Origin: a virus
Taxonomy: Duplodnaviria; Caudoviricetes
Virus record (IMG/VR): IMGVR_UViG_3300028888_000006
Span: 34,614-98,613 of that record
Length of the DNA stretch: 64,000 nt
Strand: one strand, 5' to 3'
Shown here: one piece after another, positions 1 through 64,000 of the stretch
Position numbering within the stretch: the stretch's first letter is position 1
Layout of the letters: every line of letters starts with the position of its first letter
Made by a program: the position numbers and the translations under genes
Notes under the pieces: model-generated
Told to the model about the DNA's origin: nothing
Databases searched by the model: none
Seen by the model: only the letters and a program-made list of their open reading frames with translations

Positions 1-2417
1 TCTTCAGATCCTGATTCAGCCATGAAATTCATGAAACGAAGCGGATGGATGCCGTCCACCCAGTATATCTTCTGGATGTCTTCAGTCTCGTAATAGACAA
101 CGGACTCTATCGGATGGTCAAGCGAGAACCCGAGATTTCCGGAGAAAAGCATATCAGACTTGAAAGAGTCGCCATCGTAATCTATCCTGTAGATATAGTC
201 AACAGATTCTTTCTCTTCCGTATCTTGATCGATATCGGAACCGCTGTTTACGACAGTGACGGTGCATCTGGCATTAACGGTAGGATTATCCTTCGCGCGG
301 ACAGTAATGACAGCAACGCCAACGGCAAGCGCCTGGATGTGGCCATCTTCGCCGACAGATACAATGCTCGTATCGGACGAGGACCACAAGGACATTTCGG
401 CGGCAATAGTCCGATGGCCATCCTCGTAAGTGACGGTAGCCACAAGATTACTGGAGGTTCCGACCTGCATTCTGACATTGCTGCTCGACAGACTTATCGA
501 CCTGACATTCAATTCGGGGTGATTCGGATCGGCTGACGGGATATCAGACTCGTCGTCAAATACAGCAACGGTTACAACATCCTTTATGACACCGCCGTCA
601 ACAGACGCGGTAATGGTAGTGTACCCGGCTCTGATACCGGTGACATTACCACTCGCATCGACAGTCGCTATAGACGAGTCCTGACTTGTCCAAGTCACGG
701 TCTTGTCGGTAGCATTGCTCGGAGTGATACTTGCCGTCAGTTTTGCGGAAGTATTCTTTACAAGGTTGAGGCTCTTCGGAGAAACCGAAAGATTGGTCAC
801 CTGGATGTAACCTCCGACAGAAACCTGACAGGTGTCTGTATATCCACCGTCTACCGTAGTTACAGTAACAAGAGCATTGCCTTTGCCAACGCCGACGACA
901 TTGCCATTCTGGTCAACAGCAACGATATCGGAATTCGAACTCGACCAAGAGACATCCTGAATATATGCGCCATTCGGATAAATGGTGTAACTAAGATGCG
1001 CCTTGGCTCCGACGCCGAGACTGAGCGTATTCCTGTCAAGCTTGATTCCGGTAACAGCCTTATTGATGGGCACGAGATAATCCGTCGGGTCTTCAACGAC
1101 GTGAACGGTCAGAAGTCTCGTTACGTTCGGGAATTCCTCACAATAGACATTGTAGTATATGACGCCGTCCGGAACATCGGCATTTGCGCGGATGTATATA
1201 CGATACTTTCCGTTCTCGGTTGTATCGCTGAAAACGGAGACATTCGCGGTGGTCGTTCCATCAAGTCTCTGAACTTTGATGCGCCCGCCAACATCGCCAT
1301 TGGAATTCTTTCCGAAAGCAAGAACAACTCCATCTGCTCCGCCCTTCTGGACAACCTTGACATTCTCCGAAAGCTCTATCTCGACGACATCCGTTGGCTC
1401 TGGAGTCACTGGCGAGATATACTTTTCGTAATGCCCACCAAGTACCTCAACCCAGACTGGATAATAGATATACGGATTGGACTTGAGGTAGAAGGTAACC
1501 GGGACGATACCGTAATCATAGCCGCGGGCTATGCGGACAAAGTCTTTCTCTGAATTGATAAAGGATACGACTCTTGTCTCAGGAATAATCCATCCTATAT
1601 CCGTCGTATGGTCTTCAATCTGTTCGAATTCATCATTGTCGTAAACGACTAAACTCGTCTTGAACGGATTCTTCCTTATTGCTGTAGATTCGTAAATCGA
1701 AATATCGTCGTTATAATAGAACTCGATGCTGTCATTTCCACAAACAAGCCGAAGACCTTCATCTTCTGTTTTCTGATTGACGACATGGACGGTGCAGGTT
1801 GCGATGCCGAATTCCGGGTATGTAGGATTGTAGACCTTTATATGATATGTACCGGCAGAGTGAGCCTTGAACCATGTTATCGTATTCGTTCCTCCAAACT
1901 CCTGCTTGTATTCAAGCGTGAGTTTATTTACGGACTGCTCGTCAGGAACGAATTCCCAACGACCACGATAGTTCTGTGACTTGACGAGTTCGCTCTTGTA
2001 ATCGCCACCCATACCCCTTGCGCGGACGCAGAACAGCTGGTTCTTCTGAACCGTTACTTCTTCCGGCGCAAGAAAGATAGTATAAGGGATGTGATAGTTT
2101 TCTCCAGGAACCTCGTCATTGGCAACGACATTGACATTCAATATCGCATATTTACTGCGATCTACAACCGAATAGACACGAACAGTAGTAGAACCGGCGG
2201 ATACACCTTTGATAGTTATAACCGTATCATAGTAATCCTTATACTTGGCTACGGAACCGCCAACATAGCGAACGACATCCTTGTCTTCGACTATGACCTC
2301 GACGACACTCTTGTCTACAGCGCCGGTATCAGTAATTACTTCGGCCTTGATCTGGACCTGTTCATTCTTGTTGACAACGACGCTGTATTTTGATAACCGT
2401 ATGCTTGCAATGGACAT
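1..2417 (-). CDS. Ig-like (Big_2-type) domain array fused to the C-terminal part of the tail muzzle/stabilization protein; runs off the window edge
   Basis: Not in the ORF track (no stop in window). Hand translation from ATG 2417 (MSIASIRLSKYSVVV...) stays open to position 1. Contains Big_2-like repeats (TASITPSNATDKTVTWTSQDSSIATVDASGNVTG) then DYIYRIDY...FSGNLGFSLDHPIESVVYYETEDIQKIYWVDGIHPLRFMN, recognisable as crAss muzzle sequence. Confidence 0.85.
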   Translation of the reverse strand, partial: MSIASIRLSKYSVVVNKNEQVQIKAEVITDTGAVDKSVVEVIVEDKDVVRYVGGSVAKYKDYYDTVITIKGVSAGSTTVRVYSVVDRSKYAILNVNVVANDEVPGENYHIPYTIFLAPEEVTVQKNQLFCVRARGMGGDYKSELVKSQNYRGRWEFVPDEQSVNKLTLEYKQEFGGTNTITWFKAHSAGTYHIKVYNPTYPEFGIATCTVHVVNQKTEDEGLRLVCGNDSIEFYYNDDISIYESTAIRKNPFKTSLVVYDNDEFEQIEDHTTDIGWIIPETRVVSFINSEKDFVRIARGYDYGIVPVTFYLKSNPYIYYPVWVEVLGGHYEKYISPVTPEPTDVVEIELSENVKVVQKGGADGVVLAFGKNSNGDVGGRIKVQRLDGTTTANVSVFSDTTENGKYRIYIRANADVPDGVIYYNVYCEEFPNVTRLLTVHVVEDPTDYLVPINKAVTGIKLDRNTLSLGVGAKAHLSYTIYPNGAYIQDVSWSSSNSDIVAVDQNGNVVGVGKGNALVTVTTVDGGYTDTCQVSVGGYIQVTNLSVSPKSLNLVKNTSAKLTASITPSNATDKTVTWTSQDSSIATVDASGNVTGIRAGYTTITASVDGGVIKDVVTVAVFDDESDIPSADPNHPELNVRSISLSSSNVRMQVGTSSNLVATVTYEDGHRTIAAEMSLWSSSDTSIVSVGEDGHIQALAVGVAVITVRAKDNPTVNARCTVTVVNSGSDIDQDTEEKESVDYIYRIDYDGDSFKSDMLFSGNLGFSLDHPIESVVYYETEDIQKIYWVDGIHPLRFMNFMAESGSE

Positions 2418-2429
2418 ATGTCTAATCTT

Positions 2430-2699
2430 TTATTCGCCAGTATTCGTTTTCACTGCATCGTCGTGAAGGAAAAGGATGATGTGATTCTTCAGAACATTCC
2501 AGCCGACAACCTTACCAGGAAGTTCCGGAAGCGGAATCTCCTTGGTTCCTCGTTCGTTGGTCACGGACAGAAGAGTGTCGTGATCGCGGGCAATGATGCG
2601 GATGTTATGATTCTCGTATGCAGAAGATTCGCCTGCCTTTGAAATGGACAGGTCGCGGTTCATGCCTTTGTTCTGTAAGACGAATGCCTTCTGTTTCAT
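2430..2699 (-). CDS. N-terminal 89-aa fragment of the muzzle/stabilization protein
   Basis: KGMNRDLSISK...NIRIIARDHDTLLSVTNERG resembles the conserved N-terminus of crAss stabilization proteins; position directly after the ring-protein gene. Confidence 0.8.
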   Translation of the reverse strand: MKQKAFVLQNKGMNRDLSISKAGESSAYENHNIRIIARDHDTLLSVTNERGTKEIPLPELPGKVVGWNVLKNHIILFLHDDAVKTNTGE

Positions 2700-2702
2700 A
2701 TC

Positions 2703-3440
2703 CTAATGTCTTTTCCAGTATTCCTTCGCACCATTGTCGAAGAACGCCTTCCAGTGCTGGTTGTTTCTCGGAAGCAAGGTCTTGAACGAATTGAACAGCG
2801 TTTCCGCCTTGTCGAGATCGAGACGGGAGAATTCGTTCTGAGCATCACCCACAGACCAGCAATACTCCTGCTGCGCATTGGCAAATACCTGCTGCGATAT
2901 CTTCCCCATATCGAACTGGATAGTGAACCACTGTAGTTTAATGTAGTTCTCAAGTCCGCGAAGGAAAGACGCGTTGTCGGGAAGAAGCGGATAGCCCTCC
3001 TCGTCAACAGCGAAACCGCGATATGCAACTTCGACATCAACATCCTTCGTGGAGGTGAAGATGACCATTCCCTGCGTCTTATAAGTGAGTTCACCCGTGA
3101 GCAAAGCATCCGGCTTGATATCGGACATATGGAACGAATGACCGGAATAGCGATAGACCGGACCGAAGAATCCGGGCTTTCGGCAACAGTCGAGCCAGCG
3201 TTTTGCGTGCTGACGACCAGCCATTCTTACCTGGATCATCTCAACGAAATCACAGGGTAACTGACCGCGCCAGTTATGGATATCAACAATTGCCGTCTTC
3301 TCGTCATACAGTGCCGGAGTTCCCATCAGCTCGATGAAATCTACGGCGTATTCGACTGCGGTCTCGAAGGGGATGTCCCGCATCATCGGATGACGCATCA
3401 CCCTGTCGAGAATCCTTCGTATGTTTGTAGTCTGGTTCAT
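2703..3440 (-). CDS. Tail ring/tubular protein
   Basis: 245 aa; LPCDF and DEEGYPLLPDN motifs; synteny upstream of the muzzle gene. Confidence 0.75.
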   Translation of the reverse strand: MNQTTNIRRILDRVMRHPMMRDIPFETAVEYAVDFIELMGTPALYDEKTAIVDIHNWRGQLPCDFVEMIQVRMAGRQHAKRWLDCCRKPGFFGPVYRYSGHSFHMSDIKPDALLTGELTYKTQGMVIFTSTKDVDVEVAYRGFAVDEEGYPLLPDNASFLRGLENYIKLQWFTIQFDMGKISQQVFANAQQEYCWSVGDAQNEFSRLDLDKAETLFNSFKTLLPRNNQHWKAFFDNGAKEYWKRH

Positions 3441-3895
3441 ATCATTTCATTTCCATATTCCATTGGAACCCACGGACAGTCATAAGACTGATACAGTTCC
3501 TTCATCTTCTTGAACAGCTTCCTGTTTGCCACGAATCCATAGCACCTCAGGTTCTGCGTCTTGTCTCTTTTCGGAAGGAAGGCAAGACCGAATGCATTGG
3601 GCTCCCCATCGTAATGTCCTTTCTCCCAGTTGTAACTTCCATAACCGATAAATTTCTTTCCCATAAATCGTGGTCTCCTTCGTATCGTCACCGCTGCAAC
3701 CGTTCCAAATCCGCACGGAAGGTCTACTGCGCCTTCCTTTTTCAAATCTTCAGCAAGCAGACTGCAATATTCCTTGACGATAGCCGTATATGTATGTAGG
3801 TCTACCGGCTCATTCTTTCTCGTCCTTCTGACATACAGCTCATAGCCATCGGTCATGTCAGGATATCTTGCCTGCCCGCTGAATGCCAGTTTCAT
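3437..3895 (-). CDS. IHF/HU-like protein
   Basis: Basic 152 aa; VDLPCGFGTV hairpin-like motif; usual crAss position between ring genes. Confidence 0.55.
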   Translation of the reverse strand: MKLAFSGQARYPDMTDGYELYVRRTRKNEPVDLHTYTAIVKEYCSLLAEDLKKEGAVDLPCGFGTVAAVTIRRRPRFMGKKFIGYGSYNWEKGHYDGEPNAFGLAFLPKRDKTQNLRCYGFVANRKLFKKMKELYQSYDCPWVPMEYGNEMI

Positions 3896-4650
3896 TCTTC
3901 AGCCTCCTGTCTCGGTTTATATGTGCTGTTCTCGACAGGTCTCGGGTGTCTCTGCGGCGTTACAGCAGCGTCAGCCAATCCGTCCTTTGCATCGTTCTGC
4001 TTATCTTCCGGTGCATATCTGGAACCCATCATCTCCTGAACGGTGAGTTCGACGCAGGAAGGAATGAGCGCACTCTCAAGCGGAAACTTCATCTCAAGGA
4101 TATTGCACTTGCCGCTTCCGTCACCATCACAAGACAACTCAGCCGCCTTCCTCGGGTCGGAAAACACGGTAGTCATCCTGACCTTCTCCAGATACATGAA
4201 CTGCGGATGATTGCCGGTTATGTAAAGGTGCCCGTCATTGCTCTTTGCGGCATAGATGATATTCTTCAGCCACTTGTTATATCCGACATACGGCATTCTT
4301 TCCGGCGGAATAAAGGTCACGGTAGACTGAATCATATCGCTGATAGTGGAAAGCGTCGTGTTGGACACATTGATTGTATCCGGGATTTCCTCAATGGAAT
4401 GAAGCCAGAGCCCAGTACATCCAGAAGGCAGCATCTCTGTCGGCTCAAGCGTAAGACAGATGTCCTGAAGATTCTCGTCGGACATTGGTGTGAATGTCTG
4501 GTTGCGAGAATTCTTGTACTTACGCTCGAGTAGCAAGTTCCGGATATGCGATGCAAAGAAGATGGCATGCTCCTCGGTGAAGTGAGCGTCATCTGTCTTT
4601 TCCTTGAGCAAGTCAAGGACAGAATAGACTATTTCTCCAAATGTAGCCAT
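3892..4650 (-). CDS. Tail ring protein
   Basis: MATFGEIVYSVLDLLK...FTEEH start; FPLESALIP motif; synteny. Confidence 0.7.
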   Translation of the reverse strand: MATFGEIVYSVLDLLKEKTDDAHFTEEHAIFFASHIRNLLLERKYKNSRNQTFTPMSDENLQDICLTLEPTEMLPSGCTGLWLHSIEEIPDTINVSNTTLSTISDMIQSTVTFIPPERMPYVGYNKWLKNIIYAAKSNDGHLYITGNHPQFMYLEKVRMTTVFSDPRKAAELSCDGDGSGKCNILEMKFPLESALIPSCVELTVQEMMGSRYAPEDKQNDAKDGLADAAVTPQRHPRPVENSTYKPRQEAEE

Positions 4651-4651
4651 A

Positions 4652-5038
4652 CTAAATTACTCTTATATAGTCATCCTGCGTGTACCTGTCCTTATTCGGA
4701 ATGGCATTACCATTCTCGTCCACAGCATAGTCCTCCGTAATCCTGTTCTTCAGTACGCCCATGTACTCGTTGCGACCAATCGTAACCTTGTTCGTGCAGA
4801 ACACGGAATAAGGAAGCAGGCATCCGCCATTAGAGAACAGTTTACGCAGCGCGTTGTCTACGGCATTGTAATCCTCCTCGGAGAAGAACCGGTGCGTGCT
4901 ATCAACGAAATCGACGAGGAACAGGTAAAGCATGAAGCGGGACATCATTCCCGGCTTAATGTAACCAGTGTTCTTCAGGATATCGAAGTATTTGGTTGTC
5001 GTATCAAGGGCTCTGCCCTCGTCAATTACCTGTAACAT
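4652..5038 (-). CDS. Tail hub protein B-like
   Basis: YFDILKNTGY...CLLPY motifs; synteny. Confidence 0.6.
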   Translation of the reverse strand: MLQVIDEGRALDTTTKYFDILKNTGYIKPGMMSRFMLYLFLVDFVDSTHRFFSEEDYNAVDNALRKLFSNGGCLLPYSVFCTNKVTIGRNEYMGVLKNRITEDYAVDENGNAIPNKDRYTQDDYIRVI

Positions 5039-5045
5039 AGTTCAA

Positions 5046-5660
5046 CTATCTACAACCGCAACCAGAAGGACGAGCGCTTGTCGGCACAAACGGGTTGTCC
5101 GGAGAAAGAAGGAACTTGTTCCAAAGGTCGGAAACGAGGTTCCAGTCACAAGTGGACAGAGCCATCTTCAGTGCCTCCCAGAGAATGGCGAAGTGTTCGA
5201 AGCCCGTAAGATCCGGGCAGGGATTACAGCCATTGAACAGAGAGTTCACATAGGACATCCCCGTATTATAGAACGCCTTCCAATCGAGAATGGCGCCAAT
5301 CTTCACCTGATCATCGTATCCGCAAGGATAGTTAGGAATGGAATGGGGAAGAGTACCGTCGCAGTTGACAATGACATAGAACAGACCATTCCTGAAAGTG
5401 GACGTTCCCATATTCATCCTACCGAGAGCGGACTCTGCGACAGAAAGACGGACAGCCCTGACCTTGTTGTCGTCGTTCGTGTTCTCGTATATGCAGACTG
5501 CCTTGCTGGACGGCATGGAAGCGGCATTCGCATTTTTATAATACTCGAGATATACCGACTTGATATACATGTTCTTATAGATATCGACACGTTCTATCTC
5601 GCAGTCAATCAGAAGACAACTGTAATCATCGGATATTCGCAGCTCGTTGAAAGTAACCAT
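5046..5660 (-). CDS. Tail hub protein A-like
   Basis: Likely start MVTFNELRIS; C-terminal CGC; synteny. Confidence 0.6.
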   Translation of the reverse strand: MVTFNELRISDDYSCLLIDCEIERVDIYKNMYIKSVYLEYYKNANAASMPSSKAVCIYENTNDDNKVRAVRLSVAESALGRMNMGTSTFRNGLFYVIVNCDGTLPHSIPNYPCGYDDQVKIGAILDWKAFYNTGMSYVNSLFNGCNPCPDLTGFEHFAILWEALKMALSTCDWNLVSDLWNKFLLSPDNPFVPTSARPSGCGCR

Positions 5661-5684
5661 AACACATTTATTTGTCCAAATGTA

Positions 5685-5722
5685 AAAAGAAAAGGAGCTT
5701 GGATTCCAATCCAAACCCCTTT
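5685..5722 (-). terminator. Intrinsic terminator
   Basis: Minus-strand stem ggggtttggat/atccaagctcc (G-U pairs) followed by a U tract. Confidence 0.55.
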
Positions 5723-5746
5723 ACTTACAAAGGATAACCAAGTCTG

Positions 5747-6538
5747 TTAAAGCCCGTAGTGTTCTCTCAATATCCGTTCCATCTCGGAATTCCATCCCTT
5801 GACCGAATTGGATATCCACATCTTCTTACCTATCGCATTCTTGAATTCATCCACGTCCAACTTCCTCTCCCATACCTTATACTGATAATCGTTCGGTTCT
5901 TCCTCAATCACAACGTATTCAGAATCAGCATAATATGTATTGAAATACAACTGTTCCACGACACGGGATTTCTCATCACATTCATACTTGTCATAGATGG
6001 CGAACAGTTTATCCCAATCGTACCAGACGGGAAGATGACACACCCAGTTGATGGTGGGAAGCCTGTTTTTCATCAGGATCTTCTTCGTGCGATAGTTGTC
6101 CACTACCCAGGCGTTCGCCGACGTGAACGAGCCTTCTATCTGCATCTTCCTAGCCTTCGGCTTTTTCACGTCTTCCAGCGTGAAGTCCCTGACGGCATAG
6201 ATATCGTCGCAGGTGTAGATGAATCCCTCGGATTTAGGGTAAGCATTGAATACCGTCCTGAATTTGTTCACATGGTCGATGTGCGCCCAGTAATTTCCCT
6301 TGCCGGGCCATTTGACTCTCGGACATTTGATGAACGATATCTCACCTCCAGTATCAACTATCGGATGATAGTCGCCGACAATGACGATATGAAACTCTTC
6401 CTTGAAATGCTTTCTCCACCCAGTGACCGCGAGTTCCAGTTCCGTACCCTGTGCATCCTTGGCGAGATACGGTATGACTACGAGTATCATCTCTTCCAAA
6501 TAAACTGGGGCGAGATTATCCTCCCGCCCCAAATTCAA
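5747..6538 (-). CDS. Stealth-like / GT-A nucleotide-sugar transferase-like protein
   Basis: VIPY...ELELAVTGWRKH...IVIVGD...SEGFIYTCDDIY parallels Stealth CR2 (ELRYSLRS...FIYxNDD). Confidence 0.5.
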   Translation of the reverse strand: MNLGREDNLAPVYLEEMILVVIPYLAKDAQGTELELAVTGWRKHFKEEFHIVIVGDYHPIVDTGGEISFIKCPRVKWPGKGNYWAHIDHVNKFRTVFNAYPKSEGFIYTCDDIYAVRDFTLEDVKKPKARKMQIEGSFTSANAWVVDNYRTKKILMKNRLPTINWVCHLPVWYDWDKLFAIYDKYECDEKSRVVEQLYFNTYYADSEYVVIEEEPNDYQYKVWERKLDVDEFKNAIGKKMWISNSVKGWNSEMERILREHYGL

Positions 6539-6552
6539 CTTTGCGATTCAGC

Positions 6553-7572
6553 CTAAACGGGAGTCGCAGAAGAACCGGCAACACCAGCCATAGCAGCGGC
6601 GAGGGCATCGTAGATGTCTTCGGCTTCGCTAGTTGCCTGGGAACCGGAACCGGAGACCTCGCAAGCGAACTGAATCATGCGCGGGCTCTTCTGGACGTTC
6701 TCGGCGGAACCCTGCCAGAAATACTCGACGGAAACCAGGTCATAGGACTTGGACAGGTCCACGAGCGGAGTCGGCTCATAATTCATCGGATAGGCATAGC
6801 TGCGCTTGTCATCGCCACGCTCGCCCATGGTAAACGCCTCGAGATCGGCGATGCCATAGACGCTGGGGATGACAGTGTAGCCGGAAACGTCACTGTCGGC
6901 AACGGTGTCGGTACCCCAAGCGATATCGTCGAGATTGGCGTCATGCATGACGAAAGCCACGGAGAACGGATACTGCTCGTTGCTCTTCAGGCCACGACGA
7001 TACTTCTGCGGAGTCTCCACAAGGACGACACCGGCGGCAGCACCGGTGGCGGTACCAGCCTTGGCGATAGCCGGAGTGACTTCAGAGCCGTTGCTGAACA
7101 CGCGGGCAATCGGGAAGTCTCGCTTCGGCAGGACAAGGGCGATAGCCTCAGCCAGAGCCTTATGGAAGGCGGCAGCATTGGCGGTGTTGGTAGCGTTACC
7201 AACGACAGTGGCAACAACACGATAGGTGTCGTTCATGTCGTAGGAGCCGACCTGATGGAAGGTGATGATGCAGGACAGGGTCTTGCCAATGAGATTCGCA
7301 AGGGTGACCTTGTTGGTATCGATGGCAAGCGTATGCTTCTTCAGCTTGATGTCCATGTCCGCAGCGGCAGTGTTCTTCAAGCTGACGATGTTCTTCGGAT
7401 AGATGATATCCGTGCGAGTGAGCTGACCGTCGCCGTTGAAGTACTTGAAGAAAACCTCGCCGGTAGCAGCAGTGCCCATCGCCAGCTCACCGGCGGCATC
7501 AGGCTCCCCGCTCTCGAGGAAGCTCTTCACAACATAAAGGTTGCGAGTCTGGTAAGTGTTGAAATTTGCCAT
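6553..7572 (-). CDS. Auxiliary capsid protein
   Basis: MANFNTYQTRNLYV start; IADLEAFTMGERGD...VQKSP motifs; strong codon bias; synteny. Confidence 0.75.
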   Translation of the reverse strand: MANFNTYQTRNLYVVKSFLESGEPDAAGELAMGTAATGEVFFKYFNGDGQLTRTDIIYPKNIVSLKNTAAADMDIKLKKHTLAIDTNKVTLANLIGKTLSCIITFHQVGSYDMNDTYRVVATVVGNATNTANAAAFHKALAEAIALVLPKRDFPIARVFSNGSEVTPAIAKAGTATGAAAGVVLVETPQKYRRGLKSNEQYPFSVAFVMHDANLDDIAWGTDTVADSDVSGYTVIPSVYGIADLEAFTMGERGDDKRSYAYPMNYEPTPLVDLSKSYDLVSVEYFWQGSAENVQKSPRMIQFACEVSGSGSQATSEAEDIYDALAAAMAGVAGSSATPV

Positions 7573-7604
7573 AAGCTTATGAGTTATTTATTGGTTTCGA
7601 TTAG

Positions 7605-8294
7605 TTAGGAAAGCCAAACTGCCTTGGCCCTTCTGACAGCCTCCTCGAGAATCGCCTGATGGAGATGCTCGTTGAGCTTGCAAGTCTTGGCCTCGCTTTC
7701 GCCTTCGATGGTGAGTCCGTCTTCCAAGTCACACAGGATGATTGGTTCGGGTTTCTTGATGTACCGCACCGTATACTTCCCGATCTCGTAGTCGCTGACG
7801 AGTTCGGAGTATCGGGAAGAATACAGGCTGCTTCCAATTGCATCGGATGCACCGTAGGCAAGACGGAGAACCTTTTCGGTATTCTGCTTCCTGAACGGGT
7901 TGCGGTATGTACGCCAGAATTCATCCTGTGTCACCGGGGTCACAATCGCCGATTTCTCGCCACAGCCGTCCACGGATATCTTACACATCTCGAGCGTAAT
8001 GAACAGAAGGTCTTCGGGCAGTTCGTACACCTTTGAATTATCCACGATCCCGGGAGCGTCTGATGCCTCGCAGCAATCCTCCTGGCAAACAAGGTTGGCG
8101 AGATAGCTCGTCAATTCCTCGGTCTCCTCGAAAGAATGCTTGATGCTTCCGTTGTACAGACCAATGACGACAGCGAACTCGGCTTCGGTAAGAAAAACAC
8201 TCTTTTCATAGGAGTTATGACCGGGAGCCTGATTGCTGGTTATGTTCTGGTACAACAGGTCAAACCCGTTCTCCCATTCTTCGCAGTTCTTCAT
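7605..8294 (-). CDS. Tail ring protein
   Basis: FDLLYQNITSNQAPG..YEKSVFLT; YIKKPEPIIL; CKLNEHLHQAIL. Confidence 0.75.
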   Translation of the reverse strand: MKNCEEWENGFDLLYQNITSNQAPGHNSYEKSVFLTEAEFAVVIGLYNGSIKHSFEETEELTSYLANLVCQEDCCEASDAPGIVDNSKVYELPEDLLFITLEMCKISVDGCGEKSAIVTPVTQDEFWRTYRNPFRKQNTEKVLRLAYGASDAIGSSLYSSRYSELVSDYEIGKYTVRYIKKPEPIILCDLEDGLTIEGESEAKTCKLNEHLHQAILEEAVRRAKAVWLS

Positions 8295-9202
8295 TTGGCA
8301 TTACGGTTCTTTCCGACCTCGCTCTCGAGGATGAACTTGATATCCTGATGGGACGGAAGGTTAAGATACTTGGCGGCGATGGACAGCGTCGGGTCTTCAC
8401 CCATATCGCACAGCGGGGAATTGTCGGACTTCAAATAGTAGTGGTCGCCACGCTTTGAAAGAACGCCGATTTCCGTACCGCGACGGATGAGGACCTTGGC
8501 GTGAAGGAGAGGATCGGTAATCTGGGCGAGGAACTTCTTCGGGTCGCTTTCGATGAGCGAACTGATACGGGACTTGAGGAACACAGCCTTCTCGTTTGGC
8601 GAGTAAGGGCGGGCGTCAAGAAGTTCGACGAGGACACGCATGGTGTCAAGGTCGTTCTCGACTTTCATGAATTCCTTGTAGCTCTGCATCTTCGCATCCA
8701 TCTTGGCGGTCTCGATGGAGTCTTCCTCGTTTTCACGGACCAATTCGAACTGATAAGTGTTCTTAGGTCTGTCGATGCGCTCCTGAACAGAAGGGGCGAT
8801 AAGGTCGCTGTTGGCAAGAAGAACCTTGTACTTGATGTAGTCCTCGGGATCGGCGAGGTTCAAGTGCAGGCCCTCCTTCGCATTGTCAATGCGGACCTTG
8901 TAGTCGTCCCAGAAGTTGTTCTCCTTCTTGTAGACAGACAGAGCGTTGTAGTCAAGGCCAAGGGCTTCTTCAAGGAAATCCTTCTCCGCGTCGGTAAGCA
9001 CATTCTTGTACTTGCCGGTGGAACGGAGAACGGGAACCACGAACACGGAATACGCACCGTCAACACGGGAGCCGTAGGCAACATGGCTCTTCTCGAGCCC
9101 GTTGTCCTTCGGAACCCACCTGACATAGATGCGTTCGTTCCGTAGCGGATTGACCTTGACTTCGCTCATTTCTTCTTTAGCTTTTGCAGTTTTTCTTTCC
9201 AT
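8291..9202 (-). CDS. Conserved crAss protein encoded next to the major capsid gene
   Basis: 303 aa; LNLADPEDYIKYKVLLAN motif; synteny. Confidence 0.7.
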   Translation of the reverse strand: MERKTAKAKEEMSEVKVNPLRNERIYVRWVPKDNGLEKSHVAYGSRVDGAYSVFVVPVLRSTGKYKNVLTDAEKDFLEEALGLDYNALSVYKKENNFWDDYKVRIDNAKEGLHLNLADPEDYIKYKVLLANSDLIAPSVQERIDRPKNTYQFELVRENEEDSIETAKMDAKMQSYKEFMKVENDLDTMRVLVELLDARPYSPNEKAVFLKSRISSLIESDPKKFLAQITDPLLHAKVLIRRGTEIGVLSKRGDHYYLKSDNSPLCDMGEDPTLSIAAKYLNLPSHQDIKFILESEVGKNRNAK

Positions 9203-9227
9203 AATTATCTTCTCCTATTGTTACAGA

Positions 9228-10760
9228 TTAAGCCTGAAGGATAGCGGGGATGAGGGAGACGCAACGGGTCGGATCGAGAATGATCAGACCGAGCGTAGCC
9301 TTGTAATGGACTACCGCGGAATCCTCGTCGTAGGAAGCGAAGTTGTTGTTCGTCTCGCCGGTGAACGGATTGGCGAACGGGCCCCACTGATAACCACGAA
9401 GTTCCGGCATGCCCTTCACCACGCACTTCTGCACATTCGGCTGGTCCTCGTCACCGGCATAGAAGATGTCGTAACGATAGGACTCGGCGGTACCGCCCAG
9501 CGGGTGCATGATCTTGTTGGTCTGGGTGTCATCCTTGGAGGAATCGATCATGATGGTGACCTCAAGACCGTTGGAAGAAACCCACTTCGTGACCTGAAGG
9601 TCGGCGATGGTAGCGGCGTTGCCGTTTGTGAAGTTGGTCTCCGGGCCCTTGGTGATGTAGGACGGGGCGGAAGCAGAATAGATAGGCATCCAGCCAGACA
9701 TCTCACGCTTCGCAGCCTTGGAGAACTGATCGGCACCATGCTCACCGGTACGAACGACGAACTTGCGGTTCTTAAAGTCCAGACGACCAGCGGAAAGACC
9801 CATCAGAGCATCCGTCATGAGGTCGATGGAGAACTTGTTGTAATACATTATGTTACCCTGAGCCTGCTGCTGGCGGAATCCGAAGCCCTGCTCATTGGGC
9901 AGACCGGAGATACCGAAGTTGGAAATCTCGCCATTCTCGAAGCGGGTGGAGACACCGCGATCGAGGGCGTTGTTCTTGTACTCGGCCCAGGTCTTCTCGA
10001 TTTCCCAAGTCACGTTGTAAATCCAGCGATCAACAGTGGTGCGCTGAATCTTGCCGTTGACTTCCTTGGTGATAGGGATGCGGCAGGCGAGACGCTTACC
10101 GAGTTCACGACCACCGATCTTGTGCTGGAGACGGACGCGGCTCCAACCCTGACGCATGGAAACGGGGGCGGAGAAGCGGACATCACCGACCTTGCGGGAG
10201 AAATCCTTCTCGATAGGAGCGTAAGCCCAGCTGAAGCGCTCACCGGCAAGCAGACGCTCGACGGGAATACCGTTGGCCATGTGAGCACCGAACGGCTCGA
10301 CAAGATAAACGGTGTTGGTGCCTTCGGCGTGACCAGCCTCCTTCACGATAACGGGATAATCCTCGTTGTAGTTGCCCCACAGGACTTCGCCGAGAGCAAA
10401 CCAGTCGGTCTGGAAAACGAGATAGAAAGGTTCGAAGCCGACGCCGACATTGTCAGTGCTGATGTTCGGATCGACCTTGGTGCCGTCACAACGACGGGCT
10501 TCGACGAGCGGGATAGCCCGGCGGGAGTTAGACGCGATGTTCCAGAAAAGATCGGAGTCGTCGTCATACTGACGCACGGGAACCTCGCGGGACAGATAGG
10601 TGTCGAGAGTCGGAAGCTGCATCTGACTCATGAGGACAACCATGATGTCACTGGCCATCTGAGGATTGGAACGGAAGATGTTATAAAGGTGATTGTCCTT
10701 CGTAACAGTTCCGCGCCAAGCGGTGATACCAGTCATAGCGTTTGTTAAGGGTCCTGGCAT
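9228..10760 (-). CDS. Major capsid protein
   Basis: 510 aa with crAss MCP motifs (FYLVFQTDWF, LLAGERFS, RTGEHGA, HPLGG..ESYRYDI, DPTR); highly biased codons. Confidence 0.9.
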   Translation of the reverse strand: MPGPLTNAMTGITAWRGTVTKDNHLYNIFRSNPQMASDIMVVLMSQMQLPTLDTYLSREVPVRQYDDDSDLFWNIASNSRRAIPLVEARRCDGTKVDPNISTDNVGVGFEPFYLVFQTDWFALGEVLWGNYNEDYPVIVKEAGHAEGTNTVYLVEPFGAHMANGIPVERLLAGERFSWAYAPIEKDFSRKVGDVRFSAPVSMRQGWSRVRLQHKIGGRELGKRLACRIPITKEVNGKIQRTTVDRWIYNVTWEIEKTWAEYKNNALDRGVSTRFENGEISNFGISGLPNEQGFGFRQQQAQGNIMYYNKFSIDLMTDALMGLSAGRLDFKNRKFVVRTGEHGADQFSKAAKREMSGWMPIYSASAPSYITKGPETNFTNGNAATIADLQVTKWVSSNGLEVTIMIDSSKDDTQTNKIMHPLGGTAESYRYDIFYAGDEDQPNVQKCVVKGMPELRGYQWGPFANPFTGETNNNFASYDEDSAVVHYKATLGLIILDPTRCVSLIPAILQA

Positions 10761-10810
10761 AATGCTATAAAGTTTGGTTAAACAAAAGTTTTTCTAATGG
10801 CCTCCGGCTT

Positions 10811-11941
10811 CTATCCCATGTCCACTTTCCATCCACCATCCAGCAGGTTCTCATTGCTGATACCCGTGCCGGACATGTACTTCAGTGAACCATCGGAATC
10901 GAAAGCCGAAGAGTTAATCTTTCTTTCAAGTTCACGGATGCCCTTGTTCTTCTCGGCGATTACCTGCTGTTTGGACAGACCGCTGAAATCCTTTCCGCCG
11001 TTGGTCAGGACGAACCACATCCCGATCTGCTTGAGGAATTCCATCGGATTCTCCTTCTGGAACTTCTGAACCTGCGTGAGCAACTGACCCGTATCAGGGT
11101 CCTTGTACACCGGTTTAGATACAGCATCGAAAACGCTCTGTCGCGTCTTCTTGTCCAGTTTGGTTTCGCCAAGAACAATGTCATCTTCAAGAATCATCTT
11201 ACGGAATTTCGCCTCATCCTGCTGACGAGCCTTCTTCATGTTCTCGGTCCGTTCCTTCGCATCCTTCTGGATCTTGTCATATCCATTCTGATAGAAGGTA
11301 CGCAGAGCCTCCAGAGCATCTTTCGCATCCTCGATATCGCTTCCGGACTTGAAGGACTTCTCCACTTCCTTCGTTGCCTTTTCCTGCGAATAGCCACGGT
11401 TGAGAAGGTCGTTGAAGATAAGCTCCTTCCGCAGGTTCTCTCCCTGTTCGCCCTCGTCGGAAATCGCTTCGTCATTCACGGAGCCGAGATAGGCGAGCGT
11501 CTGCTCGTACATTTTCACCGTATCAGGGGCAATTCCGTTTCCAAGAGCCTGGTCAATCCTTCTCTGCCGCTCGTCCATCTTTGACTGAATGGCCTTTTCG
11601 AAGAGTTCGCCGAATGCTTCCGGCGTAGTGACCGCTGATAATTCTTCGTCGCTGAACTCGGGAAAGATGCCATCATTCTTCAGAGCAGTGGCTATGGAAG
11701 AATAGATGGATGGAGAAGAACCATCACCCTGGGGACTGATGGCATTTTCCTCGTGTTCCTCTTCCTGACCTACTTTCTCCGAAGAACTTTCGTTCTCCTC
11801 GGTCGGCGTTTCTTTCTGTTCCTGTTCTTCCTCCGCAGGTTCTTCATTCATTTCCTGCAAAGGTTTCGTCTCATCAAAGAGCTTCTCGGCTTCCTCCGGA
11901 GAGAGAAGTCCGCTTGAAAAATCAAAACTAAATTCTTCCAT
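10811..11941 (-). CDS. Acidic scaffold-like protein
   Basis: Very acidic, helical; immediately upstream of MCP; likely start MEEFSFD. Confidence 0.65.
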   Translation of the reverse strand: MEEFSFDFSSGLLSPEEAEKLFDETKPLQEMNEEPAEEEQEQKETPTEENESSSEKVGQEEEHEENAISPQGDGSSPSIYSSIATALKNDGIFPEFSDEELSAVTTPEAFGELFEKAIQSKMDERQRRIDQALGNGIAPDTVKMYEQTLAYLGSVNDEAISDEGEQGENLRKELIFNDLLNRGYSQEKATKEVEKSFKSGSDIEDAKDALEALRTFYQNGYDKIQKDAKERTENMKKARQQDEAKFRKMILEDDIVLGETKLDKKTRQSVFDAVSKPVYKDPDTGQLLTQVQKFQKENPMEFLKQIGMWFVLTNGGKDFSGLSKQQVIAEKNKGIRELERKINSSAFDSDGSLKYMSGTGISNENLLDGGWKVDMG

Positions 11942-11987
11942 TTTTTCTCCTTTTGGTTTGCACAAATTTATCGAAAGGCGATAATGA

Positions 11988-12022
11988 AATTACCGCCATA
12001 AGCGATTTGCTTGGCGGTAATT
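11988..12022. terminator. Long hairpin, probable terminator
   Basis: aattaccgcca...tggcggtaatt inverted repeat between the DUF1064-like and scaffold genes. Confidence 0.55.
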
Positions 12023-12052
12023 AAGAATGTTATTTATTGTAAAATGAACCAG

Positions 12053-12436
12053 TTACATCCGAACGATTTCGACGGTTATTCCATGAACAGCCTGCATCAG
12101 TTTCCATTTCAGTCGAAATCCCTCAGTCAATGGAGCCGTTTTCCCTTTGACATCAACCACATGTTCCTTGCCTGTTTTCGTCTCAACATACACAAAATCA
12201 GCAAGATAGTGAGTCGCCTTCTGAATAGAATACTTGACCTGCTTGGTCTTCGTCTTCAGCTGGACGGTCCGTTCTCCCCACACGGCAGGAATAATTTCGT
12301 ACGGCACCTGCATACGGAGATTGGATATCTCACCGTTCTCCTGTAACTGTTTCAGATACAAGTAATAATTGCCTTCCTTAGTAGAGATGAACTTAATCCC
12401 GTCATAGACGACGGGTTTGTTATGATACTTCGACAT
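12053..12436 (-). CDS. DUF1064-family PD-(D/E)xK endonuclease
   Basis: MSKYHNK..DGIKF.S.KE; YLADFVY; VVDVKG. Confidence 0.8.
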   Translation of the reverse strand: MSKYHNKPVVYDGIKFISTKEGNYYLYLKQLQENGEISNLRMQVPYEIIPAVWGERTVQLKTKTKQVKYSIQKATHYLADFVYVETKTGKEHVVDVKGKTAPLTEGFRLKWKLMQAVHGITVEIVRM

Positions 12437-12450
12437 CTATCTTATTCAAA

Positions 12451-12897
12451 TTATTTGATGATTTTTAGAATAGGCAACCAGTATTTTCTAAATATCCATA
12501 GAAGGCTTAGAATAAGACCAGCAAGAAGCCACCAGAAAGAGTTAATCTTCATCTTCTGACCGATTGTCAACTCACGCTCGATCTTTTTCTCTACAGTAGT
12601 TGTATCATGGACTTCGCGAATGCTTATGCTGTCACGCCATCTATCCCTGAACACATATCTGTCCTTGTACTTCTCGACATAGACCGTATCGCCTTTCAAC
12701 CATTCACGGATGTAAATAGAATCGCGTGTAATCAGCGTATCACGATGATGGACATCTTGATAGACATACTCTACCTTTATCTTTTCTGCGATCTCAGGGG
12801 AACAACCGGGGAGAGCCTGAAACGAACACAATAAAATAAACACTAATAAAATACTAATGCCTCTCCCCGGCTTCCCTAAGTGCAGGCTATTGTCCAT
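12451..12897 (-). CDS. Unimolecular-spanin-like lipoprotein
   Basis: Signal peptide with lipobox-like LPGC, beta-rich middle, C-terminal TM helix; adjacent to endolysin. Confidence 0.65.
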   Translation of the reverse strand: MDNSLHLGKPGRGISILLVFILLCSFQALPGCSPEIAEKIKVEYVYQDVHHRDTLITRDSIYIREWLKGDTVYVEKYKDRYVFRDRWRDSISIREVHDTTTVEKKIERELTIGQKMKINSFWWLLAGLILSLLWIFRKYWLPILKIIK

Positions 12898-12994
12898 CCT
12901 TCAAAACCTAAATTGACAGATGCGAATTCGTACGCGGCGGCATAATCTTCGTATGGCCCGAAACACCTCTCATCACTTGTAATCACCCAGTAGT

Positions 12995-13441
12995 TCATGC
13001 TCTGAATCCGTAAACCTTCTGTTTCACACCATACTGAGGCAACACATCAAAGTGAAGCCAACTGACGCCTTCCTCGACGCGAACATTGCACGGAAGGAGA
13101 CTCGCTTTTTCCTTGATCTTCATTCTCGCCTGCTCCGCAGTCATTCCGGTAATGTCGAAATCACCAGCCTTTCCAAGACAGTGAGCGGAAAGATAGACGC
13201 CAGACTTACCACGCACGACAGAACACCGATTGCACCGGAGACCACGCTCGGTCTTCCCCTTCCCGTTGCACCACATGGGGCGCTGGAGGATGTCCCGCCG
13301 GATAATCAGCAAGCAGTGCAGGAAATCGGTGTCCAGGAATTGCCAAGAAGCCTGTCCCCACTTCGCAAGCGTGTGAGGACAGACGAGTTCATCAATGTCA
13401 AAGTACGGCCTGATCGCTAAAAGTATCTCGTTGCGAGTCAT
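12995..13441 (-). CDS. Endolysin, peptidase M15-type
   Basis: RGLRC...SAHCLGKAGDF...WLHFD zinc motifs. Confidence 0.8.
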   Translation of the reverse strand: MTRNEILLAIRPYFDIDELVCPHTLAKWGQASWQFLDTDFLHCLLIIRRDILQRPMWCNGKGKTERGLRCNRCSVVRGKSGVYLSAHCLGKAGDFDITGMTAEQARMKIKEKASLLPCNVRVEEGVSWLHFDVLPQYGVKQKVYGFRA

Positions 13442-13887
13442 TCAGATACCTCCTTCACAAACTGGCCCTTGTCATTGCGGGCCTGATTGGATGCATTGAT
13501 GCTTCTCCGGCTCGGGACCACATCGGGGCGAATCTCGCGGACTGCATCACGAAGTTCTTCATTTTCTTTCCGCAACCGGCTGTTCTCATCGCGGAGCTCC
13601 GCCACCTCTTTTTTTAACGCTTCGTTTTCATCCTTGACCGCAGAAACATCATCGCGCAAGTCCTTGATATCGTCCTTCAGGCTGTTGATTGTAGACTGAT
13701 AGACTTCATCAATCATCTTGCGTATGTTCTCGATCTGGGCATTCTTGGCCTCCTCGACTGTCTTGTCGGCTTCGGCTTTGCCCTGTTTGACGCGTGACTT
13801 CACCGTCAGTATCCTGACGAGCCAGCCACCAGCAATGATGACGGCTATGATGTCAACGATAATTCTAAAAATGTCCAACTTTTCCAT
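13438..13887 (-). CDS. Holin-like membrane protein with coiled coil
   Basis: N-terminal TM plus long heptad region; overlaps the endolysin start. Confidence 0.5.
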   Translation of the reverse strand: MEKLDIFRIIVDIIAVIIAGGWLVRILTVKSRVKQGKAEADKTVEEAKNAQIENIRKMIDEVYQSTINSLKDDIKDLRDDVSAVKDENEALKKEVAELRDENSRLRKENEELRDAVREIRPDVVPSRRSINASNQARNDKGQFVKEVSE

Positions 13888-13904
13888 ATAGAATAGTTTT
13901 AATG

Positions 13905-14321
13905 TTATTCCTCAAGAACACCGCAGTCGACAAGGATTGCGATCTGCTCAAGATTGATTTCCTCGCCCGGGATAGAAGCGACGAACTTGTCCATTTCCAC
14001 GGGCTTGATTGACGCTTCCATTTCCGTCTCATCTATCTTCTGAAGAATAAGATTGGTTTCATCAACAGCCTTGAGATAATCGTCATGGCCTTCGACGGGC
14101 TGCTTTTTCTTGCGAAGTTCAATTACGGCATTGCGTTCTTCCTTCCAGTCTTCCTGAAACTTCATGACAAGTTCCTGCTTGTCAGCCTCAACATCCTTGA
14201 CAATCTTACGGAGTGCAAGATAACTCATAAGGATGCCGCTCTTGATGTCAGAATCGGAAATCTTGCACAGCTTGATACCGGCAAGAATGTCAACGAGTGT
14301 TTTGATTTCAAAATACTTCAT
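13905..14321 (-). CDS. Hypothetical protein
   Basis: 138-aa ORF, operonic spacing. Confidence 0.6.
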   Translation of the reverse strand: MKYFEIKTLVDILAGIKLCKISDSDIKSGILMSYLALRKIVKDVEADKQELVMKFQEDWKEERNAVIELRKKKQPVEGHDDYLKAVDETNLILQKIDETEMEASIKPVEMDKFVASIPGEEINLEQIAILVDCGVLEE

Positions 14322-14326
14322 ATAAC

Positions 14327-14536
14327 TTATTTTATTCCACCATTTTCCTTTATGGTCTTTTCGATAGACTTTGCAGCGCGATAAATCGCGTAGCCGTTAG
14401 CAACGAAAAGAAGACCGGCAATGACATCGAGAACATGTTTTGTTTCAACACTCCAAACTGCGGCGCAAGTAACGGCAGTCATAAGGCCGTAAATAAACAG
14501 AGCTCCTACGAGCAAAAACATTTTAGATGATTTCAT
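14327..14536 (-). CDS. Small two-TM membrane protein
   Basis: Two hydrophobic segments. Confidence 0.55.
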   Translation of the reverse strand: MKSSKMFLLVGALFIYGLMTAVTCAAVWSVETKHVLDVIAGLLFVANGYAIYRAAKSIEKTIKENGGIK

Positions 14537-14547
14537 ATCTCAGATAA

Positions 14548-15837
14548 TTAACTTGCGGTAAATGTGAATGTACCAATTCTTTGATTATTACCAGGAGTTG
14601 CAGTAACATCAAGTAATATCGTATAACTCTGGCCGCTAACAAACGAAGGGATATTTTCGAAATCATTACCTTCTCCACAAGTCATCGTTACAGATACAGT
14701 AGAATCATTTGTAGGAACCAAGACATTCTTTTGACAGGAATCTGTCGCAGAGCCTCCAACAAGAATACTTGCCGTAAGAACACCAGAACCTCTTTCTGTG
14801 GTTCCAAGGCGTTCTACACTGAATGTTGCCGTCACAACATTATTGCTGCAAGACGCACCGGTAGGAGCAAGAACAAGACCCGTAACGCTGGTAATAAGAT
14901 TCACATTCACTCCAATGGCGCCAGGCAAGGCAATAGGAGTATAGCTGGAAAGTATACTGTCAGAGCAGTCAATCCAATACTGAGAAAGATCCTGCGTACC
15001 AAGTCTGTCAAGAGCAATGCCGCTAGAAGATGAAGACCTGAGAAGGACGATTGTTGCAGTAAGACCAGTCTGCGCACTTGTCCAAGGAGAAGCTGTCGGA
15101 TGATTACTATAAACCAATTTGGTCATATCAACCATCCATGTTCCGCTCGTATAGGAATTCTGATAATACAAAGGGCGAGGAGCATGATTGGGATCATCTT
15201 CGAAACCAAGAGCGGTAATATATCCGTCAATGATTATGCACGGATACATTTCGGCCAACGCCGCCTGCTTATTCTCGCTGGCAATCAGAATATCAGACAA
15301 GTCGACACCGGTTTGATTTGATTCGGAATATCCGACTGTGATCCCGGTAATCCCGTTTACGGAATCATAGTAACCAGTAATAGTCCCAGCAGAATTAAAG
15401 GAGGCGTAAGGATTAGGAACGGCATTAGAACTGTATCCGTCCCAGTCATGAAAACGGAATGCTTCTCCCTGAGAAAAGCCACGAGGCGGAAGATATGTGA
15501 AATCAGAATCGTGGATATTATCCCAAGTAGCGGTGTCTTGCGTAATTTGTACATCAGACAACTGAAGTCCGTAATAGATACCGGCATTATTGTCTATTAC
15601 AGTTCCTTTGCGCATTGCATCAGTAAGAATACCAAGATATGGGACCTTTGTGTTTCCGCTCATGGTATAATACCGAATAGGCTTATACTTTGCCCACTTG
15701 TTTATATTGGAACTCCGTTCAAGATTCCCGATATCATTGCTGTTGTCGGGCAGAACAACCTGTGCGTCATTGATACTGATACCGGTATCCGGATTGGTAC
15801 TGGTATCGATATATATCCGTGTTGATGTATGTGCCAT
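14548..15837 (-). CDS. Putative fibre-associated structural protein
   Basis: INKWAKYKP...FRFHDWDGY N-terminal motif; S/T-rich beta C-terminus; follows fibre gene. Confidence 0.55.
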   Translation of the reverse strand: MAHTSTRIYIDTSTNPDTGISINDAQVVLPDNSNDIGNLERSSNINKWAKYKPIRYYTMSGNTKVPYLGILTDAMRKGTVIDNNAGIYYGLQLSDVQITQDTATWDNIHDSDFTYLPPRGFSQGEAFRFHDWDGYSSNAVPNPYASFNSAGTITGYYDSVNGITGITVGYSESNQTGVDLSDILIASENKQAALAEMYPCIIIDGYITALGFEDDPNHAPRPLYYQNSYTSGTWMVDMTKLVYSNHPTASPWTSAQTGLTATIVLLRSSSSSGIALDRLGTQDLSQYWIDCSDSILSSYTPIALPGAIGVNVNLITSVTGLVLAPTGASCSNNVVTATFSVERLGTTERGSGVLTASILVGGSATDSCQKNVLVPTNDSTVSVTMTCGEGNDFENIPSFVSGQSYTILLDVTATPGNNQRIGTFTFTAS

Positions 15838-15859
15838 AGTTATTCGTCCTTTATGTTAA

Positions 15860-17986
15860 TTACTGAGTTCCACCAGCCGCAATCCAACCGTCGGCATACA
15901 GATTACCATTGACGTGCAGGGCGCCATTGTCGTATGTGAGCGTAACGCCGCCAATTGTAACGCTTGTAGAGAAATCTGCATCAACGCCATAGACATCAGA
16001 GAATCGCTTCGAAGAACTACCAAGCGCGGAGGTATTGTTAGATGCCGGTAACAGATCTACGGAACTAAGCGTAACATCGTTGGTAGAGAAAGTCTTTGCG
16101 CCGGTAATGGTCTGCGTTGTTCCCTTCGTAACGTATATATCTGAAAGGTTCTTGATGAAATGACCTATAGTACCGCTGGAATAAGACGCGCTGTCATCAT
16201 ATCCAATATGGGCTGCATTAGTAGGGATATTGAAACTTGCAGTCCCAGAGGCGGGATTGTAATTCCCAGCAGTGAACGCACCGGCGGCAAGAGAAAGCTG
16301 ATAAATATCGATATCAACATTCCCGGATGTACCAATCGACGTCCCGTTTACGGAAACGCCGGTAATTGTGCCAATGTTACTCGTCTTCGAATTCCAATTG
16401 GAAATATCAGATGAGGTTATACCATAAGCGGCATCATCATCAGTCATGACAGTGCCAAGATCAACAAGACCAGAAGAACCGACAACTGCACCATTCATCC
16501 TGATACCAGTTATCGTTCCTACATTTGAAGTCTTGCTGTTCCAGTTAGTAATATCAGACGATGTAATTCCATAAGCGGCAGAAGCTGCAAATACAGGATC
16601 CGTTTCAACTGAAGGAGTATCACCTCCGCCAACAGGGGCGATAATATCGTAAGACGTTCCGCCAGTTCCACCAATTCTGATAGTGGCAACACGAACGCCC
16701 TGAGAAGCAGGGAGAAGATTGCTGATTTCAACGGAACCGCCAGCTGCATTCCATCTCGAAATATCGCTCGTGGTAATGCCATACGCGGGGCTCGCGGTAA
16801 AAATCGGATCGGTTTCAGAGACGGGTCCACTTCCCGCAACCGAAAGCACGCCATTGGTAATGCTTAATCCACTACCTACGATAATGCCACCCGGAGTAGA
16901 AGTTGTTGCATACTTAAGCGATATCTGCCCACTTGTAATATCAATACCAGCGCCAGGAGTATAAGAACCGCCACCTCCACCAGAGCCACCAGAACCTATA
17001 CCGCCAGCAGCGATCCATCCATCGGCATATAAGTTCCCGTGGAAATACCATGCTCCATATTCTTCTTTCCATTCGACCTTAGAAGTAGAACTTGTAAGCT
17101 GGAATGATTTAACGCCAGTAAGGTCCTGAGCTTCAGAGGTGGTGCGAACAGGCGTGGTTCCGATATAGCCAGAAACACCACCACCGCCTCCACCCGTAAC
17201 AAGTTTAGCTACCCACTTGGAGGCGGAAGAACTATAGACGAGACTATCTCCATCCTGAACGGCGCTACCATCAGCACGAAGAACTTTCTGGCCGTCATTC
17301 TTGACGTCAAGAAGCTGACGGAGATAGCTCGAGCCGCTGGGACCAGTACCTCCGGGAACAATAACATACGCTCTTCCTTCGCCATCAAGTCGAACAGCAT
17401 AGTCATTACTACCGGTTTCCTGATAGCCAAGAAGAATACCTCCAAGTCTATCAGATGTGGCAGGCTGAAGATTGAATGTACTCGTAACAGACAGTGTACC
17501 ATCAGGTAATATATCGAGACCGCCGCCAACACGGATACCCCCTAGACGAGAAGCCGTAGCGGTAGGCAGTTCGTACTGAGAAGAATCACCGGGATCACCT
17601 TTTGGACCTTGTGGCCCAGTAGGACCAGCAGGACCCTGAGGACCAGTAGCGCCGGTAGCACCAGTGGCTCCGGTGGCGCCAGTAGCACCAGTATTACCTT
17701 TTTCTCCCTTCAGTGATGCAAGGAAGTCGGCCTCGGTTCCAGTATGGCCTTCGTCAAGCCAAATCTGATAAGCGGATTTGCCATCCTGCCCGGATGCGAT
17801 ATCATCAGGAAGATAGTCATGGATGAGCTTCCGAACACCAATCTTCTTGTTGATGCCCTCCTGAACGATGGCAACTATCTCGTCACCGTCTAGTTCGTGA
17901 GCAACAGGAAGGTCCGTGTCGCGAACTCCCATTGTGGCAAGCTGCTTGCGGATTTCCTCAATCTGTGCTTTGGTAAAGTATTTCAT
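15860..17986 (-). CDS. Head/tail fibre protein with collagen-like and internal repeats
   Basis: GKSAYQIW + Gly-X-Y repeats; LPTATASRLGGI-type repeats; ETDP.F.AS.AYGIT.SDI..WN repeats; GNLYADGWIAAGG twice. Confidence 0.75.
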   Translation of the reverse strand: MKYFTKAQIEEIRKQLATMGVRDTDLPVAHELDGDEIVAIVQEGINKKIGVRKLIHDYLPDDIASGQDGKSAYQIWLDEGHTGTEADFLASLKGEKGNTGATGATGATGATGATGPQGPAGPTGPQGPKGDPGDSSQYELPTATASRLGGIRVGGGLDILPDGTLSVTSTFNLQPATSDRLGGILLGYQETGSNDYAVRLDGEGRAYVIVPGGTGPSGSSYLRQLLDVKNDGQKVLRADGSAVQDGDSLVYSSSASKWVAKLVTGGGGGGVSGYIGTTPVRTTSEAQDLTGVKSFQLTSSTSKVEWKEEYGAWYFHGNLYADGWIAAGGIGSGGSGGGGGSYTPGAGIDITSGQISLKYATTSTPGGIIVGSGLSITNGVLSVAGSGPVSETDPIFTASPAYGITTSDISRWNAAGGSVEISNLLPASQGVRVATIRIGGTGGTSYDIIAPVGGGDTPSVETDPVFAASAAYGITSSDITNWNSKTSNVGTITGIRMNGAVVGSSGLVDLGTVMTDDDAAYGITSSDISNWNSKTSNIGTITGVSVNGTSIGTSGNVDIDIYQLSLAAGAFTAGNYNPASGTASFNIPTNAAHIGYDDSASYSSGTIGHFIKNLSDIYVTKGTTQTITGAKTFSTNDVTLSSVDLLPASNNTSALGSSSKRFSDVYGVDADFSTSVTIGGVTLTYDNGALHVNGNLYADGWIAAGGTQ

Positions 17987-17993
17987 ATCTTAT

Positions 17994-20438
17994 CTATTTC
18001 TTTGTTCCTGTTCCTCTTGTCCGTGCGATTTGCTTCTGGGCTTCGATCTTCTTAAGCTCGATTTCCTTCTTATCTTTTCGCTCGTCATCCTTGGCTCGTA
18101 ACTCTCTGTCGAACTGTCTGATAGATTCAGCAAGTTTCTCTCTTTCGATATCAAGTTTTTCATGGACTAACTGTTCGTCGTTTTCCTCTGCATAAATACC
18201 AAGACGGAGATACTCTGCCTGGGAGTTGATTTCCGCGACACGGATCTTGGTCTCGTTGTCGCGCTGGTTGAGCGTATCCTTCTGCTGCATCTCGGCCATC
18301 TTCGCCTGCTGTTCAGCCTGGATCTTCTGCTGCTCGATCTGCATCTGCTGCTGCTGGGCTTCCTGCTGCTGCTGCTGAATATCCTTCTCGGATTTCTCCA
18401 GAATTCGCACTTTCTCCTGCATGGAAGTGGAAGAATACATGCGAAGAAGTGCAGAGAACCGCGCACCATTCTGTGCCATCGCCTGTGCAATTGTCTCAAT
18501 CTGGGATGACAGTTTTTGCGTATCCTGAGAGTTGTCAACCACGAGGCCATAATCGGACTCGCAGAACTCGTCGCCGTCTATCTCCATAATCTTACGGGAA
18601 TAGTCGGAAAGGATATACTGGAACTTCTTGCTTCTTCCACGGAGAGAAGCCTTCGCATATTCGATGAAGCACTCGATGACGCGTCTCTTGGTGTCGTCAT
18701 GCTTCTGGAAAAGCCAGTCTGTGATATAGGAGGACTGAAGGACGGCACGCTCGATGCCGCCAACCGTTTCTCGGTTATAAGTATTGCCCTCCCGCTGACG
18801 ATTGATGCCGACTAGATCGGACATGGAATCCTTAGTCCACTGGAGCAGTTCAATGTAATTCTGAATGGATTGACCCCAGTCGGCATCGATATATCCCTTG
18901 CTCGCATTGTTCAGACCACCGGCAAGTTTACCGGTAGCCGCGCCCTTGTTACCTTCGTTAAAGGAGTCCTTGATGAGAACCTTGTTGGACCGGGCAAAGT
19001 AAAGCCACTTCTCAACCTCCCAGTTCTTCGGTTTCATCGCAAGATCCATCTCGAGCAACTTGCCCCAGTTCGTGGCGATAAGGTCCACGAGTTTCGCATG
19101 GATGGCGTCGTACATATAATTGTACGGCTTCATCATGTCTATAAGGGAATACGGCTTGGACTCGTTGAGATTGTAGATAGTGCCGACGATACCGAAGTGG
19201 CATCTCGACGGATTGGAAATTGAATTGTGCTGTACAAGGCAAGGACGCATTCCGATATAGATATCCTCACCGATCTTCGTGCCTTCCCATGCTTCATTAA
19301 CCCAAAGCACCGTTGCCTCCTCTCCGGAATCCTTGTCAGGGATATAGGTCTCGGGATAGAAATCGAAGACTTCCTCGCCGGTTACGGGGTCGAAGGACTT
19401 GACCTTGTATATCTTTCTCTTGGATTTCCACCAGACATGGATGACGCGGACATTTCCGGCGACATCATACGGAAGAAGGTCGGAACCTATCGTTCCGCTC
19501 AGTTCCGGGAACGCATCGTAGACGAACTCGAGATTGTTACCCTCAACCCAGATACCGTTCTCGCCGGTGATTCTACCGACGAAAGGATATGCGTCATTGA
19601 TAGCGCCCTCGGCTGTAGTAGGAGATGCTCCACCGAATTCCGGAAGGTCATCAGAAAGTTTCTTGATATCGCTCGGGCTCAGCTCATCATAATAGAGCTC
19701 GACGATCTTTCCGCGAGAAATGTAGTCTTCGTATATAATGACATCCGCATCCTCGACACGATTGGAATAACCGCTGCCGAAGATGCGAAGTTTGATGGGG
19801 TTGAGCCGTTTCAGGAACGGTTCTCCACCCGCAATGCCGCACTGATATATCTCACTGCCAAGACAAGCGTCAACAAAACCATCATTAAAAGTCTGTTTGA
19901 AATTGAGTTCCTTCGAATAATGATGGATGAGTTCGTTCGCACGAATCTCACGCAGGTCCTGCCAGTTATAATCATAGTATTCCTGGCCTTCCTGAATCTG
20001 CTTCTGAGCCTGCTGATCATCGATGGACTGATCCTCGACGATACCCTGCACCATCTGGAAAAACTCCTGCTTCTTGTCTTCCTCTATCTGAGAGATGGAA
20101 TAAGGGTTGGTGACGATGACATGCCAGTCGAAAACGCGTGCGGCTTCCTCACCACGGAGCGTGTTTATCTTGGAGTTGATGATTGGATAATGCTGAATCT
20201 TGTCAGGAATGAACGCTGAGGCGATATTCCCAGGATTCAGCACTGCGGCTATGTCTTCCATGTGAATGACGCCATTCAGAAAATCGTAGTTGATCTTCAT
20301 GCTGACGGCGCTCTTTCTCACCGGAGAGTAATTGAAATATGTCCTATTACATCCCCAGTCCACATTCTTCTTTCTCCAGGAATCGTTCTTCGCCCTGAAG
20401 GATAGCTTCTGGTTGGGGAATGTTGCTCCTAAATCCAT
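17994..20438 (-). CDS. Portal protein
   Basis: 814 aa; IQHYPIINSK, WVNEAWEGTKIG, ETVGGIERA; Q-rich coiled-coil tail. Confidence 0.9.
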   Translation of the reverse strand: MDLGATFPNQKLSFRAKNDSWRKKNVDWGCNRTYFNYSPVRKSAVSMKINYDFLNGVIHMEDIAAVLNPGNIASAFIPDKIQHYPIINSKINTLRGEEAARVFDWHVIVTNPYSISQIEEDKKQEFFQMVQGIVEDQSIDDQQAQKQIQEGQEYYDYNWQDLREIRANELIHHYSKELNFKQTFNDGFVDACLGSEIYQCGIAGGEPFLKRLNPIKLRIFGSGYSNRVEDADVIIYEDYISRGKIVELYYDELSPSDIKKLSDDLPEFGGASPTTAEGAINDAYPFVGRITGENGIWVEGNNLEFVYDAFPELSGTIGSDLLPYDVAGNVRVIHVWWKSKRKIYKVKSFDPVTGEEVFDFYPETYIPDKDSGEEATVLWVNEAWEGTKIGEDIYIGMRPCLVQHNSISNPSRCHFGIVGTIYNLNESKPYSLIDMMKPYNYMYDAIHAKLVDLIATNWGKLLEMDLAMKPKNWEVEKWLYFARSNKVLIKDSFNEGNKGAATGKLAGGLNNASKGYIDADWGQSIQNYIELLQWTKDSMSDLVGINRQREGNTYNRETVGGIERAVLQSSYITDWLFQKHDDTKRRVIECFIEYAKASLRGRSKKFQYILSDYSRKIMEIDGDEFCESDYGLVVDNSQDTQKLSSQIETIAQAMAQNGARFSALLRMYSSTSMQEKVRILEKSEKDIQQQQQEAQQQQMQIEQQKIQAEQQAKMAEMQQKDTLNQRDNETKIRVAEINSQAEYLRLGIYAEENDEQLVHEKLDIEREKLAESIRQFDRELRAKDDERKDKKEIELKKIEAQKQIARTRGTGTKK

Positions 20439-20507
20439 AAATCTGCACAGTTTACATGGCGAATTTATTCTTTAATCCACCACGAACTACACAGATAAAT
20501 GAAACGC

Positions 20508-22757
20508 TTACAGGTCGAAAGCTGATTTATATTGCGGGCCCAACTTCTCAAGATGCCGCTTCCAGTCCTTGTCGAAGAAATCATCATCTGACACTTCGTC
20601 ACCGGTGGATTCGTTTGCGCTCGGGGAGCCGCCATACAACACAATGAAATGTTCTCTGTAAAGCATTACCTGCGCGAGAGCTGAAACACGGTCCGTATTG
20701 ACTTCCGGAGCATATGAAATCAACTCCTGGAGCAATGCGCGATTACGAAGGCGATACAACTGAGGGACCTCCTCCTGATGGACTTCGCCGCGTTCATCCT
20801 TCACGTCGACAGTGTAAGTCTTGTTCAGCCAGTCTTTGATGAGTCCATTTGCAAAGAAGTTGACACCAGCGTTGACGGTGACACCTTTAATGGCAGAGCC
20901 GAACATCGAATACTTCACGAGTTGCCTTTCGCGAAGATAATCAGGACAGTCTGCAAGCATCCAAGTGCATCTCTTCGTTGCAAAATACGAGAACAAGCCC
21001 TTCTTATTTGACTCGTACAGACAAGTAGCATTGTAGAATATGCATAACAGTCTTACTATCTCGTAATTGTCATTGGCGAAAGGCTTTCGTCCAGTATATT
21101 CCGCAACTATAGAGTCCGTGAACAAGTCAAAGACGAAGCACGAGAACAACGAAGATGATTCAGCCTGATCATTATCAACCGGGTCAACTCCTATGATATA
21201 CCGATGTGTCGGAATTGTTCCAGAACACGGCATCTCGAATATTTCAAGGGCTCCCTGCTCGGTATTGTCTACGGGCCATTTCCTGATGGGAACATCATCT
21301 GTCGCCCGGAACTGGACATTCCCACCAACATCCACAAGCGTTCCGACATATACATCATCATAAGCACGCGGATCCATATCCAATTGACGGATACGCTCAT
21401 TCAACATTACGACAGGGAAGAAGTTAGACTTGACCTTCAGGATTGCTTCCGCAGGTGTGATAGGCATCTGGGCGATACGGGAAAGAAGCGAAGCAGCATC
21501 GCCACCCTGCTTGACCATGTACCGCTCCATCAGTATCTCCATCAATGCAGCAACGACATCAGAATTCCCGTCCTTATCCATGCATCCGGCGCGGGAGATA
21601 TATGACGGGAAGAAATAGGCGAACTTACTCGAGCCTTTACCTGCTTTGTCGAATACATTCTCCAGAGCATACACCTCATATGCTTCAGGATTGTACAGCA
21701 TCGTCTTGATGCCGGAGAAGTCAGACTCCTTATCACCGGCTGTACCGACAGCAATTAACTGGGCGAACACATTCGAGCCTTCCTTCACGGAGTCTCGCAC
21801 ATTATCCCAGACCTCCTTGAAGTTCTTATACGAACCCATCTCCTCGAAGTAGATGAAGCCTCGCTTGCCTCGAACTTTACCTTCATCATCCTTCACGGAT
21901 ACAGCCATTACCGAATTTAGGGAGCCCTTGATGTTGCCGTTGCTATTCTTATAGCCCATGATCCAGGTCATCTCCGCCTGCGAACGCTTTACCATCAGCC
22001 TTGGAAACTCTGTATTTGCGGCGCAGAAGTCAACCATCGGAGTGAACTTGGATAGCGTTCCGTCCTTCTCGGCGAGATATTCGCGGAGATACGCAGTAAG
22101 AATAGTTGTGACACGCCGCTTATTCTCGCTGTTCTCGCCAAGGAGAAGGTTATGATTCATGTCGCTGGCTATCGTGAAAGACTTGGCACAACCTCGACGA
22201 GCCAGTTCCATACAATGCAAGCCAAGCATACGCGCCTGCTCGCGATAGTGATAACGATAGTAAATGCCTTCCCAGAAGTCAGGGAAATCCTCAACACGGA
22301 GATAGATTCCAGATGTCTCAGACTTTCTATTCAACATGATCGGAGAATAGTTCAAGAAGAAATACAGTCTACCAGGAATCCATTCTCCGTCAGATTCACG
22401 GACATATCCGTCGCGACAACGTTTTACTTCTTCAGTAAACCACTTACCATACTCGCTATTAGGATTTGAATTCGGCTTGAGAAAAGTGTAACATCCATTC
22501 TCCTGATAGAACTTCGCAGCAGGACGGAAATAATCCATATCCTCCAGGATATGCGGATGCGTGATGTCAACAATGATTCTGCCTTTGTCGTCCCTTGGTA
22601 AATCCTTTGCTCTTGGTCTTTCACCAATCATCCACTTCAAGAGTGGCACAGTATCAATAAAGTCCAAGAATTGCTCCTGGACCTCATCTGGAAAGGTTTC
22701 AAGCCACTCAGAAGTAATCGGGGTTTGAAACTTATTCGTTGGAATTATGATACTCAT
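20508..22757 (-). CDS. terL: Terminase large subunit
   Basis: ARRGCAKS Walker A, FEEMG Walker B, IGVDP nuclease motif, NTDRVSAL. Confidence 0.92.
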
Positions 22758-23188
22758 AGTCCAGTGCTACCAAATCCTCCACTACCTCTGCCGGTTTCAT
22801 CAAGATCATCAACCTCCACCCATTCAACTCTCTCGTATTTGGAAACAACAAGTTGTGCTATCCTATCTCCATTATTTATTGTAAATGGTTCTGTAGAAAG
22901 ATTAACAAGTATAACTCCAATATTACCACGGTAATCGGCATCAATAGTTCCAGGCGTATTCAAAACAGTAATACCGTGTTTTGCGGCGAGTCCGCTTCTC
23001 GGTCTTACTTGTGCTTCGAAACCACGAGGAAGAGCAATCGACAAATCAGTCATCACGACTTTTCTCTCAAGACTCCGAAGCGTTACCGGCTCATCTAAAA
23101 CAGCACGCAAATCCATTCCGGCAGATTGCTCTGTGGCATATTGAGGAGCCGCTGCGTCAGGATATAGTTTCTTATATTTAATTGTCAT
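22754..23188 (-). CDS. dut: dUTPase (trimeric)
   Basis: [39 protein letters not shown]. Confidence 0.97.
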
Positions 23189-23205
23189 ATAATCAATAAG
23201 TTAGG

Positions 23206-23727
23206 TTACACGTCCTCGCCAACAGCCTTACTCGAATTTCCTCTTGCTTTGTCATCTGTTTCGAAATCCTTTGCCAGCGACTTCTCTGCTTCAACAAGCG
23301 CCTTCGACAATTCCGGAATCTGCTTAAGCGCATTAGTCATTGCGGCAACGGTCTTGTCAGAAAACGTTGTTTCGCCGAGGAACGTGCTCAACTTGTCAAT
23401 TCCCTTTCTCATCCCTTCGAGAAGAATGGCCGCAGAGGTTATAGTCTGTTTGCGATAAATTGTCATAGCGTCACGAAGAAGTTCCGGCGGATTCCAGTCT
23501 TCGCCGAGACCTTCCTGCATCTTTATTTCTTTCGCCCGTTCTTCTTCATTAACGAGATACATGTACGAACTTCTCGGATCGCACATGAACCAGAGATATG
23601 ATATCTGCTTCCAGAACTCCTCCTTCTTCTTGGATTTGTCTTTCTGGAACAGCTCGCGAATTGGCCTGACGAGAAGAGCCTCGTCAGCAATCTTGAATTC
23701 CATTCCGTCAAATTCAATCAGTTTCAT
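23206..23727 (-). CDS. Conserved protein upstream of terminase (possible small subunit)
   Basis: DPRSSY motif, helical; synteny. Confidence 0.5.
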   Translation of the reverse strand: MKLIEFDGMEFKIADEALLVRPIRELFQKDKSKKKEEFWKQISYLWFMCDPRSSYMYLVNEEERAKEIKMQEGLGEDWNPPELLRDAMTIYRKQTITSAAILLEGMRKGIDKLSTFLGETTFSDKTVAAMTNALKQIPELSKALVEAEKSLAKDFETDDKARGNSSKAVGEDV

Positions 23728-23896
23728 ACAGGTCTTTCATTATTTCGCGGTTAAGAATATCCATAGCAATAACGCTGTGGTTTCTCAGTATTTCCCGGTC
23801 AATTTCAGGCATATTACGATAAAAGACAAAGCAAAGCGAATATGCGGCATATATATCGCCAGTCATTGCGAATCTAAGGCAATCAATAAGTTTCAT
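23714..23896 (-). CDS. Hypothetical protein
   Basis: Member of an overlapping chain of small ORFs. Confidence 0.45.
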   Translation of the reverse strand: MKLIDCLRFAMTGDIYAAYSLCFVFYRNMPEIDREILRNHSVIAMDILNREIMKDLYETD

Positions 23897-24074
23897 GTAA
23901 TTGCTTTCTTATAGCTTCGTAAAACATCGACAAAAGTCTTTCTCCGCCTATGACTCCTGGAGCAATCTCCCACAATCCCTCTCCAATCTTCCTTGGGTAA
24001 GGATTGGCAGAAAAAACTTGTTTCGCTGCTTCCTCTATCTGTTCGAGAGACAAAGGTTTATATCTTTCCTTCAT
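23883..24074 (-). CDS. Hypothetical protein
   Basis: Member of an overlapping chain of small ORFs. Confidence 0.5.
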   Translation of the reverse strand: MKERYKPLSLEQIEEAAKQVFSANPYPRKIGEGLWEIAPGVIGGERLLSMFYEAIRKQLHETY

Positions 24075-24222
24075 TTTGCTTGTAGGTTTCCATTAATTCC
24101 TGTGCGAACAGAGAACATTCACGAGACACTTCGGTGAGCAAATCTACTGGAATTTTCTCCTTGTACTCGATTATCTTATCCCATATTCTGAAAATATGAG
24201 CCGCCGCCTCGCTATACTTCAT
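24058..24222 (-). CDS. Hypothetical 54-aa protein (MKYSEAAAHIF...)
   Basis: Hand-translated; overlaps both neighbours and fills the gap. Confidence 0.5.
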   Translation of the reverse strand: MKYSEAAAHIFRIWDKIIEYKEKIPVDLLTEVSRECSLFAQELMETYKQNEGKI

Positions 24223-24455
24223 CGCTCATTCTTGTTATATTTCCCCTCTCGCTTATCATAACAATCCTTCTTTGCGGATGTCGAAGATTTCATCGGAGAA
24301 GAAGAAGAAACGGAAATCGGCGTAAGGCAAAAAGTTCTCGACGGTTCGACGACAACAGCGCCATAAGAAGAAGCAGAAATAATCTTCCTTAAATTGACAA
24401 CTTCATTGGAAAGCCGAATGTTATCGCTAATAAGGTCATCAATCCTATTCTCCAT
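24219..24455 (-). CDS. Hypothetical protein
   Basis: Likely start MENRIDD right after the GroES-like stop. Confidence 0.45.
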   Translation of the reverse strand: MENRIDDLISDNIRLSNEVVNLRKIISASSYGAVVVEPSRTFCLTPISVSSSSPMKSSTSAKKDCYDKREGKYNKNER

Positions 24456-24456
24456 T

Positions 24457-24861
24457 TCACTGAAGGAGTCCCCCGTCTGCCCCGTCAAATTCTTCCACGA
24501 CATATTCTATATCTCTGTCCTGAATGAACAAATACTCTACATCATTGATTACGATGAGAGGAATCTCGTAAGTGATACTAAGATTGTCTGACTGTATATT
24601 TTCAGCCTCATCTATTGCTCCGGGAATATGTTTCGCCTTTGCGTAACGGGAGAAGTTAATCTTTACTACATCCCCTTCCTTGATATCTCGGACTGTCCCG
24701 CCGACAGCGTATACCCTTTGGAACGGATTCATCGAACCGTCAAGCTTTCGCGTATCAATGATAAGACTTCCCTTGGAGGCATACTGTTCACCTTTGTATC
24801 GAACTGCCGTAGTGATGACGCCCGTAAACAGAGGGCGAACTTTTTTAATGTTGAATGACAT
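24457..24861 (-). CDS. GroES-like co-chaperonin
   Basis: KVRPLF...VYAVG.TVRDIKEGDVV...YLFIQDRDI pattern. Confidence 0.7.
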   Translation of the reverse strand: MSFNIKKVRPLFTGVITTAVRYKGEQYASKGSLIIDTRKLDGSMNPFQRVYAVGGTVRDIKEGDVVKINFSRYAKAKHIPGAIDEAENIQSDNLSITYEIPLIVINDVEYLFIQDRDIEYVVEEFDGADGGLLQ

Positions 24862-24986
24862 AGTTAAATTTTTAATAAAGTGCCGGTGCGGAACAAATAA
24901 GTACTACATGTATGGAACCCTATCGTGATTTCTGAACCGACGACCGCTTCGGTAATTCACATCAGCGTTTTTCCGGCACTATGGTT

Positions 24987-25448
24987 TTACTTTTTTGGAA
25001 TGACCTGTCGGGCTGATTTCTTTCCATCCTGCCCGACAAGCCAGACTCTTTCATACATTTCATTTCCTCGTTTCTTCTCGAGAGGAGGAGGAGTCTCACC
25101 GGAGAGAATCGCAGCAGCCGTGGATTCGATGTCACTCTGTGTCCTTCTGCTCCGGTAAGAACTCCTGGGAGCCATTTCGATTTGCTGCGACTCGTTGGCT
25201 CTCCACTTGAGATAGTTACTGTAAACCGGTCCAATCCTTCCAATGAATGGAATGTGCCTCACCTTGACATATTCTTCGAACTTGTCCTTCGAGAATATCT
25301 TCCTCGGATTATCGAAGGGAAGAGACCTCGCATCGGCAAAAACAACCTCAAAAAAGGATGCGAGGATTCTCTTCACTTCTTCCTCAGATACATCATGGCG
25401 TGAGGATATCTTCCTGTATCTCTCGTATTCCTTACGGTTCCTACCCAT
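24987..25448 (-). CDS. Basic HU/IHF-like protein
   Basis: YRKISSRHDVSEEEVKRIL..FF; HIPFIGRI. Confidence 0.45.
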   Translation of the reverse strand: MGRNRKEYERYRKISSRHDVSEEEVKRILASFFEVVFADARSLPFDNPRKIFSKDKFEEYVKVRHIPFIGRIGPVYSNYLKWRANESQQIEMAPRSSYRSRRTQSDIESTAAAILSGETPPPLEKKRGNEMYERVWLVGQDGKKSARQVIPKK

Positions 25449-25836
25449 TGTTTATGGGATTGGACTTGGACGACCAGTCAAAAACGATGCACAACATGAA
25501 CCTCGGGTCTTCCGTCATGTGCGGGATATAAACGCTGTTAATATGCCCGTCGACCAGAAATTCGGAAGAACGCAGTTTTCCGAGAATCATCTGGAAATGA
25601 GCCTGAGACATACCAAGCGATTCGCGCATGTCCTTTCTCGAGTTCTGCGACCAAAGCACTTCGCGAAGAACTTCCGGATCCGGAATGCTTTCCTTCAGCT
25701 TGAAATACTGGATTAGTATCCGAGCCGCAACATCCTTCTCCCGTGAAGACAGTTTCAGCGATGGAAAGAACTCAAGAAGCGCACGAAAGAACGAGGTTTC
25801 TGTGCATTTCTGCGCTATGAAGTTATTCGGCTTCAT
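25441..25836 (-). CDS. Putative winged-helix DNA-binding protein
   Basis: LSSREKDVAA...MRESLGMSQAHFQMILGKLR. Confidence 0.5.
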   Translation of the reverse strand: MKPNNFIAQKCTETSFFRALLEFFPSLKLSSREKDVAARILIQYFKLKESIPDPEVLREVLWSQNSRKDMRESLGMSQAHFQMILGKLRSSEFLVDGHINSVYIPHMTEDPRFMLCIVFDWSSKSNPINNG

Positions 25837-26134
25837 CGGGTTTCTCCTCGGATTGCGCCTGGTTCATCGCCTTGTCAAAGGAATACAGAGCGTCTTCGAT
25901 GTGCTTGCTGGTCCACTCGACGAACTTGTCGTTGTACATCTCGGGATGCTCCATCACCTTGAACAACATGCTCAAGAAGAACGAAGTGTAATCGAAATCG
26001 CGATTGTTCAGTGCCTCCATCGCCTTCTGATATTCAGCGACGAGCTTCTGATACTGGAGATGCAGTTCGCCGAATCTCTTGGCGAGTTCATCATAGGACA
26101 ATTTAGGCTGTCCGGGTTTTTTCTTTTCTTCCAT
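25823..26134 (-). CDS. Hypothetical coiled-coil protein
   Basis: KLSYDEL...LFKV pattern. Confidence 0.6.
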   Translation of the reverse strand: MEEKKKPGQPKLSYDELAKRFGELHLQYQKLVAEYQKAMEALNNRDFDYTSFFLSMLFKVMEHPEMYNDKFVEWTSKHIEDALYSFDKAMNQAQSEEKPDEAE

Positions 26135-26158
26135 AGTCTTACTCTTTAGAATGATATG

Positions 26159-26557
26159 TTATTTTCTTTTCTTAAGTCTTCGTTTCAGTTTCATGGCTCC
26201 ACTTCCTCTGGAGAGGGCCCAGTCAAACCATCGTTCGAATTCTTCATCTGGAACGGATTTGTAGTCGAAGAGACCGAAGACACGAAGATACGAGATCCCA
26301 ATCCTGCCCGCCATTCTGTACAAAACCGTTCCATATCTTCTGAATTCATCTTCCGGATCTCCAATTCGTCTGGTAAAATCGAAGCCGAATCCGTGAATTC
26401 TTTCTTCTCGTTGTCCGAGACGGTTGAGGCGCAGAAAGGCTTGGCGTCCGATGGAAGCGTGGTAGTCATTTCTAAATCGGCAATATGCTTCATCTGCATC
26501 CAGGCATCGAATTCGTCCGTAGAAGATTTGTCCATCTCGCCTTACAATTTGTTCCAT
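26159..26557 (-). CDS. Hypothetical protein (alternative-frame ORF 26191..26535 also plausible)
   Basis: Two overlapping same-strand ORFs. Confidence 0.45.
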   Translation of the reverse strand: MEQIVRRDGQIFYGRIRCLDADEAYCRFRNDYHASIGRQAFLRLNRLGQREERIHGFGFDFTRRIGDPEDEFRRYGTVLYRMAGRIGISYLRVFGLFDYKSVPDEEFERWFDWALSRGSGAMKLKRRLKKRK

Positions 26558-26757
26558 TCAATCTCCTTCCGCTTCTTTTCCCTTCGTTCCTCCTCGGCGA
26601 GCCACTCGTCCATCGTGCATATACCAATGTTCGTGGAACGGCATTTACCGCAGTAGGAGCCGTCCCATCCCTCAAATGCGAGCGAGTCGTCGACAACGAT
26701 GCAAAGGGAGTGGCAGCTCCTACAGTAATAAACAAGTCCTTCGTCGAGCTCCTGCAT
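26542..26757 (-). CDS. Zinc-ribbon protein
   Basis: YCRSCHSL...YCGKCRST. Confidence 0.7.
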   Translation of the reverse strand: MQELDEGLVYYCRSCHSLCIVVDDSLAFEGWDGSYCGKCRSTNIGICTMDEWLAEEERREKKRKEIEWNKL

Positions 26758-26759
26758 TT

Positions 26760-26903
26760 CTATTCCTCATCAAAGTATGACAACAGGTATGTGCCGTCAG
26801 GAGATGCGAATATGCTGACGATGTTCTCCTTTTTTATGCCGTGATCATTCACGAATTGATTGATTGTCCGCATATCGTTTGCGGCGAAAGTGAACATTTT
26901 CAT
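26760..26903 (-). CDS. Small conserved protein (MKMFTFAANDMRTINQFVN...)
   Basis: Hand-translated 47 aa, directly downstream of a promoter. Confidence 0.6.
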   Translation of the reverse strand: MKMFTFAANDMRTINQFVNDHGIKKENIVSIFASPDGTYLLSYFDEE

Positions 26904-26924
26904 AGAAAACTCATTTGGTTACGG

Positions 26925-26932
26925 CAAAGATA
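26925..26932 (-). promoter_or_regulatory. Bacteroidota-type -7 promoter element TATCTTTG
   Basis: Matches TAnnTTTG about 20 nt upstream of the ATG. Confidence 0.65.
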
Positions 26933-26995
26933 ATAAACCGTTTCGTAAAATGAAAACATTTTTGTTTCATTTGTTATAACAGAAATAGTTACACG

Positions 26996-27021
26996 AAAAA
27001 GGAGGACCGTTAAGTCCTCCT
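26996..27021 (-). terminator. Intrinsic terminator ending the 27-30 kb operon
   Basis: aggaggac/gtcctcct stem plus U tract on the minus strand. Confidence 0.8.
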
Positions 27022-27023
27022 GA

Positions 27024-27413
27024 TCATCTGCATCCGAGTTCGCAAATCACTTCCGCCAGTGCTTTTGCCGTATCTCCGGAGATATACGCTGGTCGCTCCG
27101 AATCCAACGGCACCCCGAGAGACTTCGCTATTGCATCCGCGAGATGCCTGACTTCGTGGACGAACGTCGATTGGAACTCCTCCCCTGAAGTGGTAGGGCC
27201 TATCAGGATAACCGCCCTTCTCCTTTCCTGATTGGTATAGGTGAAGCCACAGTTGTACTCGCAGGAAAGCATCAGGTCTTCCGCCTGTTCCATGATGCTG
27301 TTCGGAGCATAGGCATCGTACAAGCAGGCAAGGACGCCCTCGATATCATAGCGCTTTGTACAGAACAGGAAATCTACTGTCCAACGCCCAATCCCAATGA
27401 CACGGTGAATCAT
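27024..27413 (-). CDS. HExxH zinc-metallopeptidase-like protein
   Basis: FVHEVRHL...SERPAY. Confidence 0.6.
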   Translation of the reverse strand: MIHRVIGIGRWTVDFLFCTKRYDIEGVLACLYDAYAPNSIMEQAEDLMLSCEYNCGFTYTNQERRRAVILIGPTTSGEEFQSTFVHEVRHLADAIAKSLGVPLDSERPAYISGDTAKALAEVICELGCR

Positions 27414-27416
27414 CTT

Positions 27417-27818
27417 TTAGATCATATCTGACCAGACAATCGGAACGCCCTTGGCATTGCAGTCGGCGATAAACCTGTCGAAAGCAATTCCGGGATAGCC
27501 GTCACGATCGTCCAGCAGGTCCTTAACGTATATTGCGGCACGGGCTTCATCCGGGATGGAACTGCCCAAAAAGTCGGAGATGCACATATTGAAGACATAG
27601 ACTACGTCGTATCCGTTGTCGTTCTCCACGTTGACTCCGTGGACCCGCATAGCTGTCTCGACCTGTTCCTTGGCCCGCATCTTGACTTTGTTCCCGCTCA
27701 TATCTCGCATCTTGCTCACCGCCCATTCACACATCTTCTTGGAGAAATGATGGCCATATATGCTCAGGTACGCAGAGTATCCGTCAGGAAGCAAATCGTA
27801 ATAATCCATTCTTTCCAT
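27417..27818 (-). CDS. Conserved hypothetical protein
   Basis: YGHHFSKKMCEWAVSKM...YDVVYVFNM..SD...DDRDG. Confidence 0.7.
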   Translation of the reverse strand: MERMDYYDLLPDGYSAYLSIYGHHFSKKMCEWAVSKMRDMSGNKVKMRAKEQVETAMRVHGVNVENDNGYDVVYVFNMCISDFLGSSIPDEARAAIYVKDLLDDRDGYPGIAFDRFIADCNAKGVPIVWSDMI

Positions 27819-27859
27819 AGTAAGAACAATTAAGGGGCGAGTTTCCCCGCCCCGGTTGA

Positions 27860-28093
27860 TTAACGCATCCGACGCATGGAACCACGCTCTCGCATGCCGT
27901 CCTGTTCGTCGTATTCTTCGCGGCGAGACATTCCGCCACGCTCTGAGTACTCGTCCTCCATCTCCTCCGTGAGTTCACAGATGGTCTCGAAGGCTTTCAT
28001 CGCAGCTTTCAGGTGCTTCTTGCCCTCTTTCAGGGCGTCCTTGTAATCGTAGTAATCGTCGCCACCACGCTTAAGGATTCTAACATATCCCAT
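27860..28093 (-). CDS. Small charged protein
   Basis: E/R/G/M-rich tail. Confidence 0.65.
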   Translation of the reverse strand: MGYVRILKRGGDDYYDYKDALKEGKKHLKAAMKAFETICELTEEMEDEYSERGGMSRREEYDEQDGMRERGSMRRMR

Positions 28094-28096
28094 TTC

Positions 28097-28588
28097 TTAT
28101 TCCTCCTTTGGTTTGGTTCCAAGGATTGCGGAGAGCATCTGCCTCATCTCCACCACCTCGTTTCGAAGCGCGAACAGCTCCCTCGCCTGTTCCGCCTCCT
28201 TCTTCAGCTCCGGATTCAATTCCATCGACAGATGTTCGTAATCGGAATACAGTTTCTGTTTCACCGACACTTGATCCAAGTCCTGCTTCAATGCGGATTT
28301 TGCGGCATCAACCTCACGGATGACAGCGTTCTTATCCGTAGAGATGAACAGTCCTCGGTCCGGAAAATTGGCGACAACCCCATTAGCAGGAAGACCAGCG
28401 AAAGAAAGTGTTTCATCACCTATCTGAACTGAAAGGTCAGTGACAGGCCCATTCATTAGTGCCATCGGCTGCTGCGGGTTGTAAGTTGGCATGTGCGTAT
28501 TCACGGAGACGATGCGTCCATCCGCAACACGCGGAGTGTTCTTGAAGAGAATGGAGACAATGCTCCCCTGTGTCAATCCTTGAAACAT
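28097..28588 (-). CDS. Conserved hypothetical protein
   Basis: MFQGLTQG start; LNPE plus coiled coil. Confidence 0.7.
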   Translation of the reverse strand: MFQGLTQGSIVSILFKNTPRVADGRIVSVNTHMPTYNPQQPMALMNGPVTDLSVQIGDETLSFAGLPANGVVANFPDRGLFISTDKNAVIREVDAAKSALKQDLDQVSVKQKLYSDYEHLSMELNPELKKEAEQARELFALRNEVVEMRQMLSAILGTKPKEE

Positions 28589-28613
28589 AATTTCGATAAT
28601 TAATTGTTAATCT

Positions 28614-28958
28614 TTACGCCGTAGGAGCAAGAGGCGAGACAAGCTGGAAAATCCCGTTAAACCAGTCGTACCAGACTTCGATGACGCCGGCGCCGACCAG
28701 ATCAGCGGCAGTCACATTCGTACCACCGAAGAAAGTCAGGTTGCGCGTATTGCCATTGAGGGTAAAACGGATGGGAAGAGTTCCAGTAGTCCCTTCCGGA
28801 ATCGCGGATGCAATCCGGATAACCACCTCGCCCACCTTTGGAATCCTGCGGAATCCGAGTGCGAAGTCAACGGACTCCTCGCCTACCGTAATCCCGTTTG
28901 TGAAGAGATAGGGGACGCCGCTGACATTCGTCGTTACATTGACATTCATTCCAAACAT
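28614..28958 (-). CDS. Small beta-rich protein
   Basis: IPEGTTGTLPI...NVTAADLVGAGV. Confidence 0.7.
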   Translation of the reverse strand: MFGMNVNVTTNVSGVPYLFTNGITVGEESVDFALGFRRIPKVGEVVIRIASAIPEGTTGTLPIRFTLNGNTRNLTFFGGTNVTAADLVGAGVIEVWYDWFNGIFQLVSPLAPTA

Positions 28959-28970
28959 GGCTACAAGGAT

Positions 28971-29930
28971 TTAGAAGTAGAGACCATTACCAGGGAAGCC
29001 ACCGATACCAGGAGCACCATAGTAACCATTGAATCCACCCTGATAGTAACCGCCGCTCACATACGGGGTCACATTCACGGCCTGAAGATTGGGCCATTGG
29101 ACGGTAGCGGTACTAGGCTGCTTGCACTTAATGTCGTCAACCTCCTTTGCGAGAGAAGCGAGAGCAGCATTAACGGGAGCGATCGCGCTTCCGAGAACTC
29201 CTGTAGTGAAGTTCTGCGACTCCAGCTGAGCAACCTTCGCGGTAAGAGCAGTAATCTCGCGGTCCTTGCGAGAGGACTCCAGCGCATCAATCTTGTTGTC
29301 GAGAGCCAGATAGTTCCGGTTCATCGTGTCAGTGAGCGCGTAAGTCTGCTGGCAGGAAGAAAGCTGGTCGGCGGCTGACTTGGCAGCGATGGACTGCTGA
29401 ACTCCGCTGATGCCGTTCTGAATCGCATTCGTCTGCTGGCAAATCGCAAGCTGATTGTCGCAGCAGCACTTCTGGAGAGCACTCATCAGGCTCGCGTCAC
29501 CACTCTGGATGGAATTGATGATCTGAGGAACGCTCACGGCCTGCTGAAGAGCGAGGTTGGAAAGAGAGCCCTGAATGGTCTGGATAGCACCATTCACGAG
29601 GTTGAAATCCTGGCCGAGCATCGTGGACAGGCTCTGAGTCGCAGTACGGGAAGCCTCACCCTGCGAAGTGATAGCCTGCATCAGAAGGTCACGACCATTG
29701 TCATTGTTAATCTGGTTGCTCAGGAAGCCAGCACCGGCACCACCGCCAAAACCGTTTCCGAAACCACCAAATCCGCCCCAGCCGTTTCCGAAGAGAAGGC
29801 CAAGAAAGAAGCCGAGGATGCCACCACCCCAGCCATTGCCATTACCGAACAGACCGCCATTGTTCATAGCCATCCATGCGGGCACAGTACCCCCATTGTT
29901 CTCGGGGGTGTAAACTACTGTTTCAGCCAT
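28971..29930 (-). CDS. Gly-rich, coiled-coil, CCC-motif protein of unknown function
   Basis: N-terminal GGFG repeats with hydrophobic segment, Q/N heptads, CCCD, G/Y-rich C-tail. Confidence 0.85.
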   Translation of the reverse strand: MAETVVYTPENNGGTVPAWMAMNNGGLFGNGNGWGGGILGFFLGLLFGNGWGGFGGFGNGFGGGAGAGFLSNQINNDNGRDLLMQAITSQGEASRTATQSLSTMLGQDFNLVNGAIQTIQGSLSNLALQQAVSVPQIINSIQSGDASLMSALQKCCCDNQLAICQQTNAIQNGISGVQQSIAAKSAADQLSSCQQTYALTDTMNRNYLALDNKIDALESSRKDREITALTAKVAQLESQNFTTGVLGSAIAPVNAALASLAKEVDDIKCKQPSTATVQWPNLQAVNVTPYVSGGYYQGGFNGYYGAPGIGGFPGNGLYF

Positions 29931-29984
29931 TTTGCTTTAGTTTTTTGCAGTTAATTACTTTAGTTTTTTGTTGCGCAACTACTG

Positions 29985-30017
29985 CAAAATTATCATATAG
30001 GCAGGCCGAAAAACAAT
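29985..30017 (-). promoter_or_regulatory. Promoter of the CCC operon (TAATTTTG -7 element)
   Basis: TAnnTTTG at 29985-29992; ATTG about 21 nt upstream. Confidence 0.6.
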
Positions 30018-30031
30018 GATGCTCACATACG

Positions 30032-30066
30032 AAAAATCCCCCGTAGAATCACTTCTACGAGGGATT
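30032..30066 (-). terminator. Terminator after the HTH gene
   Basis: aatcccccgtagaa/ttctacgagggatt stem plus U tract on the minus strand. Confidence 0.65.
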
Positions 30067-30069
30067 GTC

Positions 30070-30087
30070 TGAGCAACATGATGCTCA
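30070..30087. promoter_or_regulatory. Palindromic operator-like site TGAGCAACATGATGCTCA, with a half-site copy at 30016-30026
   Basis: Near-perfect 18-bp palindrome; ATGATGCTCAC repeated. Confidence 0.55.
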
Positions 30088-30381
30088 CTTTATTCCATTC
30101 TTCTTCAGCTTTCTTATTTCACGTTCGGACCATTTCAGCTCCTTGCTTCCCGCTTCCGGTTCACCTCTCGGAATCTTGCCTTCGCGAACATATCTGTCGA
30201 ATGTTGCACGGCTCATATTCAAGAACGTGTATGCTTGATACTTATTCCACTTGTTATCCTTCCTTGTATATCTTTGGAGGCATTTGATAATTTTGATTTG
30301 CTCCTCTTCACTGGCGTTGCTATTGTCGGCATCAATGTCGTCAACGATTCCAAGAAGAAGCTTCTTTATTGTTTGCAGCAT
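30085..30381 (-). CDS. HTH (AlpA/excisionase-like) DNA-binding protein
   Basis: KYQAYTFLNMSRATFDRYVREGKIPRG...W; likely start MLQTIKK. Confidence 0.75.
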   Translation of the reverse strand: MLQTIKKLLLGIVDDIDADNSNASEEEQIKIIKCLQRYTRKDNKWNKYQAYTFLNMSRATFDRYVREGKIPRGEPEAGSKELKWSEREIRKLKKNGIK

Positions 30382-30758
30382 TTCTCTTTTCGATAGAAAT
30401 ATAAAACAAGAAATAAAAACAATCCAAGAAGAATGACGTGTGTACACATTAGCGCATAATTGGATATCGGTATACCGAATTCAAAATCAATTACACTGAT
30501 CGTGTTCGTCAAAAGAACATAATGCAAAAACATTCTATGATATGCGCAAAACTGAAACACATATGAAGCGAGATATAGAAATGCAATGGTGAGTAATGAG
30601 ATGCCTCCGAAATACGATATCCAATGGCATTCAAGCCCAAGGAATCCAATTACAGTATTAGCGATATCAAGTAGGGCGAGAAGCATCGGGATTATCTTCA
30701 ACGACACCAACACCGCTTTATACAGAGCCTTTCTTCTTAACGCGCCCGCCTTTACCAT
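30366..30758 (-). CDS. Four-TM membrane protein
   Basis: Hydrophobic segments; FQFCAYHRMFLHY. Confidence 0.7.
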   Translation of the reverse strand: MVKAGALRRKALYKAVLVSLKIIPMLLALLDIANTVIGFLGLECHWISYFGGISLLTIAFLYLASYVFQFCAYHRMFLHYVLLTNTISVIDFEFGIPISNYALMCTHVILLGLFLFLVLYFYRKEKCCKQ

Positions 30759-30840
30759 ATTCCGCTTTGCTTACACCGGATTTCATGACATTTGGCTTAG
30801 GCCTTCCGCCTGGTTGTTTCTTTGGTTTCTTGTCAGCCAT
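30718..30840 (-). CDS. 40-aa basic peptide with YGKGG motif
   Basis: Hand-translated MADKKPKKQPGGRPKPNVMKSGVSKAEYGKGGRVKKKGSV; below ORF-track cutoff. Confidence 0.55.
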   Translation of the reverse strand: MADKKPKKQPGGRPKPNVMKSGVSKAEYGKGGRVKKKGSV

Positions 30841-30847
30841 GGTACAC

Positions 30848-31138
30848 TTATTTAATTACCCAGAGCGCAACCGTTCCAACGATATCGTAGGCGAGCCTAA
30901 GATACCATTTGATCTCATAATTTAAGTCACAGTCAGCAGTCTTGGTCCTACGTATCCCAAGCGCATAGGCCAGATTATGCGAAGCCCATTCATGGATGAG
31001 CGACTTCTCGGATCTTCCCCACACGGGACAAGCCGGATAGAGACTACGTATTCTACGCAATTCCGATCCGAACTTGCCCTTGGGGATTTCATGCGAACCG
31101 ACCAGCTTAAGCCGATCATGAAGAATTTTGAATGTCAT
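30848..31138 (-). CDS. Hypothetical protein
   Basis: HEWASHNLAY motif. Confidence 0.6.
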   Translation of the reverse strand: MTFKILHDRLKLVGSHEIPKGKFGSELRRIRSLYPACPVWGRSEKSLIHEWASHNLAYALGIRRTKTADCDLNYEIKWYLRLAYDIVGTVALWVIK

Positions 31139-31380
31139 TCCTCTTCCTTGTCTTTATTCTTCTTGTCGTAGATGAGATGGTAGAAGAATTGGCTCAAGGT
31201 GTAGCACAGAGCCTCAACACCGACAATTATGCAGAGAGTCATGACGACCCACTTGCCAATTTCCTCCCAGATATTCGCCTCTACAACCCTGCCGAAGCAG
31301 AGACCACAGATTAGCATGATGACGGCAACGGCTACAGCCGTCCAAAGCATGAAACGCTTGCAAAATGTCTTGATGTCCAT
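31135..31380 (-). CDS. Two-TM membrane protein
   Basis: Two hydrophobic helices, charged tail. Confidence 0.6.
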   Translation of the reverse strand: MDIKTFCKRFMLWTAVAVAVIMLICGLCFGRVVEANIWEEIGKWVVMTLCIIVGVEALCYTLSQFFYHLIYDKKNKDKEEE

Positions 31381-31401
31381 AATAGTATTGAATTATAGTT
31401 G

Positions 31402-34400
31402 TTATAATTGGTTCATCGGGATTAAATAGTCCGGGTTTGCACCTTGGGAATTCTTATAATTCCACCATGTATCAAGAGATGAAGACAATGACGACCAATT
31501 ACTATTTGATTGATATTGGGCGAGGATAGCATCATCTTCGGATTGGGAGTTTCCGGGGCCGACATAAATCTTTGTCGCATAATTTAGTCCAGTGGTTGTC
31601 GGATTGCACGAAACAACACTACTACGACCCAAATGTATGATTCTGTTAACCGTGTTTCTTGTGAAAATCTTATTTGTGCTCGTAATATCCCCTATTACTT
31701 CAAAAAACGGTGAGTGGTTTGCGCCAAGAAGACCAGTATTCGAGCCGCCGGAACAATTTCCACCGATTCTTAATTGCTCATTATCGCCACCCCAATAAGT
31801 AGCAATTGTAGAAACCCTCAAATCGCCAAGAATAACTAATTTACGATACTTGCCCCTTGCAGAACCACCACCAGAACTTCCGGTCAAATCTCCGTCGATA
31901 ATAATATCACATACGGATTCCGTCAACCCAACACCAATAAAGGTATTCATGGTAGCACCAGTATTCGTTGGCTTGATTTTTACTCTCTCAATTGGTGTTC
32001 CATAAAAAACTTCATTTCCATAAGAACAAGCGCATGAATTTTCAAAACCAAGTAGATTCGTATCCCTAAAAGCACTATTGCCGATACTTGACACATAAGA
32101 TAATGACATGCGCCCGCCCAATAACGAACAACCTTGGAAAGCACTTTGGCCGATAGTCGTGATATTCTCGTGAATGGTTACGGAGGAAATACCATTCGAA
32201 CGATAGAATGCATATTGCTTTATCTCCGTGATACTTTGAGGAATAACTACATTCGTCAACTTCGCGTTGGACAAATAAACGTCCCCGCCATTCGAATTCC
32301 CCGCAAAAGGATGGCCATTGGACGTGTTCCACGTGCAATTCAAGTATTGAACAAGGTCCGTGATGTCTATTCTTTCAAGGGCCGAGTCATTAATAAACGC
32401 ACCCGTGGATGTTGTTATCACAGACTGAATACCTATTGTGGTAAGACTGCTACAATTCGCAAATCCGTAGTTTCCAATGCTCGTCAAGGAGGCGGGAAGG
32501 GTTATTCTGAGCATGTTTGAACAATTGCCGAAACCCGCGCCCCCGGCGGTTGCTGCCGATGTTATGCTCGTTACTCCGGTGAAGTATTTGAACTCATCAA
32601 AAGAAGTAATTGATGTGTTTCCTTTGAATGCGGTTCCGGCCTGTGTGTTTGTTACAGCGGCGGCTTGTTGTAAGGTTATTATTCCATTTGCGCCCCAATT
32701 CGATACGCAGATACTCTCCGCCGCCGCATCCACGAATCGGATAGCGAGTGTGGCCGGGTCGTAGATAATATAAAGGCTTGTACCGAACAAATTGGAGAGA
32801 GCCTTCTTCAATCCCGTTCCATAGTCTTCGGTAGAGATGATATCAAGCACGTCAAGGTCGTCCGCATAGAGTTCACTAATTTGTGTAGTACCTTCCACAT
32901 CGGGCAGGCCCGCTTCGGTTCCGGGTGTGTTGTTCTCAAAGGTGACACGCCCCGCAAGCGTAGCAAGAGTTCTAATCGTGGTGGCATTACCTTGAATGAT
33001 ACCGTTCCAAATCAAGGTCGCATAGGCAAGGGTATTGCCCGTGGTTCCCAAGATACTTCCGGCGATGGCGAGCGGATTGATGCTCGCACAATTGTTTATA
33101 TAGAGATTGACGATTTTGTCAAGCGAAGGTAAGGTTAAGTGCCCATTATCCAAGAACGGGAGCGAGTGCATGAACACCGTTGTCGCGTTGTCGGGGAAAG
33201 ACACATTGTTCAACTTCGCGCCTACCGGGAGGTAGAGACCGGATGCGCCGGAGCCAGCAAAGAGGCAAGTCCGCAAACGCGGGCAACCGAGAAGGTCAAC
33301 CGTGTTGCCAATGGTCGCGGTGTTCCGCGCATCAAGGGTGACAAGGGTTGGCGAGGTGACACCGAACACCGTGGCATTGAATCCGGTCGTGGAGGTATCC
33401 CAAGGGGTTGCGTCGCCGATTTTCAAGGTTTGGAGTCTTGCCCCAGTAACGGAGAACGGAATGGAGGATGAGCCACCACGGTTGGTAAGTCTCATCAAGT
33501 GCAAGTCTCCGAGGGAGGCAAGCCAATCGCCACCGTGAATGGAGTTGTTGGACGTACCATCGGACGCGGTATAGAGACTCACGCTCGTTCCCGCAGGAGT
33601 TCTCGTACCTACCGTGTCATCATCGACGAGTGAGGTGACTGGGTATAGGTCGATAGCCGGGGTAAGTTCAAAAGTGAACGATTGTGCGAGGGTGAACACG
33701 ATTGCGTTGTAACCCGTTGCCGTCCCGTGGAAAGCACCGATATGATACTTCGAGAAGATATAGGCGATTCGCCGATACATCCATAACTTCTCGCCTTGGT
33801 ACTGGTCGCCAAGGGCCTGTGTCAGAGGAGCGACACCATTATAGAGTTCCGGGTAGGTCTCGCTCGTTCCGGGGATGGTAGTTCCGGCCAACAACCACGG
33901 TTCAATGTAAGACCAACGGCGGTCGGATTCGTAGATGGTAGCGGGGAAATACTTCGCCGAGTGGTCCCAACAATGGTATGCGGTAAGGTTGAACAAGGAC
34001 TCGTGCTCGCCACTACCAGCGATTCCGAGTGCGGTGGCAAGAGCCGTAGCCGCAGATGCGATTTGTCCCATCATCGCACGGCACTCGTCCTCGTAGTTCG
34101 TCTTAATGAGCATCCACAAGGCCGCATCGCCGCCTTGGAAGATTTGCACGCCATCGAAGGTGTCCAAGTGTTCCACGGAGTAGGATTTCGTGTTCGTACC
34201 GTTGTTGTCAGTCATCAACACGGAGTCAAGGTCATCCTGCCTCCACCCCCAACGGTTTCCAACGCCGGATGCGCTCAAGGCTTGGAACTTGAACGGGTAG
34301 GAGTTCTTCGCATAGTTATCCGTCACGCCATAGAGGAGGCAGAAGCAGTAGTGGTAAATCGTCTGGTTCACGGAGAAGTAGTTTCCCATCGTCGCCTTGA

Positions 34401-37400
34401 ACCTTGCCCCTCTCGCTTGGATGAGTTGTGCAGTGGTCGGGGACGAGGTGCTATATCCGAGCGCGGAGAGATAGGCGGTCAAGTCGGTAAGAGCGTTCTT
34501 CTTGCCAGCATAGGAAGCCGGAAGTTTCTCGTACTTCCCGGTAGAACGGCGGTAGAAATAGAGGTCATAGGACGAGTCATAGAAAGCGATGAACTCGTTC
34601 TTGACAATCATATTATTTGTCTTGCCCTCCTTGACGACAGCCGCGTTCCCAACGGTCAAGAGGTCCGCGAGTGTAGTGATGCTCGGATTATTGAGGCCGT
34701 TAATGACCTCTTGGTAGGAGGCAAGGTACGGGGAGTTGTCGTAGACGCAATTGTACGCTGGCTGCCACTCCGCATTGTAAAGCGAGAGGATGTTATCCCA
34801 ATCGGTCTGCGTGCCCTTGTCACGGCTCGTTTCAAACTTCACATAGTCGCAATCCCATCCTTCCTCTCCGCCATAGGTGAGCGTTTCCTCGTCCGGGTCG
34901 TAGGCCACATCCACCCAAGGGCACAAGAACCGCGTCCCTCTCGGCGCGTGGTTCGGGCCTTCGATGGACAACAAGTTAGGGTAGGAGGACGAGTAGCCAA
35001 AGGTCTTCTTCGAGCCCTTGTCCGGGCCACAAGTGTAAACACCGATGAACTCGTATTGGTTGTTCGTGGTGTTGTATTGGAAACCGATGAACGGGAATTG
35101 ATACACCGCAACACGGTAGGACTGGTCAGGAAGTTCGGCATCGAGTCCGATTTGGTGGAACAGGTCATTGTACAATCCCGTCAAGCCCATCTTGTGACCC
35201 TGTGGCGAGGATGCGATGTTCTTCTTCGCGGTGATTCTATCAACCTCAATGTAATTGGTGTCGTTAATCATCCGACCAACCTTGCTATTAGCGGTAGTCG
35301 TTCCATCGCCGTAAGTCCAAGTCGTATTGCTCCCGGTTTTCCACCGAAGATTCCAACGGTAGTATTTCTTGGATGTCGTACCTTGACCGTCCATCGTGAG
35401 GTTGGAAACCGTTGCGTTCTTGGTTGCTTGCCCGGCATACTCAAAGCGGACGGTACACCCGGCAATCTCGACCTTGTTGAAGAAGGACGGAATGGCGGCA
35501 TTGTTTGGGGTGGTGATAACCATCGTATTGAACCCAGCCCTCTTGACGAGTTCGTAATCGACGGCCTCGCCCAAGAGGACATCGTTCTTCGCGTTCAAGT
35601 CGGAACGGTTGTAGTCAACGCCGTCAATGATGCTGTTCAAGAAGTTATTGAACACCGCGTTTGATTCAAGCGCGGAGCCGTATATCCTCATCTTGTAGAG
35701 ATATGTGTCCGTGTGTGATTGTCCGATAGTGAGGCTACCGTTTCCGAAGGAAGAAGCACCATCAAAGGCAAAGTTCACGTTGGAAATACCATTCACATAC
35801 ACCGAGCAAATGTTCTTTCCGCTTTGCCCTTCGTAACCCTTCAAGAAGGTTATGCAGATGTGCGTCATCGTGTTCTCCGAGAAGTTGACGGTTTGGTAGT
35901 CCTGGTCCCGTTCCGCGCTACCCCACACGGTAATCTTCGTGGGATAGATAAGAATACCTACCTGGGTTGCGCCACCGGATGAGAGCGACAACACAGGCTC
36001 GGAATAATCGGACGGGGAGCCACATTGTAACATGAATTCCACCGTCATACCTGGATAGGATGACATCAAACTCAATGGAGTAAGGCTCGGAATGGTAACG
36101 CCACACCCGGCTGGGACACAAAGGGCCTTGTTGCCAGACGGGTCGGTGGACCAACCGTCATTGTACCAAGAAAGACCGCTCCAATTAGCGGAGTAGGTGG
36201 CGGCGAAATTCGCAGATGCACCCGCTTCGTTTATGATGGTTTCGTGATTTTCGGTCCCGTTGTCCCTCGTCGCCGCATTGAGATAGAATAGGTAGCCCGG
36301 AGTGGCGATATAGGAATAGGTGTTGTCGAAGATAGTAGAAGCGGTCTGCGCGTTCTGCGGATGCGTTTCGTTGAAATAAGGCATGACCGCTATGGCGAGA
36401 GAGCCAATCTTCGTCTCATTCGCTCCAGTGTCCACTTCAAGGGAATAGGCAAATGGATATTGAATCCCAGTCTCGCGTTCGGTGGCCACAACGCCCGAAG
36501 CAATGACATAGTTGACGGAGTTGAGGGTTGCGGACATATCAATGGAAACCTTGTTCGCATTGTAGACCGCATAGGAGAATATCGTTCCGCTCGTAAAGTT
36601 GTATGCGCGGTCGGAGATGGCATTGATGGCGACCAAAGGAGTAGTATCCCCGCTTGCCGCACACATGATATTGTATGAGACGACGGGGGTGGAAACGCCC
36701 TGTGCACTCATCCACAACTTAATCGAGTGGACCGCGCTTCCGCCTGACGGGAATGCGCTCGCCGGGATTGTATAGAAAGTGGCGGTCGTGGTGTACGATT
36801 GGTTAGCAGAATAGGTGACGGGGGTAAGTTCGACATTATCCAACGACACGTGCAGTTGCTTGACCAAGTTGCCCGCAAAGCGGATGCCCGTAATAACGTA
36901 GTCTTGCCCTTGCGTCCACACATTTTGCCACATGTGATTGCAAGACATCGTGAGAGTCGTGAGGGTTCCCGTAAACACGGATGTCTTGGTTTGACCGGAG
37001 GACGTGCCGGTCACGGCGATACGAATGTAGTTGTCGCCCGTGGCAAGGAAAGGCTTGATATCGAATGTGGCACTTCCACCAACTGGGATAGAGCCAACCA
37101 CGCGGTCGATATAACCCGAACCGGAGTTCACGGCAACCACATAGGTGTAGGACTCAGGGAACGGCTCTTGCGTGGACGAGCCGAAGGACGACACCGTAGT
37201 GGACGGGGTAATGGTCATCATCTTCGTCGCCTCATCCGCAAGGACATAAAAAACTTGCGAGAGGTTGCTATCAACCGAGATGGTGTAGATTTGACCGCCA
37301 AGTTGGACGGAACCGAGTACCGTTCCTCCTTGCTCATCGTAGAAGGAAATCGTCATCGTTTGCGTGTTGAAATCAACGTACCCAAACTTGTCGCCCACCG

Positions 37401-37497
37401 ATGCAGCCAACGCGGTCAATTGCGACTTGATGAAAGACTCAACCTCCAAGCCGGAGTGCCCGGCCCACGCTTCTGTTAGATTTTGAATATTTGCCAT
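31402..37497 (-). CDS. 2031-aa putative receptor-binding protein: LamG-like + CotH-kinase-like + LRR
   Basis: TVEF...HICITF..YVNG..LYKMRIY; QGTTSKKY...DNYAKN...DDLDS; BspA-type repeats (LPASLTSIGNYGFANCSSL). Confidence 0.75.
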   Translation of the reverse strand: MANIQNLTEAWAGHSGLEVESFIKSQLTALAASVGDKFGYVDFNTQTMTISFYDEQGGTVLGSVQLGGQIYTISVDSNLSQVFYVLADEATKMMTITPSTTVSSFGSSTQEPFPESYTYVVAVNSGSGYIDRVVGSIPVGGSATFDIKPFLATGDNYIRIAVTGTSSGQTKTSVFTGTLTTLTMSCNHMWQNVWTQGQDYVITGIRFAGNLVKQLHVSLDNVELTPVTYSANQSYTTTATFYTIPASAFPSGGSAVHSIKLWMSAQGVSTPVVSYNIMCAASGDTTPLVAINAISDRAYNFTSGTIFSYAVYNANKVSIDMSATLNSVNYVIASGVVATERETGIQYPFAYSLEVDTGANETKIGSLAIAVMPYFNETHPQNAQTASTIFDNTYSYIATPGYLFYLNAATRDNGTENHETIINEAGASANFAATYSANWSGLSWYNDGWSTDPSGNKALCVPAGCGVTIPSLTPLSLMSSYPGMTVEFMLQCGSPSDYSEPVLSLSSGGATQVGILIYPTKITVWGSAERDQDYQTVNFSENTMTHICITFLKGYEGQSGKNICSVYVNGISNVNFAFDGASSFGNGSLTIGQSHTDTYLYKMRIYGSALESNAVFNNFLNSIIDGVDYNRSDLNAKNDVLLGEAVDYELVKRAGFNTMVITTPNNAAIPSFFNKVEIAGCTVRFEYAGQATKNATVSNLTMDGQGTTSKKYYRWNLRWKTGSNTTWTYGDGTTTANSKVGRMINDTNYIEVDRITAKKNIASSPQGHKMGLTGLYNDLFHQIGLDAELPDQSYRVAVYQFPFIGFQYNTTNNQYEFIGVYTCGPDKGSKKTFGYSSSYPNLLSIEGPNHAPRGTRFLCPWVDVAYDPDEETLTYGGEEGWDCDYVKFETSRDKGTQTDWDNILSLYNAEWQPAYNCVYDNSPYLASYQEVINGLNNPSITTLADLLTVGNAAVVKEGKTNNMIVKNEFIAFYDSSYDLYFYRRSTGKYEKLPASYAGKKNALTDLTAYLSALGYSTSSPTTAQLIQARGARFKATMGNYFSVNQTIYHYCFCLLYGVTDNYAKNSYPFKFQALSASGVGNRWGWRQDDLDSVLMTDNNGTNTKSYSVEHLDTFDGVQIFQGGDAALWMLIKTNYEDECRAMMGQIASAATALATALGIAGSGEHESLFNLTAYHCWDHSAKYFPATIYESDRRWSYIEPWLLAGTTIPGTSETYPELYNGVAPLTQALGDQYQGEKLWMYRRIAYIFSKYHIGAFHGTATGYNAIVFTLAQSFTFELTPAIDLYPVTSLVDDDTVGTRTPAGTSVSLYTASDGTSNNSIHGGDWLASLGDLHLMRLTNRGGSSSIPFSVTGARLQTLKIGDATPWDTSTTGFNATVFGVTSPTLVTLDARNTATIGNTVDLLGCPRLRTCLFAGSGASGLYLPVGAKLNNVSFPDNATTVFMHSLPFLDNGHLTLPSLDKIVNLYINNCASINPLAIAGSILGTTGNTLAYATLIWNGIIQGNATTIRTLATLAGRVTFENNTPGTEAGLPDVEGTTQISELYADDLDVLDIISTEDYGTGLKKALSNLFGTSLYIIYDPATLAIRFVDAAAESICVSNWGANGIITLQQAAAVTNTQAGTAFKGNTSITSFDEFKYFTGVTSITSAATAGGAGFGNCSNMLRITLPASLTSIGNYGFANCSSLTTIGIQSVITTSTGAFINDSALERIDITDLVQYLNCTWNTSNGHPFAGNSNGGDVYLSNAKLTNVVIPQSITEIKQYAFYRSNGISSVTIHENITTIGQSAFQGCSLLGGRMSLSYVSSIGNSAFRDTNLLGFENSCACSYGNEVFYGTPIERVKIKPTNTGATMNTFIGVGLTESVCDIIIDGDLTGSSGGGSARGKYRKLVILGDLRVSTIATYWGGDNEQLRIGGNCSGGSNTGLLGANHSPFFEVIGDITSTNKIFTRNTVNRIIHLGRSSVVSCNPTTTGLNYATKIYVGPGNSQSEDDAILAQYQSNSNWSSLSSSLDTWWNYKNSQGANPDYLIPMNQL

Positions 37498-37500
37498 ATG

Positions 37501-37692
37501 CTATCCGTTATTTTTCCAAATATCATTGTCAACCCATTTCTTGTTTGGAATCCAAATTCCTCGACCGTAACAAGAGCCGTTTTGCCACACTAACTTATCC
37601 CCGCGATATACCTCTTGAACCACCGCCCATTTTCCGTTTATAAGAAACCTATAACGGCCCAACAACGGAATCGTTCCACCCTTAAAAATCAT
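37501..37692 (-). CDS. 63-aa Trp-rich adaptor peptide (copy 2)
   Basis: SCYGRGIW...W.D.D.WK; paralog of 42057..42248. Confidence 0.7.
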   Translation of the reverse strand: MIFKGGTIPLLGRYRFLINGKWAVVQEVYRGDKLVWQNGSCYGRGIWIPNKKWVDNDIWKNNG

Positions 37693-38357
37693 ATAATATC
37701 CTCCTCGTAGACGTTGTATGTTACATTGGGGTCTTTGTAAGTCAATACCTCGAACGCTTGTTGGGTAAGCCAAACCTCCGAGTCCTTTCTCACATAGTCA
37801 TCCATGTCTATCGTAGTCGAACCAAGAGGCATCCACCCGTAACCATTTGATGTTGACGAGCAGAGGTATCTCAAATAACTTGAACCGCCATCATCACCAA
37901 CAAGAAAAATAGTATTCACATTGGACGATGATGCCGCAAGTGTCCCGGTGTATGTCTCCCCGCCGTATGTAACGACGCACACATTTGGAATACTCGCAAC
38001 ATTAGGAGTTGAAACACCGTCCCACGCGATAGAGTATTTGGGCGTAATGATGCTGGACATGCGGCTTTCAATATCCTCGACGATTTCGACAAGGTTATCA
38101 ACTTGTCCGGACGTTGTAACCATATCCTCGTTGGAGGCAGCGGCGATATTGGTCCGGGCTTGTTGCTTTTGCGCATTGGTAAGAGTTTGGCTCGCGTAGG
38201 AAACCGCATTTAATTCCAAGTCCCCTCCACCCAAAACCGACTGCCCTTCGACGGTCTTGATGTTCATACTCGAAACAAGGGTGTCTTGCTTCGCGGTAAG
38301 CAATGCCTTGAGTTTATTCCAAAAATAACTCAGGCCGTTGTAGTCCAAAACTTTCAT
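37689..38357 (-). CDS. Fibre segment
   Basis: LDYNGLSYFW start, KQDTLVS..NIKTVEGQSVLG, QTLTNAQKQQARTNI. Confidence 0.7.
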   Translation of the reverse strand: MKVLDYNGLSYFWNKLKALLTAKQDTLVSSMNIKTVEGQSVLGGGDLELNAVSYASQTLTNAQKQQARTNIAAASNEDMVTTSGQVDNLVEIVEDIESRMSSIITPKYSIAWDGVSTPNVASIPNVCVVTYGGETYTGTLAASSSNVNTIFLVGDDGGSSYLRYLCSSTSNGYGWMPLGSTTIDMDDYVRKDSEVWLTQQAFEVLTYKDPNVTYNVYEEDII

Positions 38358-38358
38358 A

Positions 38359-39783
38359 TCAATGCGTCATAAGGGTGTCTATCTCCGTGCTCGTAATAGC
38401 GGCCAAGTTATCCGCACGCACAAACTCCGGGAGAGCCACCATCCCGTCCGACGGATTGTAGGTGTCCTCGCCGACGGATACTCCAGTCACAGTGCCCAAG
38501 TTTTTCGTGAAGCCCCACCCGGCAACAGTCGCCTCATTCGGAATATTTGCGTCTGTCCATAACCGAATCCGCGTCCCGTCGTGATAGTAAATCGGATGGT
38601 CGAACATTAACGCAATGTTCGTCGCGCTATATGTTATGCCCAAGAAGATGTATATCTTCCCGTCGGCGGAGGAAGGTAGCGTCTGCACATACGGCGTATC
38701 CGCGTCAATGATAGCACTACCATCTGATTGTGGTGCGCATTTGAGGTATATTGGTGCAGGGAAAGTCAAGACCAGTGCCGCTCCGGTCCTATTGAACGAA
38801 TAGCCGAGTGATAATTCGTATTGCCGCCAAATATTAGTAGAACCGGGCTCGGCTCCGGCGGCGACAACCGTAGTTGTATAGTAGTACGCAATCTCCCCAA
38901 ACGGATTGAAAGGAGTCTGATTTACTTCACGGAGTGCTGTCGCATTAGTAGAGGTGGACGTGTTTGCTGGAATCCACTTTGTCCCGTCCATAGATGTAAA
39001 GACCATCCGATACCGATACATTTGCGCGTCCATTACCTTATTATCGGATGGAGTGCGGACATAATAAGCAATGGTATTGGTGTTCGCATCGCCGGAGTGC
39101 GTTTCTCCTTGGGTGGTCGCGTTGTAGTTGCCAATGGCCGAGTGCGTAGTACCCGCAACATAGCCGGGAATGACGGTAGAGGAAACCGTGTTGCAAGTCT
39201 CTGGCCATACGATAGTGCAGTTGTCCTCTACAAGAATCTCGACATCAAAGGTACGCCCATAACCACTTACGGTACAATCCCTCGAATATGAGGTCTCGTT
39301 GCTATAATAGTTGAAGCCGATGATATGGCCCATCGTCTTGTATGCGGTCAAGCATCGCATCAAGGAATTGTAATAGGTCGTCCGATACGAGGTGTTGCCA
39401 ATGAAGTTTTTGCAAGAATACGCCAACAAAGCCTCGTGGAAGAACGAGTACATACACTCATGTTTCGAGTAGTACAAGTCCTCATGCCCGTCCACGTAGA
39501 CGCGTAGACGATAGACAACGATGACGGGTTCATCCCAATCCGTAGGAACAACCCGGAATAACGGGAACAAGGTGTTGTAGTTCGAGGTTGTCGCAAGGAC
39601 ATTCGCGTATGTGTGTGTCTCAATCGGGGCAATCTTATCGGTCCTCAAAGACGCGAAAACACCGCCACTCGTCACAACATTCCCGCTCCCGGAAGTAGGG
39701 GTGGTGTCCACCCCCGAAATCCGCGAGTCTTTGATGTTTACCTCCGTGTTGCCCGGAAGTCTTATTTTCGATACATCCGGCAT
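38359..39783 (-). CDS. Fibre segment
   Basis: MPDVSKIRLPG start; VDTTPTSGSGNVVTSGGV; ends AITSTEID. Confidence 0.7.
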   Translation of the reverse strand: MPDVSKIRLPGNTEVNIKDSRISGVDTTPTSGSGNVVTSGGVFASLRTDKIAPIETHTYANVLATTSNYNTLFPLFRVVPTDWDEPVIVVYRLRVYVDGHEDLYYSKHECMYSFFHEALLAYSCKNFIGNTSYRTTYYNSLMRCLTAYKTMGHIIGFNYYSNETSYSRDCTVSGYGRTFDVEILVEDNCTIVWPETCNTVSSTVIPGYVAGTTHSAIGNYNATTQGETHSGDANTNTIAYYVRTPSDNKVMDAQMYRYRMVFTSMDGTKWIPANTSTSTNATALREVNQTPFNPFGEIAYYYTTTVVAAGAEPGSTNIWRQYELSLGYSFNRTGAALVLTFPAPIYLKCAPQSDGSAIIDADTPYVQTLPSSADGKIYIFLGITYSATNIALMFDHPIYYHDGTRIRLWTDANIPNEATVAGWGFTKNLGTVTGVSVGEDTYNPSDGMVALPEFVRADNLAAITSTEIDTLMTH

Positions 39784-39795
39784 AGCCTATGATGA

Positions 39796-40941
39796 TTAGG
39801 AGGTAGTAACAGAGAGGTCGTCGTACTTGGCAACCTTCACCTTGTCGTTCGTGCCAACGGTGATGGTTTGTGCGGCGGCAGTAGCCGTTCCAACACCAGT
39901 GACAGCAGTAACCTCATCTTTGTTGTTTGCCGTAGTTGAAGCGGAAGTGATTCCGGTAGCGACAGAGATGACTCCGGTGCCAGCCGTCGCGCCAGTAGCA
40001 AGGGCTATCGTGGGCTGGGTGGTAACCTTGACCCCAGTAAGGCAGTTGGAGGTCGTTGGAGTACCAAGAGCGGTAATTGCGGCGGCGGAATCGCCAATCG
40101 TCACATCAGTAACAACGGCTGCTCCAGTGCCAGAGGTCGTAGCGGCGCCAGTGGCGACGGTCTTAGCGGTGCCGAGAGTGACCTTAGATGCAGACAGGGC
40201 GGTTCCAAGAGTTGGAGCCGTACTATTTGCGCCAGAAATGATCAAAGTTTCGGCGTCTGTTCCAGAGCCCATCGCGAACGACCATGTAGACGCGGTACCG
40301 GCGCTCGTAACATTCGGGATCGTGACACTCGTATTGCCGGTCACATTTGGTACGGTGGTCGTGACAAGTTTTTTGGTCGTGTCAGCGCTGACGGATTTCA
40401 CGAAAGTCTGTGTCGTGTGCTCGCCAAAACCGGTGATCGCAGCAGCAGTACCGTTTGCTCCAACAGCAGCGCCAGAAGCCGTAGCCTTTATGTTCGTTGT
40501 CGTCGGAGTTACAGTGGTCGTAAAAGTCGCAGACGATCCGAGAGCCTTCTTGGTTGAACCACCGGAGAAGGAAACCGAGGATGCGGCGGCGGTAAACGTC
40601 GTGGCCTCGCCAAGAACATTGTCGCCGGTTCCCTTATTCAGCGAAACCGTGCTCTTATAAGCGAGTGCGCCAAGAGTGGAAAGATCGCCGAACTCGATCC
40701 ATTTTGCACCATCCCAAATGAATTCCGCATTGCCATATACGACGATGTTTCCCTTTTCCTGGTTAACATTTTCGCTATCAATGACAACCGGCTTCGTCGT
40801 GGTGCCATCAGTGATTACAGTCGTAGTCAGGCCAAGAAAATACTGCCCGCCCTGAAGCTGCGCGATAAGTTCTCTCGCTCCAGCATCTTTGATGTCGTAA
40901 GTATTACCCGAAGGCAATGTGATTTTGCTAATGTCTGGCAT
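39796..40941 (-). CDS. Thr/Ala/Gly-rich fibre segment
   Basis: MPDISKITLPSG start; EFIWDGAKWIEFG; low complexity. Confidence 0.7.
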   Translation of the reverse strand: MPDISKITLPSGNTYDIKDAGARELIAQLQGGQYFLGLTTTVITDGTTTKPVVIDSENVNQEKGNIVVYGNAEFIWDGAKWIEFGDLSTLGALAYKSTVSLNKGTGDNVLGEATTFTAAASSVSFSGGSTKKALGSSATFTTTVTPTTTNIKATASGAAVGANGTAAAITGFGEHTTQTFVKSVSADTTKKLVTTTVPNVTGNTSVTIPNVTSAGTASTWSFAMGSGTDAETLIISGANSTAPTLGTALSASKVTLGTAKTVATGAATTSGTGAAVVTDVTIGDSAAAITALGTPTTSNCLTGVKVTTQPTIALATGATAGTGVISVATGITSASTTANNKDEVTAVTGVGTATAAAQTITVGTNDKVKVAKYDDLSVTTS

Positions 40942-40949
40942 AATGTATC

Positions 40950-41417
40950 TTAATTTCTGTTAAATATCAATGATTCACCAACAACCTCCTGCGAGTCCGT
41001 CACGTTCAGCTTATTGTTCCAGAACAGTCGTTCAGCCTGAGTAATATGCACGACTCTGTCATTGATGTGGTCCCACAATGCATCAGACTGGGAATCCGTA
41101 AGGAATATCAGGTCCTGAACATAGGCATTTCCGGTTCCAATCTTTATTCCAGGAACGAGCTTTTGCCTACCGTCAATCGTAATTTTCCTATAATCGGAGT
41201 ATATGATCAGCTCGCCTTCTTTCGGTATGTAGCCAATCTGATCATTCCAGTATCGCGTCGTGTTATAATGGATTCCGAGCGCATCAAGTTTAGACTTGTC
41301 TCCAGAACTCATCAAACCGTCCACAAGCGGAGTGGCAAGACTTAACTGTTCTATCTTATTAAGCAGTGCCGAAACATCGTCGCCGGTTCGCTGTATTTCG
41401 TATTGACAGTTATTCAT
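40950..41417 (-). CDS. Fibre segment (hyaluronidase-N-like motif)
   Basis: IPKEGELIIY...KIGTG...DL; HITQAERLFWN. Confidence 0.6.
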   Translation of the reverse strand: MNNCQYEIQRTGDDVSALLNKIEQLSLATPLVDGLMSSGDKSKLDALGIHYNTTRYWNDQIGYIPKEGELIIYSDYRKITIDGRQKLVPGIKIGTGNAYVQDLIFLTDSQSDALWDHINDRVVHITQAERLFWNNKLNVTDSQEVVGESLIFNRN

Positions 41418-41749
41418 CCTTTCTGAACCTTAACAAAACAGCCATCAAGCGTAATGACGTATCCGTCAAGAACACGCAGATAACACTCGGTATTCAAACC
41501 CGTCATGCAGATAAGTCCGATGTCTATTTTGGGCTTGGAGCACGCAAATCCAACAGATGCTTCAAACGAATCGTTCACTGCGATGACGGAACAAATCAGA
41601 TTGTTCAGGCATCTCACGATTGCCGCCATGCACTTGCAGGCCTTCTTCTTAAGAAGCGCAAGAGAGAAGGATAAATCATTCCCGCATGTTACGGAAACAT
41701 TATCATGCCCAGATATTGGGACGATATTTACCTTCAGGCAGCCCATCAC
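41414..41749 (-). CDS. Hypothetical structural protein
   Basis: Cys-rich; overlapping start/stop with neighbours. Confidence 0.55.
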   Translation of the reverse strand: MMGCLKVNIVPISGHDNVSVTCGNDLSFSLALLKKKACKCMAAIVRCLNNLICSVIAVNDSFEASVGFACSKPKIDIGLICMTGLNTECYLRVLDGYVITLDGCFVKVQKG

Positions 41750-42072
41750 ATTATCTTTTTCAGATATTTCAGGTTTCTAACAGCTATTTCTTTTCTGTAT
41801 CCGGATTCGAAGTCGGAGTCCGGGACGAAAGCCGTGACAACGATTTTCATCATGCCAGACTTGAGGCCTTCGGTTGGGACGGGCAGATAGAACTTCCCAT
41901 CACTGCTTATAACGTCGTCCTGCGTAAACGATATCTTGGAATCACCGCAATAGAAATCAATATTGTACCTGTCCGTATTCTGATCGAACCCGGTCGCGGA
42001 AACTTCTATTTGAAACTTGAGGTCCGAGCCCTCGTAATAACCTTCATCTACCATATCTATCCATCTTTCCAA
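41746..42072 (-). CDS. Small beta-sandwich structural protein
   Basis: GSDLKF...VPDSDFESGYRKEI. Confidence 0.6.
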   Translation of the reverse strand: MERWIDMVDEGYYEGSDLKFQIEVSATGFDQNTDRYNIDFYCGDSKISFTQDDVISSDGKFYLPVPTEGLKSGMMKIVVTAFVPDSDFESGYRKEIAVRNLKYLKKIM

Positions 42073-42248
42073 TAATCATTGTTCAACCACGGCTTCGTAT
42101 TGTCCCAAATGCCACCGCCATAACAGGAGCGGATCCATGTCCATATTATCCGCGAGCCCTTCCTTATTTCGAGAAAGACCCTTTTCACGAATGCGGATAC
42201 CGGCCTTATAATGGCGACAATCTTCTTTGTTCCACCAGGATATATCAT
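42057..42248 (-). CDS. 63-aa Trp-rich adaptor peptide (copy 1)
   Basis: IRSCYGGGIWDNTKPWLNNDYWK. Confidence 0.7.
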   Translation of the reverse strand: MIYPGGTKKIVAIIRPVSAFVKRVFLEIRKGSRIIWTWIRSCYGGGIWDNTKPWLNNDYWKDG

Positions 42249-43174
42249 ACCGGCCTATCCTCATATGTGATATAATATTTGTTGGCATCAAATATCGTGA
42301 TCCGGTCCATGTCTTCTTCCGTACAAAACACAAGAGAATCTTTTCTGATGTAATCGTCAAGACTCATCTCCGTAGTTCCGACCTGCAACCACTCGTAATT
42401 GAGTCCATCATATTGCGTTATGTAACGGTTGTATTCATTCGTATTGCCGACCTGAACGAAATATACCGCATCCAATGTGAGCGAAGATGGCTCTGGAAGC
42501 GTAGCGACAACTACCTGTCTTGGATTGTCAATGCCAGGATCACCACGCTCTCCCTTCAGACCGGAAAACGATATGGATAATCTCCCGTCAAGCAACTCGG
42601 TCGTAGCTGTCGGATTACCAGTCGTCCTGTCTGCGGAAACAACCACCTCATCTACACCAGCGGGGCCTCTTTCTCCGGTGTCTCCCTTGTCCCCCTTATC
42701 GCCCTTGTCACCTTTTTCGCCTCGATCGCCCTTGTCACCCTTGTCGCCTTTAGGGCCGATATCTCCCTGAAATCCCCTCGGGCCCCGCGCACCAGTCTGG
42801 CCAACATCACCGGTTTCTCCCTTGTCGCCACGATCGCCTTTATCTCCTTTTTCACCGCGCTCTCCGGTTTCGCCCTTATCGCCTTTCTCGCCCTTATCAC
42901 CCTTCACAAACCTGTCCGCGATGGAAACTATTGCCTTGTACGCTTCCATCGAGTTGGTATAAGACTCGGAGAGCAGACCGAACATGCACGAGCCGTGAAC
43001 GCCCAGATCCCTGCATTCCACAAGAACATATCTCTTCCCGTCTGAGCCATTCCTATTTCCGGAATTCTTCAGATACTGGAACGCCGCCCTCTCGTTCTCG
43101 GCAGAAACAAGGGCCAGACCGGATTCTGCTCCGACCGTGAACGAGATGACGTATAAGTGAAATGCCTCTGACAT
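42245..43174 (-). CDS. Collagen-like fibre protein
   Basis: Long G-D/E-K repeat run at about 42660-42905. Confidence 0.8.
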   Translation of the reverse strand: MSEAFHLYVISFTVGAESGLALVSAENERAAFQYLKNSGNRNGSDGKRYVLVECRDLGVHGSCMFGLLSESYTNSMEAYKAIVSIADRFVKGDKGEKGDKGETGERGEKGDKGDRGDKGETGDVGQTGARGPRGFQGDIGPKGDKGDKGDRGEKGDKGDKGDKGDTGERGPAGVDEVVVSADRTTGNPTATTELLDGRLSISFSGLKGERGDPGIDNPRQVVVATLPEPSSLTLDAVYFVQVGNTNEYNRYITQYDGLNYEWLQVGTTEMSLDDYIRKDSLVFCTEEDMDRITIFDANKYYITYEDRPV

Positions 43175-43197
43175 AATTCCCTTTCGTTATACACGGA

Positions 43198-43205
43198 CAA
43201 ACTTA
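43198..43205 (-). promoter_or_regulatory. TAAGTTTG promoter element for the fibre cluster
   Basis: TAnnTTTG match about 24 nt upstream of the ATG. Confidence 0.55.
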
Positions 43206-43269
43206 ACAAAAGTCTCCGCCGATATGACGAAGACAAGTGGTTTAGTTATAGGAGAAAAGGATTTGTGTT

Positions 43270-45642
43270 TTACTTCCTTATCTTAGATATGGCCTCTCGT
43301 ATCTGCTCCGGAGAATATCGCTGAAGTAAACCACCATCCGCATGCCATTTGGCGGCATTCCGTGCAAAATTGGCTTTCTTTACCATGGCGGGAGAGTAAT
43401 TCTCCTTGTTTGCAAGCACATGAGATGCGAATGCCTGGACGGATTTTCCGTGTTTCTTTGCTGCGGCAGTGAATGTGCCCCGTTTCGAAGGGGCAATATG
43501 AATAGAACCGCCATCTTTACGGAAGATAGGATATTCATTCTCGAGCGTATCGAGCTCCTCGAGAAGAACCTTGTTTCGTCCAAGTTCCTTTCCGCCGGAA
43601 TATCTCTTGTAATTCTTCCGGATAAGGTCGAGATTCCCGGAATGGAAACCCTCCATCAGCTTCGGAAACTTCGCAAGCCCGGGATTGTACGAGTAATCCA
43701 CCAGGATACTCTGAGACTTATCGCTCAATTTATCCCATTCACCTTCGCCATACTTCCCGTCATAAACTCTCTTGGCCGCATTATAATATCTCTGTGCAAG
43801 CGTATCGGCGAATTGCGCAGCCTGCTCGTCCGTCAAGTATCCCTGCTTCAAAGCAAGCGCCGCTTCCGGTGTACCATTAGACAACTTGATACCATAGGCA
43901 ATCGTGTCCGCCCCGCCTTCTATGGATTTATGCGGATACCATCTCCCGGTCTTCGCATCCCATCCTCCACTTGCGCTCGCCTTTGAATTCTCAACCGCCA
44001 TTATTCTTCTCGCGGCATCTTTCACCGGATCCAGCATGGAAACCGGAGATTCTTCCGGCAAAGATACGCCATATCCGGCGGCGGGAACTTCAACAACAGC
44101 CTCTCTCGGGGCGGGGACAGGATAATCTACAATCATCCCGGTACTGGCCGGAGCCTGATAATCGCCAAAGTCAGGCTGAGGACGGAAACGCAAAGGAGTT
44201 TCTATGGGATAATTGATGGGCATCATCGGCTGATACATCAGCGGAGATTCGTTCTGTAAATTCGTGCGGAAGAATTTACCGCCGTCGGGATACTTCTTGC
44301 CGCCACAAGCCAGATATCTTCCGTCACTAAGGTCAAAAGTATATGTCTGCTCAGGATGTACAGCCTTCGGAACACCACCACGCGTGTGACTCCAGATAAC
44401 ATCACTCACACCGGGCCCATCGCTAATATTCCTCAACAATAATCCTTTCGGAGCACCCTCCATTTCCTTTAGCGCCGTAGCAATTTGGTCTGTGGTAAGA
44501 AATCGCCCCTCAAGACCCGGCATTTCACGGCCAAGGTATTTATGACTCTCCATATTTGCTTTATTATATAACTCGGAATACTTTTCGTAGTTAGCATCAT
44601 CTCCGAAATCATAATAATGACGAGCCTTTGAAATTAAATCCTTTACACGTTTCTGAGCTTCAGCATATTTATCCGGATCATTCGTTATCCAATTCCATTT
44701 TGCCCCGCCAAAATCACCAGCATCTACAATCTCTCCCTTCGGAGTAATCAACGTCAACAATCCCGGACTTCCATCAGGAGATTTTGCCCTGCCCGTATAA
44801 TACTCCGCCCTTATCTTGTCGCCACCATATATCGAAGGATAACCCGAATGAACATCTCTCCAATCGCGGCCAAGTCTCATTCCTTCCGTCGGGTCAAGAC
44901 CACGATACCAAAAATCAACACCATTCGGATACGCCCTTCTAAATTCGTCCAAACGCATAGACGCCGCGAACTCGTCAGGAATAACGAGCTTATCTCCAAA
45001 CAAATCTACCTGATTCGTCTCAAGCGGTGCGTCAATCCCGGAATTTGCGCGGTCTATCAACCTGCCTATCTGTATTCTTTTCGGCTCTATTACTCGAGAA
45101 ACGACATTTCTTCCACTCGAATAGTAATTATTACCCGGAGAAAGAATCTTAGCGTAATCAGACAAATCAATCGCATCGGACCCAAGACGGAACGCATCGC
45201 GAGCCCTACCAGCTAACCTACTCGCTGCGTTAGCCCCAAATCCAATAAGCCCGGCAAGAGCAGCATCTCGAATAACCTTTCCATAATTTCCATTCGCGGC
45301 ATCAGCCCCCATGTGGCCTAGCCAATTAATAGCCCCAACGGGGCCAGGAATAAATCCGGATACAGTATCAACGGTATCGAAAATATTCTTCCCGGCAGAA
45401 GAAATCGCGCCCGTGACTCCAGTCTCCATCTCTTTCTTCGCAACCCCGTCAGGAAGAAACCTACGATCTATCCCGCTCCTTACATCGTCGCCCTCGTTAT
45501 AGTATAACGAACGAAAATCATCAGGCGCATTTTTCCTTAACCATTTTCTCGCAGCAGCAGCCCCGGCATTATCTGCCCATAATCCGCCCGGATGACTAAC
45601 CGCCCACTCGATGATTCTGTTTTTGTAATCTTGCTCAGGCAT
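43270..45642 (-). CDS. Multi-domain putative virion cargo protein (pre-toxin-like, ART-like, lysozyme-like, xGG motifs)
   Basis: See finding; lysozyme-like EN..W.PHKSIEGG..TIAYG.K...DYSYN.G; C-terminal GGSIHI...KKANFARNA.KW. Confidence 0.7.
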   Translation of the reverse strand: MPEQDYKNRIIEWAVSHPGGLWADNAGAAAARKWLRKNAPDDFRSLYYNEGDDVRSGIDRRFLPDGVAKKEMETGVTGAISSAGKNIFDTVDTVSGFIPGPVGAINWLGHMGADAANGNYGKVIRDAALAGLIGFGANAASRLAGRARDAFRLGSDAIDLSDYAKILSPGNNYYSSGRNVVSRVIEPKRIQIGRLIDRANSGIDAPLETNQVDLFGDKLVIPDEFAASMRLDEFRRAYPNGVDFWYRGLDPTEGMRLGRDWRDVHSGYPSIYGGDKIRAEYYTGRAKSPDGSPGLLTLITPKGEIVDAGDFGGAKWNWITNDPDKYAEAQKRVKDLISKARHYYDFGDDANYEKYSELYNKANMESHKYLGREMPGLEGRFLTTDQIATALKEMEGAPKGLLLRNISDGPGVSDVIWSHTRGGVPKAVHPEQTYTFDLSDGRYLACGGKKYPDGGKFFRTNLQNESPLMYQPMMPINYPIETPLRFRPQPDFGDYQAPASTGMIVDYPVPAPREAVVEVPAAGYGVSLPEESPVSMLDPVKDAARRIMAVENSKASASGGWDAKTGRWYPHKSIEGGADTIAYGIKLSNGTPEAALALKQGYLTDEQAAQFADTLAQRYYNAAKRVYDGKYGEGEWDKLSDKSQSILVDYSYNPGLAKFPKLMEGFHSGNLDLIRKNYKRYSGGKELGRNKVLLEELDTLENEYPIFRKDGGSIHIAPSKRGTFTAAAKKHGKSVQAFASHVLANKENYSPAMVKKANFARNAAKWHADGGLLQRYSPEQIREAISKIRK

Positions 45643-45726
45643 AACTCTTCAATTATGCCGCAAGAATACGAAAAATTCCGGCTACAAGAACCGGAATAAA
45701 CATTATCATTATCAGCCAAAATAAAT

Positions 45727-46158
45727 CTATTTATCACCCTGGCTTACAGACAGATCTACCCCAAGCGTCTCGACAAACAATTTCACCCATACGGGCTTTG
45801 AATCTCCAGCGCGATAACGAATAATCGCATCGTTTCCGCGTAATTCATCAGCACGAACATATCCAACAAGCGGATCAATGAAATGCTTCACATGCGAATA
45901 CTCGGTCGCAGAATAAACAACCATGACTCCAGTCTTCGCAATGCAAACAAAAGACAAATCTTCGCCAGATTCGCGAAGAATATCACTCAGCTTATAATCT
46001 AAAAACCCATCGCCAAACGCGACAGGGCGTATTGACGCAGGCTTAAGCAAAACAACATCTTCCATATCACAAATATAATCATTTTCAATAAAATACCCGC
46101 CACCTTCTTTTAGAAATTGGCGATATCCACCACCTTCTGAATTGAAAAAATTTTTCAT
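45727..46158 (-). CDS. Hypothetical protein
   Basis: ORF just left of the divergence point. Confidence 0.55.
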   Translation of the reverse strand: MKNFFNSEGGGYRQFLKEGGGYFIENDYICDMEDVVLLKPASIRPVAFGDGFLDYKLSDILRESGEDLSFVCIAKTGVMVVYSATEYSHVKHFIDPLVGYVRADELRGNDAIIRYRAGDSKPVWVKLFVETLGVDLSVSQGDK

Positions 46159-46290
46159 CCCCCCAGCGATAAGCGACAAATGGCCAAAACACGAAATATG
46201 TGTTTATGCGAGAGGTACACCTCTCCTACCCCCACCCCCAACTCGTAGGTGGGGAGGTACCCCGCCAGTAACTTTTAATCTCTAAACACC

Positions 46291-46707
46291 ATGCCTAGTA
46301 TCAACATCAACCAGGATCAGTTCGTCGACTACAGCCTCTTCGAGTATCTCAGACTCTGTGGCATCCCTCAGTTCAATGTCTCCACCAAGACGGTCAATGT
46401 GGGGGAAGAGAAAGTCGTTCTCCTTCACATCGAGGGTTATCAGCCTTCCGAGGCCAAGTTCGTCAACTTCGATATGTGGCCTCGTAACGAAGCCACCGAA
46501 GACGACATCAAGGCTCTGCCCGAGAAGTTCGGCGATGTCAAGTTCCGTGTCGGTTACTTCGTCCACACCGACCTCGAAACCGGCGAGAAGAAGGTCATCG
46601 AAGGCAAGCCGAAGTGGATTGGCTACAGCCGTCCCGGTAAGGGTCTTGTCGGCGAGAACAGCGAGTGCATCATGTTCTCCGGCGAGAAGCGGGAATATCA
46701 GGGCTAA
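46291..46707 (+). CDS. Hypothetical protein (first rightward gene)
   Basis: Strong codon bias; followed by terminator. Confidence 0.75.
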   Translation: MPSININQDQFVDYSLFEYLRLCGIPQFNVSTKTVNVGEEKVVLLHIEGYQPSEAKFVNFDMWPRNEATEDDIKALPEKFGDVKFRVGYFVHTDLETGEKKVIEGKPKWIGYSRPGKGLVGENSECIMFSGEKREYQG

Positions 46708-46713
46708 TCGCCC

Positions 46714-46739
46714 AGCCCCTTCGGGGGCTTTCCTGTTTT
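46714..46739 (+). terminator. Intrinsic terminator
   Basis: agcccc-TTCG-ggggct hairpin plus T-rich tail. Confidence 0.8.
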
Positions 46740-46886
46740 GGCTGATCTGACCCAACACGCCGGTCTTGTCATCTGATCCAACACGATGGCTGGACCGGTT
46801 TCTCTCGCGCGTGCGTATTAGGATCCTAATCATTCATAGGATCCTGCTTCTTTATTTGTTCCTTGTAATTCTTTTCTCTTTGTACC

Positions 46887-47000
46887 ATGGAAAACTCTGT
46901 TCCCGTTTCTCCTCTCTCTCTCATCATCCTTCAGAATGGTTATGTTCTGAATCCGTATGAGGAGATGGATGAAGATCTCCTTCGCGAGTTGGCTGATTAA
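46887..47000 (+). CDS. 37-aa peptide
   Basis: Hand-translated MENSVPVSPLSLIILQNGYVLNPYEEMDEDLLRELAD. Confidence 0.35.
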   Translation: MENSVPVSPLSLIILQNGYVLNPYEEMDEDLLRELAD

Positions 47001-47229
47001 TTATCGGTGTTCAAGCGAGAGGGTATCCCACTTCCTCCTTTTGCCTTCGTTTTTCTCTCTTTGCCGCCATAATCATTTCCCCGAGATTTTCACTCTTTCT
47101 CGGGGATTTGATTTCTGGTGGTTCCCTTCCCCTTGACCCTATCCTTCCTTATCATTAAGATTTTCTTATTATAGTCTTTCTTATTTATTACTCCTAAAAG
47201 AAAGAAATATATAAAGAAAGAAAAGGGTT

Positions 47230-47540
47230 CAAGGAGAGACTCGACTATGCGAGTATAAACAGGCCATCAGGCATAGTGCGTTCGATAAGATATCGAGGTT
47301 AGCATCACAGGCTATGGGTTTCATTTTGGCGAATGAGATTCATATTCGGCTCCCTTCGTAAGCCGCCGGTACGAGTACAGGGAGAGTGAGGCGGGTACCA
47401 GCTATAGTTTCATAGTCTCGGCTGGAAGGATTTACCAGTTTCTTTGTTAGTAAACTGGGAGGCTAAAGGCAGTCGGGCGTCGCCAAACGCCCGTACAAGT
47501 ATCTGCTATCGGGAGGTGAACGACTATTCCTCCCTTTTTC
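47230..47540 (+). ncRNA. Candidate structured non-coding RNA
   Basis: At least seven hairpins, possible pseudoknot, terminal hairpin plus U tract; no good ORF. Confidence 0.5.
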
Positions 47541-47564
47541 TTCGCAAATTAAAACTACAATCAT

Positions 47565-47825
47565 ATGACAGAAAGAGTGCAACACCTTGTCGAGTTCTTC
47601 AAGGAGAACAGACAGTATGTTCCGGGTTGCGGGATTTTTGATTGTCGCAATATAGTTGGAGATCCGATGACGACAATCTATGACGAGCCTGCGGATGGAG
47701 TCGTTGTGGATGCCTGCTATGAGTATGGCTACATTGAAATATTCGGGCTTACCGACGACGAATTCGCCGATGCGTGTCGTGCAATCGACGCAATGTATGT
47801 TTCTCCTTGGGAGGACGAAGAGTAA
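47565..47825 (+). CDS. Hypothetical protein
   Basis: FDCRNIVGD.M.TIY...Y.YIEIFGLT..EF. Confidence 0.7.
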   Translation: MTERVQHLVEFFKENRQYVPGCGIFDCRNIVGDPMTTIYDEPADGVVVDACYEYGYIEIFGLTDDEFADACRAIDAMYVSPWEDEE

Positions 47826-47852
47826 ACCATTAACCAATAACATAGTACGCGT

Positions 47853-48068
47853 ATGAAACAGAAGTACAGCAACAAGAACAGCAAGAAGAACGTGCAGGTC
47901 AGGGAGACTAAGCCGTTCGAGGGACTCATCAAGCAGCTTGAGCGTGAGACGCTCGTTCTCGTGAACATCTACAAGGCGAAGGATTTCGTCAAGGCGTGTT
48001 TCGACAAAGGCATCAAGGTCGATGTCGGCAGCACCTACAAGGACGGAGTTGTTATTTACAAGGACTAA
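47853..48068 (+). CDS. Hypothetical protein
   Basis: ORF with phage-like codon use. Confidence 0.6.
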   Translation: MKQKYSNKNSKKNVQVRETKPFEGLIKQLERETLVLVNIYKAKDFVKACFDKGIKVDVGSTYKDGVVIYKD

Positions 48069-48079
48069 AATATAGAGAG

Positions 48080-48496
48080 ATGAAAGCAAACAATCTTATC
48101 GAGTATGCCATCCTGAATGGCGAGGTGAACAGAGTAGCTCTTAACGAAGCCATCAAGCAGTTGCCGGAAGAGATTCGGCAGAGATTTGTTGAAATGGCGA
48201 TCGGGCTCGTCGATACTTCCGTTCTCCCTCCGAATATTCCGCAGACAAAGAATATCTATGGTCATGAGAATTGTCAGTTCTTGAGCTACAATTATCTTTA
48301 TGATCGCGTCAACTTCGAATACGAAGAAGAGGATGTTCGGTGGTTCAAGGACGAAAAGGACGCCAATAGGTTTTCTTCTACCGGGGACTATAGTTGGGTT
48401 GGTGAAAGAGAACTGAAGGATGAATACAATATCAAGGCGTCTCGCATTGTCAAACATACGAGCAGTTGCACATTTGGCGCCTGGATGGAAGCTTAA
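48080..48496 (+). CDS. Hypothetical protein
   Basis: Likely start MKANNL. Confidence 0.6.
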   Translation: MKANNLIEYAILNGEVNRVALNEAIKQLPEEIRQRFVEMAIGLVDTSVLPPNIPQTKNIYGHENCQFLSYNYLYDRVNFEYEEEDVRWFKDEKDANRFSSTGDYSWVGERELKDEYNIKASRIVKHTSSCTFGAWMEA

Positions 48497-48526
48497 TCAA
48501 GATTGTGGCAATTAACTGATAACATT

Positions 48527-48558
48527 TTTGTTTTATCGGTTGATTGTCACTATCTTTG
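48527..48558 (+). promoter_or_regulatory. Bacteroidota housekeeping-sigma promoter
   Basis: TTTG-N20-TATCTTTG. Confidence 0.8.
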
Positions 48559-48633
48559 ACATATTCAGGCTCGGTTGAGTCTGTGTTTCCACGTTGAAAC
48601 AAACACGGCTGTGAAGTCCTGTCTGTTTTTTAT

Positions 48634-48712
48634 GGCCCCTTAGCTCAGTTGGTTAGTCAGCAGCGCACTCATAATGCGAAGGTCGGCGGTTCAAGTCCGC
48701 CAGGGGCCACCA
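48634..48712 (+). tRNA. tRNA with CAU anticodon, probably Ile2
   Basis: GGCCCCT/AGGGGCC acceptor stem, ctCATaa loop, GGTTCAAGTCC T-arm, encoded CCA; resembles bacterial tRNA-Ile2. Confidence 0.88.
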
Positions 48713-48730
48713 AATCAAAACTATTTCCTA

Positions 48731-48904
48731 ATGACAAAAGAACAGAAATTCGAATTGGCTCGCGAGATGCGGACCAATATGGACTTGACTAAGGAACAGT
48801 ATCTCGAGATGTGCAAACTCTGTGATGAGCTGGATCTTAATCGTCTTGAAACTGAACCGGAAGAACCATCTTGGGATGATATTCTTGGCACTGAAAATAA
48901 TTAG
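48731..48904 (+). CDS. Small acidic protein
   Basis: Likely start MTKEQK. Confidence 0.55.
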   Translation: MTKEQKFELAREMRTNMDLTKEQYLEMCKLCDELDLNRLETEPEEPSWDDILGTENN

Positions 48905-48910
48905 AACATT

Positions 48911-48942
48911 TTTGTTTCTCTCGCTGATAATCAGTATATTTG
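48911..48942 (+). promoter_or_regulatory. Bacteroidota housekeeping-sigma promoter
   Basis: TTTG-N20-TATATTTG. Confidence 0.8.
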
Positions 48943-48949
48943 TAATACT

Positions 48950-49153
48950 ATGAATAAGAAAATTAATTGGAAGCGGGCACTCGCTGTCTGCTTATGTCTC
49001 GTCTTCACATGGATAGCGGTTTCGCTCTGGGTATTCTCTTATGAGATAAGAGATTTTACTCATATACCTGTTCAATGGATTGAAGTTTTATCCATTGTAA
49101 TGGGTTGTCTTGGCTTATCATTTTCGTGTCTTGCATATGAAAGAAAGTTATAG
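48950..49153 (+). CDS. Two-TM membrane protein
   Basis: Hydrophobic segments. Confidence 0.55.
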   Translation: MNKKINWKRALAVCLCLVFTWIAVSLWVFSYEIRDFTHIPVQWIEVLSIVMGCLGLSFSCLAYERKL

Positions 49154-49676
49154 CCCGGAAGAAAAGTTCTGTGTCAGGTATTTGCTTGACCATGGAATCA
49201 ATTCCACGAACTTCACGAAAGTAGTATTGACACTCAAGAATACTGATGTCAAATATGAACTTGTTAAGTCAACTACAAATGTTTCTTTCTTCGATGAGCT
49301 TGCCGGTAAATTGCGTGAATTATGGCCTCCAGGAGAGAAAGATGGTAAATGGCCTTGGAGAGATTCTGTTCCCAATCTTTCTCGTAGACTTGAAACGCTT
49401 TGGCGGGATCGCGGACTCAAGGATAAGACTATTGACGAATGTCTTTCTGTTGCGAGAAAATATCTCGCCCAGTTCGAGGATAATGTCAAGTACATGCAGA
49501 CGCTTAAGTATTTCATTCTGAAACAGAAGTCTATCGTGGAGAAAGACGGGCGAATCAAGTATATCAACGAATCCAAGTTCGCAGATATTCTTGAGGGCAA
49601 TTCTGAACTTGCAGCGATGGATGACTGGAATGATATCCTTAACGGCTCGACCGTTGACGAAGGAGAACTTATTTAA
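49137..49676 (+). CDS. Conserved protein upstream of helicase
   Basis: LRELWP.G.K...YMQTLKYFILK; likely start MKESYS. Confidence 0.65.
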   Translation: MKESYSPEEKFCVRYLLDHGINSTNFTKVVLTLKNTDVKYELVKSTTNVSFFDELAGKLRELWPPGEKDGKWPWRDSVPNLSRRLETLWRDRGLKDKTIDECLSVARKYLAQFEDNVKYMQTLKYFILKQKSIVEKDGRIKYINESKFADILEGNSELAAMDDWNDILNGSTVDEGELI

Positions 49677-49686
49677 TTGTTCAAAT

Positions 49687-49938
49687 ATGAAAAAGATTAG
49701 CAAGAGTTTATTCAGCTGGGCAGACACATTTGTCATTACTTCTATTATCTTTTTCGTCGCCAGTTTTATCGGGTTTATCCTTGACAGCGCTTGGTGTGGC
49801 GATGCGTTCAATGGTGCATTGGTTCTTATTATTCTTGCCCCGTTTGCTCGTGGATTCGGAGTTCTTGTTCAGAATGCTGAAGAGGAAATGGCTCATCGGT
49901 TTGATGTTAAACTTGAGAAAAGCGATGATGAGAAATGA
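49687..49938 (+). CDS. Two-TM membrane protein
   Basis: Likely start MKKISK. Confidence 0.5.
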   Translation: MKKISKSLFSWADTFVITSIIFFVASFIGFILDSAWCGDAFNGALVLIILAPFARGFGVLVQNAEEEMAHRFDVKLEKSDDEK

Positions 49939-52196
49939 TCAAGGGAGTTAATCCGACAGAAAAGGAGTTCGAGATAATAGAGCAATTTGGTTCTGAGTTA
50001 TCTGATCTCGAGAATATCGGTTCAGTCATTGACAATCTGGAAGAAAGACGGAAGAATTTGATGAAAGGTGGCGTGAATTGCATTCCGCTCCCTTTTGAAA
50101 GATTCCGTTCTGAGATCCCGGGTATTGAACAGGGACAATATGTGGTTATCACAGCCAATCAGAAGACTGGCAAGTGCTTCGCAAAAGGCACAAGAATCCG
50201 TATGGCTGATAATACAATCAAAAACATTGAAGATATTCATGTTGGCGATTGGGTAATGTCACCAAACGATGAGGCCCCCAAACAGGTTCTATCTCTTGGT
50301 TCTGGCAAGGAACAAATGTATCGTGTTTATAGTGAGATGCATGATGACTTGATTGTAAATGAAAGTCATGTAATGTATCTTCATAAATGCGAAGGCTCTC
50401 GCAGAAAAGCGAGATATTTTACTGAAACAATTGGTAATCTTTATCAAAAACAAAAGACGGTCAAGAATTTCAGAAAGTATTATCAGGCAGTTGCTTCTGA
50501 TGAATGCGAATTTGGCATAAAAGTCAATTTGTCTATTGAGCCATATTTCTATGGTTTATGGCTGGGTGATGGTTCAACTAAAGGCAGTGATATAACTACT
50601 ACTGATCCTGAGATTGTTTCTTATTTGCAGGAATATGCAAACAGGATTGGCATGAAGCTTACCGCATATTCTGTAAGCAATCGTTGCAATAGATACAATA
50701 TTTGTCGAACCTCCCACCAAGATTCACTTGGTTTTCTTAAAAGACTTGAAGATGTAACAGGTTGTCAAAAACAACATATTAATCGAGATTACCTGAATGC
50801 CTCTATTTCTGACAGGTATGAATTACTTGCCGGAATAATTGATTCGGATGGATATCTGAATAAATTCCATACAGGATATCAGATTACCATGAAGGATCGT
50901 TCTTGTATTGAAGATATTCAGGAACTTGCTCGAAGTCTTGGGATGGCGACCAATATTCGGATTAAACATAATTCCAAGTATGAGAAGGATTATTTTACTC
51001 TTTGCATTACTGGAAGAAATTGTGTGAAGATTCCAGTTAAGTTAGCCAGGAAGAAATGTAAGCTATCAAAGAAGGATTATCGACATTTCTCATTTTCGAT
51101 CGAGCCGATTGGCGAAGGTGAATATTATGGTCTTACACTTGGAGGGAATCATCTATTTCTTCTGGAAGATTATACGATTGTTCACAATACTCAGATAGCC
51201 AATTATCTGTATCTGTTCAAGACTCTTGATTACTGCTTTGAGCATCCAGATAGGTGTTCTTGTCATATCATCTATTTCGCTCTCGAAGAAAGCGTACAGA
51301 AGATTATCGAGCGATACATGTCTCATCTTCTGTTTAAGTTGGATGGTCAAAGATTTGCTCCGGCTGATTTGCGTTCCACTTCTATGGATTATCCAATCCC
51401 TCCAGAAGTTATCGACCTTCTCAAGTCTGAAAGATATCAGGAAAGACTTCGTTTCTTCGAAGAGTGTGTTCAATTCGAGACAGAGAATACAAATCCTACC
51501 GGTGTGCTTCGTGTTTGTGAGGCTTATGCCAAATCTGTCGGCTCTTATAAGTCACACAAACAAGCTTCGAAGGGTGATTGGACTAAGGAGGTTGAAATCT
51601 TTGACTCTTATGTTCCGAATGATAAGAACCATTACAAGATTTGCATCATAGATCATATTGGTCTCGTAGACAGAGAGCAGGGGTTCAGGACAAAGGATGC
51701 CGTGGACAAGATGTCCGAGTATTTCGTCAAGTATCTTCGCAATCGATACGGCTTCACTTGTGTCGCCATTCAGCAACAGGCTTCCGAATCAGAAGGTCTT
51801 GAAGCTATCAAGCAAAAACGAATGCTTCCTACTGCATCCACTCTCGGTGATTCAAAATATACGGCAAGAGATGCTGATTTGGTTCTTGGCTTGTTTGATC
51901 CGTCTAAATTTGGCTTGAATACCTGGCTTGGTTACGACATTGGTACCGGCTTGAAGAACTATGGTCGTTTCCTGTATGTCATTGCCAATCGAAATGGCGA
52001 GATGGGCGGAGTATGTCCTTTGTTCTTTGATGGTGCCGTATGTGATTTTGAGGAACTCCCGAGACCTGACGAAGTTACCAAGATAAAGGAATATTATGAC
52101 AAGGCCATGGAACTCAAATCATGGAAACAGAAGAAACGGATTCAGCAGTTGACACTTTTCAATTTCATTATTTCATTATTTAACATTCTCAAGTAA
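49935..52196 (+). CDS. dnaB: DnaB-like replicative helicase with intein
   Basis: Walker A ANQKTGK|T, FALEES, IIDHIGL, IQQQ, DSKYTARDAD, NRNG. Confidence 0.88.
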   Translation: MIKGVNPTEKEFEIIEQFGSELSDLENIGSVIDNLEERRKNLMKGGVNCIPLPFERFRSEIPGIEQGQYVVITANQKTGKCFAKGTRIRMADNTIKNIEDIHVGDWVMSPNDEAPKQVLSLGSGKEQMYRVYSEMHDDLIVNESHVMYLHKCEGSRRKARYFTETIGNLYQKQKTVKNFRKYYQAVASDECEFGIKVNLSIEPYFYGLWLGDGSTKGSDITTTDPEIVSYLQEYANRIGMKLTAYSVSNRCNRYNICRTSHQDSLGFLKRLEDVTGCQKQHINRDYLNASISDRYELLAGIIDSDGYLNKFHTGYQITMKDRSCIEDIQELARSLGMATNIRIKHNSKYEKDYFTLCITGRNCVKIPVKLARKKCKLSKKDYRHFSFSIEPIGEGEYYGLTLGGNHLFLLEDYTIVHNTQIANYLYLFKTLDYCFEHPDRCSCHIIYFALEESVQKIIERYMSHLLFKLDGQRFAPADLRSTSMDYPIPPEVIDLLKSERYQERLRFFEECVQFETENTNPTGVLRVCEAYAKSVGSYKSHKQASKGDWTKEVEIFDSYVPNDKNHYKICIIDHIGLVDREQGFRTKDAVDKMSEYFVKYLRNRYGFTCVAIQQQASESEGLEAIKQKRMLPTASTLGDSKYTARDADLVLGLFDPSKFGLNTWLGYDIGTGLKNYGRFLYVIANRNGEMGGVCPLFFDGAVCDFEELPRPDEVTKIKEYYDKAMELKSWKQKKRIQQLTLFNFIISLFNILK
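50175..51188 (+). mobile_element. Intein (338 aa) with LAGLIDADG endonuclease
   Basis: Begins CFAKGT, ends VHN followed by Thr; GLWLGDG and LAGIIDSDG motifs. Confidence 0.93.
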
Positions 52197-52454
52197 ATGG
52201 AAGAAAATAGAGACCTTCTTAAAATCACCAGAGAGGAAGAAGGAATTGGCGTTCATTGGGACGTTCATGGCGCAGATGAGATGATGGGCATATGTGCCGC
52301 TTTAACATCCTGCGCGATACGAAATGAAGCATTTCTATTTATGCTTCTCGGCACTATCAAGCAGGCATTTAGCAATGACGAGTTTGCAAAAACACTTAAG
52401 GATAATTGCTTTGAAATGCCAGATTTCGATGCGATTCTTAAAAACGATGATTGA
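52197..52454 (+). CDS. Hypothetical protein
   Basis: Abuts the helicase stop. Confidence 0.6.
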   Translation: MEENRDLLKITREEEGIGVHWDVHGADEMMGICAALTSCAIRNEAFLFMLLGTIKQAFSNDEFAKTLKDNCFEMPDFDAILKNDD

Positions 52455-52455
52455 T

Positions 52456-52812
52456 ATGTCACGAGGAAAAGACTATACAACTACAGAGCTCGCCGAAATT
52501 AAGGGTTATCTTAAGGATGGGTGTAGTTATGAAGAGATTGCTGAGTTGATGGGGCGTAGCAAGAAGTCTATTGAAAACACTGTTCTGCGCCAAGGCTGGA
52601 CCAGGGGTCGTTTTAATGACGATGCTGTTGAGCCGTCAACTCAAAAACAGGCTATTGTTGAACAGGCGCCGGTAAAGGAAAAGACTTTGAAGGATTTTCC
52701 AGCTCGTGAGATGATCAGGTATCTCTATAGTCTTGGCTATCGTATCGAGGATAACAAGCTCGTATGTTATGTCAAGCAGACAGTTAATGTAAAGGATATT
52801 ATCAATGGCTAA
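52456..52812 (+). CDS. HTH protein
   Basis: GCSYEEIAELMGRSKKSIE; likely start MSRGKD. Confidence 0.65.
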   Translation: MSRGKDYTTTELAEIKGYLKDGCSYEEIAELMGRSKKSIENTVLRQGWTRGRFNDDAVEPSTQKQAIVEQAPVKEKTLKDFPAREMIRYLYSLGYRIEDNKLVCYVKQTVNVKDIING

Positions 52813-52837
52813 AGAGATTATGGTTTAACTTAAAACA

Positions 52838-53626
52838 ATGGAAAGGAAGATTACAATTGCGAGATTAGAAGCGGCTCTTAATGATTATATTGGCTCAAGT
52901 TTAAGTCTTCGTGAATTAGCTCAAAAACATAATATTTCTCGTCCGACACTTGCTGGATTTCTTTTGGGGCGCGGGGTCGATATTTATACAAGAAAAAGCA
53001 GGGTTAATACATTTGCTTTTGATTGTATCGATACAGAAGAAAAAGCTTATTGGCTTGGATTTCTGTATGCAGACGGATCTGTTTCTCATTACAAGTCATC
53101 AAAGCGTGTTGAGCTTGGTCTAAAAGAATCAGACTATGAACACCTTCAGAAATTTTCAAAGTTTCTAAGTTATCGTGGCGAGATTCATTATAGGCCAGAG
53201 ACTAAATCCTATCGTGTGTATTTTGGGTGCCAGAAGATTCATGATGATTTGGTGCGTTTAGGATGTGTAGAAAAAAAGTCTTTAGTTCTTGTGTTTCCAA
53301 ATAGTGAACAAGTACCACAACATTTGCTTCCACATTTTATTCGAGGATATTTCGAAGGTGATGGCAGCATTGAAGTTGTACACAATGTTCGCGGAACAAT
53401 TCGAAAAACCGTTTCTCTTCTTGGAACAAAAGAATTTCTTAGTGCCCTACTTGCGAATCTTCCGTTCAAGGTCAATTCTATCAATATCATAAAGAAGTGC
53501 AAGAATAACGATTCAAATAACTATTATTTTCAGCTTCGCAAATCCGATTCCGAATTGTTCTTGAATTATATATATTCAAACGCAACTGTGTTTTTAGATC
53601 GCAAACACGAATTATATCTATTATAA
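52838..53626 (+). mobile_element. Free-standing LAGLIDADG homing endonuclease gene
   Basis: AYWLGFLYADG and FIRGYFEGDG; N-terminal HTH; AT-rich. Confidence 0.9.
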
Positions 53627-53628
53627 CA

Positions 53629-54303
53629 ATGGCAAAAACAATTCTTATTTGTGGTAAGACCGGGACTGGTAAGACCACCGCTATTCGTACACTTAATCCG
53701 GAGGAAACTGTTATTCTTCGAGTTATTAATCGTACCCTTCCGTTCAAGTTTACTGGTAAATACGGGAAAGAACAGAAGAATCTTTTCTTTACGCCTTCTT
53801 ATGAAGATGTTTTGAAAGGATTGAAATGGGCCAATGCTCAGTCGAATGTCAAGAATATCGTTATCACAGATGGCACTTATATCATTCGCCAGGAGTATTT
53901 TAAGCTTGCTGCACAGAAGGGATATGACAAGTATACTGCGTTTGCAATGCATATGCAGCAAATCCTGAAGGCAATCCAGGAACTTCGTGACGATATCAAG
54001 GTATTCATGGAGTACCATGTCGAAGCCGTGATGACGGATGCTGGCGCTGTTGAATACAAGCCGTCTACTGTTGGGAAGCTGCTTGATAATCAGTATAACA
54101 TTCTCGAGAATGTGGATATTGTCCTTTTCTCCAATCCGCAGTATGATGACAAAAAGATTTCATATGGCTTCGTGACTAATAGGACCATTGACAGAACCGG
54201 TGCGGAAATTCCAGCTAAGAGCCCGATGGGAATGTTCGAAGAAGAATTCATTCCTAACGATCTGGCTCTTGTGGCAAAGAAAATCGATGAATATTATGAA
54301 TAG
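53629..54303 (+). CDS. AAA_24/Sak4-like ATPase
   Basis: GKTGTGKT; TVGKLLD; AKSPMGMF. Confidence 0.8.
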   Translation: MAKTILICGKTGTGKTTAIRTLNPEETVILRVINRTLPFKFTGKYGKEQKNLFFTPSYEDVLKGLKWANAQSNVKNIVITDGTYIIRQEYFKLAAQKGYDKYTAFAMHMQQILKAIQELRDDIKVFMEYHVEAVMTDAGAVEYKPSTVGKLLDNQYNILENVDIVLFSNPQYDDKKISYGFVTNRTIDRTGAEIPAKSPMGMFEEEFIPNDLALVAKKIDEYYE

Positions 54304-54466
54304 TATCGAGTTTCTTAAAAGACTTACCGGTATCATCTCTGAACTTCCTGCGGAAGGAATGTTGCTTCCCATGAGAATCAATGGGAAAGAGGTCGCCGGA
54401 TTGTCTTTCGGGGTGCATTGTAACAATGATGAAGTTGACTATATCAATTTGATTATCAATGACTAA
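54296..54466 (+). CDS. Hypothetical protein
   Basis: Overlaps both neighbours. Confidence 0.5.
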   Translation: MNSIEFLKRLTGIISELPAEGMLLPMRINGKEVAGLSFGVHCNNDEVDYINLIIND

Positions 54467-55550
54467 AGATGAACTTCAAGGAATCGCGGCAAGGCGCTTG
54501 ATGAACTCCAGGAGGCTCGTCTGTCAATGGGCTACAGGTGTAGGCAAGTCAAATGTGGCGTTGCGGTTCCTTGAAGACCATCCTTCACTGAACTGTCTTA
54601 TTCTCGTTCCGGAAGATGACAATATAAAGAACTGGAAAGCGGAATTTCAGAAGTTCAATGTCCCGGACGATAATGTCACTATTGCTTGTTATGCATCGTT
54701 GCACAAGTTTCTTCATACCGGCTGGGGCCTCATAGTTCTTGATGAGGTCCCACATACTGATACAGAGAAACGAACTGCAATGCTCAAGACCATAGACGGA
54801 GATTATGTTCTCGCGCTTGGCGCCGTCGTTGATGAAGAGGAGATGAATTCCCTTCAATCTGTATATGGTAAATTCGATGTGTCAAGGATTACTCTCGAAC
54901 GCGCCATGGAAGCAGGATGGATATCAAGGGTGCGCGTCTGCGTGCTGCACCTTCAAATGGACGATGTGCATCCGTTATATTGGTACAAAGGCAGGGCATA
55001 TTCCGAAAAAGGATATTATACTATCTTGAGCAATCAGGTCGATACGGCGGTAAACACTTATAATCTCAAGGCGAACAAATTCAATAAGCTGCGAATGCTA
55101 TCTGCCGGTAGTGCCAGGAAGAGATTTCTTGGCGACAGGAAAGAAGAGGCGTTACGAAAGCTATGTCAGCGTCTTGAATATAAGGGGAAACGCTTTCTAT
55201 GTTTTTGCTCGTCGATCGAGCAGGCTGAAAAACTGGGAGGAGACAATGCGTATACTTCCAGAAGCCCGAAGTCCCAGGCACATCTTGACAGGTTCAACAA
55301 CCACGAGATAAATTCATTGTTTGTGGTTGGAAAACTTATCGAAGGTCAGAATCTCAAGGATATTGATTGTGGCATTATCGGTCAGCTTGGAGGAACGGAG
55401 CGAATCTCTGTTCAGCAGATAGGAAGAATCATTCGAAGTGTAAATCCCATTGTTTACATACCTGTATTTGACGGTACTAAAGATGATAGCTTTCTATATA
55501 CTGTAACAAGCAATATATCAACTGATTGTATAGAACATTATAAGTTTTAA
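54459..55550 (+). CDS. SF2 helicase
   Basis: ATGVGKS, DEVPH, QQIGRIIR. Confidence 0.8.
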   Translation: MTKDELQGIAARRLMNSRRLVCQWATGVGKSNVALRFLEDHPSLNCLILVPEDDNIKNWKAEFQKFNVPDDNVTIACYASLHKFLHTGWGLIVLDEVPHTDTEKRTAMLKTIDGDYVLALGAVVDEEEMNSLQSVYGKFDVSRITLERAMEAGWISRVRVCVLHLQMDDVHPLYWYKGRAYSEKGYYTILSNQVDTAVNTYNLKANKFNKLRMLSAGSARKRFLGDRKEEALRKLCQRLEYKGKRFLCFCSSIEQAEKLGGDNAYTSRSPKSQAHLDRFNNHEINSLFVVGKLIEGQNLKDIDCGIIGQLGGTERISVQQIGRIIRSVNPIVYIPVFDGTKDDSFLYTVTSNISTDCIEHYKF

Positions 55551-55577
55551 CCGTTTTCTTTAATTATAACAACCAAC

Positions 55578-56129
55578 ATGACAGAAAAACTTGCAAAAGA
55601 ATTCGAGAAGATCAGGGCTTCGCTTTTCAAATCAAAGAAGCTCATTCTCGCCGACATTGACAAGATCGATGAGAAATATCGTCGTCTTGCACAGGAGGAA
55701 AAGAAGAATCTTACCGAGAACCTCGGCATCCTGAACGAGCAGTTGAAGTATTATGACAATATGCTCGGTGGTGTTTCTGAAAATACAGAAGACATTTCCG
55801 TGGAGGAACAGAAGCCGGAGGAGGAGCCGAAGATTCAGGATACTATCTTCCCTGAAAACAATGAGCCTGAAACGAAGGAAGAAACCGCTGAACCCGCCAT
55901 CGAAGATGCTCCTCAGCCCGAGAAGAAAGAGAGCGGAATGACCAAGGAGGACATCGTTGCCGGTCTTGAAGCCGCCGGTTTTGTGAATATCGAGACTATC
56001 GCTAAAGAAACGAAAGAAGAATCGAAGGAAGGAAATGTAGCTGTCGAAGATATTCCTCAGCTCGGCGATCCTGACTGGAATGATCCTCAGAATGTTAAGA
56101 CCAACGATGATGGTTGGCCTCAGTGGTAA
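55578..56129 (+). CDS. Acidic protein
   Basis: Coiled-coil N-terminus, E-rich tail. Confidence 0.65.
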   Translation: MTEKLAKEFEKIRASLFKSKKLILADIDKIDEKYRRLAQEEKKNLTENLGILNEQLKYYDNMLGGVSENTEDISVEEQKPEEEPKIQDTIFPENNEPETKEETAEPAIEDAPQPEKKESGMTKEDIVAGLEAAGFVNIETIAKETKEESKEGNVAVEDIPQLGDPDWNDPQNVKTNDDGWPQW

Positions 56130-56172
56130 TTAAAAATACGAAAACAATAACAATAACTAAATAAAAATAATT

Positions 56173-57153
56173 ATGATTACTGGTAACAAAGATTCCAAGA
56201 ACCCTGCAAGTGGCGAACTCGTTGACATTCGTAAGTATTCTGGTGTTGCTTCTATCAGCGTGCTTGCCCTCAATCCCAATAACGCCAAGCTTCGTTCCTA
56301 TGGCTGGCAGATTCCAGAAGGTGCCGATGAACCCAATTATGCGAGCGTCGACAAGGATGGACGGAAATCCTTCCGCCTCCGTATGCTTGTCCAGATTCAC
56401 GATCTGGACGAAAAGCCCGTTGTCGCTCTCGATTATTGGCTGAGCCCCGAAGTTATGTTCAATAAGGATAGGACCAAGTGCAAGGTCATCGATTCCTTCG
56501 GTCGTACTGCATGGGGTACTAAGGCTGAAATTCAGGGTCATAAGATTCCTGTGTTCTCCAATGGGAACTTTGCAAATATCTCTTCCGATTATAAGCCCTG
56601 TCATGGCGGTGAGGAAGAGGTTGTTGCTTTCCTGATGAAGTTCTTGAATGTCACTCCTCTTCAGATTTTCGATCGCAAAAAGAATGCATGGGTGAATTCC
56701 AAGGATCCTGGCCATGTTACTATCGACAGCTGGGCTAATCTCTGCAATGGCAACCTTTCTGAAATCGCTGCTGCCATCGCAATGCAGCCTGACAATCGCG
56801 TAAAGGTCATTCTCGGTATTCGTACTACGGATGACAACAAATCCTATCAGACTTTCCTTCCGACGACTTATATCGGCAATGGTGCGATTCCTGATCGCAA
56901 TACCGGCGAATATACTTCCGCTCGAAAGGCGATCGACAAGTATTTCACGTCTCTTCAGCAGAGAGCCGAAAAGGAGCCTACCTTCGTGATTCCCAATGTC
57001 GAGTTCTCTGCCGCTCCGGTCAAGGAGTGGAATGTTACCGCCACCGAGGTCGCTGATAATGCGGATGCCAATGAAGCTCCTGGTTTCGATAGCCCTGAGT
57101 ATACCAAGCAGGTTGACGACGATCTTCCCTTCGGAGATAACGATTCTTTCTAG
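56173..57153 (+). CDS. Putative single-stranded DNA-binding protein
   Basis: C-terminal DDDLPF; IDSFGRTAW motif; next to primase. Confidence 0.55.
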   Translation: MITGNKDSKNPASGELVDIRKYSGVASISVLALNPNNAKLRSYGWQIPEGADEPNYASVDKDGRKSFRLRMLVQIHDLDEKPVVALDYWLSPEVMFNKDRTKCKVIDSFGRTAWGTKAEIQGHKIPVFSNGNFANISSDYKPCHGGEEEVVAFLMKFLNVTPLQIFDRKKNAWVNSKDPGHVTIDSWANLCNGNLSEIAAAIAMQPDNRVKVILGIRTTDDNKSYQTFLPTTYIGNGAIPDRNTGEYTSARKAIDKYFTSLQQRAEKEPTFVIPNVEFSAAPVKEWNVTATEVADNADANEAPGFDSPEYTKQVDDDLPFGDNDSF

Positions 57154-57156
57154 TCG

Positions 57157-58200
57157 ATGATTACCAAGACCAAGAAAACGAGTCTTCCCATCAGGCGTGA
57201 AGATATTGACATTACTGATGCCGGTATCATAGCGAGATACATGGGAATAGACTCGTTTCCTTGTTCTATCTCTTCCCCGCTCCGTGATGATGACCATAAT
57301 CCGTCTTTCTCAATGGTTGAGAAGGAGGATGGTACGGTTGTTTGGAAGGATTTCGGGACCGGAGATGCAGGTAATGCGACATCTTTGATGGCCAAACTCT
57401 GGAATGTGACATATTCCGAAGCTCTCCTGAAAATCAAACTTGACACGGGGACACAGATTCCTCGTGTCAGTTTGGTCAGGAGATACAAGGGGAAGATTCA
57501 TGTCACGAGCAATTCCTCCATCAAGGTCCGCGTCAGGGAGTGGAAGGATTGGGACAGGGAGTTCTGGAGAAGTTTTGGCATCACCGAGCAGTTTGCCAAG
57601 TGGTGTAATGTCTATCCTATTTCTCATGCGTTCTTCACCAGAGAAGATAACAACGGATTCACGAGTACCGTCTCCATTCCGATGGACAAGTATGCCTATG
57701 CCTATTTCGAGTGGAAGGACGGCAAGCAAAGCGTGAAGCTTTACCAACCATATTCCCAGACGATGAAATGGTTGTCGAAACACGATGCATCCGTATGGGA
57801 TTTGTGGAAGCATGCTTTCAGGTGGGCGGATAAGAATTCCGATGAAGCAGTCATCATTACCTCGTCCAGAAAGGATGCGATGTGTCTCTGGGAGAATCTT
57901 GGTGTTCCTGCTATGTCCTTGCAAGGAGAAGGTTATCTGCCAAAGCCACAGGTGATGAAACAGGTGCTTGAACGGTTCAAGACGGTATATCTGTGGTATG
58001 ATAATGACTTCAAGCATAAGGAAGACAATCCCGGTCAGAACAATGCGAAGAAGATTATTGAGTTATATCCGACGATAAAGAACATTTGTATCCCGTCGGA
58101 CTATCAATGCAAGGACCCGAGTGATCTATATAAGACTTGGGGTTATGAAATCCTAAAAGAAGTTTGGAATGAGCAAAAAGAAATACAAGATTCCGGTTAA
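57157..58200 (+). CDS. DNA primase
   Basis: SPLRDDDHNPSF...KDFGTG; SSRKDAM; YDND; KDPSD. Confidence 0.85.
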   Translation: MITKTKKTSLPIRREDIDITDAGIIARYMGIDSFPCSISSPLRDDDHNPSFSMVEKEDGTVVWKDFGTGDAGNATSLMAKLWNVTYSEALLKIKLDTGTQIPRVSLVRRYKGKIHVTSNSSIKVRVREWKDWDREFWRSFGITEQFAKWCNVYPISHAFFTREDNNGFTSTVSIPMDKYAYAYFEWKDGKQSVKLYQPYSQTMKWLSKHDASVWDLWKHAFRWADKNSDEAVIITSSRKDAMCLWENLGVPAMSLQGEGYLPKPQVMKQVLERFKTVYLWYDNDFKHKEDNPGQNNAKKIIELYPTIKNICIPSDYQCKDPSDLYKTWGYEILKEVWNEQKEIQDSG

Positions 58201-58354
58201 TTTCACTACGACTATTACTATTGATGTGAATTCGGATGACAAGGACGACGCTATGGCTGATGCCGAATATGAGGCGTCGATGATATTCTCCAATCTCATG
58301 TCGGAAGGTTCTCTCCATCCGGCAGATTTTATCGCAGAAGCACAGGAGCCATAG
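58169..58354 (+). CDS. Hypothetical protein
   Basis: Small ORF chain. Confidence 0.55.
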   Translation: MSKKKYKIPVNFTTTITIDVNSDDKDDAMADAEYEASMIFSNLMSEGSLHPADFIAEAQEP

Positions 58355-58355
58355 T

Positions 58356-58553
58356 ATGGAAGAAAAAATGCCCGATATCCAGTATATGGATATGTTCTAT
58401 TTTCGTTATTATTTCGTGCCGTGTCCATATTGTCAAAAGTTTCAAGCGCTTGACAAAGAACAGGTTTATGTAATTCCAGCGTTTATTGGCGAACAGCAGG
58501 GTTGTTTTGTAAATGCCGAATGGGTTGGTAAAGATTACGAAGATGAAGACTGA
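58356..58553 (+). CDS. Small CxxC protein
   Basis: VPCPYC. Confidence 0.5.
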   Translation: MEEKMPDIQYMDMFYFRYYFVPCPYCQKFQALDKEQVYVIPAFIGEQQGCFVNAEWVGKDYEDED

Positions 58554-58722
58554 AGAATTAACCGAAGTTCTTAACGCCGGTATTGAATGTCCAATTTGCA
58601 GGACGATTCTTTATGAACAGGAACCGCAAGGTGTCTTTGTTGGACAACCAGATATTCATTCATTTACTTGCGATAACTGCGGTATTTCCATAATCATCTC
58701 TAATTACTTAGAAGAAGAATAA
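58543..58722 (+). CDS. Zinc-ribbon protein
   Basis: CPIC...CDNC. Confidence 0.55.
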   Translation: MKTEELTEVLNAGIECPICRTILYEQEPQGVFVGQPDIHSFTCDNCGISIIISNYLEEE

Positions 58723-58940
58723 TGGACTTTGAGAAATATTTGTCGGAACTTGAATCCGATAAAACAATTATTTTTAACCTTCAAAAGAAGTATCATTCTT
58801 TTCTCATTGAGCATATGAAGAAGAGAAAGAATGAACGCGACTCCTCATGGAATAAAACGCGCAACATGCTTTTTCATATCTCCGGCGCTTTGTCGATGGC
58901 GGGCAACGGCATTCGGTCTTACTTAAAAGATGACAAGTAA
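58722..58940 (+). CDS. Hypothetical protein
   Basis: TAATG coupling at both ends. Confidence 0.6.
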   Translation: MDFEKYLSELESDKTIIFNLQKKYHSFLIEHMKKRKNERDSSWNKTRNMLFHISGALSMAGNGIRSYLKDDK

Positions 58941-60214
58941 TGGATTTTGAGAAAGTTTGTACAATCTTTACGATGCAGGAGCCATATTATGGTATCTTGT
59001 TGTCGGCAATGGACAGGTTTCCCACAAATGAGACTAAGACGATAGGCGTTCGTCGTTCCGGCAATGTGTTCAGGCTTGGCTATAATCCCGACTTCATTGA
59101 AGACAAGGATCTGCCTACGATGATGGCGTTGTTGAAGCATGAGACTCTTCATCTTGCCTTGAACCATTTGACTCTTTGGGACGAGACTAATTGCAGTGAT
59201 GAGGAACATTTTCTTCATAATCTTGCAGGCGATCTCGAAGCGAACTGTTACATCGACTTCAGCAACGTGAAAGGAATTAATCCGATGCTTCCGGAAAAAT
59301 TCGGCTGGGATAGATCGCTTGGTACGATGGAGTATTATAAGCGTCTTTGTCAGATAATGCCTCCGCCACAGCAAAAGCTGGCTAATCAGCCCAATAATCC
59401 GTGTAATGGCGGGCAGGGAGGTCAGGGCGAGCAGAATGGACGAGGAAAGTCTAACGGTAAAAAAGATAAGAATTCTTCGCAATTGTCCGAACAAATGAAA
59501 CAGTATGAGGACGATGCGATGGATGACCATTCTAAGTGGCCTAAGGGAATGACTGAAGAGCAACGGCTTGACACGAAGCAGGCTATCGATGATCTATGTG
59601 TGTTCGCCGCTGAAGAAGTCGAAAAGAGTTGCGGTAAGATTCCAGGAGAGATGGTCGGCAGAATAACGGCTATTCGCGAGAAGAAGAAACCGAGACCCGT
59701 CACCGATTGGAAGAAACACTTCCGTCGTTATATCGGTAATGAGTTCTCCGATCAGATCAAGAAATCCCGCAAGAGAGAATCCATGAGATTCCCCGATGCC
59801 GCAGGAAACCGTCACAAGCGGAAATCTCATATCCTTGTCGCCATTGACACTTCCGGTTCGGTATCCATGCCTGAATATCGTGAGTTCCTTGGTCAGTTGA
59901 GGACGATGAAGGATATTACTTTCCATGTGGTGGAATGTGATGCCTCGATTCAGTATGAATACGACTTCAATGGAACCATTCACGAGAAACTGCATGGTGG
60001 TGGTGGAACCAGTTTCTATCCGCCGATCAAGATGTATCTGGACAACCGCAAGAAATATGAAGGAATCGTTTATTTCACTGATGGAGAATGCGAAGTCCCT
60101 AATATCACGCCTAAGGAAACCCTTTGGGTCATTTCTTCGAAAGGCAGTAAAGACAGACAGAAATTCTCCAGAAACGGAGCGAAGGTATTATTTATCCCGC
60201 CTAAACAACAGTAA
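58940..60214 (+). CDS. Metallopeptidase-like + vWA protein (DUF2201-type)
   Basis: HETLH; DTSGS MIDAS motif; GGGGT; YFTDG. Confidence 0.88.
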   Translation: MDFEKVCTIFTMQEPYYGILLSAMDRFPTNETKTIGVRRSGNVFRLGYNPDFIEDKDLPTMMALLKHETLHLALNHLTLWDETNCSDEEHFLHNLAGDLEANCYIDFSNVKGINPMLPEKFGWDRSLGTMEYYKRLCQIMPPPQQKLANQPNNPCNGGQGGQGEQNGRGKSNGKKDKNSSQLSEQMKQYEDDAMDDHSKWPKGMTEEQRLDTKQAIDDLCVFAAEEVEKSCGKIPGEMVGRITAIREKKKPRPVTDWKKHFRRYIGNEFSDQIKKSRKRESMRFPDAAGNRHKRKSHILVAIDTSGSVSMPEYREFLGQLRTMKDITFHVVECDASIQYEYDFNGTIHEKLHGGGGTSFYPPIKMYLDNRKKYEGIVYFTDGECEVPNITPKETLWVISSKGSKDRQKFSRNGAKVLFIPPKQQ

Positions 60215-60215
60215 A

Positions 60216-60392
60216 ATGGAAGTAAAAGTAGGAGATAGAATCAGGATTATCCGTCTCAATGATCCGTATGCACTCAACAGTTACAACGGAAAGGAAGGTG
60301 AAGTTCAGCATATCGACAGCCTTGGTCAGCTTCATGGCACATGGGGCGGACTTGCTGTTATTCCCGAGGAAGACGAATTCGAAGTATTATAA
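60216..60392 (+). CDS. DUF4314-like protein
   Basis: GDRIRII...G.V.HIDSLGQLHGTWGGLAVIPEED. Confidence 0.7.
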   Translation: MEVKVGDRIRIIRLNDPYALNSYNGKEGEVQHIDSLGQLHGTWGGLAVIPEEDEFEVL

Positions 60393-60671
60393 ATGAAAAG
60401 AATTATCAACACGCTTCAGCAGTTTCAGAGCTGCGCACTCGACAGAGGGATTTCATTTGACCTCGATATTACGGTTTCTCCAGAAGAGACCAAGGCTCGA
60501 GTTGCAATCCATTCCACGGCAACAGGTATCGTTGATGACCAGCGGTACATGAAGGCAACCATTAGTTCGGACAATGATGAGCTGTTCGCCAATGCCGTGC
60601 TGTCGAGTATCAGCTCGTTCATCGACCAGATCAGTACATCTCCAACCTATAACTATAAAGAAGAAGAGTAA
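60393..60671 (+). CDS. Hypothetical protein
   Basis: Operonic ORF. Confidence 0.55.
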   Translation: MKRIINTLQQFQSCALDRGISFDLDITVSPEETKARVAIHSTATGIVDDQRYMKATISSDNDELFANAVLSSISSFIDQISTSPTYNYKEEE

Positions 60672-60673
60672 TT

Positions 60674-61939
60674 ATGGCTTACACTGTTTCTATGAGAGAA
60701 GTGAAGAAGCTTCTCAACTATGCCATTGACAATAATCTCAAACTCGAAGAGAAGGGCGTTACTCCTATCGCCGTTTCTCTCGAAGCCGGTGCCGGTATCG
60801 GAAAGACTTCCGTGGTCCAGCAGGTTGCCGAAGAACGCAACATGCAGTTTAAGAAGATTTCCCTTCATGAGCTTGACGAGGTCGGTGACCTCATCGGTTT
60901 CCCGGTAAAGGAATATGAATGCCAGATTCTCCAGCGCTATCAGGACGAAAAGGGCGAATGGAAGGTGAAGACTATGCCTACGCTTGTCTGGGTGAACGAG
61001 AAGCAGCTTGGTGAAGCTCCCGGTCCGAATATGAAGTATCGTCAGACCGGAAAGAACAGAATGGCTTATGCCAAGCCCGCGTGGGTCCCTGATTACAGCG
61101 AGAATGGCACTATCGTCGTTCTTGATGACTATGGACGGGCTACCGCTCAGCTGATGCAGGCCTGTATGGAGCTTATCCTTACCCAGAAGTATGTCTCGTG
61201 GTCTCTTCCGAAGAAGACTACCATCGTGATGACCGCCAATCCAGACAACGGCGACTACAATGTCAATTCTCTGGATGAGGCTCAGCGCACCCGGTTCCTC
61301 AACTTCCCCGTGGCTTTCGACCTTGATGCCTGGGCTCTCTGGGCGGAGAAGGCGAAACTCGATGGTCGTTGCATCAACTTTGTGATGAACTATGCCAACG
61401 AGCTGTTCAGCTCCGACGAGGACGGCAACCATATCTGCAATCCTCGTTCTTATGTGATGTTCGCCAATATGATTTCCGGCGTGAAGGACTGGGAAGTTCC
61501 CGAGAACCTCGAGTTCATCAAGCTCATCGCGAAGGGTTGTTTCAAGGATGAAGGTGGACGGTTCAACGACATCTTCGCGTCGTTCATCCGTAACAAGATG
61601 CATTTGCTCATTCAGCCGAAGGAAGTTCTTCTTGGTGACTGGAAGACCATCAAGCAGAAGCTGGAGGACACGATGTATGACGGCAACGGTCAGTATCGTG
61701 CCGATCTCGCATCTCTTATCGAACGGAGATTCGTTAACTATGTCTCGCTCTGGCTTGACTCTGAAGGAGAAACGCCCATCAGCAAGGTGGTGAATCGTAT
61801 TGTTGATTTCATTGACAATGACAAGATGATCTTCAATCAGGATCTGCTGATTCATATGATCAAGACCATCACCTCCGATCATAAGCGTCAGACGCAGAAA
61901 TTGTTGTATGAACCTAAGATTGCTAAAATCGTAATGTAA
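60674..61939 (+). CDS. MoxR-like AAA+ ATPase
   Basis: AGAGIGKT, GDLIGFP, LDDYGRA, TANP, LDEAQRTRF, NPRS. Confidence 0.88.
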   Translation: MAYTVSMREVKKLLNYAIDNNLKLEEKGVTPIAVSLEAGAGIGKTSVVQQVAEERNMQFKKISLHELDEVGDLIGFPVKEYECQILQRYQDEKGEWKVKTMPTLVWVNEKQLGEAPGPNMKYRQTGKNRMAYAKPAWVPDYSENGTIVVLDDYGRATAQLMQACMELILTQKYVSWSLPKKTTIVMTANPDNGDYNVNSLDEAQRTRFLNFPVAFDLDAWALWAEKAKLDGRCINFVMNYANELFSSDEDGNHICNPRSYVMFANMISGVKDWEVPENLEFIKLIAKGCFKDEGGRFNDIFASFIRNKMHLLIQPKEVLLGDWKTIKQKLEDTMYDGNGQYRADLASLIERRFVNYVSLWLDSEGETPISKVVNRIVDFIDNDKMIFNQDLLIHMIKTITSDHKRQTQKLLYEPKIAKIVM

Positions 61940-63030
61940 TGGAGAAAACAATTACTCATACTTACAAGAGACTTTATGTCGTAGATCTTACGGTTTATGG
62001 AAACGGAGCATGTGACAGATCTTGCATCTGGGAGTGGACAGGAAGAGACGTAAATAACAAGATGGCTTGTTATTTTCCTGATAGTAACAATGATTTTCTC
62101 TCTGAACTCTATTTTGAGACGAAAGGTATCAGCGTTACTCCGAAAAGCAGATTGTTCGTTTCCAGTGAATGCAAGGTATCGCGAGACACTTATAGGAATT
62201 CCGGCTATTCGATTACCCGTGACAAGGCTAACGCGAATATCATCGTCGTGCCTGATATCATTCAGCGCTTGTATGCGTGGAAAAATTGCAACATGGTTGC
62301 AGTAAACGAGGATGAAGAAAAATTATATCTGGTTCGTGTTGAAAAGCATGGATATGAGCCAGGCATTGATTTGGGCGATAATGAATTCCTCATTGCCAAG
62401 AATTTCCTCGAATCTTCGATGAAACTTACGGTCGACAAAACCAGTGTTTCCAATTTGCGGGTATGGTTTCTTCCGAAATGTGAAACCCTCGTAGATTTGA
62501 TGACCGGGAATAAACTGCCGGTTCCGTATGTTCAGGAAAGCAAGATTCCTATTACGGCTTCGACGAAGATCAGTCCCGAGACGCTTGTTCTGTGGGAAAA
62601 CATTGAAGACGAGAACCTTCTTGTCCGCACGATTTGCACAAGCGATTGGAGAGATTACCCGATAACTGTCCTTACGCTTCTTGTCGGATTCAGAAAAGAT
62701 ACCAACTGGTTTAATCCGGCTACCGGAGATTTCAGAAGGATTCTTCAGGCCATCGGATATAATTATACCACTTGGTATTATAATGACGAGGACAGGGCGC
62801 TTGGATTTTTGCAGGGTAAGAAGATTTCTCCAAAGGATTATGAAATGCTTCAGAACTACATTTATTGCAGGCTCGGAGTTGATCAGAATGGAGGATTCAT
62901 TTCTCCCGCGCAATATGCCAGTCTTCCTATCTGCATTCAGAGAATCATGAACCGAAGGATTGCCGTAAAGCCATTCAATCTTCCTGAAAGGATGAATTGT
63001 GTCGATCTCATGACGGTTCTGAGAAAATAA
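61939..63030 (+). CDS. Hypothetical protein
   Basis: 363 aa, TAATG-coupled to the MoxR gene. Confidence 0.7.
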   Translation: MEKTITHTYKRLYVVDLTVYGNGACDRSCIWEWTGRDVNNKMACYFPDSNNDFLSELYFETKGISVTPKSRLFVSSECKVSRDTYRNSGYSITRDKANANIIVVPDIIQRLYAWKNCNMVAVNEDEEKLYLVRVEKHGYEPGIDLGDNEFLIAKNFLESSMKLTVDKTSVSNLRVWFLPKCETLVDLMTGNKLPVPYVQESKIPITASTKISPETLVLWENIEDENLLVRTICTSDWRDYPITVLTLLVGFRKDTNWFNPATGDFRRILQAIGYNYTTWYYNDEDRALGFLQGKKISPKDYEMLQNYIYCRLGVDQNGGFISPAQYASLPICIQRIMNRRIAVKPFNLPERMNCVDLMTVLRK

Positions 63031-63041
63031 TTAAGGTTGGT

Positions 63042-63073
63042 CTTGCGGCATTATAACAATTTTGTTATATTTG
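63042..63073 (+). promoter_or_regulatory. Bacteroidota-type promoter
   Basis: CTTG-N20-TATATTTG. Confidence 0.7.
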
Positions 63074-63236
63074 CTGAAGACCAACCAATTAACAGATGAA
63101 CAAAGGGAAACCGCACGATGCGAATCGGAGAAAGGCAGTCGGTTCTTATGCTTTCTTTTTATCGCTATTCATGCAATTTTCTTAGTCAAGTGTGTTACCT
63201 GCCCTGGTTTCCCTTTTTCTTTTAATTACACCAATT

Positions 63237-64000
63237 ATGAAATCACTGAAAGAATATTCCCTCAATCTTCCCGAACAGGAGTATCACGATTATCCCGCGT
63301 GGTCTTATTCCATGATTGCGAAGTATGCGAGGAATGGTTTCTCTGCTATTGCTACGATTCATGAAAAGACGAAGCCCACCCCCGAGATGGAATTCGGTTC
63401 TCTGTTCGACAGCATCCTGACGAAAGGAAGGAAGACCCTGGACGACTATGCCGTCGCCGATTTCACCGTTCCACCCGCAGAGAAGGGCGTTCTGGACATC
63501 CTTGCCAGCACTTCCACCTTCAATCACTTCGAGGAGATCCCGATAGAGGAGGTCATCAACGCCGCGGAGTCGGTCAGGTATCAGCCGAACTACAAGCCCC
63601 AGACCCGTTACGACAGGATCGCGAAGTATTCGGATTACTACGACACGCTCAAGTCCGGGAAGAAGCTGGTCTCGAAGGCTGACTGGGACGATGCGGTGGA
63701 GATGGCGAGGATTTTCCGCACGGACCCGTACCTGAAGAATCTCTTCGGCACGAAGAACACGGAGGAGGTCGAGTACATCTACCAGCCGCAGTTCGTGGTC
63801 ATGTACGAGACGAAACTGCACGGGAAGGTCAAGGTCAAGTGCATGTTCGACCTTCTCGTCGTGGACCACAGGGCGTTGACCATCCAGCCCGTGGACCTGA
63901 AGACCAGTTCGATGCCCGCCTACGACTTCCCGGATCATTTCGTGAAGATGCGGTACGACATCCAGGGAGACGAATACTCTGACGTTCTCCGCATGGTGCT
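63237..64000 (+). CDS. PD-(D/E)xK exonuclease (RecE/ExoVIII-like); runs off the window edge
   Basis: Hand-translated: YH...SYS...FGSLFD...KCMFDLLVVD...DLKT...YDIQ; not in ORF track. Confidence 0.8.
   Translation, partial: MKSLKEYSLNLPEQEYHDYPAWSYSMIAKYARNGFSAIATIHEKTKPTPEMEFGSLFDSILTKGRKTLDDYAVADFTVPPAEKGVLDILASTSTFNHFEEIPIEEVINAAESVRYQPNYKPQTRYDRIAKYSDYYDTLKSGKKLVSKADWDDAVEMARIFRTDPYLKNLFGTKNTEEVEYIYQPQFVVMYETKLHGKVKVKCMFDLLVVDHRALTIQPVDLKTSSMPAYDFPDHFVKMRYDIQGDEYSDVLRMV

Follow-up and report, generated by a model that had tools for sequence, protein, structure and literature searches.

The muzzle is a conserved gatekeeper at the tail end of crassviruses, known structurally so far as one chain only. 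Its solved representative is gp44 of Bacteroides phage PhiCrAss001, a protein of 1371 amino acids (PDB 7QOK, 7QOL and 8CKB; Bayfield et al. 2023; PMC10172136). Muzzles vary in length by insertions in their crass and IG2 regions, and neither an insertion in the N-terminal hairpin nor a split of the protein is reported in that work (PMC10172136). Two other described systems bear on the present locus. In the Pseudomonas podophage A1002, the split nozzle consists of a nozzle-base protein and an unrelated 'rope' protein (PMC13730344). Modular crAss-like adhesins carrying BACON and other Ig-like domains bind epithelium and mucus when they are displayed on another phage (PMC13370021).

Here we describe a muzzle gene that is divided into two open reading frames in a 64,000-nucleotide stretch of a Caudoviricetes genome (IMG/VR record IMGVR_UViG_3300028888_000006, positions 34,614 to 98,613; the window). 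The locus resembles gp44 in that it is homologous over the N-terminus, propeller, IG1, crass domain and C-terminus, and in that the gene adjoins ring protein genes. It differs in that gp44 is one chain, whereas the muzzle of the window is cut between the equivalents of gp44 residues 85 and 88 and has gained approximately 738 amino acids at the new N-terminus. With A1002 it shares a tail end of the podophage nozzle or muzzle type made from two proteins, but A1002 has neither a cut in the beta-hairpin of one ancestral gene nor an Ig array.

A muzzle gene cut at a hairpin

The gene lies on the minus strand, as do all features given here, and comprises MuzN (ORF-A) and MuzC (ORF-B), which are separated at a putative surface hairpin. 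MuzN (2430..2699) encodes 89 amino acids, of which the first ~80 belong to the muzzle fold and the last 8 form a tail, and ends in NTGE followed by a TAA stop (2430..2432). A 12-nt in-frame spacer (2418..2429) holding an A-rich start context leads to the MuzC ATG (2415..2417), which is in the same frame as MuzN. MuzC as a whole is 2277 amino acids long (L002:5584-12417) and extends 4417 nt beyond position 1 of the window, as far as genome position 30197. Its N-terminal insert of ~738 amino acids consists of ~450 beta-rich residues (1062..2417), three Big_2 Ig-like domains (240..1061) and a short acidic linker visible in the translation (204..239), after which the muzzle fold restarts with the strand DYIYRIDY (1..203).

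A preliminary description of this DNA had proposed that the muzzle N-terminus stops after 89 residues, that a new ORF opens 12 nt later in the same frame and that muzzle sequence resumes near position 200, and its coordinates and sequence are confirmed. MuzN covers positions 7-84 of the Pfam family PF25731 (crAss_MUZ; 69.7 bits) and MuzC covers positions 80-1224 (619 bits against a cut-off of 27), with positions 80-149 falling at MuzC residues 733-802; MuzC also matches PF25729 (crAss_MUZ_C; 29.1 bits, cut-off 27). When searched against the PDB with phmmer, the split muzzle matches gp44 (7QOK_A) at E 4.5e-172. MuzN residues 11-78 align to residues 11-85 of the 7QOK chain and the post-insert sequence aligns from chain residue 88. 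Because this alignment ends at 85 and restarts at 88, the two segments are contiguous in the unsplit homologue, as the preliminary description had stated, and they are directly contiguous in four unsplit IMG/VR relatives as well.

The break can also be placed structurally. An AlphaFold2 model of the N-terminus of an unsplit relative, which matches 7QOL/7QOK at E 2.5e-18, contains strands at residues 74-81 and 85-93 with pLDDT 81-89 in that region. Model and alignment together place the break at a tight beta-hairpin turn, with gp44 residues 85 and 88 flanking the site. In crAss001 this site belongs to the N-terminal propeller part, which has the Ig-like and distal crass domains below it (PMC10172136), and not to the extreme tip; the preliminary description had proposed fibres displayed at the tail tip.

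The surrounding genes are those of a crassvirus tail block. The Ring protein 1 gene (2703..3440; PF24228, 207 bits) lies directly upstream of MuzN across a 3-nt spacer, and Ring2 is also found upstream in the window. The related loci that we fetched have in common the order Ring2, a 152-aa ORF, Ring1, MuzN and MuzC, followed by an ORF of 267-295 amino acids and then, where a scan was possible, by a cargo protein gene (crAss_CARG1 downstream of MuzC in L012, L013, L034 and L035). Whole-profile coverage, homology to gp44 and gene position thus all assign the locus by sequence to the muzzle family, from which it departs in not being a single polypeptide.

Composition and divergence of the insert

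The insert had been described as an Ig-domain array of ~730 amino acids, and this holds for its second part. Three stretches of Big_2 (PF02368, 121.5 bits; cut-off 22.8) occupy MuzC residues ~453-726, and the PDB sequence matches of this part are Big_2-type domains. The first ~450 residues, which form about four domains by sequence pattern, are beta-rich and have no significant family match: no Pfam family was found at E<=0.01 and only noise at E<=1, and hhalign of the four putative domains (MuzC 1-452) against the Big_2 alignment was not significant, with a best probability of 11%. In the ESM Atlas their closest neighbours are Big_2 clusters, a hint and no more, and a single-sequence AlphaFold2 model of MuzC 1-455 is nearly all beta at pLDDT 36, usable solely as an indication of a mostly beta composition.

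Arrays in related loci contain Big_2 or BACON domains, and acidic or Pro/Thr-rich linkers take the place of the acidic linker of the window. Between lineages, MuzN is 64-86% identical and the post-insert muzzle 51-64%, while the arrays are 23-39% identical and range in length from 310 to 738 amino acids. Comparisons with three relatives gave omega of 0.03-0.07 for the insert (0.03-0.05 in the beta-rich first part and 0.04-0.07 in the Big_2 part). The array shares with the Ig-like, Big_2 and BACON decorations of phage structural proteins, among them T4 Hoc and the crAss-like adhesins described above, that tandem Ig-type domains sit on virion proteins of Bacteroidota phages. The study of those adhesins does not describe them as muzzle parts (PMC13370021), whereas the putative adhesin array of the window heads an essential tail protein, at an N-terminus made by gene fission.

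Distribution of split and insert-bearing muzzles

The same arrangement of TAA, 12-nt spacer and ATG occurs in three other assemblies (L003, L012 and L013) at dS of about 0.14-0.7, and the TAA triplet is unchanged in these and in the window while adjacent bases vary. The evidence for the stop is the agreement among independent assemblies (JGI, ENA and Logan). No fused form of ~2370 amino acids was present among 13 distinct full-length MuzC sequences (2247-2278 amino acids), and the 90% cluster of MuzN holds 23 distinct sequences, the commonest of them on 19 contigs, with a length of 89 amino acids in 13 of the 15 listed.

More widely, small muzzle N-terminal ORFs form 41 protein clusters, ending 1-13 residues past the same beta-strand. 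Five further split loci use TAA, TAG or TGA as the junction stop, and between them their junctions cover all three reading frames: a TAATG overlap in L034, TAG plus 2 nt in L035, TAA plus 12 nt in L036, an ATGA overlap in L037 and TGA plus 4 nt in L014. In each split locus whose downstream DNA could be read, a MuzN-type ORF immediately precedes MuzC. Within IMG/VR, the split is confined to the window's own lineage among 18 loci. A megablast search of GenBank phages gave no match, and tblastn found only muzzles of 29-35% identity from crAss001-like phages; the best match inspected, PQ006092, has an unsplit muzzle. A small CDS just upstream of that gene was considered as a MuzN candidate and rejected, being unrelated with a GIY-YIG-like N-terminus. 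We also noted a 113-aa N-terminal ORF in L015, a low-coverage contig of 833 bp.

Fused relatives carry inserts of 70-490 amino acids exactly at this hairpin. In the metagenomic muzzles P0130, P0132, P0134, P0135, P0143, P0138 and P0152, the insertion site is the same as in the window, between the ILF(T/L)H strand and the IYRIDY strand, and since these proteins are single ORFs their inserts are tethered at both ends. Some of the inserts are Big_2-like by weak BLAST matches, but they show only weak similarity, at the level of Big_2 domains, to the array of the window, or none. Four of the six large-insert fused muzzles that were scored belong to one 38-row clade with the muzzle of the window (SH-aLRT 99). 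The earlier proposal that a loop insertion was followed by gene fission fits these relatives. Judged from the sequences assembled here, the two-gene layout is a clade-wide architecture that is not peculiar to the genome of the window, and one crassvirus clade has a hot spot for insertions at the hairpin, its muzzle genes being either undivided and insert-bearing or divided in two. The layout is found in dozens of related phages and seems to be new to the literature.

Alternative explanations of the interruption

The alternative that survives best, itself improbable, is that the in-frame TAA is read through, by leakiness or suppression, so that the working protein would be one fused muzzle of ~2371 amino acids with a loop insertion and the 89-aa product a by-product or part of the output. 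MuzN and MuzC are indeed in the same frame, exactly 12 nt apart, in the window, L003, L012, L013 and L036, and a fused product could fold, given that some muzzles are single chains despite a large insert in this loop. Against this, the genome uses the standard code, in which this is a single in-frame stop, and TAA is its commonest ordinary stop (TAA 40, TGA 18 and TAG 14 in 72 long ORFs); a tRNA search of the genome returned tRNA-Met alone, with no suppressor tRNA. The RNA fold at the junction shows no structure beyond that of shuffled sequences (z = -0.55), and Rfam gave no match at E<=0.1 in 1-3000. The spacer of L013 has changed at 4 of 12 nt, compared with a dN of 0.005-0.026 in neighbouring coding sequence, and these changes, if translated, would replace two of four residues. 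The MuzC ATG stands in a normal start context that fits the genome consensus (A at -13, -12 and -4; T at -1), and gene spacings in this compact operon run from -4 to +12 nt, which takes in the 12-nt spacer. Other split muzzles join out of frame or by ATGA/TAATG overlap and could not be joined by read-through at all.

Because the junctions of the relatives lie in all three frames, some of them overlapping, read-through is not the general mechanism. Obligatory read-through at the TAA is very unlikely, which weakens an alternative that the preliminary description had kept. As the junction is in frame in the window lineage and L036, a minor read-through product may be made there.

Other kinds of interruption were considered and rejected. 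Stop-codon reassignment of the crass-like type, in which TAG or TGA becomes a sense codon together with a suppressor tRNA, does not match a genome in which all three stops end ORFs and tRNA-Met is the one tRNA. A group I intron or intein was set aside given the lack of an Rfam match and given that the intervening sequence encodes, in frame, an array of domains on which purifying selection acts. Programmed read-through fails on the fold score, the variable spacer and the out-of-frame junctions of relatives.

Slightly less probable again is that MuzC alone builds the muzzle, lacking the first strands, and that MuzN is a leftover outside the muzzle or has been re-employed. MuzN is under very strong purifying selection, with omega of 0.00-0.02 and 0-1 nonsynonymous against 12-18 synonymous differences from three relatives; it persists as a separate small ORF across 41 clusters, it immediately precedes MuzC wherever the downstream DNA of a split locus could be read, and it retains residues that are invariant in fused muzzles. 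Finally, an error of assembly or sequencing, or a recent mutation that turned the gene into a pseudogene, has a negligible chance of explaining a stop that recurs in many independent assemblies across large synonymous divergence, with selection intact on both sides (omega 0.00-0.07 over both ORFs relative to three relatives); the agreement of these diverged assemblies excludes sequence error, an alternative raised in the preliminary description, as the source of the TAA.

A proposed two-chain muzzle

We consider it very probable that the locus encodes a real, selected two-gene muzzle, in which two chains would complete the fold in trans and the arrays would be free at their N-termini; assembly and adhesion are here inferred. 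MuzN would be a separate chain with the N-terminal arm and the first beta-strands of the muzzle propeller region. MuzC would begin with the insert, its N-terminal end free, and continue with the propeller, IG1, the IG2/crass domain and the C-terminal domain. With the chain cut at a tight hairpin turn, MuzN's last strand probably pairs with the first muzzle strand of MuzC, which would rebuild the fold in trans. The 12-nt spacer and normal start context predict close translational coupling, and therefore presumably similar amounts of both chains. If the muzzle is a hexamer like that of crAss001, each virion would carry six MuzN, six MuzC and six flexible arrays, each array tethered at its C-terminal end only, near the barrel-muzzle junction. 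Going by the types of domain present, the most likely ligands of the arrays are glycans, whether of the host envelope or capsule or of gut material.

More tentatively, the break in the hairpin could be an evolved 'socket', a possibility that we rate a little short of even, at which whole adhesin cassettes (Big_2, BACON and unassigned beta domains; 310-738 amino acids) could be exchanged or lengthened while the muzzle fold stays intact. Fission would free the N-terminus of the large chain, and cassettes would therefore become exchangeable. The split muzzle would then be an unrecognised, fast-evolving determinant of adhesion or host range at the crassvirus tail that arose or spread more than once in one clade and is completed by trans beta-strand complementation with a partner of ~85 amino acids.

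Implications

A two-chain muzzle would have a consequence for annotation, as an ORF of ~85 amino acids is easily left 'hypothetical', and, if the proposed pairing is true, would provide a naturally occurring case in which a beta-propeller region is completed in trans. The split muzzle offers a concrete target for cryo-EM and proteomics. In this abundant but mostly uncultured order of phages, its array would be a variable and exposed element that might control how the virion attaches to host capsule or gut glycans.

The muzzle gene is split around an Ig-domain array

The window covers bases 34614-98613 of a virus record that spans 98,613 bp and has direct terminal repeats. It carries a muzzle gene in two pieces, and Pfam assigns the genes directly upstream to ring proteins 1 and 2. 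The smaller ORF, MuzN, occupies window positions 2430-2699 on the minus strand and encodes 89 aa, ending at a TAA at 2430-2432. The larger, MuzC, begins on the same strand with the ATG at 2415-2417, in the same frame as MuzN and 12 nt past the TAA; it exceeds the window start, and its full length of 2277 aa (L002:5584-12417, in the window's own genome) was read from DNA beyond the window. In Pfam, MuzN matches the crassvirus muzzle profile PF25731 over positions 7-84; MuzC residue 733 corresponds to profile position 80, and from there the match extends to profile position 1224, followed by the muzzle C-terminal domain. The intervening array contains three Big_2 domains at residues ~453-726 (Pfam), and its first ~450 residues carry no family assignment. 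The two ring protein genes flank a 152-aa ORF (window 3437-3895, minus strand) with no Pfam family; in the related loci whose genes were listed completely, an ORF of 149-152 aa (or, in one more distant contig, 176 aa) occupies this position.

MuzN aligns to chain residues 11-85 of gp44, the PhiCrAss001 muzzle protein (7QOK), and post-insert MuzC from chain residue 88, while unsplit IMG/VR relatives run uninterrupted from ...ILFTHED... to ...RIYRVDY.... Together with the ORF reading and Pfam matches, this bears out the preliminary description of a split muzzle gene with an insert at the break, coordinates included, and of two segments that adjoin in homologues.

Residues 1-330 of an unsplit relative were modelled with AF2 from a 26-row alignment (mean pLDDT 70.6, and 81-89 near the cut). 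In this model, which matches the crAss001 muzzle chains (E 2.5e-18), a three-residue turn connects strand 74-81 to the next strand, 85-93. gp44 is a hexamer in which the N-terminal propeller part lies above the Ig-like domains and the distal crass domain, with IG1 inserted between propeller blades 2 and 3 (PMC10172136). As gp44 residues before 163 precede IG1 (PMC10172136), the cut is in the N-terminal propeller part of the muzzle. In that paper muzzle length varies through the crass and IG2 regions and no split is described, whereas here the variation is at an N-terminal hairpin.

The split architecture recurs in related phages

The same TAA, 12-nt spacer and ATG are present in three relatives, L003 (IMG/VR, another metagenome) and L012 and L013 (ENA), with differences in nearby bases. 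These are not near-copies, since over MuzN and the insert they have diverged from the window by 0.14-0.69 at synonymous sites. MuzN differs from the relatives by 12-18 synonymous and 0-1 nonsynonymous changes, and the insert has an omega of 0.03-0.07. The 90% cluster of MuzC holds 13 distinct full-length versions of 2247-2278 aa; in the MuzN cluster, 13 of the 15 listed sequences are 89 aa long, the commonest being found on 19 contigs. No fused version of ~2370 aa was found among proteins of 1252-3985 aa.

Searching a large protein collection for small relatives of MuzN yielded 56 clusters, with one more from a representatives search. In 41 clusters the protein stops 1-13 residues past the common ...ILF(L/T)H strand, at lengths bunching at 82-92 aa, or at 105-125 aa given an extra insert in an earlier loop. 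Five loci display varied junctions and arrays: a TAATG overlap (L034, large ORF 2237 aa, BACON below the curated cut-off), TAG plus 2 nt (L035, 2227 aa, BACON), TAA plus 12 nt in frame (L036, 2018 aa, Big_2), an ATGA overlap (L037, 1836 aa, Big_2) and TGA plus 4 nt (L014, contig ending within the large ORF, three Big_2 domains and a Pro/Thr-rich linker). Muzzle sequence picks up again after the array in all five. Judged from sequence, the split architecture is clade-wide. L034 stands apart ahead of its ring protein 2 gene (1-7089): where other loci have tail hub genes, it has giant ORFs of >2600 aa and 1088 aa that weakly match CotH, laminin-G and GH16.

Putative fused intermediates with an insert at the split site also exist. 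In full-length relatives the QKIYWVDG motif normally follows the strand after 50-70 residues, but this spacing is 390-550 residues in the metagenomic proteins P0130, P0132, P0134 and P0135 and 108-202 in P0143, P0138, P0152 and P0146. The additional residues lie precisely where one strand gives way to the other, with Gly/Ser-rich or acidic linkers on either side. Between split lineages, identity is 64-86% for the small chain, 51-64% for the post-insert region and 23-39% for the arrays, whose lengths range over 310-738 aa; by this measure the arrays are far more variable than their flanks.

In a tree of ~345 residues from the point of muzzle resumption, the eight split genes all group in one clade of 38 rows (SH-aLRT 99), together with four of the six fused genes scored as large-insert. 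The split state needs five changes, at least two of them forced by well-supported branches; because recombination could also produce this pattern, we claim no number of origins. L012 (3001-9750) has an array nearly identical to that of L002:5584-12417 (dN 0.025-0.035) and a very different post-insert muzzle (dN 0.32, dS 1.7), a mosaic that suggests intragenic recombination keeping the N-terminal module and swapping the distal part. The preceding loop is a second insertion hot spot: past ...NERGNK..., at about position 57-60 in the small chain, several split and unsplit lineages carry inserts of ~35 to ~125 aa (L007:4001-4345, L014:6619-6978 and L023-L027 from 5001).

Neither a split muzzle nor insertion at this hairpin came up in full-text literature searches. 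The 'split nozzle' of Pseudomonas phage A1002 (PMC13730344) combines a nozzle base with an unrelated protein, unlike the single muzzle gene cut here. Muzzles from GenBank phages were all distant (29-35% identity), and the best match inspected is unsplit. Bajarodcaudo virus 1 (PQ006092.1) has a ~35-aa repetitive muzzle insert at the same hairpin; its 68-aa CDS (L038:2223-2429), which shares 4 nt with the beginning of the unsplit muzzle gene, bears a GIY-YIG-like motif at its N-terminus and is possibly the remnant of a homing endonuclease.

Translation across the junction

Stop read-through had been proposed as an alternative to two separate chains. Across the junctions each of the three stop codons is used and each relative frame occurs, so on this comparison read-through cannot be the general way in which split muzzle genes work. 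Folding around the window's stop is no better than for shuffled sequence (z = -0.55), and Rfam gave no match there. The L013 spacer differs at 4 of 12 positions, which if translated would change two of four residues; dN in the neighbouring coding sequence is 0.005-0.026. The MuzC ATG has a start context typical of the genome's genes (A at -13, -12 and -4; T at -1), and the 12-nt gap fits the operon's tightly packed spacing of -4 to +12 nt.

Some crass-like phages use stop-codon reassignment. It is inapplicable here, as all three stops end ORFs (TAA 40, TGA 18 and TAG 14 among 72 long ORFs) and the sole encoded tRNA is tRNA-Met. More distant muzzle genes (L009 and L010, from 4001) have several in-frame stops under table 11, as expected with reassigned stops in crass-like phages; the window's genome has none of this. 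A sequence or assembly error, also raised earlier, or a fresh pseudogene is excluded by purifying selection and by recurrence of the TAA in diverged, independent assemblies, whose agreement was our measure of its reality.

A proposed two-chain muzzle

Both muzzle ORFs are conserved and evolve under purifying selection. The cut between them falls in a hairpin turn able to accommodate large inserts, and the array that opens the large chain includes three Big_2 domains. We infer that the muzzle fold would be completed in trans, by pairing of the small chain's final strand with the strand at which the large chain resumes the muzzle, and that coupled translation would supply matched amounts of both chains. 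Six arrays per virion would then project outward. Because each would be tethered at its C-terminal end only, it could extend fully, whereas a loop insert is fixed at both ends. A role in glycan adhesion is suggested by the Big_2 and BACON domains of the arrays and by a published study of Ig/BACON adhesins from crass-like phages (PMC13370021).

Follow-up and report, generated by a model that had tools for sequence, protein, structure and literature searches.

A separately transcribed, mobile six-gene operon of a crAss-like phage and its putative membrane rod-and-tip product

Described systems related to the cassette

Among described systems, a small unit of Escherichia phage T5 headed by T5.077 has its own promoter (P12) and terminator, as does the six-gene cassette described here. 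Like the lead protein of the cassette (gene 1), T5.077 (321 aa) combines a hydrophobic segment (LFGAILIGALLTGGFGGFG) inside a Gly-rich region with helices rich in Q/N/A and a CCC motif that is invariant. Profile-profile comparison of the two gave a probability of 97.7% (E 1.8e-12, 169 columns), carried by coiled-coil sequence of biased composition, while the direct PHROG match of gene 1 to the T5.077 family, phrog_8119, is weak (E 0.042). The CCC motifs, however, are out of register in the alignment. The T5 unit contains three genes rather than six (T5.077, a Q/M-rich protein and a 64-aa Cys-rich peptide), harbors neither DUF7841 nor a zincin, and its T5.078 protein shows no resemblance to gene 2; host and phage type are unrelated to those of the cassette carriers. 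T5.077-079 are dispensable, an experimental result which concerns the T5 unit and not the cassette: they were scored 'Not Fit' in CRISPRi-ART (PMC11879866, supplementary file 16), and a viable T5Mos deletion (30661-38625) takes out the T5.077 promoter and 5' part (PMC11464382). The neighbouring gene, T5.076, is annotated as anti-retron.

Moron or superinfection-exclusion genes of temperate phages, such as HK97 gp15 and P22 SieA, share with the cassette their own promoter and terminator, presence/absence polymorphism, an integrase neighbour in prophages and a membrane-anchored product, which for the cassette is predicted. On the other hand, the cassette comprises six genes where these loci have one or two, is unrelated in sequence, and exclusion is only proposed for it. 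Spanins (lambda Rz/Rz1; T1 gp11) likewise combine a membrane anchor, a long Cys-containing coiled coil and frequent siting beside lysis genes, and invite, like gene 1, comparison with class I fusion proteins. Unlike spanins, the cassette lacks a lipoprotein partner as well as any lipobox gene, embedded or adjacent; it has five co-conserved partners without signal peptides, and it is accessory, being additional to canonical lysis genes. The head fibres gp21 and gp29 of crAss001 are small, as are the cassette proteins, lie in the same general genome region and include a beta-sandwich knob (PMC10172136), whereas the cassette is also found in phages with other capsid types. Finally, gene 6 follows the minimal gluzincins and MPTase-PolyVal-type zincins in its ~130-aa domain, in which a four-stranded sheet precedes a long helix bearing HExxH and an invariant Glu opens the next helix, but differs in an extra C-terminal CxxGCxxC.

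Operon layout, transcription and distribution

The window, which is the whole 64-kb stretch of DNA analysed, belongs to a complete crAss-like phage of 98.6 kb from sheep gut. Its minus strand carries the six close-packed ORFs that the sequence-only reading had described, each found in the ORF list with the length given there (319, 114, 163, 77, 133 and 129 aa) and separated, in order, by 12, 25, 3, 41 and 3 nt (Table 1). The limits proposed for the operon, a Bacteroides-type -7 box on the 5' side and a strong terminator on the 3' side, were both located.

Table 1. Features of the six-gene operon and its upstream region in the window
Feature	Position	Strand	Evidence or remark
Gene 1, lead protein, 319 aa	28971..29930	-	phrog_16490 at 3.9e-29
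Gene 2, small beta-rich protein, 114 aa	28614..28958	-	phrog_31654 at 6.2e-13
Gene 3, 163 aa	28097..28588	-	N-terminal half beta-rich, C-terminal coiled coil; phrog_28898 at 2e-13
Gene 4, 77 aa	27860..28093	-	conserved helical head (MG.I.I.ERGGDD..YK..LK..K), disordered acidic-then-R/G/Y tail
Gene 5, DUF7841, 133 aa	27417..27818	-	Pfam PF25223 at 5e-28; phrog_38431 at 3.1e-42
Gene 6, predicted minimal zincin-type metallopeptidase, 129 aa	27024..27413	-	HExxH+E; AF2 fold
-7 box TAATTTTG, Bacteroides TAnnTTTG type	29985..29992	-	read from sequence
Conserved upstream promoter motif GCATCATTGTTTTTC	30008..30022	-	one exact match in 64-kb window
Perfect palindrome GTTGCGCAAC	29970..29979	-	at expected transcription start
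Terminator of operon	27000..27021	-	9-bp stem, T-run, then TTTTTCGTGT
Intrinsic terminator after HTH gene, ahead of operon	30035..30066	-	14-bp stem, then TTTTCGTATGT
Internal G+C-rich hairpin between genes 4 and 5	27834..27853	-	8-bp stem, 7 G-C pairs
HTH-like small protein, ~98 aa	30085..30381	-	weak HTH_17 / excisionase-type matches
130-aa basic protein, 3-4 TM segments	30366..30758	-	frequent upstream companion of cassette

Among related upstream regions, 31 distinct ones have an nnnnTTTG box 40-75 nt 5' of the start codon, and 22 of these also contain an inverted repeat (arms of at least 5 nt) no more than 32 nt past the box; the palindrome at the expected transcription start is conserved in position among relatives while its sequence varies. 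The upstream motif, a candidate -33 region or operator, has close variants at the same place in eleven loci (L004, L006, L017, L019, L020, L029, L038, L040, L044, L049 and L051). RNA-library (metatranscriptome) contigs of two studies terminate at 29970-29973, beside the -7 box, and one of 2,155 nt, identical to the window, spans 27816-29970. The contigs split at the gene 4/5 hairpin (depth 26.6 over 27816-29970, 8.5 over 27180-27824), and depth is far lower over the flanks than over the six-gene block, dropping to 1-2.6 beyond the operon terminator, all of which is a weak hint as it consists of assembled contigs only. The hairpin, absent from the sequence-only description and added here as a correction, is a possible attenuator, of which the contig break gives a weak hint. 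Past the operon, the next promoter-like box is TATCTTTG at ~26932-26925, and on the other side the 14-bp-stem terminator stands between the operon and the HTH gene. The six genes are a real operon, transcribed separately, and the unit is self-contained as had been claimed: it possesses a promoter of its own, a terminator flanks it on each side, and RNA contigs are limited to the block.

Of the basic peptide, four-TM protein and HTH protein proposed to form an upstream cassette, the latter two recur more widely than the first. A small HTH-like gene stands immediately 5' of the cassette in 26 loci overall: the HTH-like family itself in 11 and, at that position in another 15, a second, unrelated ~100-aa family. 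In 15 loci as well as prophage L058, jackhmmer from two starting points placed the 4-TM family ~790 nt 5' of the lead gene, whereas the 40-aa basic ORF recurs in only one other locus and is doubtful as a real gene. In the 130-aa protein of the window, three 19-residue hydrophobic windows exceed the threshold and a fourth TM segment is suggested by the sequence; it has no match in Pfam or PHROG. The HTH ORF is open from a GTG at 30447, but an ATG at 30381 is the probable start of the gene, because its homologues are 91-108 aa; a weak PADLOC match (mad1, 6.8e-5) was obtained. Also upstream is a holin-like 81-aa gene with 2 TM segments (31135-31380).

The collinear six-gene block is present in ~45 of 52 related IMG/VR loci, far beyond chance, and its gene order is shared by many unrelated gut phages and prophages. 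Carriers include several Crassvirales families, a non-crAss Bacteroides phage and two Bacteroidales prophages. The cassette occurs in cr273_1, cr116_1 (Steigviridae) and the non-Crassvirales Bacteroides phage C3_41T2LP, in rearranged form in cr109_1, and is missing from crAss001, though the lysis-to-capsid region of this phage is otherwise syntenic with that of cr116_1. One Bacteroidales prophage, with 79/65/59/39/52/46% identity over genes 1-6, carries an MCP of the SU10_MCP type and not Crass_capsid. Often the cassette is sited beside lysis genes, among late genes, and it is also found between tail-fibre genes and terminase; in both prophage contexts it adjoins an integrase, in L065 with an orientation opposite to the tail-fibre gene. 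This distribution across unrelated phages and prophages, with absence from crAss001, therefore marks the cassette as accessory and mobile rather than as a core module for virion or lysis. None of its proteins matched a capsid, tail, replication or lysis gene, in agreement with the sequence-only reading, and PADLOC returned no match to known exclusion or defence families. The block being co-conserved and free of matches to known virion or metabolic families, the operon finding survives.

Proteins of the cassette

Gene 1 has more than 5,392 homologues at E<=0.001 (482 clusters at 50% identity) and is ordered as an acidic N-terminus, a Gly-zipper hydrophobic segment, a helical domain with the CCC motif, a ~125-residue helix and a G/Y/F tail. 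The features previously read from it, namely GGILGFFLGLLFG, Q/N-rich helices, CCC at residues 155-157 and a tail rich in G/Y with F as its last residue, were all recovered, the CCC being near-invariant among 72 diverse homologues. AF2 places helices at 36-46, 67-143 and 146-270, the last at pLDDT 85-95, and the resulting rod agrees with the earlier suggestion of a membrane-associated, self-assembling structure. The sequence-only interpretation is thereby supported in part; a sensor role of the upstream genes, cleavage of the rod by the peptidase and a spike, condensate or coat form would be conjectures. The membrane-like segment is indeed hydrophobic, but its core of 12-15 residues is shorter than a canonical TM helix, and the flanking charges give no topology call. 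The profile of gene 1 gave weak PDB matches (E 0.007-0.04) to HA2, including the fusion-peptide region, and to coronavirus HR1.

Gene 2 is the best conserved cassette member (mean column identity 65%) and its presence matches exactly the gene 1 tail type QPxTVxVxWPNLxAVNxTPYVSGG..., a perfect co-occurrence; it is likely the tip partner of gene 1. Gene 3 has homologues in 48 ORFs of related loci and only weak coiled-coil matches in the PDB, paramyxovirus F HRB and syntaxin among them. In the close relative L040, the distal half of gene 1 and genes 2 and 3 have been exchanged as a single unit, nucleotide similarity to the window being nil between 29484 and 28150 with flanks 81-88% identical, which therefore points to a specificity-determining end. 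The position of gene 4 holds an ORF of 63-112 aa in nearly all related loci, with R9, G11, K25, C39, M45, E46, R52 and R70 invariant among 18 aligned homologues.

The PF25223 match of gene 5 scores 98.1 bits (cut-off 25.2), with Y17, D82, D104, D106 and W129 invariant. The HExxH motif noticed earlier in gene 6 is invariant among homologues (H86, E87, H90) together with E106 and G113. Its AF2 model is confident (pLDDT 96.2, pTM 0.89), with no significant match in PDB searches by Foldseek and VIA-align; the best structural Z of 5.3 was to a designed protein, followed by anthrax lethal factor (Z 4.3) and an oligopeptidase (Z 3.8). In Pfam nothing exceeded the threshold (DUF6782 at E 0.01) and MPTase-PolyVal was not detected.

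Possible roles of the cassette

Siting 3' of holin, LysB-like or L,D-carboxypeptidase genes in cr109_1 and cr116_1, and 5' of endolysin in cr273_1, invites a lysis-accessory role, as do the holin-like and 4-TM genes upstream, a rod of ~18 nm comparable to periplasm width, and the weak fusion-protein matches of genes 1 and 3. Gene 1 would then be spanin-like or class-I-fusion-like, anchored in the inner membrane and spanning the periplasm, with a Gly/aromatic tail that disrupts or fuses the outer membrane and the remaining genes timing or assisting this step. Such a role is unlikely, however: the matches are at coiled-coil noise level, lipobox and signal peptide are absent from the partners and from ORFs embedded in gene 1, the L065 block adjoins an integrase in an orientation opposite to late genes, and the T5 relatives are not required for plaque formation. 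Moreover, cr116_1 has a holin and L,D-carboxypeptidase besides the cassette, cr109_1 additionally a LysB-like gene, and crAss001 has all of these without the cassette. It is improbable, too, that the products form a head or tail fibre, with gene 1 as stalk, gene 2 as knob, the swapped distal unit as receptor-binding part, and genes 3-6 as assembly chaperones and maturation protease. A fixed N-terminal part with exchanged distal part and downstream genes is the classical fibre pattern, the location between tail-fibre genes and terminase fits, and homologues are publicly annotated as 'outer capsid protein/viral fiber' or 'spike protein/glycoprotein'. Yet crAss001, whose virion structure is solved, lacks the cassette and has small, unrelated head fibres (PMC10172136), the gene-2 profile reaching a probability of 0.1% against gp29 (hhalign). 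Near-identical N-terminal parts occur across unrelated capsids (Crass_capsid vs SU10_MCP), prophages carry the cassette beside an integrase, a hydrophobic Gly-zipper segment is odd in a fibre, and T5.077-079 are not needed for infectivity.

We give very little weight to an intracellular organiser, in which the membrane rod, the disordered R/G/Y protein and the low-complexity ends would tether or scaffold a replication or assembly compartment, working like phi29 p16.7 or a condensate scaffold. p16.7 consists of a TM segment, a coiled coil and a C-terminal binding domain, and is early and non-essential. The G/Y/F/R composition of genes 1 and 4, partners that would be cytoplasmic because signal peptides are absent, and the greater RNA-contig depth over the block than its flanks (contigs only, a weak hint) agree with it; but searches of the cassette proteins revealed neither a DNA-binding nor a replication domain, and tip swapping between near-identical phages is left unaccounted for, as is the retention of the cassette beside an integrase in temperate prophages. 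Just as improbable is a strongly expressed, repressor-controlled, acr-aca-like operon whose zincin cleaves a host immune protein, the activity suggested for metallopeptidases of the ArdC or polyvalent-protein type. The strong promoter, whose transcription start has a palindrome conserved in position, the adjacent HTH gene, the name 'PolyVal metallopeptidase' given to the gene-6 homologue in the C3_41T2LP record and the anti-retron annotation of T5.076 speak for it, whereas such loci vary in gene content, the cassette being fixed at six genes, one of them for a membrane-anchored structural protein, and gene 6 yielded neither MPTase-PolyVal in Pfam nor an ArdC-like fold match.

The cassette is probably an accessory operon for a rod-and-tip complex; that this membrane complex serves inter-phage competition or superinfection exclusion is our more tentative, though preferred, reading. 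Six genes are many for superinfection exclusion, and the lack of a match to known exclusion or defence families, the short, Gly-rich hydrophobic segment of gene 1, a swapped-tip pattern equally seen in tail fibres and the siting beside lysis genes, among late genes, count against the competition reading. A signal peptide was found in none of the partners of gene 1, which makes periplasmic assembly hard to explain, and we know of no precedent for cytoplasmic assembly among exclusion proteins.

As an accessory, horizontally mobile and separately regulated set outside the virion, replication and core lysis genes, the cassette would build a membrane-anchored rod-and-tip within the infected or lysogenic cell. 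The short Gly-zipper segment of gene 1 may enter the cytoplasmic membrane, and gene 1 may oligomerise via the ~125-residue helix (~18 nm) with its invariant Cys triplet, its C-terminal tail docking the small beta protein of gene 2. Gene 3, with its beta domain and coiled coil, and gene 4, with its helix and disordered R/G/Y tail, could be additional subunits. The DUF7841 and zincin pair, 3 nt apart and 3' of the internal hairpin, would perhaps be made at a lower level and be catalytic, for example in maturation or as effector. The exchangeable rod end (distal gene 1, genes 2-3) would determine specificity, and the most likely role would be envelope competition, that is superinfection exclusion or phage-borne defence.

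Distribution and mobility of the cassette

The phage is crAss-like, its major capsid protein (MCP) matching the Pfam family Crass_capsid at 4.5e-133, and the window is part of a complete virus record of 98,613 bp with direct terminal repeats, for which sheep-gut metagenomes are the best-matching public runs. The six genes of the cassette are flanked by a 2,031-aa fibre gene on one side and by the small genes preceding the terminase on the other, and share their strand with the genes for the portal, large terminase and dUTPase and with a series of tail-fibre genes. Their open reading frames are exactly those given by the sequence-only reading, with gaps of 12, 25, 3, 41 and 3 nt, and blastn with the cassette region found no match in the phage collection.

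For the lead protein, the product of gene 1, the homologues at E<=0.001 number over 5,392, all unnamed, and its family comprises more than 5,000 clusters at 90% identity and 482 at 50% identity. The six genes had been taken for a single system on their packing and, in a gene-neighbourhood comparison, they are indeed co-conserved as a block: approximately 45 of the 52 IMG/VR loci are collinear, with the same order of products of about 300, 113, 165-180, 65-110, 133 and 132 aa (tblastn and phmmer). The block is carried by cr273_1 (Suoliviridae), cr116_1 (Steigviridae) and the non-Crassvirales Bacteroides phage C3_41T2LP, with a rearranged version in cr109_1 (Suoliviridae). Its neighbours vary, being a gp31-like gene and the MCP after the block in some loci, the terminase in others and small genes here, and crAss001 lacks the block although it is syntenic with cr116_1 from portal to MCP. 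One prophage integrated in Bacteroidales chromosomes has the block at its end, where a convergent integrase and host genes adjoin it; all six proteins have homologues there (79, 65, 59, 39, 52 and 46% identity), and the MCP of this prophage is of the SU10_MCP type and has no similarity to that of the window. In a second prophage (L065), host genes are followed by the integrase, then by small genes and the block, and finally by a tail-fibre gene that runs on the other strand. The varied neighbours, the absence from crAss001, the prophage contexts and the unrelated MCP together argue that this is a mobile accessory cassette.

In distant versions the gene order can differ: a gene resembling DUF7841, the family of gene 5, lies upstream of the lead gene instead of at position 5 in L057 and in cr109_1 (48398-49003), where it is annotated 'RNA polymerase sigma factor/ubiquitin-like protein'. 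Two further loci (L050 and L051) harbor a shortened cassette, which retains genes 4-6, the helix-turn-helix (HTH) gene and the four-TM (4-TM) gene but lacks genes 2 and 3; its lead protein, at 267 aa, aligns with that of the window over residues 1-181 alone. In four crass-like loci (L001, L034, L035 and L037) the terminase and other genes are split into several ORFs under table 11, which suggests stop-codon recoding.

Directly after the 2,031-aa fibre gene come two small genes. The product of the first, 81 aa long, has two TM segments, ends in a charged C-terminus and resembles a class II holin; that of the second is basic and has 96 aa. Both genes also precede the cassette in L015, L021 and L051, and no match in Pfam or PHROG was obtained for either protein. 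Scanning the small flanking ORFs against these two databases revealed neither holin nor endolysin, and no endolysin was recognised within the scanned neighbourhood of the cassette. Downstream, seven small genes (47, 71, 132, 103, 131, 153 and 134 aa, the last GroES-like) are kept as a set in L038, L051 and the closely related phage L040; in the latter they are 84-100% identical despite the replaced tip part of the cassette there.

Operon boundaries and possible upstream regulation

The cassette has a moron-type anatomy, with its own promoter and terminator and with presence or absence among related genomes (cr116_1 vs crAss001).

Features of the cassette and its surroundings, in window positions
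Feature	Position	Strand	Basis
Gene 1 (319 aa, lead protein)	28971-29930	minus	
Gene 2 (114 aa)	28614-28958	minus	
Gene 3 (163 aa)	28097-28588	minus	
Gene 4 (77 aa)	27860-28093	minus	
Gene 5 (133 aa)	27417-27818	minus	
Gene 6 (129 aa)	27024-27413	minus	
-7 box TAATTTTG	29992-29985	minus	sequence
Terminator, 14-bp stem, closing the upstream HTH gene	30066-30035	minus	
G+C-rich hairpin between genes 4 and 5	27853-27834	minus	
Operon terminator, 9-bp stem	27021-27000	minus	
Box TATCTTTG of the next unit	beyond the operon terminator	minus	
HTH gene	30085-30381 (probable start at 30381)	minus	
4-TM gene	30366-30758	minus	
Basic 96-aa protein gene	30848-31138	minus	
81-aa holin-like protein gene	31135-31380	minus	
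Downstream small-gene set	24457-26903	minus	
MCP gene	9228-10760		

Transcription was assessed with contigs, rather than reads, from sheep-gut metatranscriptome libraries mapped on 20 kb around the cassette, where contig depth serves as a weak hint for boundaries and not for ranking genes, and where uncovered stretches do not equate to silence. Genes 1-4 (27816-29970) are covered by one contig of 2,155 nt identical to the window, while a second covers gene 5 and part of gene 6 (27180-27824). Contig ends fall at 29970-29973 in two studies, a dozen nt past the -7 box, and the flanks of the cassette also have window-identical contigs, at several-fold lower depth. This gives a weak hint that the cassette is transcribed from a start near 29975, with possible attenuation at the internal hairpin.

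Two unrelated families of ~100 aa occupy the position directly preceding the lead gene. The HTH family of the window is found in this position in 11 loci, and the second, in which an NVR..INRK segment is HTH-like, in 15 loci and in the prophages; further upstream, one 4-TM family is present in 15 loci. The HTH gene, which probably starts at 30381, matches PADLOC mad1 at 6.8e-5. A basic ORF of 40 aa, included upstream by the sequence-only reading, is doubtful, being found in one other locus only. The motif GCATCATTGTTTTTC of the -33 region has a single exact match in the window and recurs in loci with the HTH family. In addition, 22 of 31 distinct upstream regions contain an inverted repeat of at least 5+5 nt within 32 nt after the -7 box, here the palindrome GTTGCGCAAC (29970-29979); its position is conserved and its sequence varies among loci L004-L056 (e.g. 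GTTAGCTAAC, GTGACGTCAC and GTTGTACAAC). This repeat could be an operator co-varying with the regulator, or a 5' RNA hairpin. The two upstream families, the recurring motif and the repeat after the box make regulation of the cassette by the upstream protein plausible, with the GTTGCGCAAC and GAGCATCAT sites as candidate targets of the HTH protein.

Cassette proteins and the exchanged unit

Genes 1, 2, 3 and 5 belong to PHROG 16490 (3.9e-29), 31654 (6.2e-13), 28898 (2e-13) and 38431 (3.1e-42), respectively, all uncharacterised phage families. A signal peptide is absent in all six proteins, and no PADLOC (PADLOC-DB 2.0) or NCBIfam model matches any of the six genes. For genes 1, 2, 3, 5 and 6, all matches from PDB profile searches were either to coiled coils or at noise level.

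The lead protein agrees in composition with the original description, and its Cys-Cys-Cys (CCC) motif, Gly-flanked hydrophobic segment and Gly/aromatic C-terminus recur in 72 diverse homologues. The label 'membrane-like' is a fair one for the hydrophobic segment, but the core spans only 12-15 residues and a canonical TM helix is not assured; its flanking charges (positive-inside rule) give no clear topology. The AF2 model, built from the 72-sequence alignment, places a short helix over this segment, followed by helices at 67-143 and a single helix at 146-270 (pLDDT 85-95), with both Gly/aromatic ends disordered. Foldseek with this model returned nothing at E<=0.001.

Gene 2, the most conserved cassette member, has no relative in the PDB by sequence profile, and the ESM Atlas contains only unnamed viral clusters for it. 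The product of gene 3 has a beta-rich half and a coiled coil, and that of gene 4 a conserved helical head and a disordered tail, acidic and then R/G/Y. Gene 5 is a member of Pfam DUF7841 (PF25223; 98.1 bits against a cut-off of 25.2, profile positions 7-113 of 114) with invariant residues Y17, D82, D104, D106 and W129, for which the ESM Atlas, searched with a poor model, gave viral DUF7841 clusters only. Across 32 sequences of gene 6, H86, E87, H90 and E106, a gluzincin-type HExxH with its downstream Glu, are invariant together with G113, and the C-terminal end carries CxxGCxxC. Its model (pLDDT 96) consists of a four-stranded sheet and helices, with HExxH and Glu on consecutive helices. No significant structural relative was identified: Foldseek gave nothing at E<=0.001, and the best VIA-align Z was 5.3 (lethal factor 4.3, oligopeptidase 3.8). 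MPTase-PolyVal, the annotation in the C3_41T2LP record, is absent among its Pfam matches at E<=1.

Homologues of gene 1 differ in their tails. Where the tail is QPxTVxVxWPNLxAVNxTPYVSGG(Y/F)Y...F, gene 2 is next in every case; where it is of another type (TITLPNN...ASYWANR, or Cys-Gly repeats), no gene 2 follows. Moreover, the closely related phage L040 has 81-88% nucleotide identity to the window on both sides and zero similarity from 29484 to 28150, a stretch comprising gene 2 together with the distal half of gene 1 and the greater part of gene 3, while the anchor end, genes 4-6 and the regulator are constant. The co-occurrence of tail type with gene 2 and the replacement in L040 argue that the distal rod, gene 2 and gene 3 behave as one co-adapted, exchangeable unit.

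The nearest experimentally studied putative relative is T5.077 of phage T5 (321 aa, phrog_8119), which, like gene 1, has a Gly-rich hydrophobic segment, helices (Q/N/A-rich in T5.077) and an invariant CCC. A direct hmmscan of gene 1 against its family gives E 0.042, and hhalign of the two family alignments 97.7% (E 1.8e-12, 169 columns), in an alignment where composition is coiled-coil biased and the CCC is out of register. T5.077-079 have their own promoter and terminator in the T5 accessory tRNA region. All three genes were scored 'Not Fit' by CRISPRi-ART (PMC11879866, supplementary file 16), and the viable T5Mos carries a deletion of 30661-38625 (PMC11464382), which takes out the promoter and 5' part of T5.077, the coordinate system having been checked against the tRNA genes. 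This putative relative is thus dispensable for lytic growth. In the same locus (L072, T5 38064-39671), T5.078 is a Q/M-rich low-complexity protein and T5.079 a 64-aa Cys-rich peptide, MCC...SCC...RCC...GGCC, ending IWF, which resembles the Cys-Gly or aromatic tails of some gene 1 homologues.

Possible functions and significance

Sequence comparison and structure models support an accessory, mobile and separately regulated operon, which would make a membrane-anchored rod with an exchangeable tip and a small enzyme pair. Among the roles considered, envelope-level competition between phages, as superinfection exclusion or phage-borne defence, is ranked highest, as a tentative reading; it fits an anatomy like that of morons, the location near the integrase, the dispensability and the swapping of the specificity end, and PADLOC, NCBIfam, Pfam and PHROG provide no homology behind it. 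A lipoprotein-free, spanin-like accessory to lysis comes next and is improbable. Gene 1 has a hydrophobic segment, though a short one whose flanking charges do not give the topology, and a long helix. A lipobox partner or an N-terminal lipobox of its own is absent in the cassette (no lipobox Cys with signal peptide in the five partners or in ORFs embedded in gene 1). As to a requirement in lysis, the evidence is indirect: the putative T5 relatives are dispensable and crAss001 is without the cassette. A primary lysis cassette was rejected, given its co-occurrence with canonical lysis genes and its orientation opposite to the late genes in L065.

A virion fibre with a knob is ranked lower again and is likewise improbable. 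The 'spike/fiber' labels in public records stem from noise-level profile matches of gene 1 to HA2, including the fusion-peptide flank, and to coronavirus HR1 (E 0.007-0.04), and gene 2 compared with the crAss001 head fibre HFD (gp29) gave an hhalign probability of 0.1%, a comparison of profiles and not of folds. Capsid-specific decoration was rejected, the same cassette being found with an unrelated MCP. An intracellular organiser and an anti-defence operon share the last rank, both very unlikely. The most far-reaching reading, itself doubtful, is of a phage machine of a kind not recognised before, in which an 18-nm rod, anchored in the membrane and bearing a Cys triad, would carry an exchangeable tip docked non-covalently and be serviced by its own zincin. 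This would act at the envelope, e.g. by sensing or blocking incoming phages or as a lipoprotein-free fusion device, and would have spread horizontally through Crassvirales and through other phages and prophages of Bacteroidales, T5 having a reduced relative.

Literature searches on DUF7841, T5.077 and C3_41T2LP found no papers, and none were found on the cassette or on the family of the lead protein. Three results alter its annotation and study, namely the mobility between lineages, the exchange of the tip unit (in one close pair) and the dispensability of the putative T5 relative, which together argue for an accessory cassette and not an 'outer capsid protein/viral fiber'. Tractable systems are provided by T5.077-079 in E. 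coli and by the cultured Bacteroides phage C3_41T2LP, which carries the cassette. crAss-like phages are the most abundant viruses of mammalian guts and, if a role in phage-phage competition or envelope remodelling is true, the cassette would bear on their persistence and mutual exclusion in the gut.

Follow-up and report, generated by a model that had tools for sequence, protein, structure and literature searches.

Introduction

Among the phages of the human gut, crassviruses are the most abundant, and to our knowledge both the way in which they cross the Bacteroides envelope and the contents that they inject are largely unknown. In other phages, T4 packages the ADP-ribosyltransferase (ART) Alt, which is delivered with the DNA, and T7 ejects gp16, whose wall-cutting domain breaches the peptidoglycan.

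The closest described system is the C1 cargo protein gp45 of Bacteroides phage crAss001 (PF25725), which was found by experiment in the virion, where it binds both the tail barrel and the portal (Bayfield et al. 2023, PMC10172136). Peptides from several of its regions were found, cleavage is never mentioned there (PMC10172136), and the crAss001 papers contain no statement on gp45 processing. A second related system is formed by the polyvalent proteins that phages and conjugative elements encode, which combine unrelated enzymatic domains in one chain, stand in a late or structural context and vary in architecture; lysozyme and ART domains in injected phage proteins have already been described among them (Iyer, Burroughs, Anand, de Souza and Aravind 2017, PMC5512222). 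The ART-PolyVal domain (Tox-ART-HYD2 clade) has an active site of His on strand 1, Tyr on strand 2 and Asp on strand 5 (PMC5512222). For phage N4, the source of wall-cutting at ejection is considered open and presumably acts in trans (PMC13434306).

Here, we analyzed a 790-aa protein encoded in a window of 64,000 nucleotides from the virus record IMGVR_UViG_3300028888_000006. It had originally been predicted to be a virion polyprotein of the polymorphic-toxin type, with pre-toxin, ART-like and lysozyme parts separated by cleavable xGG motifs.

Results

Gene and genomic context

The predicted ORF is real: it has zero internal stops, and no other ORF of such size exists at this position (Table 1). 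All strings quoted in the original prediction were located in its translation, namely FWYRG (aa 244-248), SIY (270-272), AEYY (279-282), GLLLRNISD (400-408), ACGG (445-448), PDGG (452-455), KDGG (709-712), ADGG (768-771) and GGSIHI...ARNAAKW (711-765). The genome that carries it is a complete crassvirus genome of 98.6 kb from a gut crAss-like phage. Its terminase, portal and capsid match crassvirus families, and its portal is 53-55% identical to those of Steigviridae; by these sequence comparisons the phage is a Steigviridae-like crassvirus. The gene stands at the head of a minus-strand block that runs on into fibre genes, with collagen-like fibre genes directly downstream.

Searches of the whole protein against Pfam, NCBIfam and PDB sequences gave no useful match, and the sole weak Pfam row, HolB_lid (E 0.036), was dismissed as noise. 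The protein was described module by module (M1 to M6), with borders set independently by homology breakpoints in 120 relatives.

Table 1 Features of the 790-aa protein gene and its flanks, in coordinates of the window.
Feature	Residues	Coordinates	Strand	Basis
Whole ORF (P0001)	790 aa + stop	43270..45642	-	
M1, short helical N-terminal region	1-75	45418..45642	-	Model helices, pLDDT 65-76
M2, Gly/Ala-rich helical segment	76-158	45169..45417	-	Homology and model
M3, rare domain with ADP-ribosyltransferase-like predicted fold	187-441	44320..45084	-	Model and Foldseek
Joint motif with two GG dipeptides (ACGG, PDGG)	442-458	44269..44319	-	Homology breakpoints
M4, Pro-rich linker, conserved, predicted disordered	442-533	44044..44319	-	Model and homology
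M5, GH24 (T4-lysozyme-like) muramidase fold	534-709	43516..44043	-	Foldseek
M6, basic three-helix module, GG on both sides	709-773	43324..43518	-	Homology to gp45
C-terminal helix	774-790	43273..43323	-	Homology and model
Terminator-like hairpin just upstream of the gene		45675..45697	-	Consensus scan only
Terminator-like hairpin just downstream of the stop codon		43212..43234	-	Consensus scan only

A mosaic of exchangeable modules

At least one module of the 790-aa protein is present in 1537 proteins, and the modules are shuffled among these homologues. Many relatives start matching at aa 442-458, and most at 709-711 with an end at 773-776. With synteny judged from IMG/VR loci, proteins at the same genomic slot of relatives carry different modules: the near-identical P0002 has an SLT domain where our protein has GH24, and another same-slot relative differs in its N-terminal domain. 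In the P0002 alignment, identity stops near aa 508 and returns at the GG before M6, which overturned a breakpoint inside the lysozyme domain suggested by the BLAST range (q1-561). The predicted mosaic with a muramidase and with swappable effector and hydrolase cassettes was thus borne out. A chimeric origin had also been proposed from base composition. The N-terminal half does differ from the rest (GC 0.47 vs 0.50; GC3 0.41 vs 0.52), but only modestly, as the GC3 gap is about 1.4 SD of the between-ORF spread, and the idea of a chimera is much better backed by the mosaic homologues.

The joint at aa 442-458 is retained below differing upstream domains (P0003) and in all M3-family members. It opens M4, which is modeled at pLDDT <56 without secondary structure while its sequence is conserved in 46 homologues. 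GG dipeptides occur at both ends of M6 in 92-97% of 87 distinct copies. Overall they are not enriched (11 observed vs 8.5 expected), yet the proposed placement of xGG motifs at module joints agrees with both the M6 flanks and the homology breakpoints.

N-terminal modules

M1 is common only to P0002, P0004 and, distantly, P0058 and P0064. M2, the region that had been compared to pre-toxin TG linkers, is portable and lies at other positions in 16 homologues; it is predicted helical at pLDDT <50, and its maximum Kyte-Doolittle mean of 1.1 is below that of a classical transmembrane helix. The pre-toxin resemblance found no support, with PF14449 (PT-TG) unmatched across the phage genome at E ≤ 10 and the Pfam scan of the protein free of pre-toxin matches at E ≤ 1. 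As for the context of a secreted toxin, the gene after the ORF encodes a collagen-like fibre protein. The polymorphic-toxin framing is unsupported, and a phage polyvalent or ejection protein offers the better frame: the GH24 and ART-like predicted folds occur in shuffled architectures, in a gene of the structural block. Our protein lacks the metallopeptidase and the other hallmark domains of the original polyvalent set.

The M3 domain

M3 is rare, with 12 representatives in 1.84e9 proteins, and was modeled at pLDDT 75-95 with a variable helical-hairpin insert at aa ~320-375. For the greater part of M3, the model can be superposed on the catalytic domains of ARTs. In the Foldseek search against PDB the top matches were nearly all ART domains, but at E ≥ 0.2; against BFVD, PolyVal ARTs were matched, the best single-domain row having E 2e-3, probability 1.0 and TMt 0.62, and the ESM Atlas led to ART-PolyVal and RES. 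A wide fold search of the N-terminal model was filled by the hairpin insert (aa 320-370) and is therefore uninformative on the core domain.

Conserved positions of the family are D213, R247, Y268, aromatic 272, A279, Y282, W316, D385, D408, E/D414 and K426. R247 is kept in 13 of 14 members and Y282 in all 14, while position 414 is Glu in 11 of 13 and Asp in the other two, our protein among the latter. Range arithmetic on alignment end-points, valid if the ends of the ranges are free of gaps, places the catalytic glutamates of three toxins at residue 414, namely E148 of diphtheria toxin, E553 of exotoxin A and E581 of cholix, and it places H21 of diphtheria toxin at R247. The M3 family does not conserve the Ser of an R-S-E site.

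No sequence or profile link from M3 to any ART was obtained with Pfam, PF18760, hhalign or a PDB profile search. PF18760 (ART-PolyVal) matched neither the protein nor, at E ≤ 10, anything genome-wide, and hhalign of the M3 profile against ART-PolyVal gave a probability of 0.1, a weak test with only two ART-PolyVal sequences. Word searches restricted to M3 and to the ART-PolyVal region of P0037, a homologue that carries a true ART-PolyVal domain, returned two proteins each. With strands assigned from the model and the alignment ranges, the strand-1 position is Arg or Lys in 14 of 14 members, R247 standing where the clade has His, so that M3 departs from the His-Tyr-Asp site with an invariant Tyr282 and Glu or Asp at 414. 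Asp is native to strand 5 of the polyvalent-protein ART clade (PMC5512222), and thus Asp414 need not mean inactivity. The proposal of an ART-like middle domain holds moderately for the predicted fold, while neither the sequence nor the putative active site fits ART-PolyVal; on its model, M3 is probably an ADP-ribosyltransferase-like domain.

The M5 muramidase

The phage-muramidase-like region was confirmed by fold. Foldseek placed M5 at a probability of 0.99-1.0 and TMt ~0.6 on T4 lysozyme, R21, SpmX and AbLys1, while PF00959 (GH24) stayed below the Pfam threshold and a PDB sequence-profile search returned nothing. Across 42 sequences, E551, E575, D579 and T580 hardly vary, and E551 falls on T4 lysozyme Glu11 by range arithmetic; putative counterparts of Asp20 and Thr26 of T4 lysozyme lie among the other three. 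By its predicted fold, M5 is a GH24 domain and a putative muramidase. Besides its position below the PF00959 threshold, it differs from the GH24 phage lysozymes (T4 lysozyme, phage 21 R21, DLP12 endolysin and the pesticin muramidase domain) in an insertion of ~23 residues that separates the putative catalytic Glu from the D-T motif, and in being embedded in a 790-aa chain.

The M6 module and the C1 gene

M6 (phrog_20603) aligns with crAss001 gp45 residues 371-430 at 40% identity (E 2e-7; profile E 1e-14), which confirms the predicted resemblance of the C-terminal module to a crassvirus cargo protein. It has a pI of 10.8 and was modeled at pLDDT 76-83. The C-terminal helix travels with it at the very C-terminus of many relatives (q711-790, 80-93% identity); the helices of the C-terminal region are model residues 331-348. 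Among 23 portal-selected near-complete related genomes, M6 is single-copy in 21. Copies are 73-93% identical in amino acids but 62-71% in nucleotides, with identical codons at 25-41% of the conserved residues, and these saturated synonymous sites ruled out recent transfer or a DNA-level recombination site as the cause of its conservation. As judged from these sequences, M6 is under strong purifying selection.

In most relatives M6 lies within the cargo protein C1, beside the portal-binding domain. It adjoins CARG1 in 43 of 80 M6-bearing proteins from viral contigs, and four more, cr128_1 among them, have the order M6-GH24-CARG1, so that some crassviruses carry a similar lysozyme inside C1. In Suoliviridae, M6 is a free-standing gene of 71-75 aa between the portal and capsid genes, which implies that a free M6 peptide is viable. 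A PHROG search of giant M6-bearing proteins gave no function. Complex prediction of the portal with M6 folded the partner poorly and scored 0.00, where the mark is 0.32; this result weighs neither way on binding.

CARG1 is absent from the 790-aa protein by Pfam. The genome has its sole CARG1 (PF25725) match in another ORF (G000:26757-29363), and the phage's own C1 gene is split into ORFs of 276 and 868 aa, with the M6 segment missing. Our protein and gp45 thus have M6 in common, and in both GG pairs mark the joints, the N-terminal part contains a Gly-rich segment and the linkers are long and unstructured. They differ in that ours lacks CARG1 and any match to the Gly-rich transmembrane region of gp45 (an M2 profile did not match gp45), is encoded by a separate gene at another locus, and has an ART-like domain that gp45 lacks.

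Discussion

In our view the 790-aa protein is, fairly probably, a polyvalent virion protein of mosaic build from a Steigviridae-like crassvirus, synthesised late, packed into the particle and pushed out through the tail during infection, as are the crAss001 cargo proteins and T7 gp16. Its helical N-terminus is followed by the Gly/Ala-rich and possibly membrane-active M2. Once inside the cell, M3 would act on a target of the host, the conserved disordered linker would join it to the muramidase, which would open the peptidoglycan locally, and M6 would connect the chain with the machinery for cargo and ejection. The logic would be that of T7 gp16 and T4 Alt. Neither is related to our protein in sequence: gp16 has an SLT fold, as in P0002, rather than GH24, and Alt is a separate protein of the R-S-E Alt/VIP2 clade.

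Several observations sit less easily with a cargo protein: the missing CARG1, the hydrophobicity of M2, too weak for a classical transmembrane helix, the lack of an ART sequence link, the unconserved R-S-E Ser, and the fact that GH24 is the only peptidoglycan hydrolase detected in the genome.

This last point bears on a role at lysis, in which the protein would be an unusually large endolysin acting from within, its extra domains regulating or targeting it and the chain staying unpackaged. PF00959, PF01510, PF01520, PF01464 and PF01832 were all unmatched in the genome, as was the crAss001 hydrolase Gp89, and ten further ORFs showed no lysin family; with no second lysin detected, the muramidase could serve lysis, and the M6-bearing relative H19 is named 'putative endolysin/lysozyme' in its database record. 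However, the apparent absence of a second lysin is based on five Pfam families only. The chain is 790 aa long and five of its modules are non-lytic, its gene stands first in the structural block with no holin-like neighbor, and relatives carry M6 and a related lysozyme within the virion cargo protein C1, whereas the lysis hydrolase of crAss001 is small, separate and encoded in another genome region. We consider such an endolysin unlikely. A fixed lysin of the tail tip or tail lumen, with M3 as a non-catalytic binding or scaffold domain, appears improbable. The gene does lie directly upstream of collagen-like fibre genes, the M6-bearing relative H29 is annotated 'tail lysozyme', gp45 is partly stored in the crAss001 tail barrel (PMC10172136), and both the unconserved Ser and the Asp in place of the Glu of most relatives would fit a non-catalytic M3. 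Yet the protein matches no tail-fibre, baseplate or tail-needle family, a long disordered linker with portable modules suits an extruded chain over a rigid tail part, and the ART clade of polyvalent proteins natively has such an Asp on strand 5 (PMC5512222).

In the cleavage proposed originally, a protease cutting at xGG would free the muramidase and the effector from a capsid-loaded polyprotein, along with a small basic peptide. The GG flanks of M6, the GG-containing joint after M3 in all family members, the coincidence of breakpoints with GG joints and the free-standing M6 genes of Suoliviridae are all consistent with it. Nevertheless, GG also occurs inside domains (aa 273, 312, 559 and 576), and GG pairs ordinarily serve as flexible joints between domains, where recombination is tolerated. 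We know of no protease with xGG-joint specificity and found none here; the 'peptidase' of cr10_1 beside its free-standing M6 gene, considered as a maturation protease, gave in Pfam only a sub-threshold match to aRib, an Ig-like domain. In the crAss001 structure, moreover, gp45 is modeled as one chain across tail, portal and capsid through the M6 region (PMC10172136), and we give such processing little credence.

A more far-reaching and only tentative suggestion, which we hold to be doubtful, concerns M6 itself. It may be a portable element, single-copy and near-universal in crassviruses, by which its carrier is coupled either to the packaged DNA or to the portal and the ejection apparatus, so that cassettes such as the GH24 lysozyme and a previously unrecognised Arg-Tyr-Glu/Asp ADP-ribosyltransferase would become virion-loaded simply by fusion; here M6 would have left C1, whose gene is now split exactly there, for a polyvalent protein encoded separately.

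For crassvirus biology, this family provides a concrete candidate for the wall-cutting activity during ejection, with wall-cutting and effector cassettes exchanged at one genomic slot. M3 may represent a new branch of the ADP-ribosyltransferase fold. M6, with 65 residues conserved above the portal and present once per genome on differing proteins, offers a way to study cargo loading or ejection by experiment.

Genomic setting of the target gene

The source virus record is complete (98,613 bp, with direct terminal repeats), and the window covers its bases 34614-98613. According to PHROG families, its large terminase, portal and major capsid protein are of crassvirus type and all lie on the minus strand; the portal shares 53-55% identity with Steigviridae portals (cr128_1, IAS virus, and Kehishuvirus and Kolpuevirus phages). 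The target gene, which translates without stops, heads a minus-strand block with collagen-like fibre genes and a 2031-aa ORF further along. Terminator-like hairpins on both sides suggest that it forms a separately terminated unit within this structural block. The original prediction had described a shift in base composition inside the gene; a difference is present, but it is only modest. Elsewhere in the window, a plus-strand ORF encodes DUF2201_N (a putative metallopeptidase) and a VWA-like DUF2201 domain.

Coordinates of the target gene, its modules and related features (aa, residues of the target protein; G000, whole phage genome; L numbers, related viral-contig loci)
Feature	Location	Strand	Remark	Basis
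Split C1 homologue (two adjacent ORFs)	G000:C1:26757-30197	-	outside the window, 4.4-7.9 kb before window base 1	
Collagen-like fibre genes	42245-43174	-		
Terminator-like hairpin	43234-43212	-	just downstream of target gene	consensus scan only
Target ORF	43270-45642	-	790 residues	
M2	aa 76-158		portable module	BLAST segment mapping
M3	aa ~160-441		portable module	BLAST segment mapping
M4	aa 442-~533		portable module; aa 442-533 at 44044-44319 (-)	BLAST segment mapping
M5	aa ~530-709		portable module	BLAST segment mapping
M6	aa 709-776		portable module	BLAST segment mapping
Terminator-like hairpin	45697-45675	-	just upstream of target gene	consensus scan only
DUF2201 ORF	58940-60214	+		
Free-standing M6 gene	L086:6007-6234		cr10_1, Suoliviridae	
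Free-standing M6 gene	L085:5977-6192		cr1_1, Suoliviridae	
Giant M6-bearing proteins	L067:1209-10253; L068:3867-11057; L076:1185-9815; L081:5307-10580		other crassvirus contigs	

Modular architecture

Searches of Pfam, NCBIfam and PDB sequences gave no match to the target protein, and its sole PHROGs match was phrog_20603 (unknown function) at aa 716-760. Among 5.8 billion proteins we found 1537 relatives, almost none of them colinear, and the module borders were obtained by mapping their BLAST segments onto the target protein. Module order differs among the relatives, some single proteins carry two M6, and other positions are occupied by SLT, Phage_lysozyme, ART-PolyVal, PG_binding_1 or crAss_CARG1. 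The homologous protein P0002 is near-identical to the target up to ~aa 508; near-identity resumes at the GG preceding M6, and SLT replaces the GH24 fold (M5); a second homologue, P0003, shares 90% identity over aa 457-790 and has a different N-terminal domain. In four related contigs the target's genomic slot is occupied by an M6-bearing protein. Its neighbour on one side, in three contigs (L004, L005, L012), is homologous to the 753-aa ORF, which is transcribed divergently and has helicase-, primase- and terminase-like PHROG hits; on the other side, in three (L004, L007, L012), lie the genes leading to the terminase. These same-slot proteins range from 448 to 1376 aa and differ in the modules they contain. 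The Pro-rich linker M4 is predicted to be fully disordered, its sequence nonetheless being conserved in 46 homologues; possible roles are those of a threading segment or of a binding motif.

The Gly/Ala-rich, helical and portable M2, modelled with low confidence, had been read as a pre-toxin TG (PT-TG) segment; PF14449 gave no match, and this reading is not supported. Its hydropathy is under that of a TM helix, comparison with gp45 (the crAss001 cargo protein C1) showed no match to the Gly-rich TM region there, and a membrane-active role is no more than a guess.

A probable ADP-ribosyltransferase-like middle domain

M3 is rare: HMMER, run exhaustively against 1.84 billion cluster representatives, found 12 proteins. 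In a model built from 16 sequences and covering aa 1-458, pLDDT was 75-95 at aa 187-445 and <50 at aa 68-186; a wide fold search with this N-terminal model was dominated by a helical-hairpin insert. Several results point to an ADP-ribosyltransferase (ART) fold. The Foldseek-PDB list was made up nearly entirely of PARP, exotoxin A, cholix, diphtheria toxin and RES chains (E >= 0.2). The BFVD matches included several 'PolyVal ADP-ribosyltransferase' and 'ART-PolyVal-like' proteins, and the best single-domain match reached E 2e-3, probability 1.0 and TM 0.62. ESM Atlas returned RES, ART-PolyVal, arginine-ART and PARP/exotoxin rows by structure; by features it gave ART-PolyVal clusters, scored 0.86 and 0.85 and taken as leads only. 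PF18760 (ART-PolyVal) had no match in the phage genome, and comparison of the M3 profile with two true ART-PolyVal domains (two sequences only) was negative. The proposed ART-like domain has moderate support as a predicted fold, and its sequence does not fit the ART-PolyVal family. M3 probably belongs to an undescribed family with the ART fold, and any activity is putative.

Toxin sites were placed on M3 by counting back from alignment end-points, assuming the alignments to be gap-free close to those points. On this count, diphtheria toxin E148, exotoxin A E553 and cholix E581, the catalytic Glu of each toxin, all land on residue 414 of the target, and His21 of diphtheria toxin falls on R247. 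In the M3 family alignment position 247 is Arg in 13 of 14 sequences and Lys in the other. Every sequence has Tyr at 282 and an aromatic residue at 272; at 414, 11 of 13 members carry Glu, and the target and its closest relative carry Asp. Since the polyvalent-protein ART clade is His-Tyr-Asp (Iyer et al., PMC5512222), Asp at 414 need not mean inactivity, whereas the Arg in strand 1 sets the M3 family apart from that clade.

The C-terminal module and its carriers

M6 is the most informative part of the target protein. Basic (pI 10.8) and modelled with three helices, it aligns with gp45 residues 371-430, which bears out the predicted resemblance to a crAss cargo protein. gp45 is an experimentally established cargo protein whose portal-bound domain spans residues 425-552 and whose segment 214-245 lines the tail barrel (PMC10172136); its M6-like stretch directly precedes the portal-bound domain. 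With the target as query, we recovered M6-bearing proteins from 80 viral-contig loci. M6 adjoins CARG1 (PF25725, the portal-binding domain of C1) in 43 of these, the order M6-GH24-CARG1 occurs in 4 more, and most of the remainder are without CARG1, including proteins of 1,750-3,000 aa. Giant proteins (1,757-3,014 aa) with a central M6 received no functional annotation from PHROGs (L067, L068 and L081 scanned). In cr128_1, an annotated example, the gene that carries M6 follows the muzzle gene. In Suoliviridae M6 stands alone as a gene of 71-75 aa, which lies between those for the portal and the major capsid protein and bears the annotation 'transcriptional regulator'; for its neighbour, annotated 'peptidase', Pfam gave nothing beyond a sub-threshold match to aRib (Ig-like).

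Of 23 near-complete genomes picked solely on portal similarity, 21 contained a single M6. Between phages with portals ~50% identical, M6 protein identity is 73-93%, DNA identity is just 62-71%, and codons are identical at 25-41% of conserved residues. Recent transfer as the cause is ruled out by the low DNA and codon identity, and on these sequence comparisons the pattern is that of strong purifying selection.

The phage's own C1 homologue is split: a 276-aa ORF matches gp45 42-212, and an 868-aa ORF, matching gp45 430-804, has CARG1 at its very start. The M6-holding gp45 stretch 213-429 is absent from both, and the genome's only M6 lies in the target protein; evidently, from these gene comparisons, M6 changed carrier in this lineage.

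xGG joints and function

Of 87 distinct M6 copies, 92-97% have GG on both sides. In all M3 relatives the middle domain is followed by a joint that contains two GG pairs (several run straight into M6), and P0003 retains this joint behind its unrelated N-terminal domain. Therefore, xGG marks module joints, as had been proposed. That the protein is also cut there is a minority hypothesis: no protease for it was found, we found no report of gp45 processing in the crAss001 literature, and flexible hinges together with tolerated recombination points account for the pattern equally well. GG frequency in the target is ordinary (11 observed vs 8.5 expected), and GG is present inside domains too.

The main rival to a virion role is that the target serves lysis. 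In its favour, no other recognisable endolysin was found in the whole phage genome with five Pfam families (PF00959, PF01510, PF01520, PF01464 and PF01832 without match), ten further ORFs gave no lysin family, and crAss001 Gp89, a peptidoglycan hydrolase, has no homologue there. The best reading is still a virion-borne, extruded polyvalent protein with putative packaging and ejection, in which M6 would link the protein with the cargo apparatus, the muramidase would open a way through the wall and the host would receive the ART-like domain.
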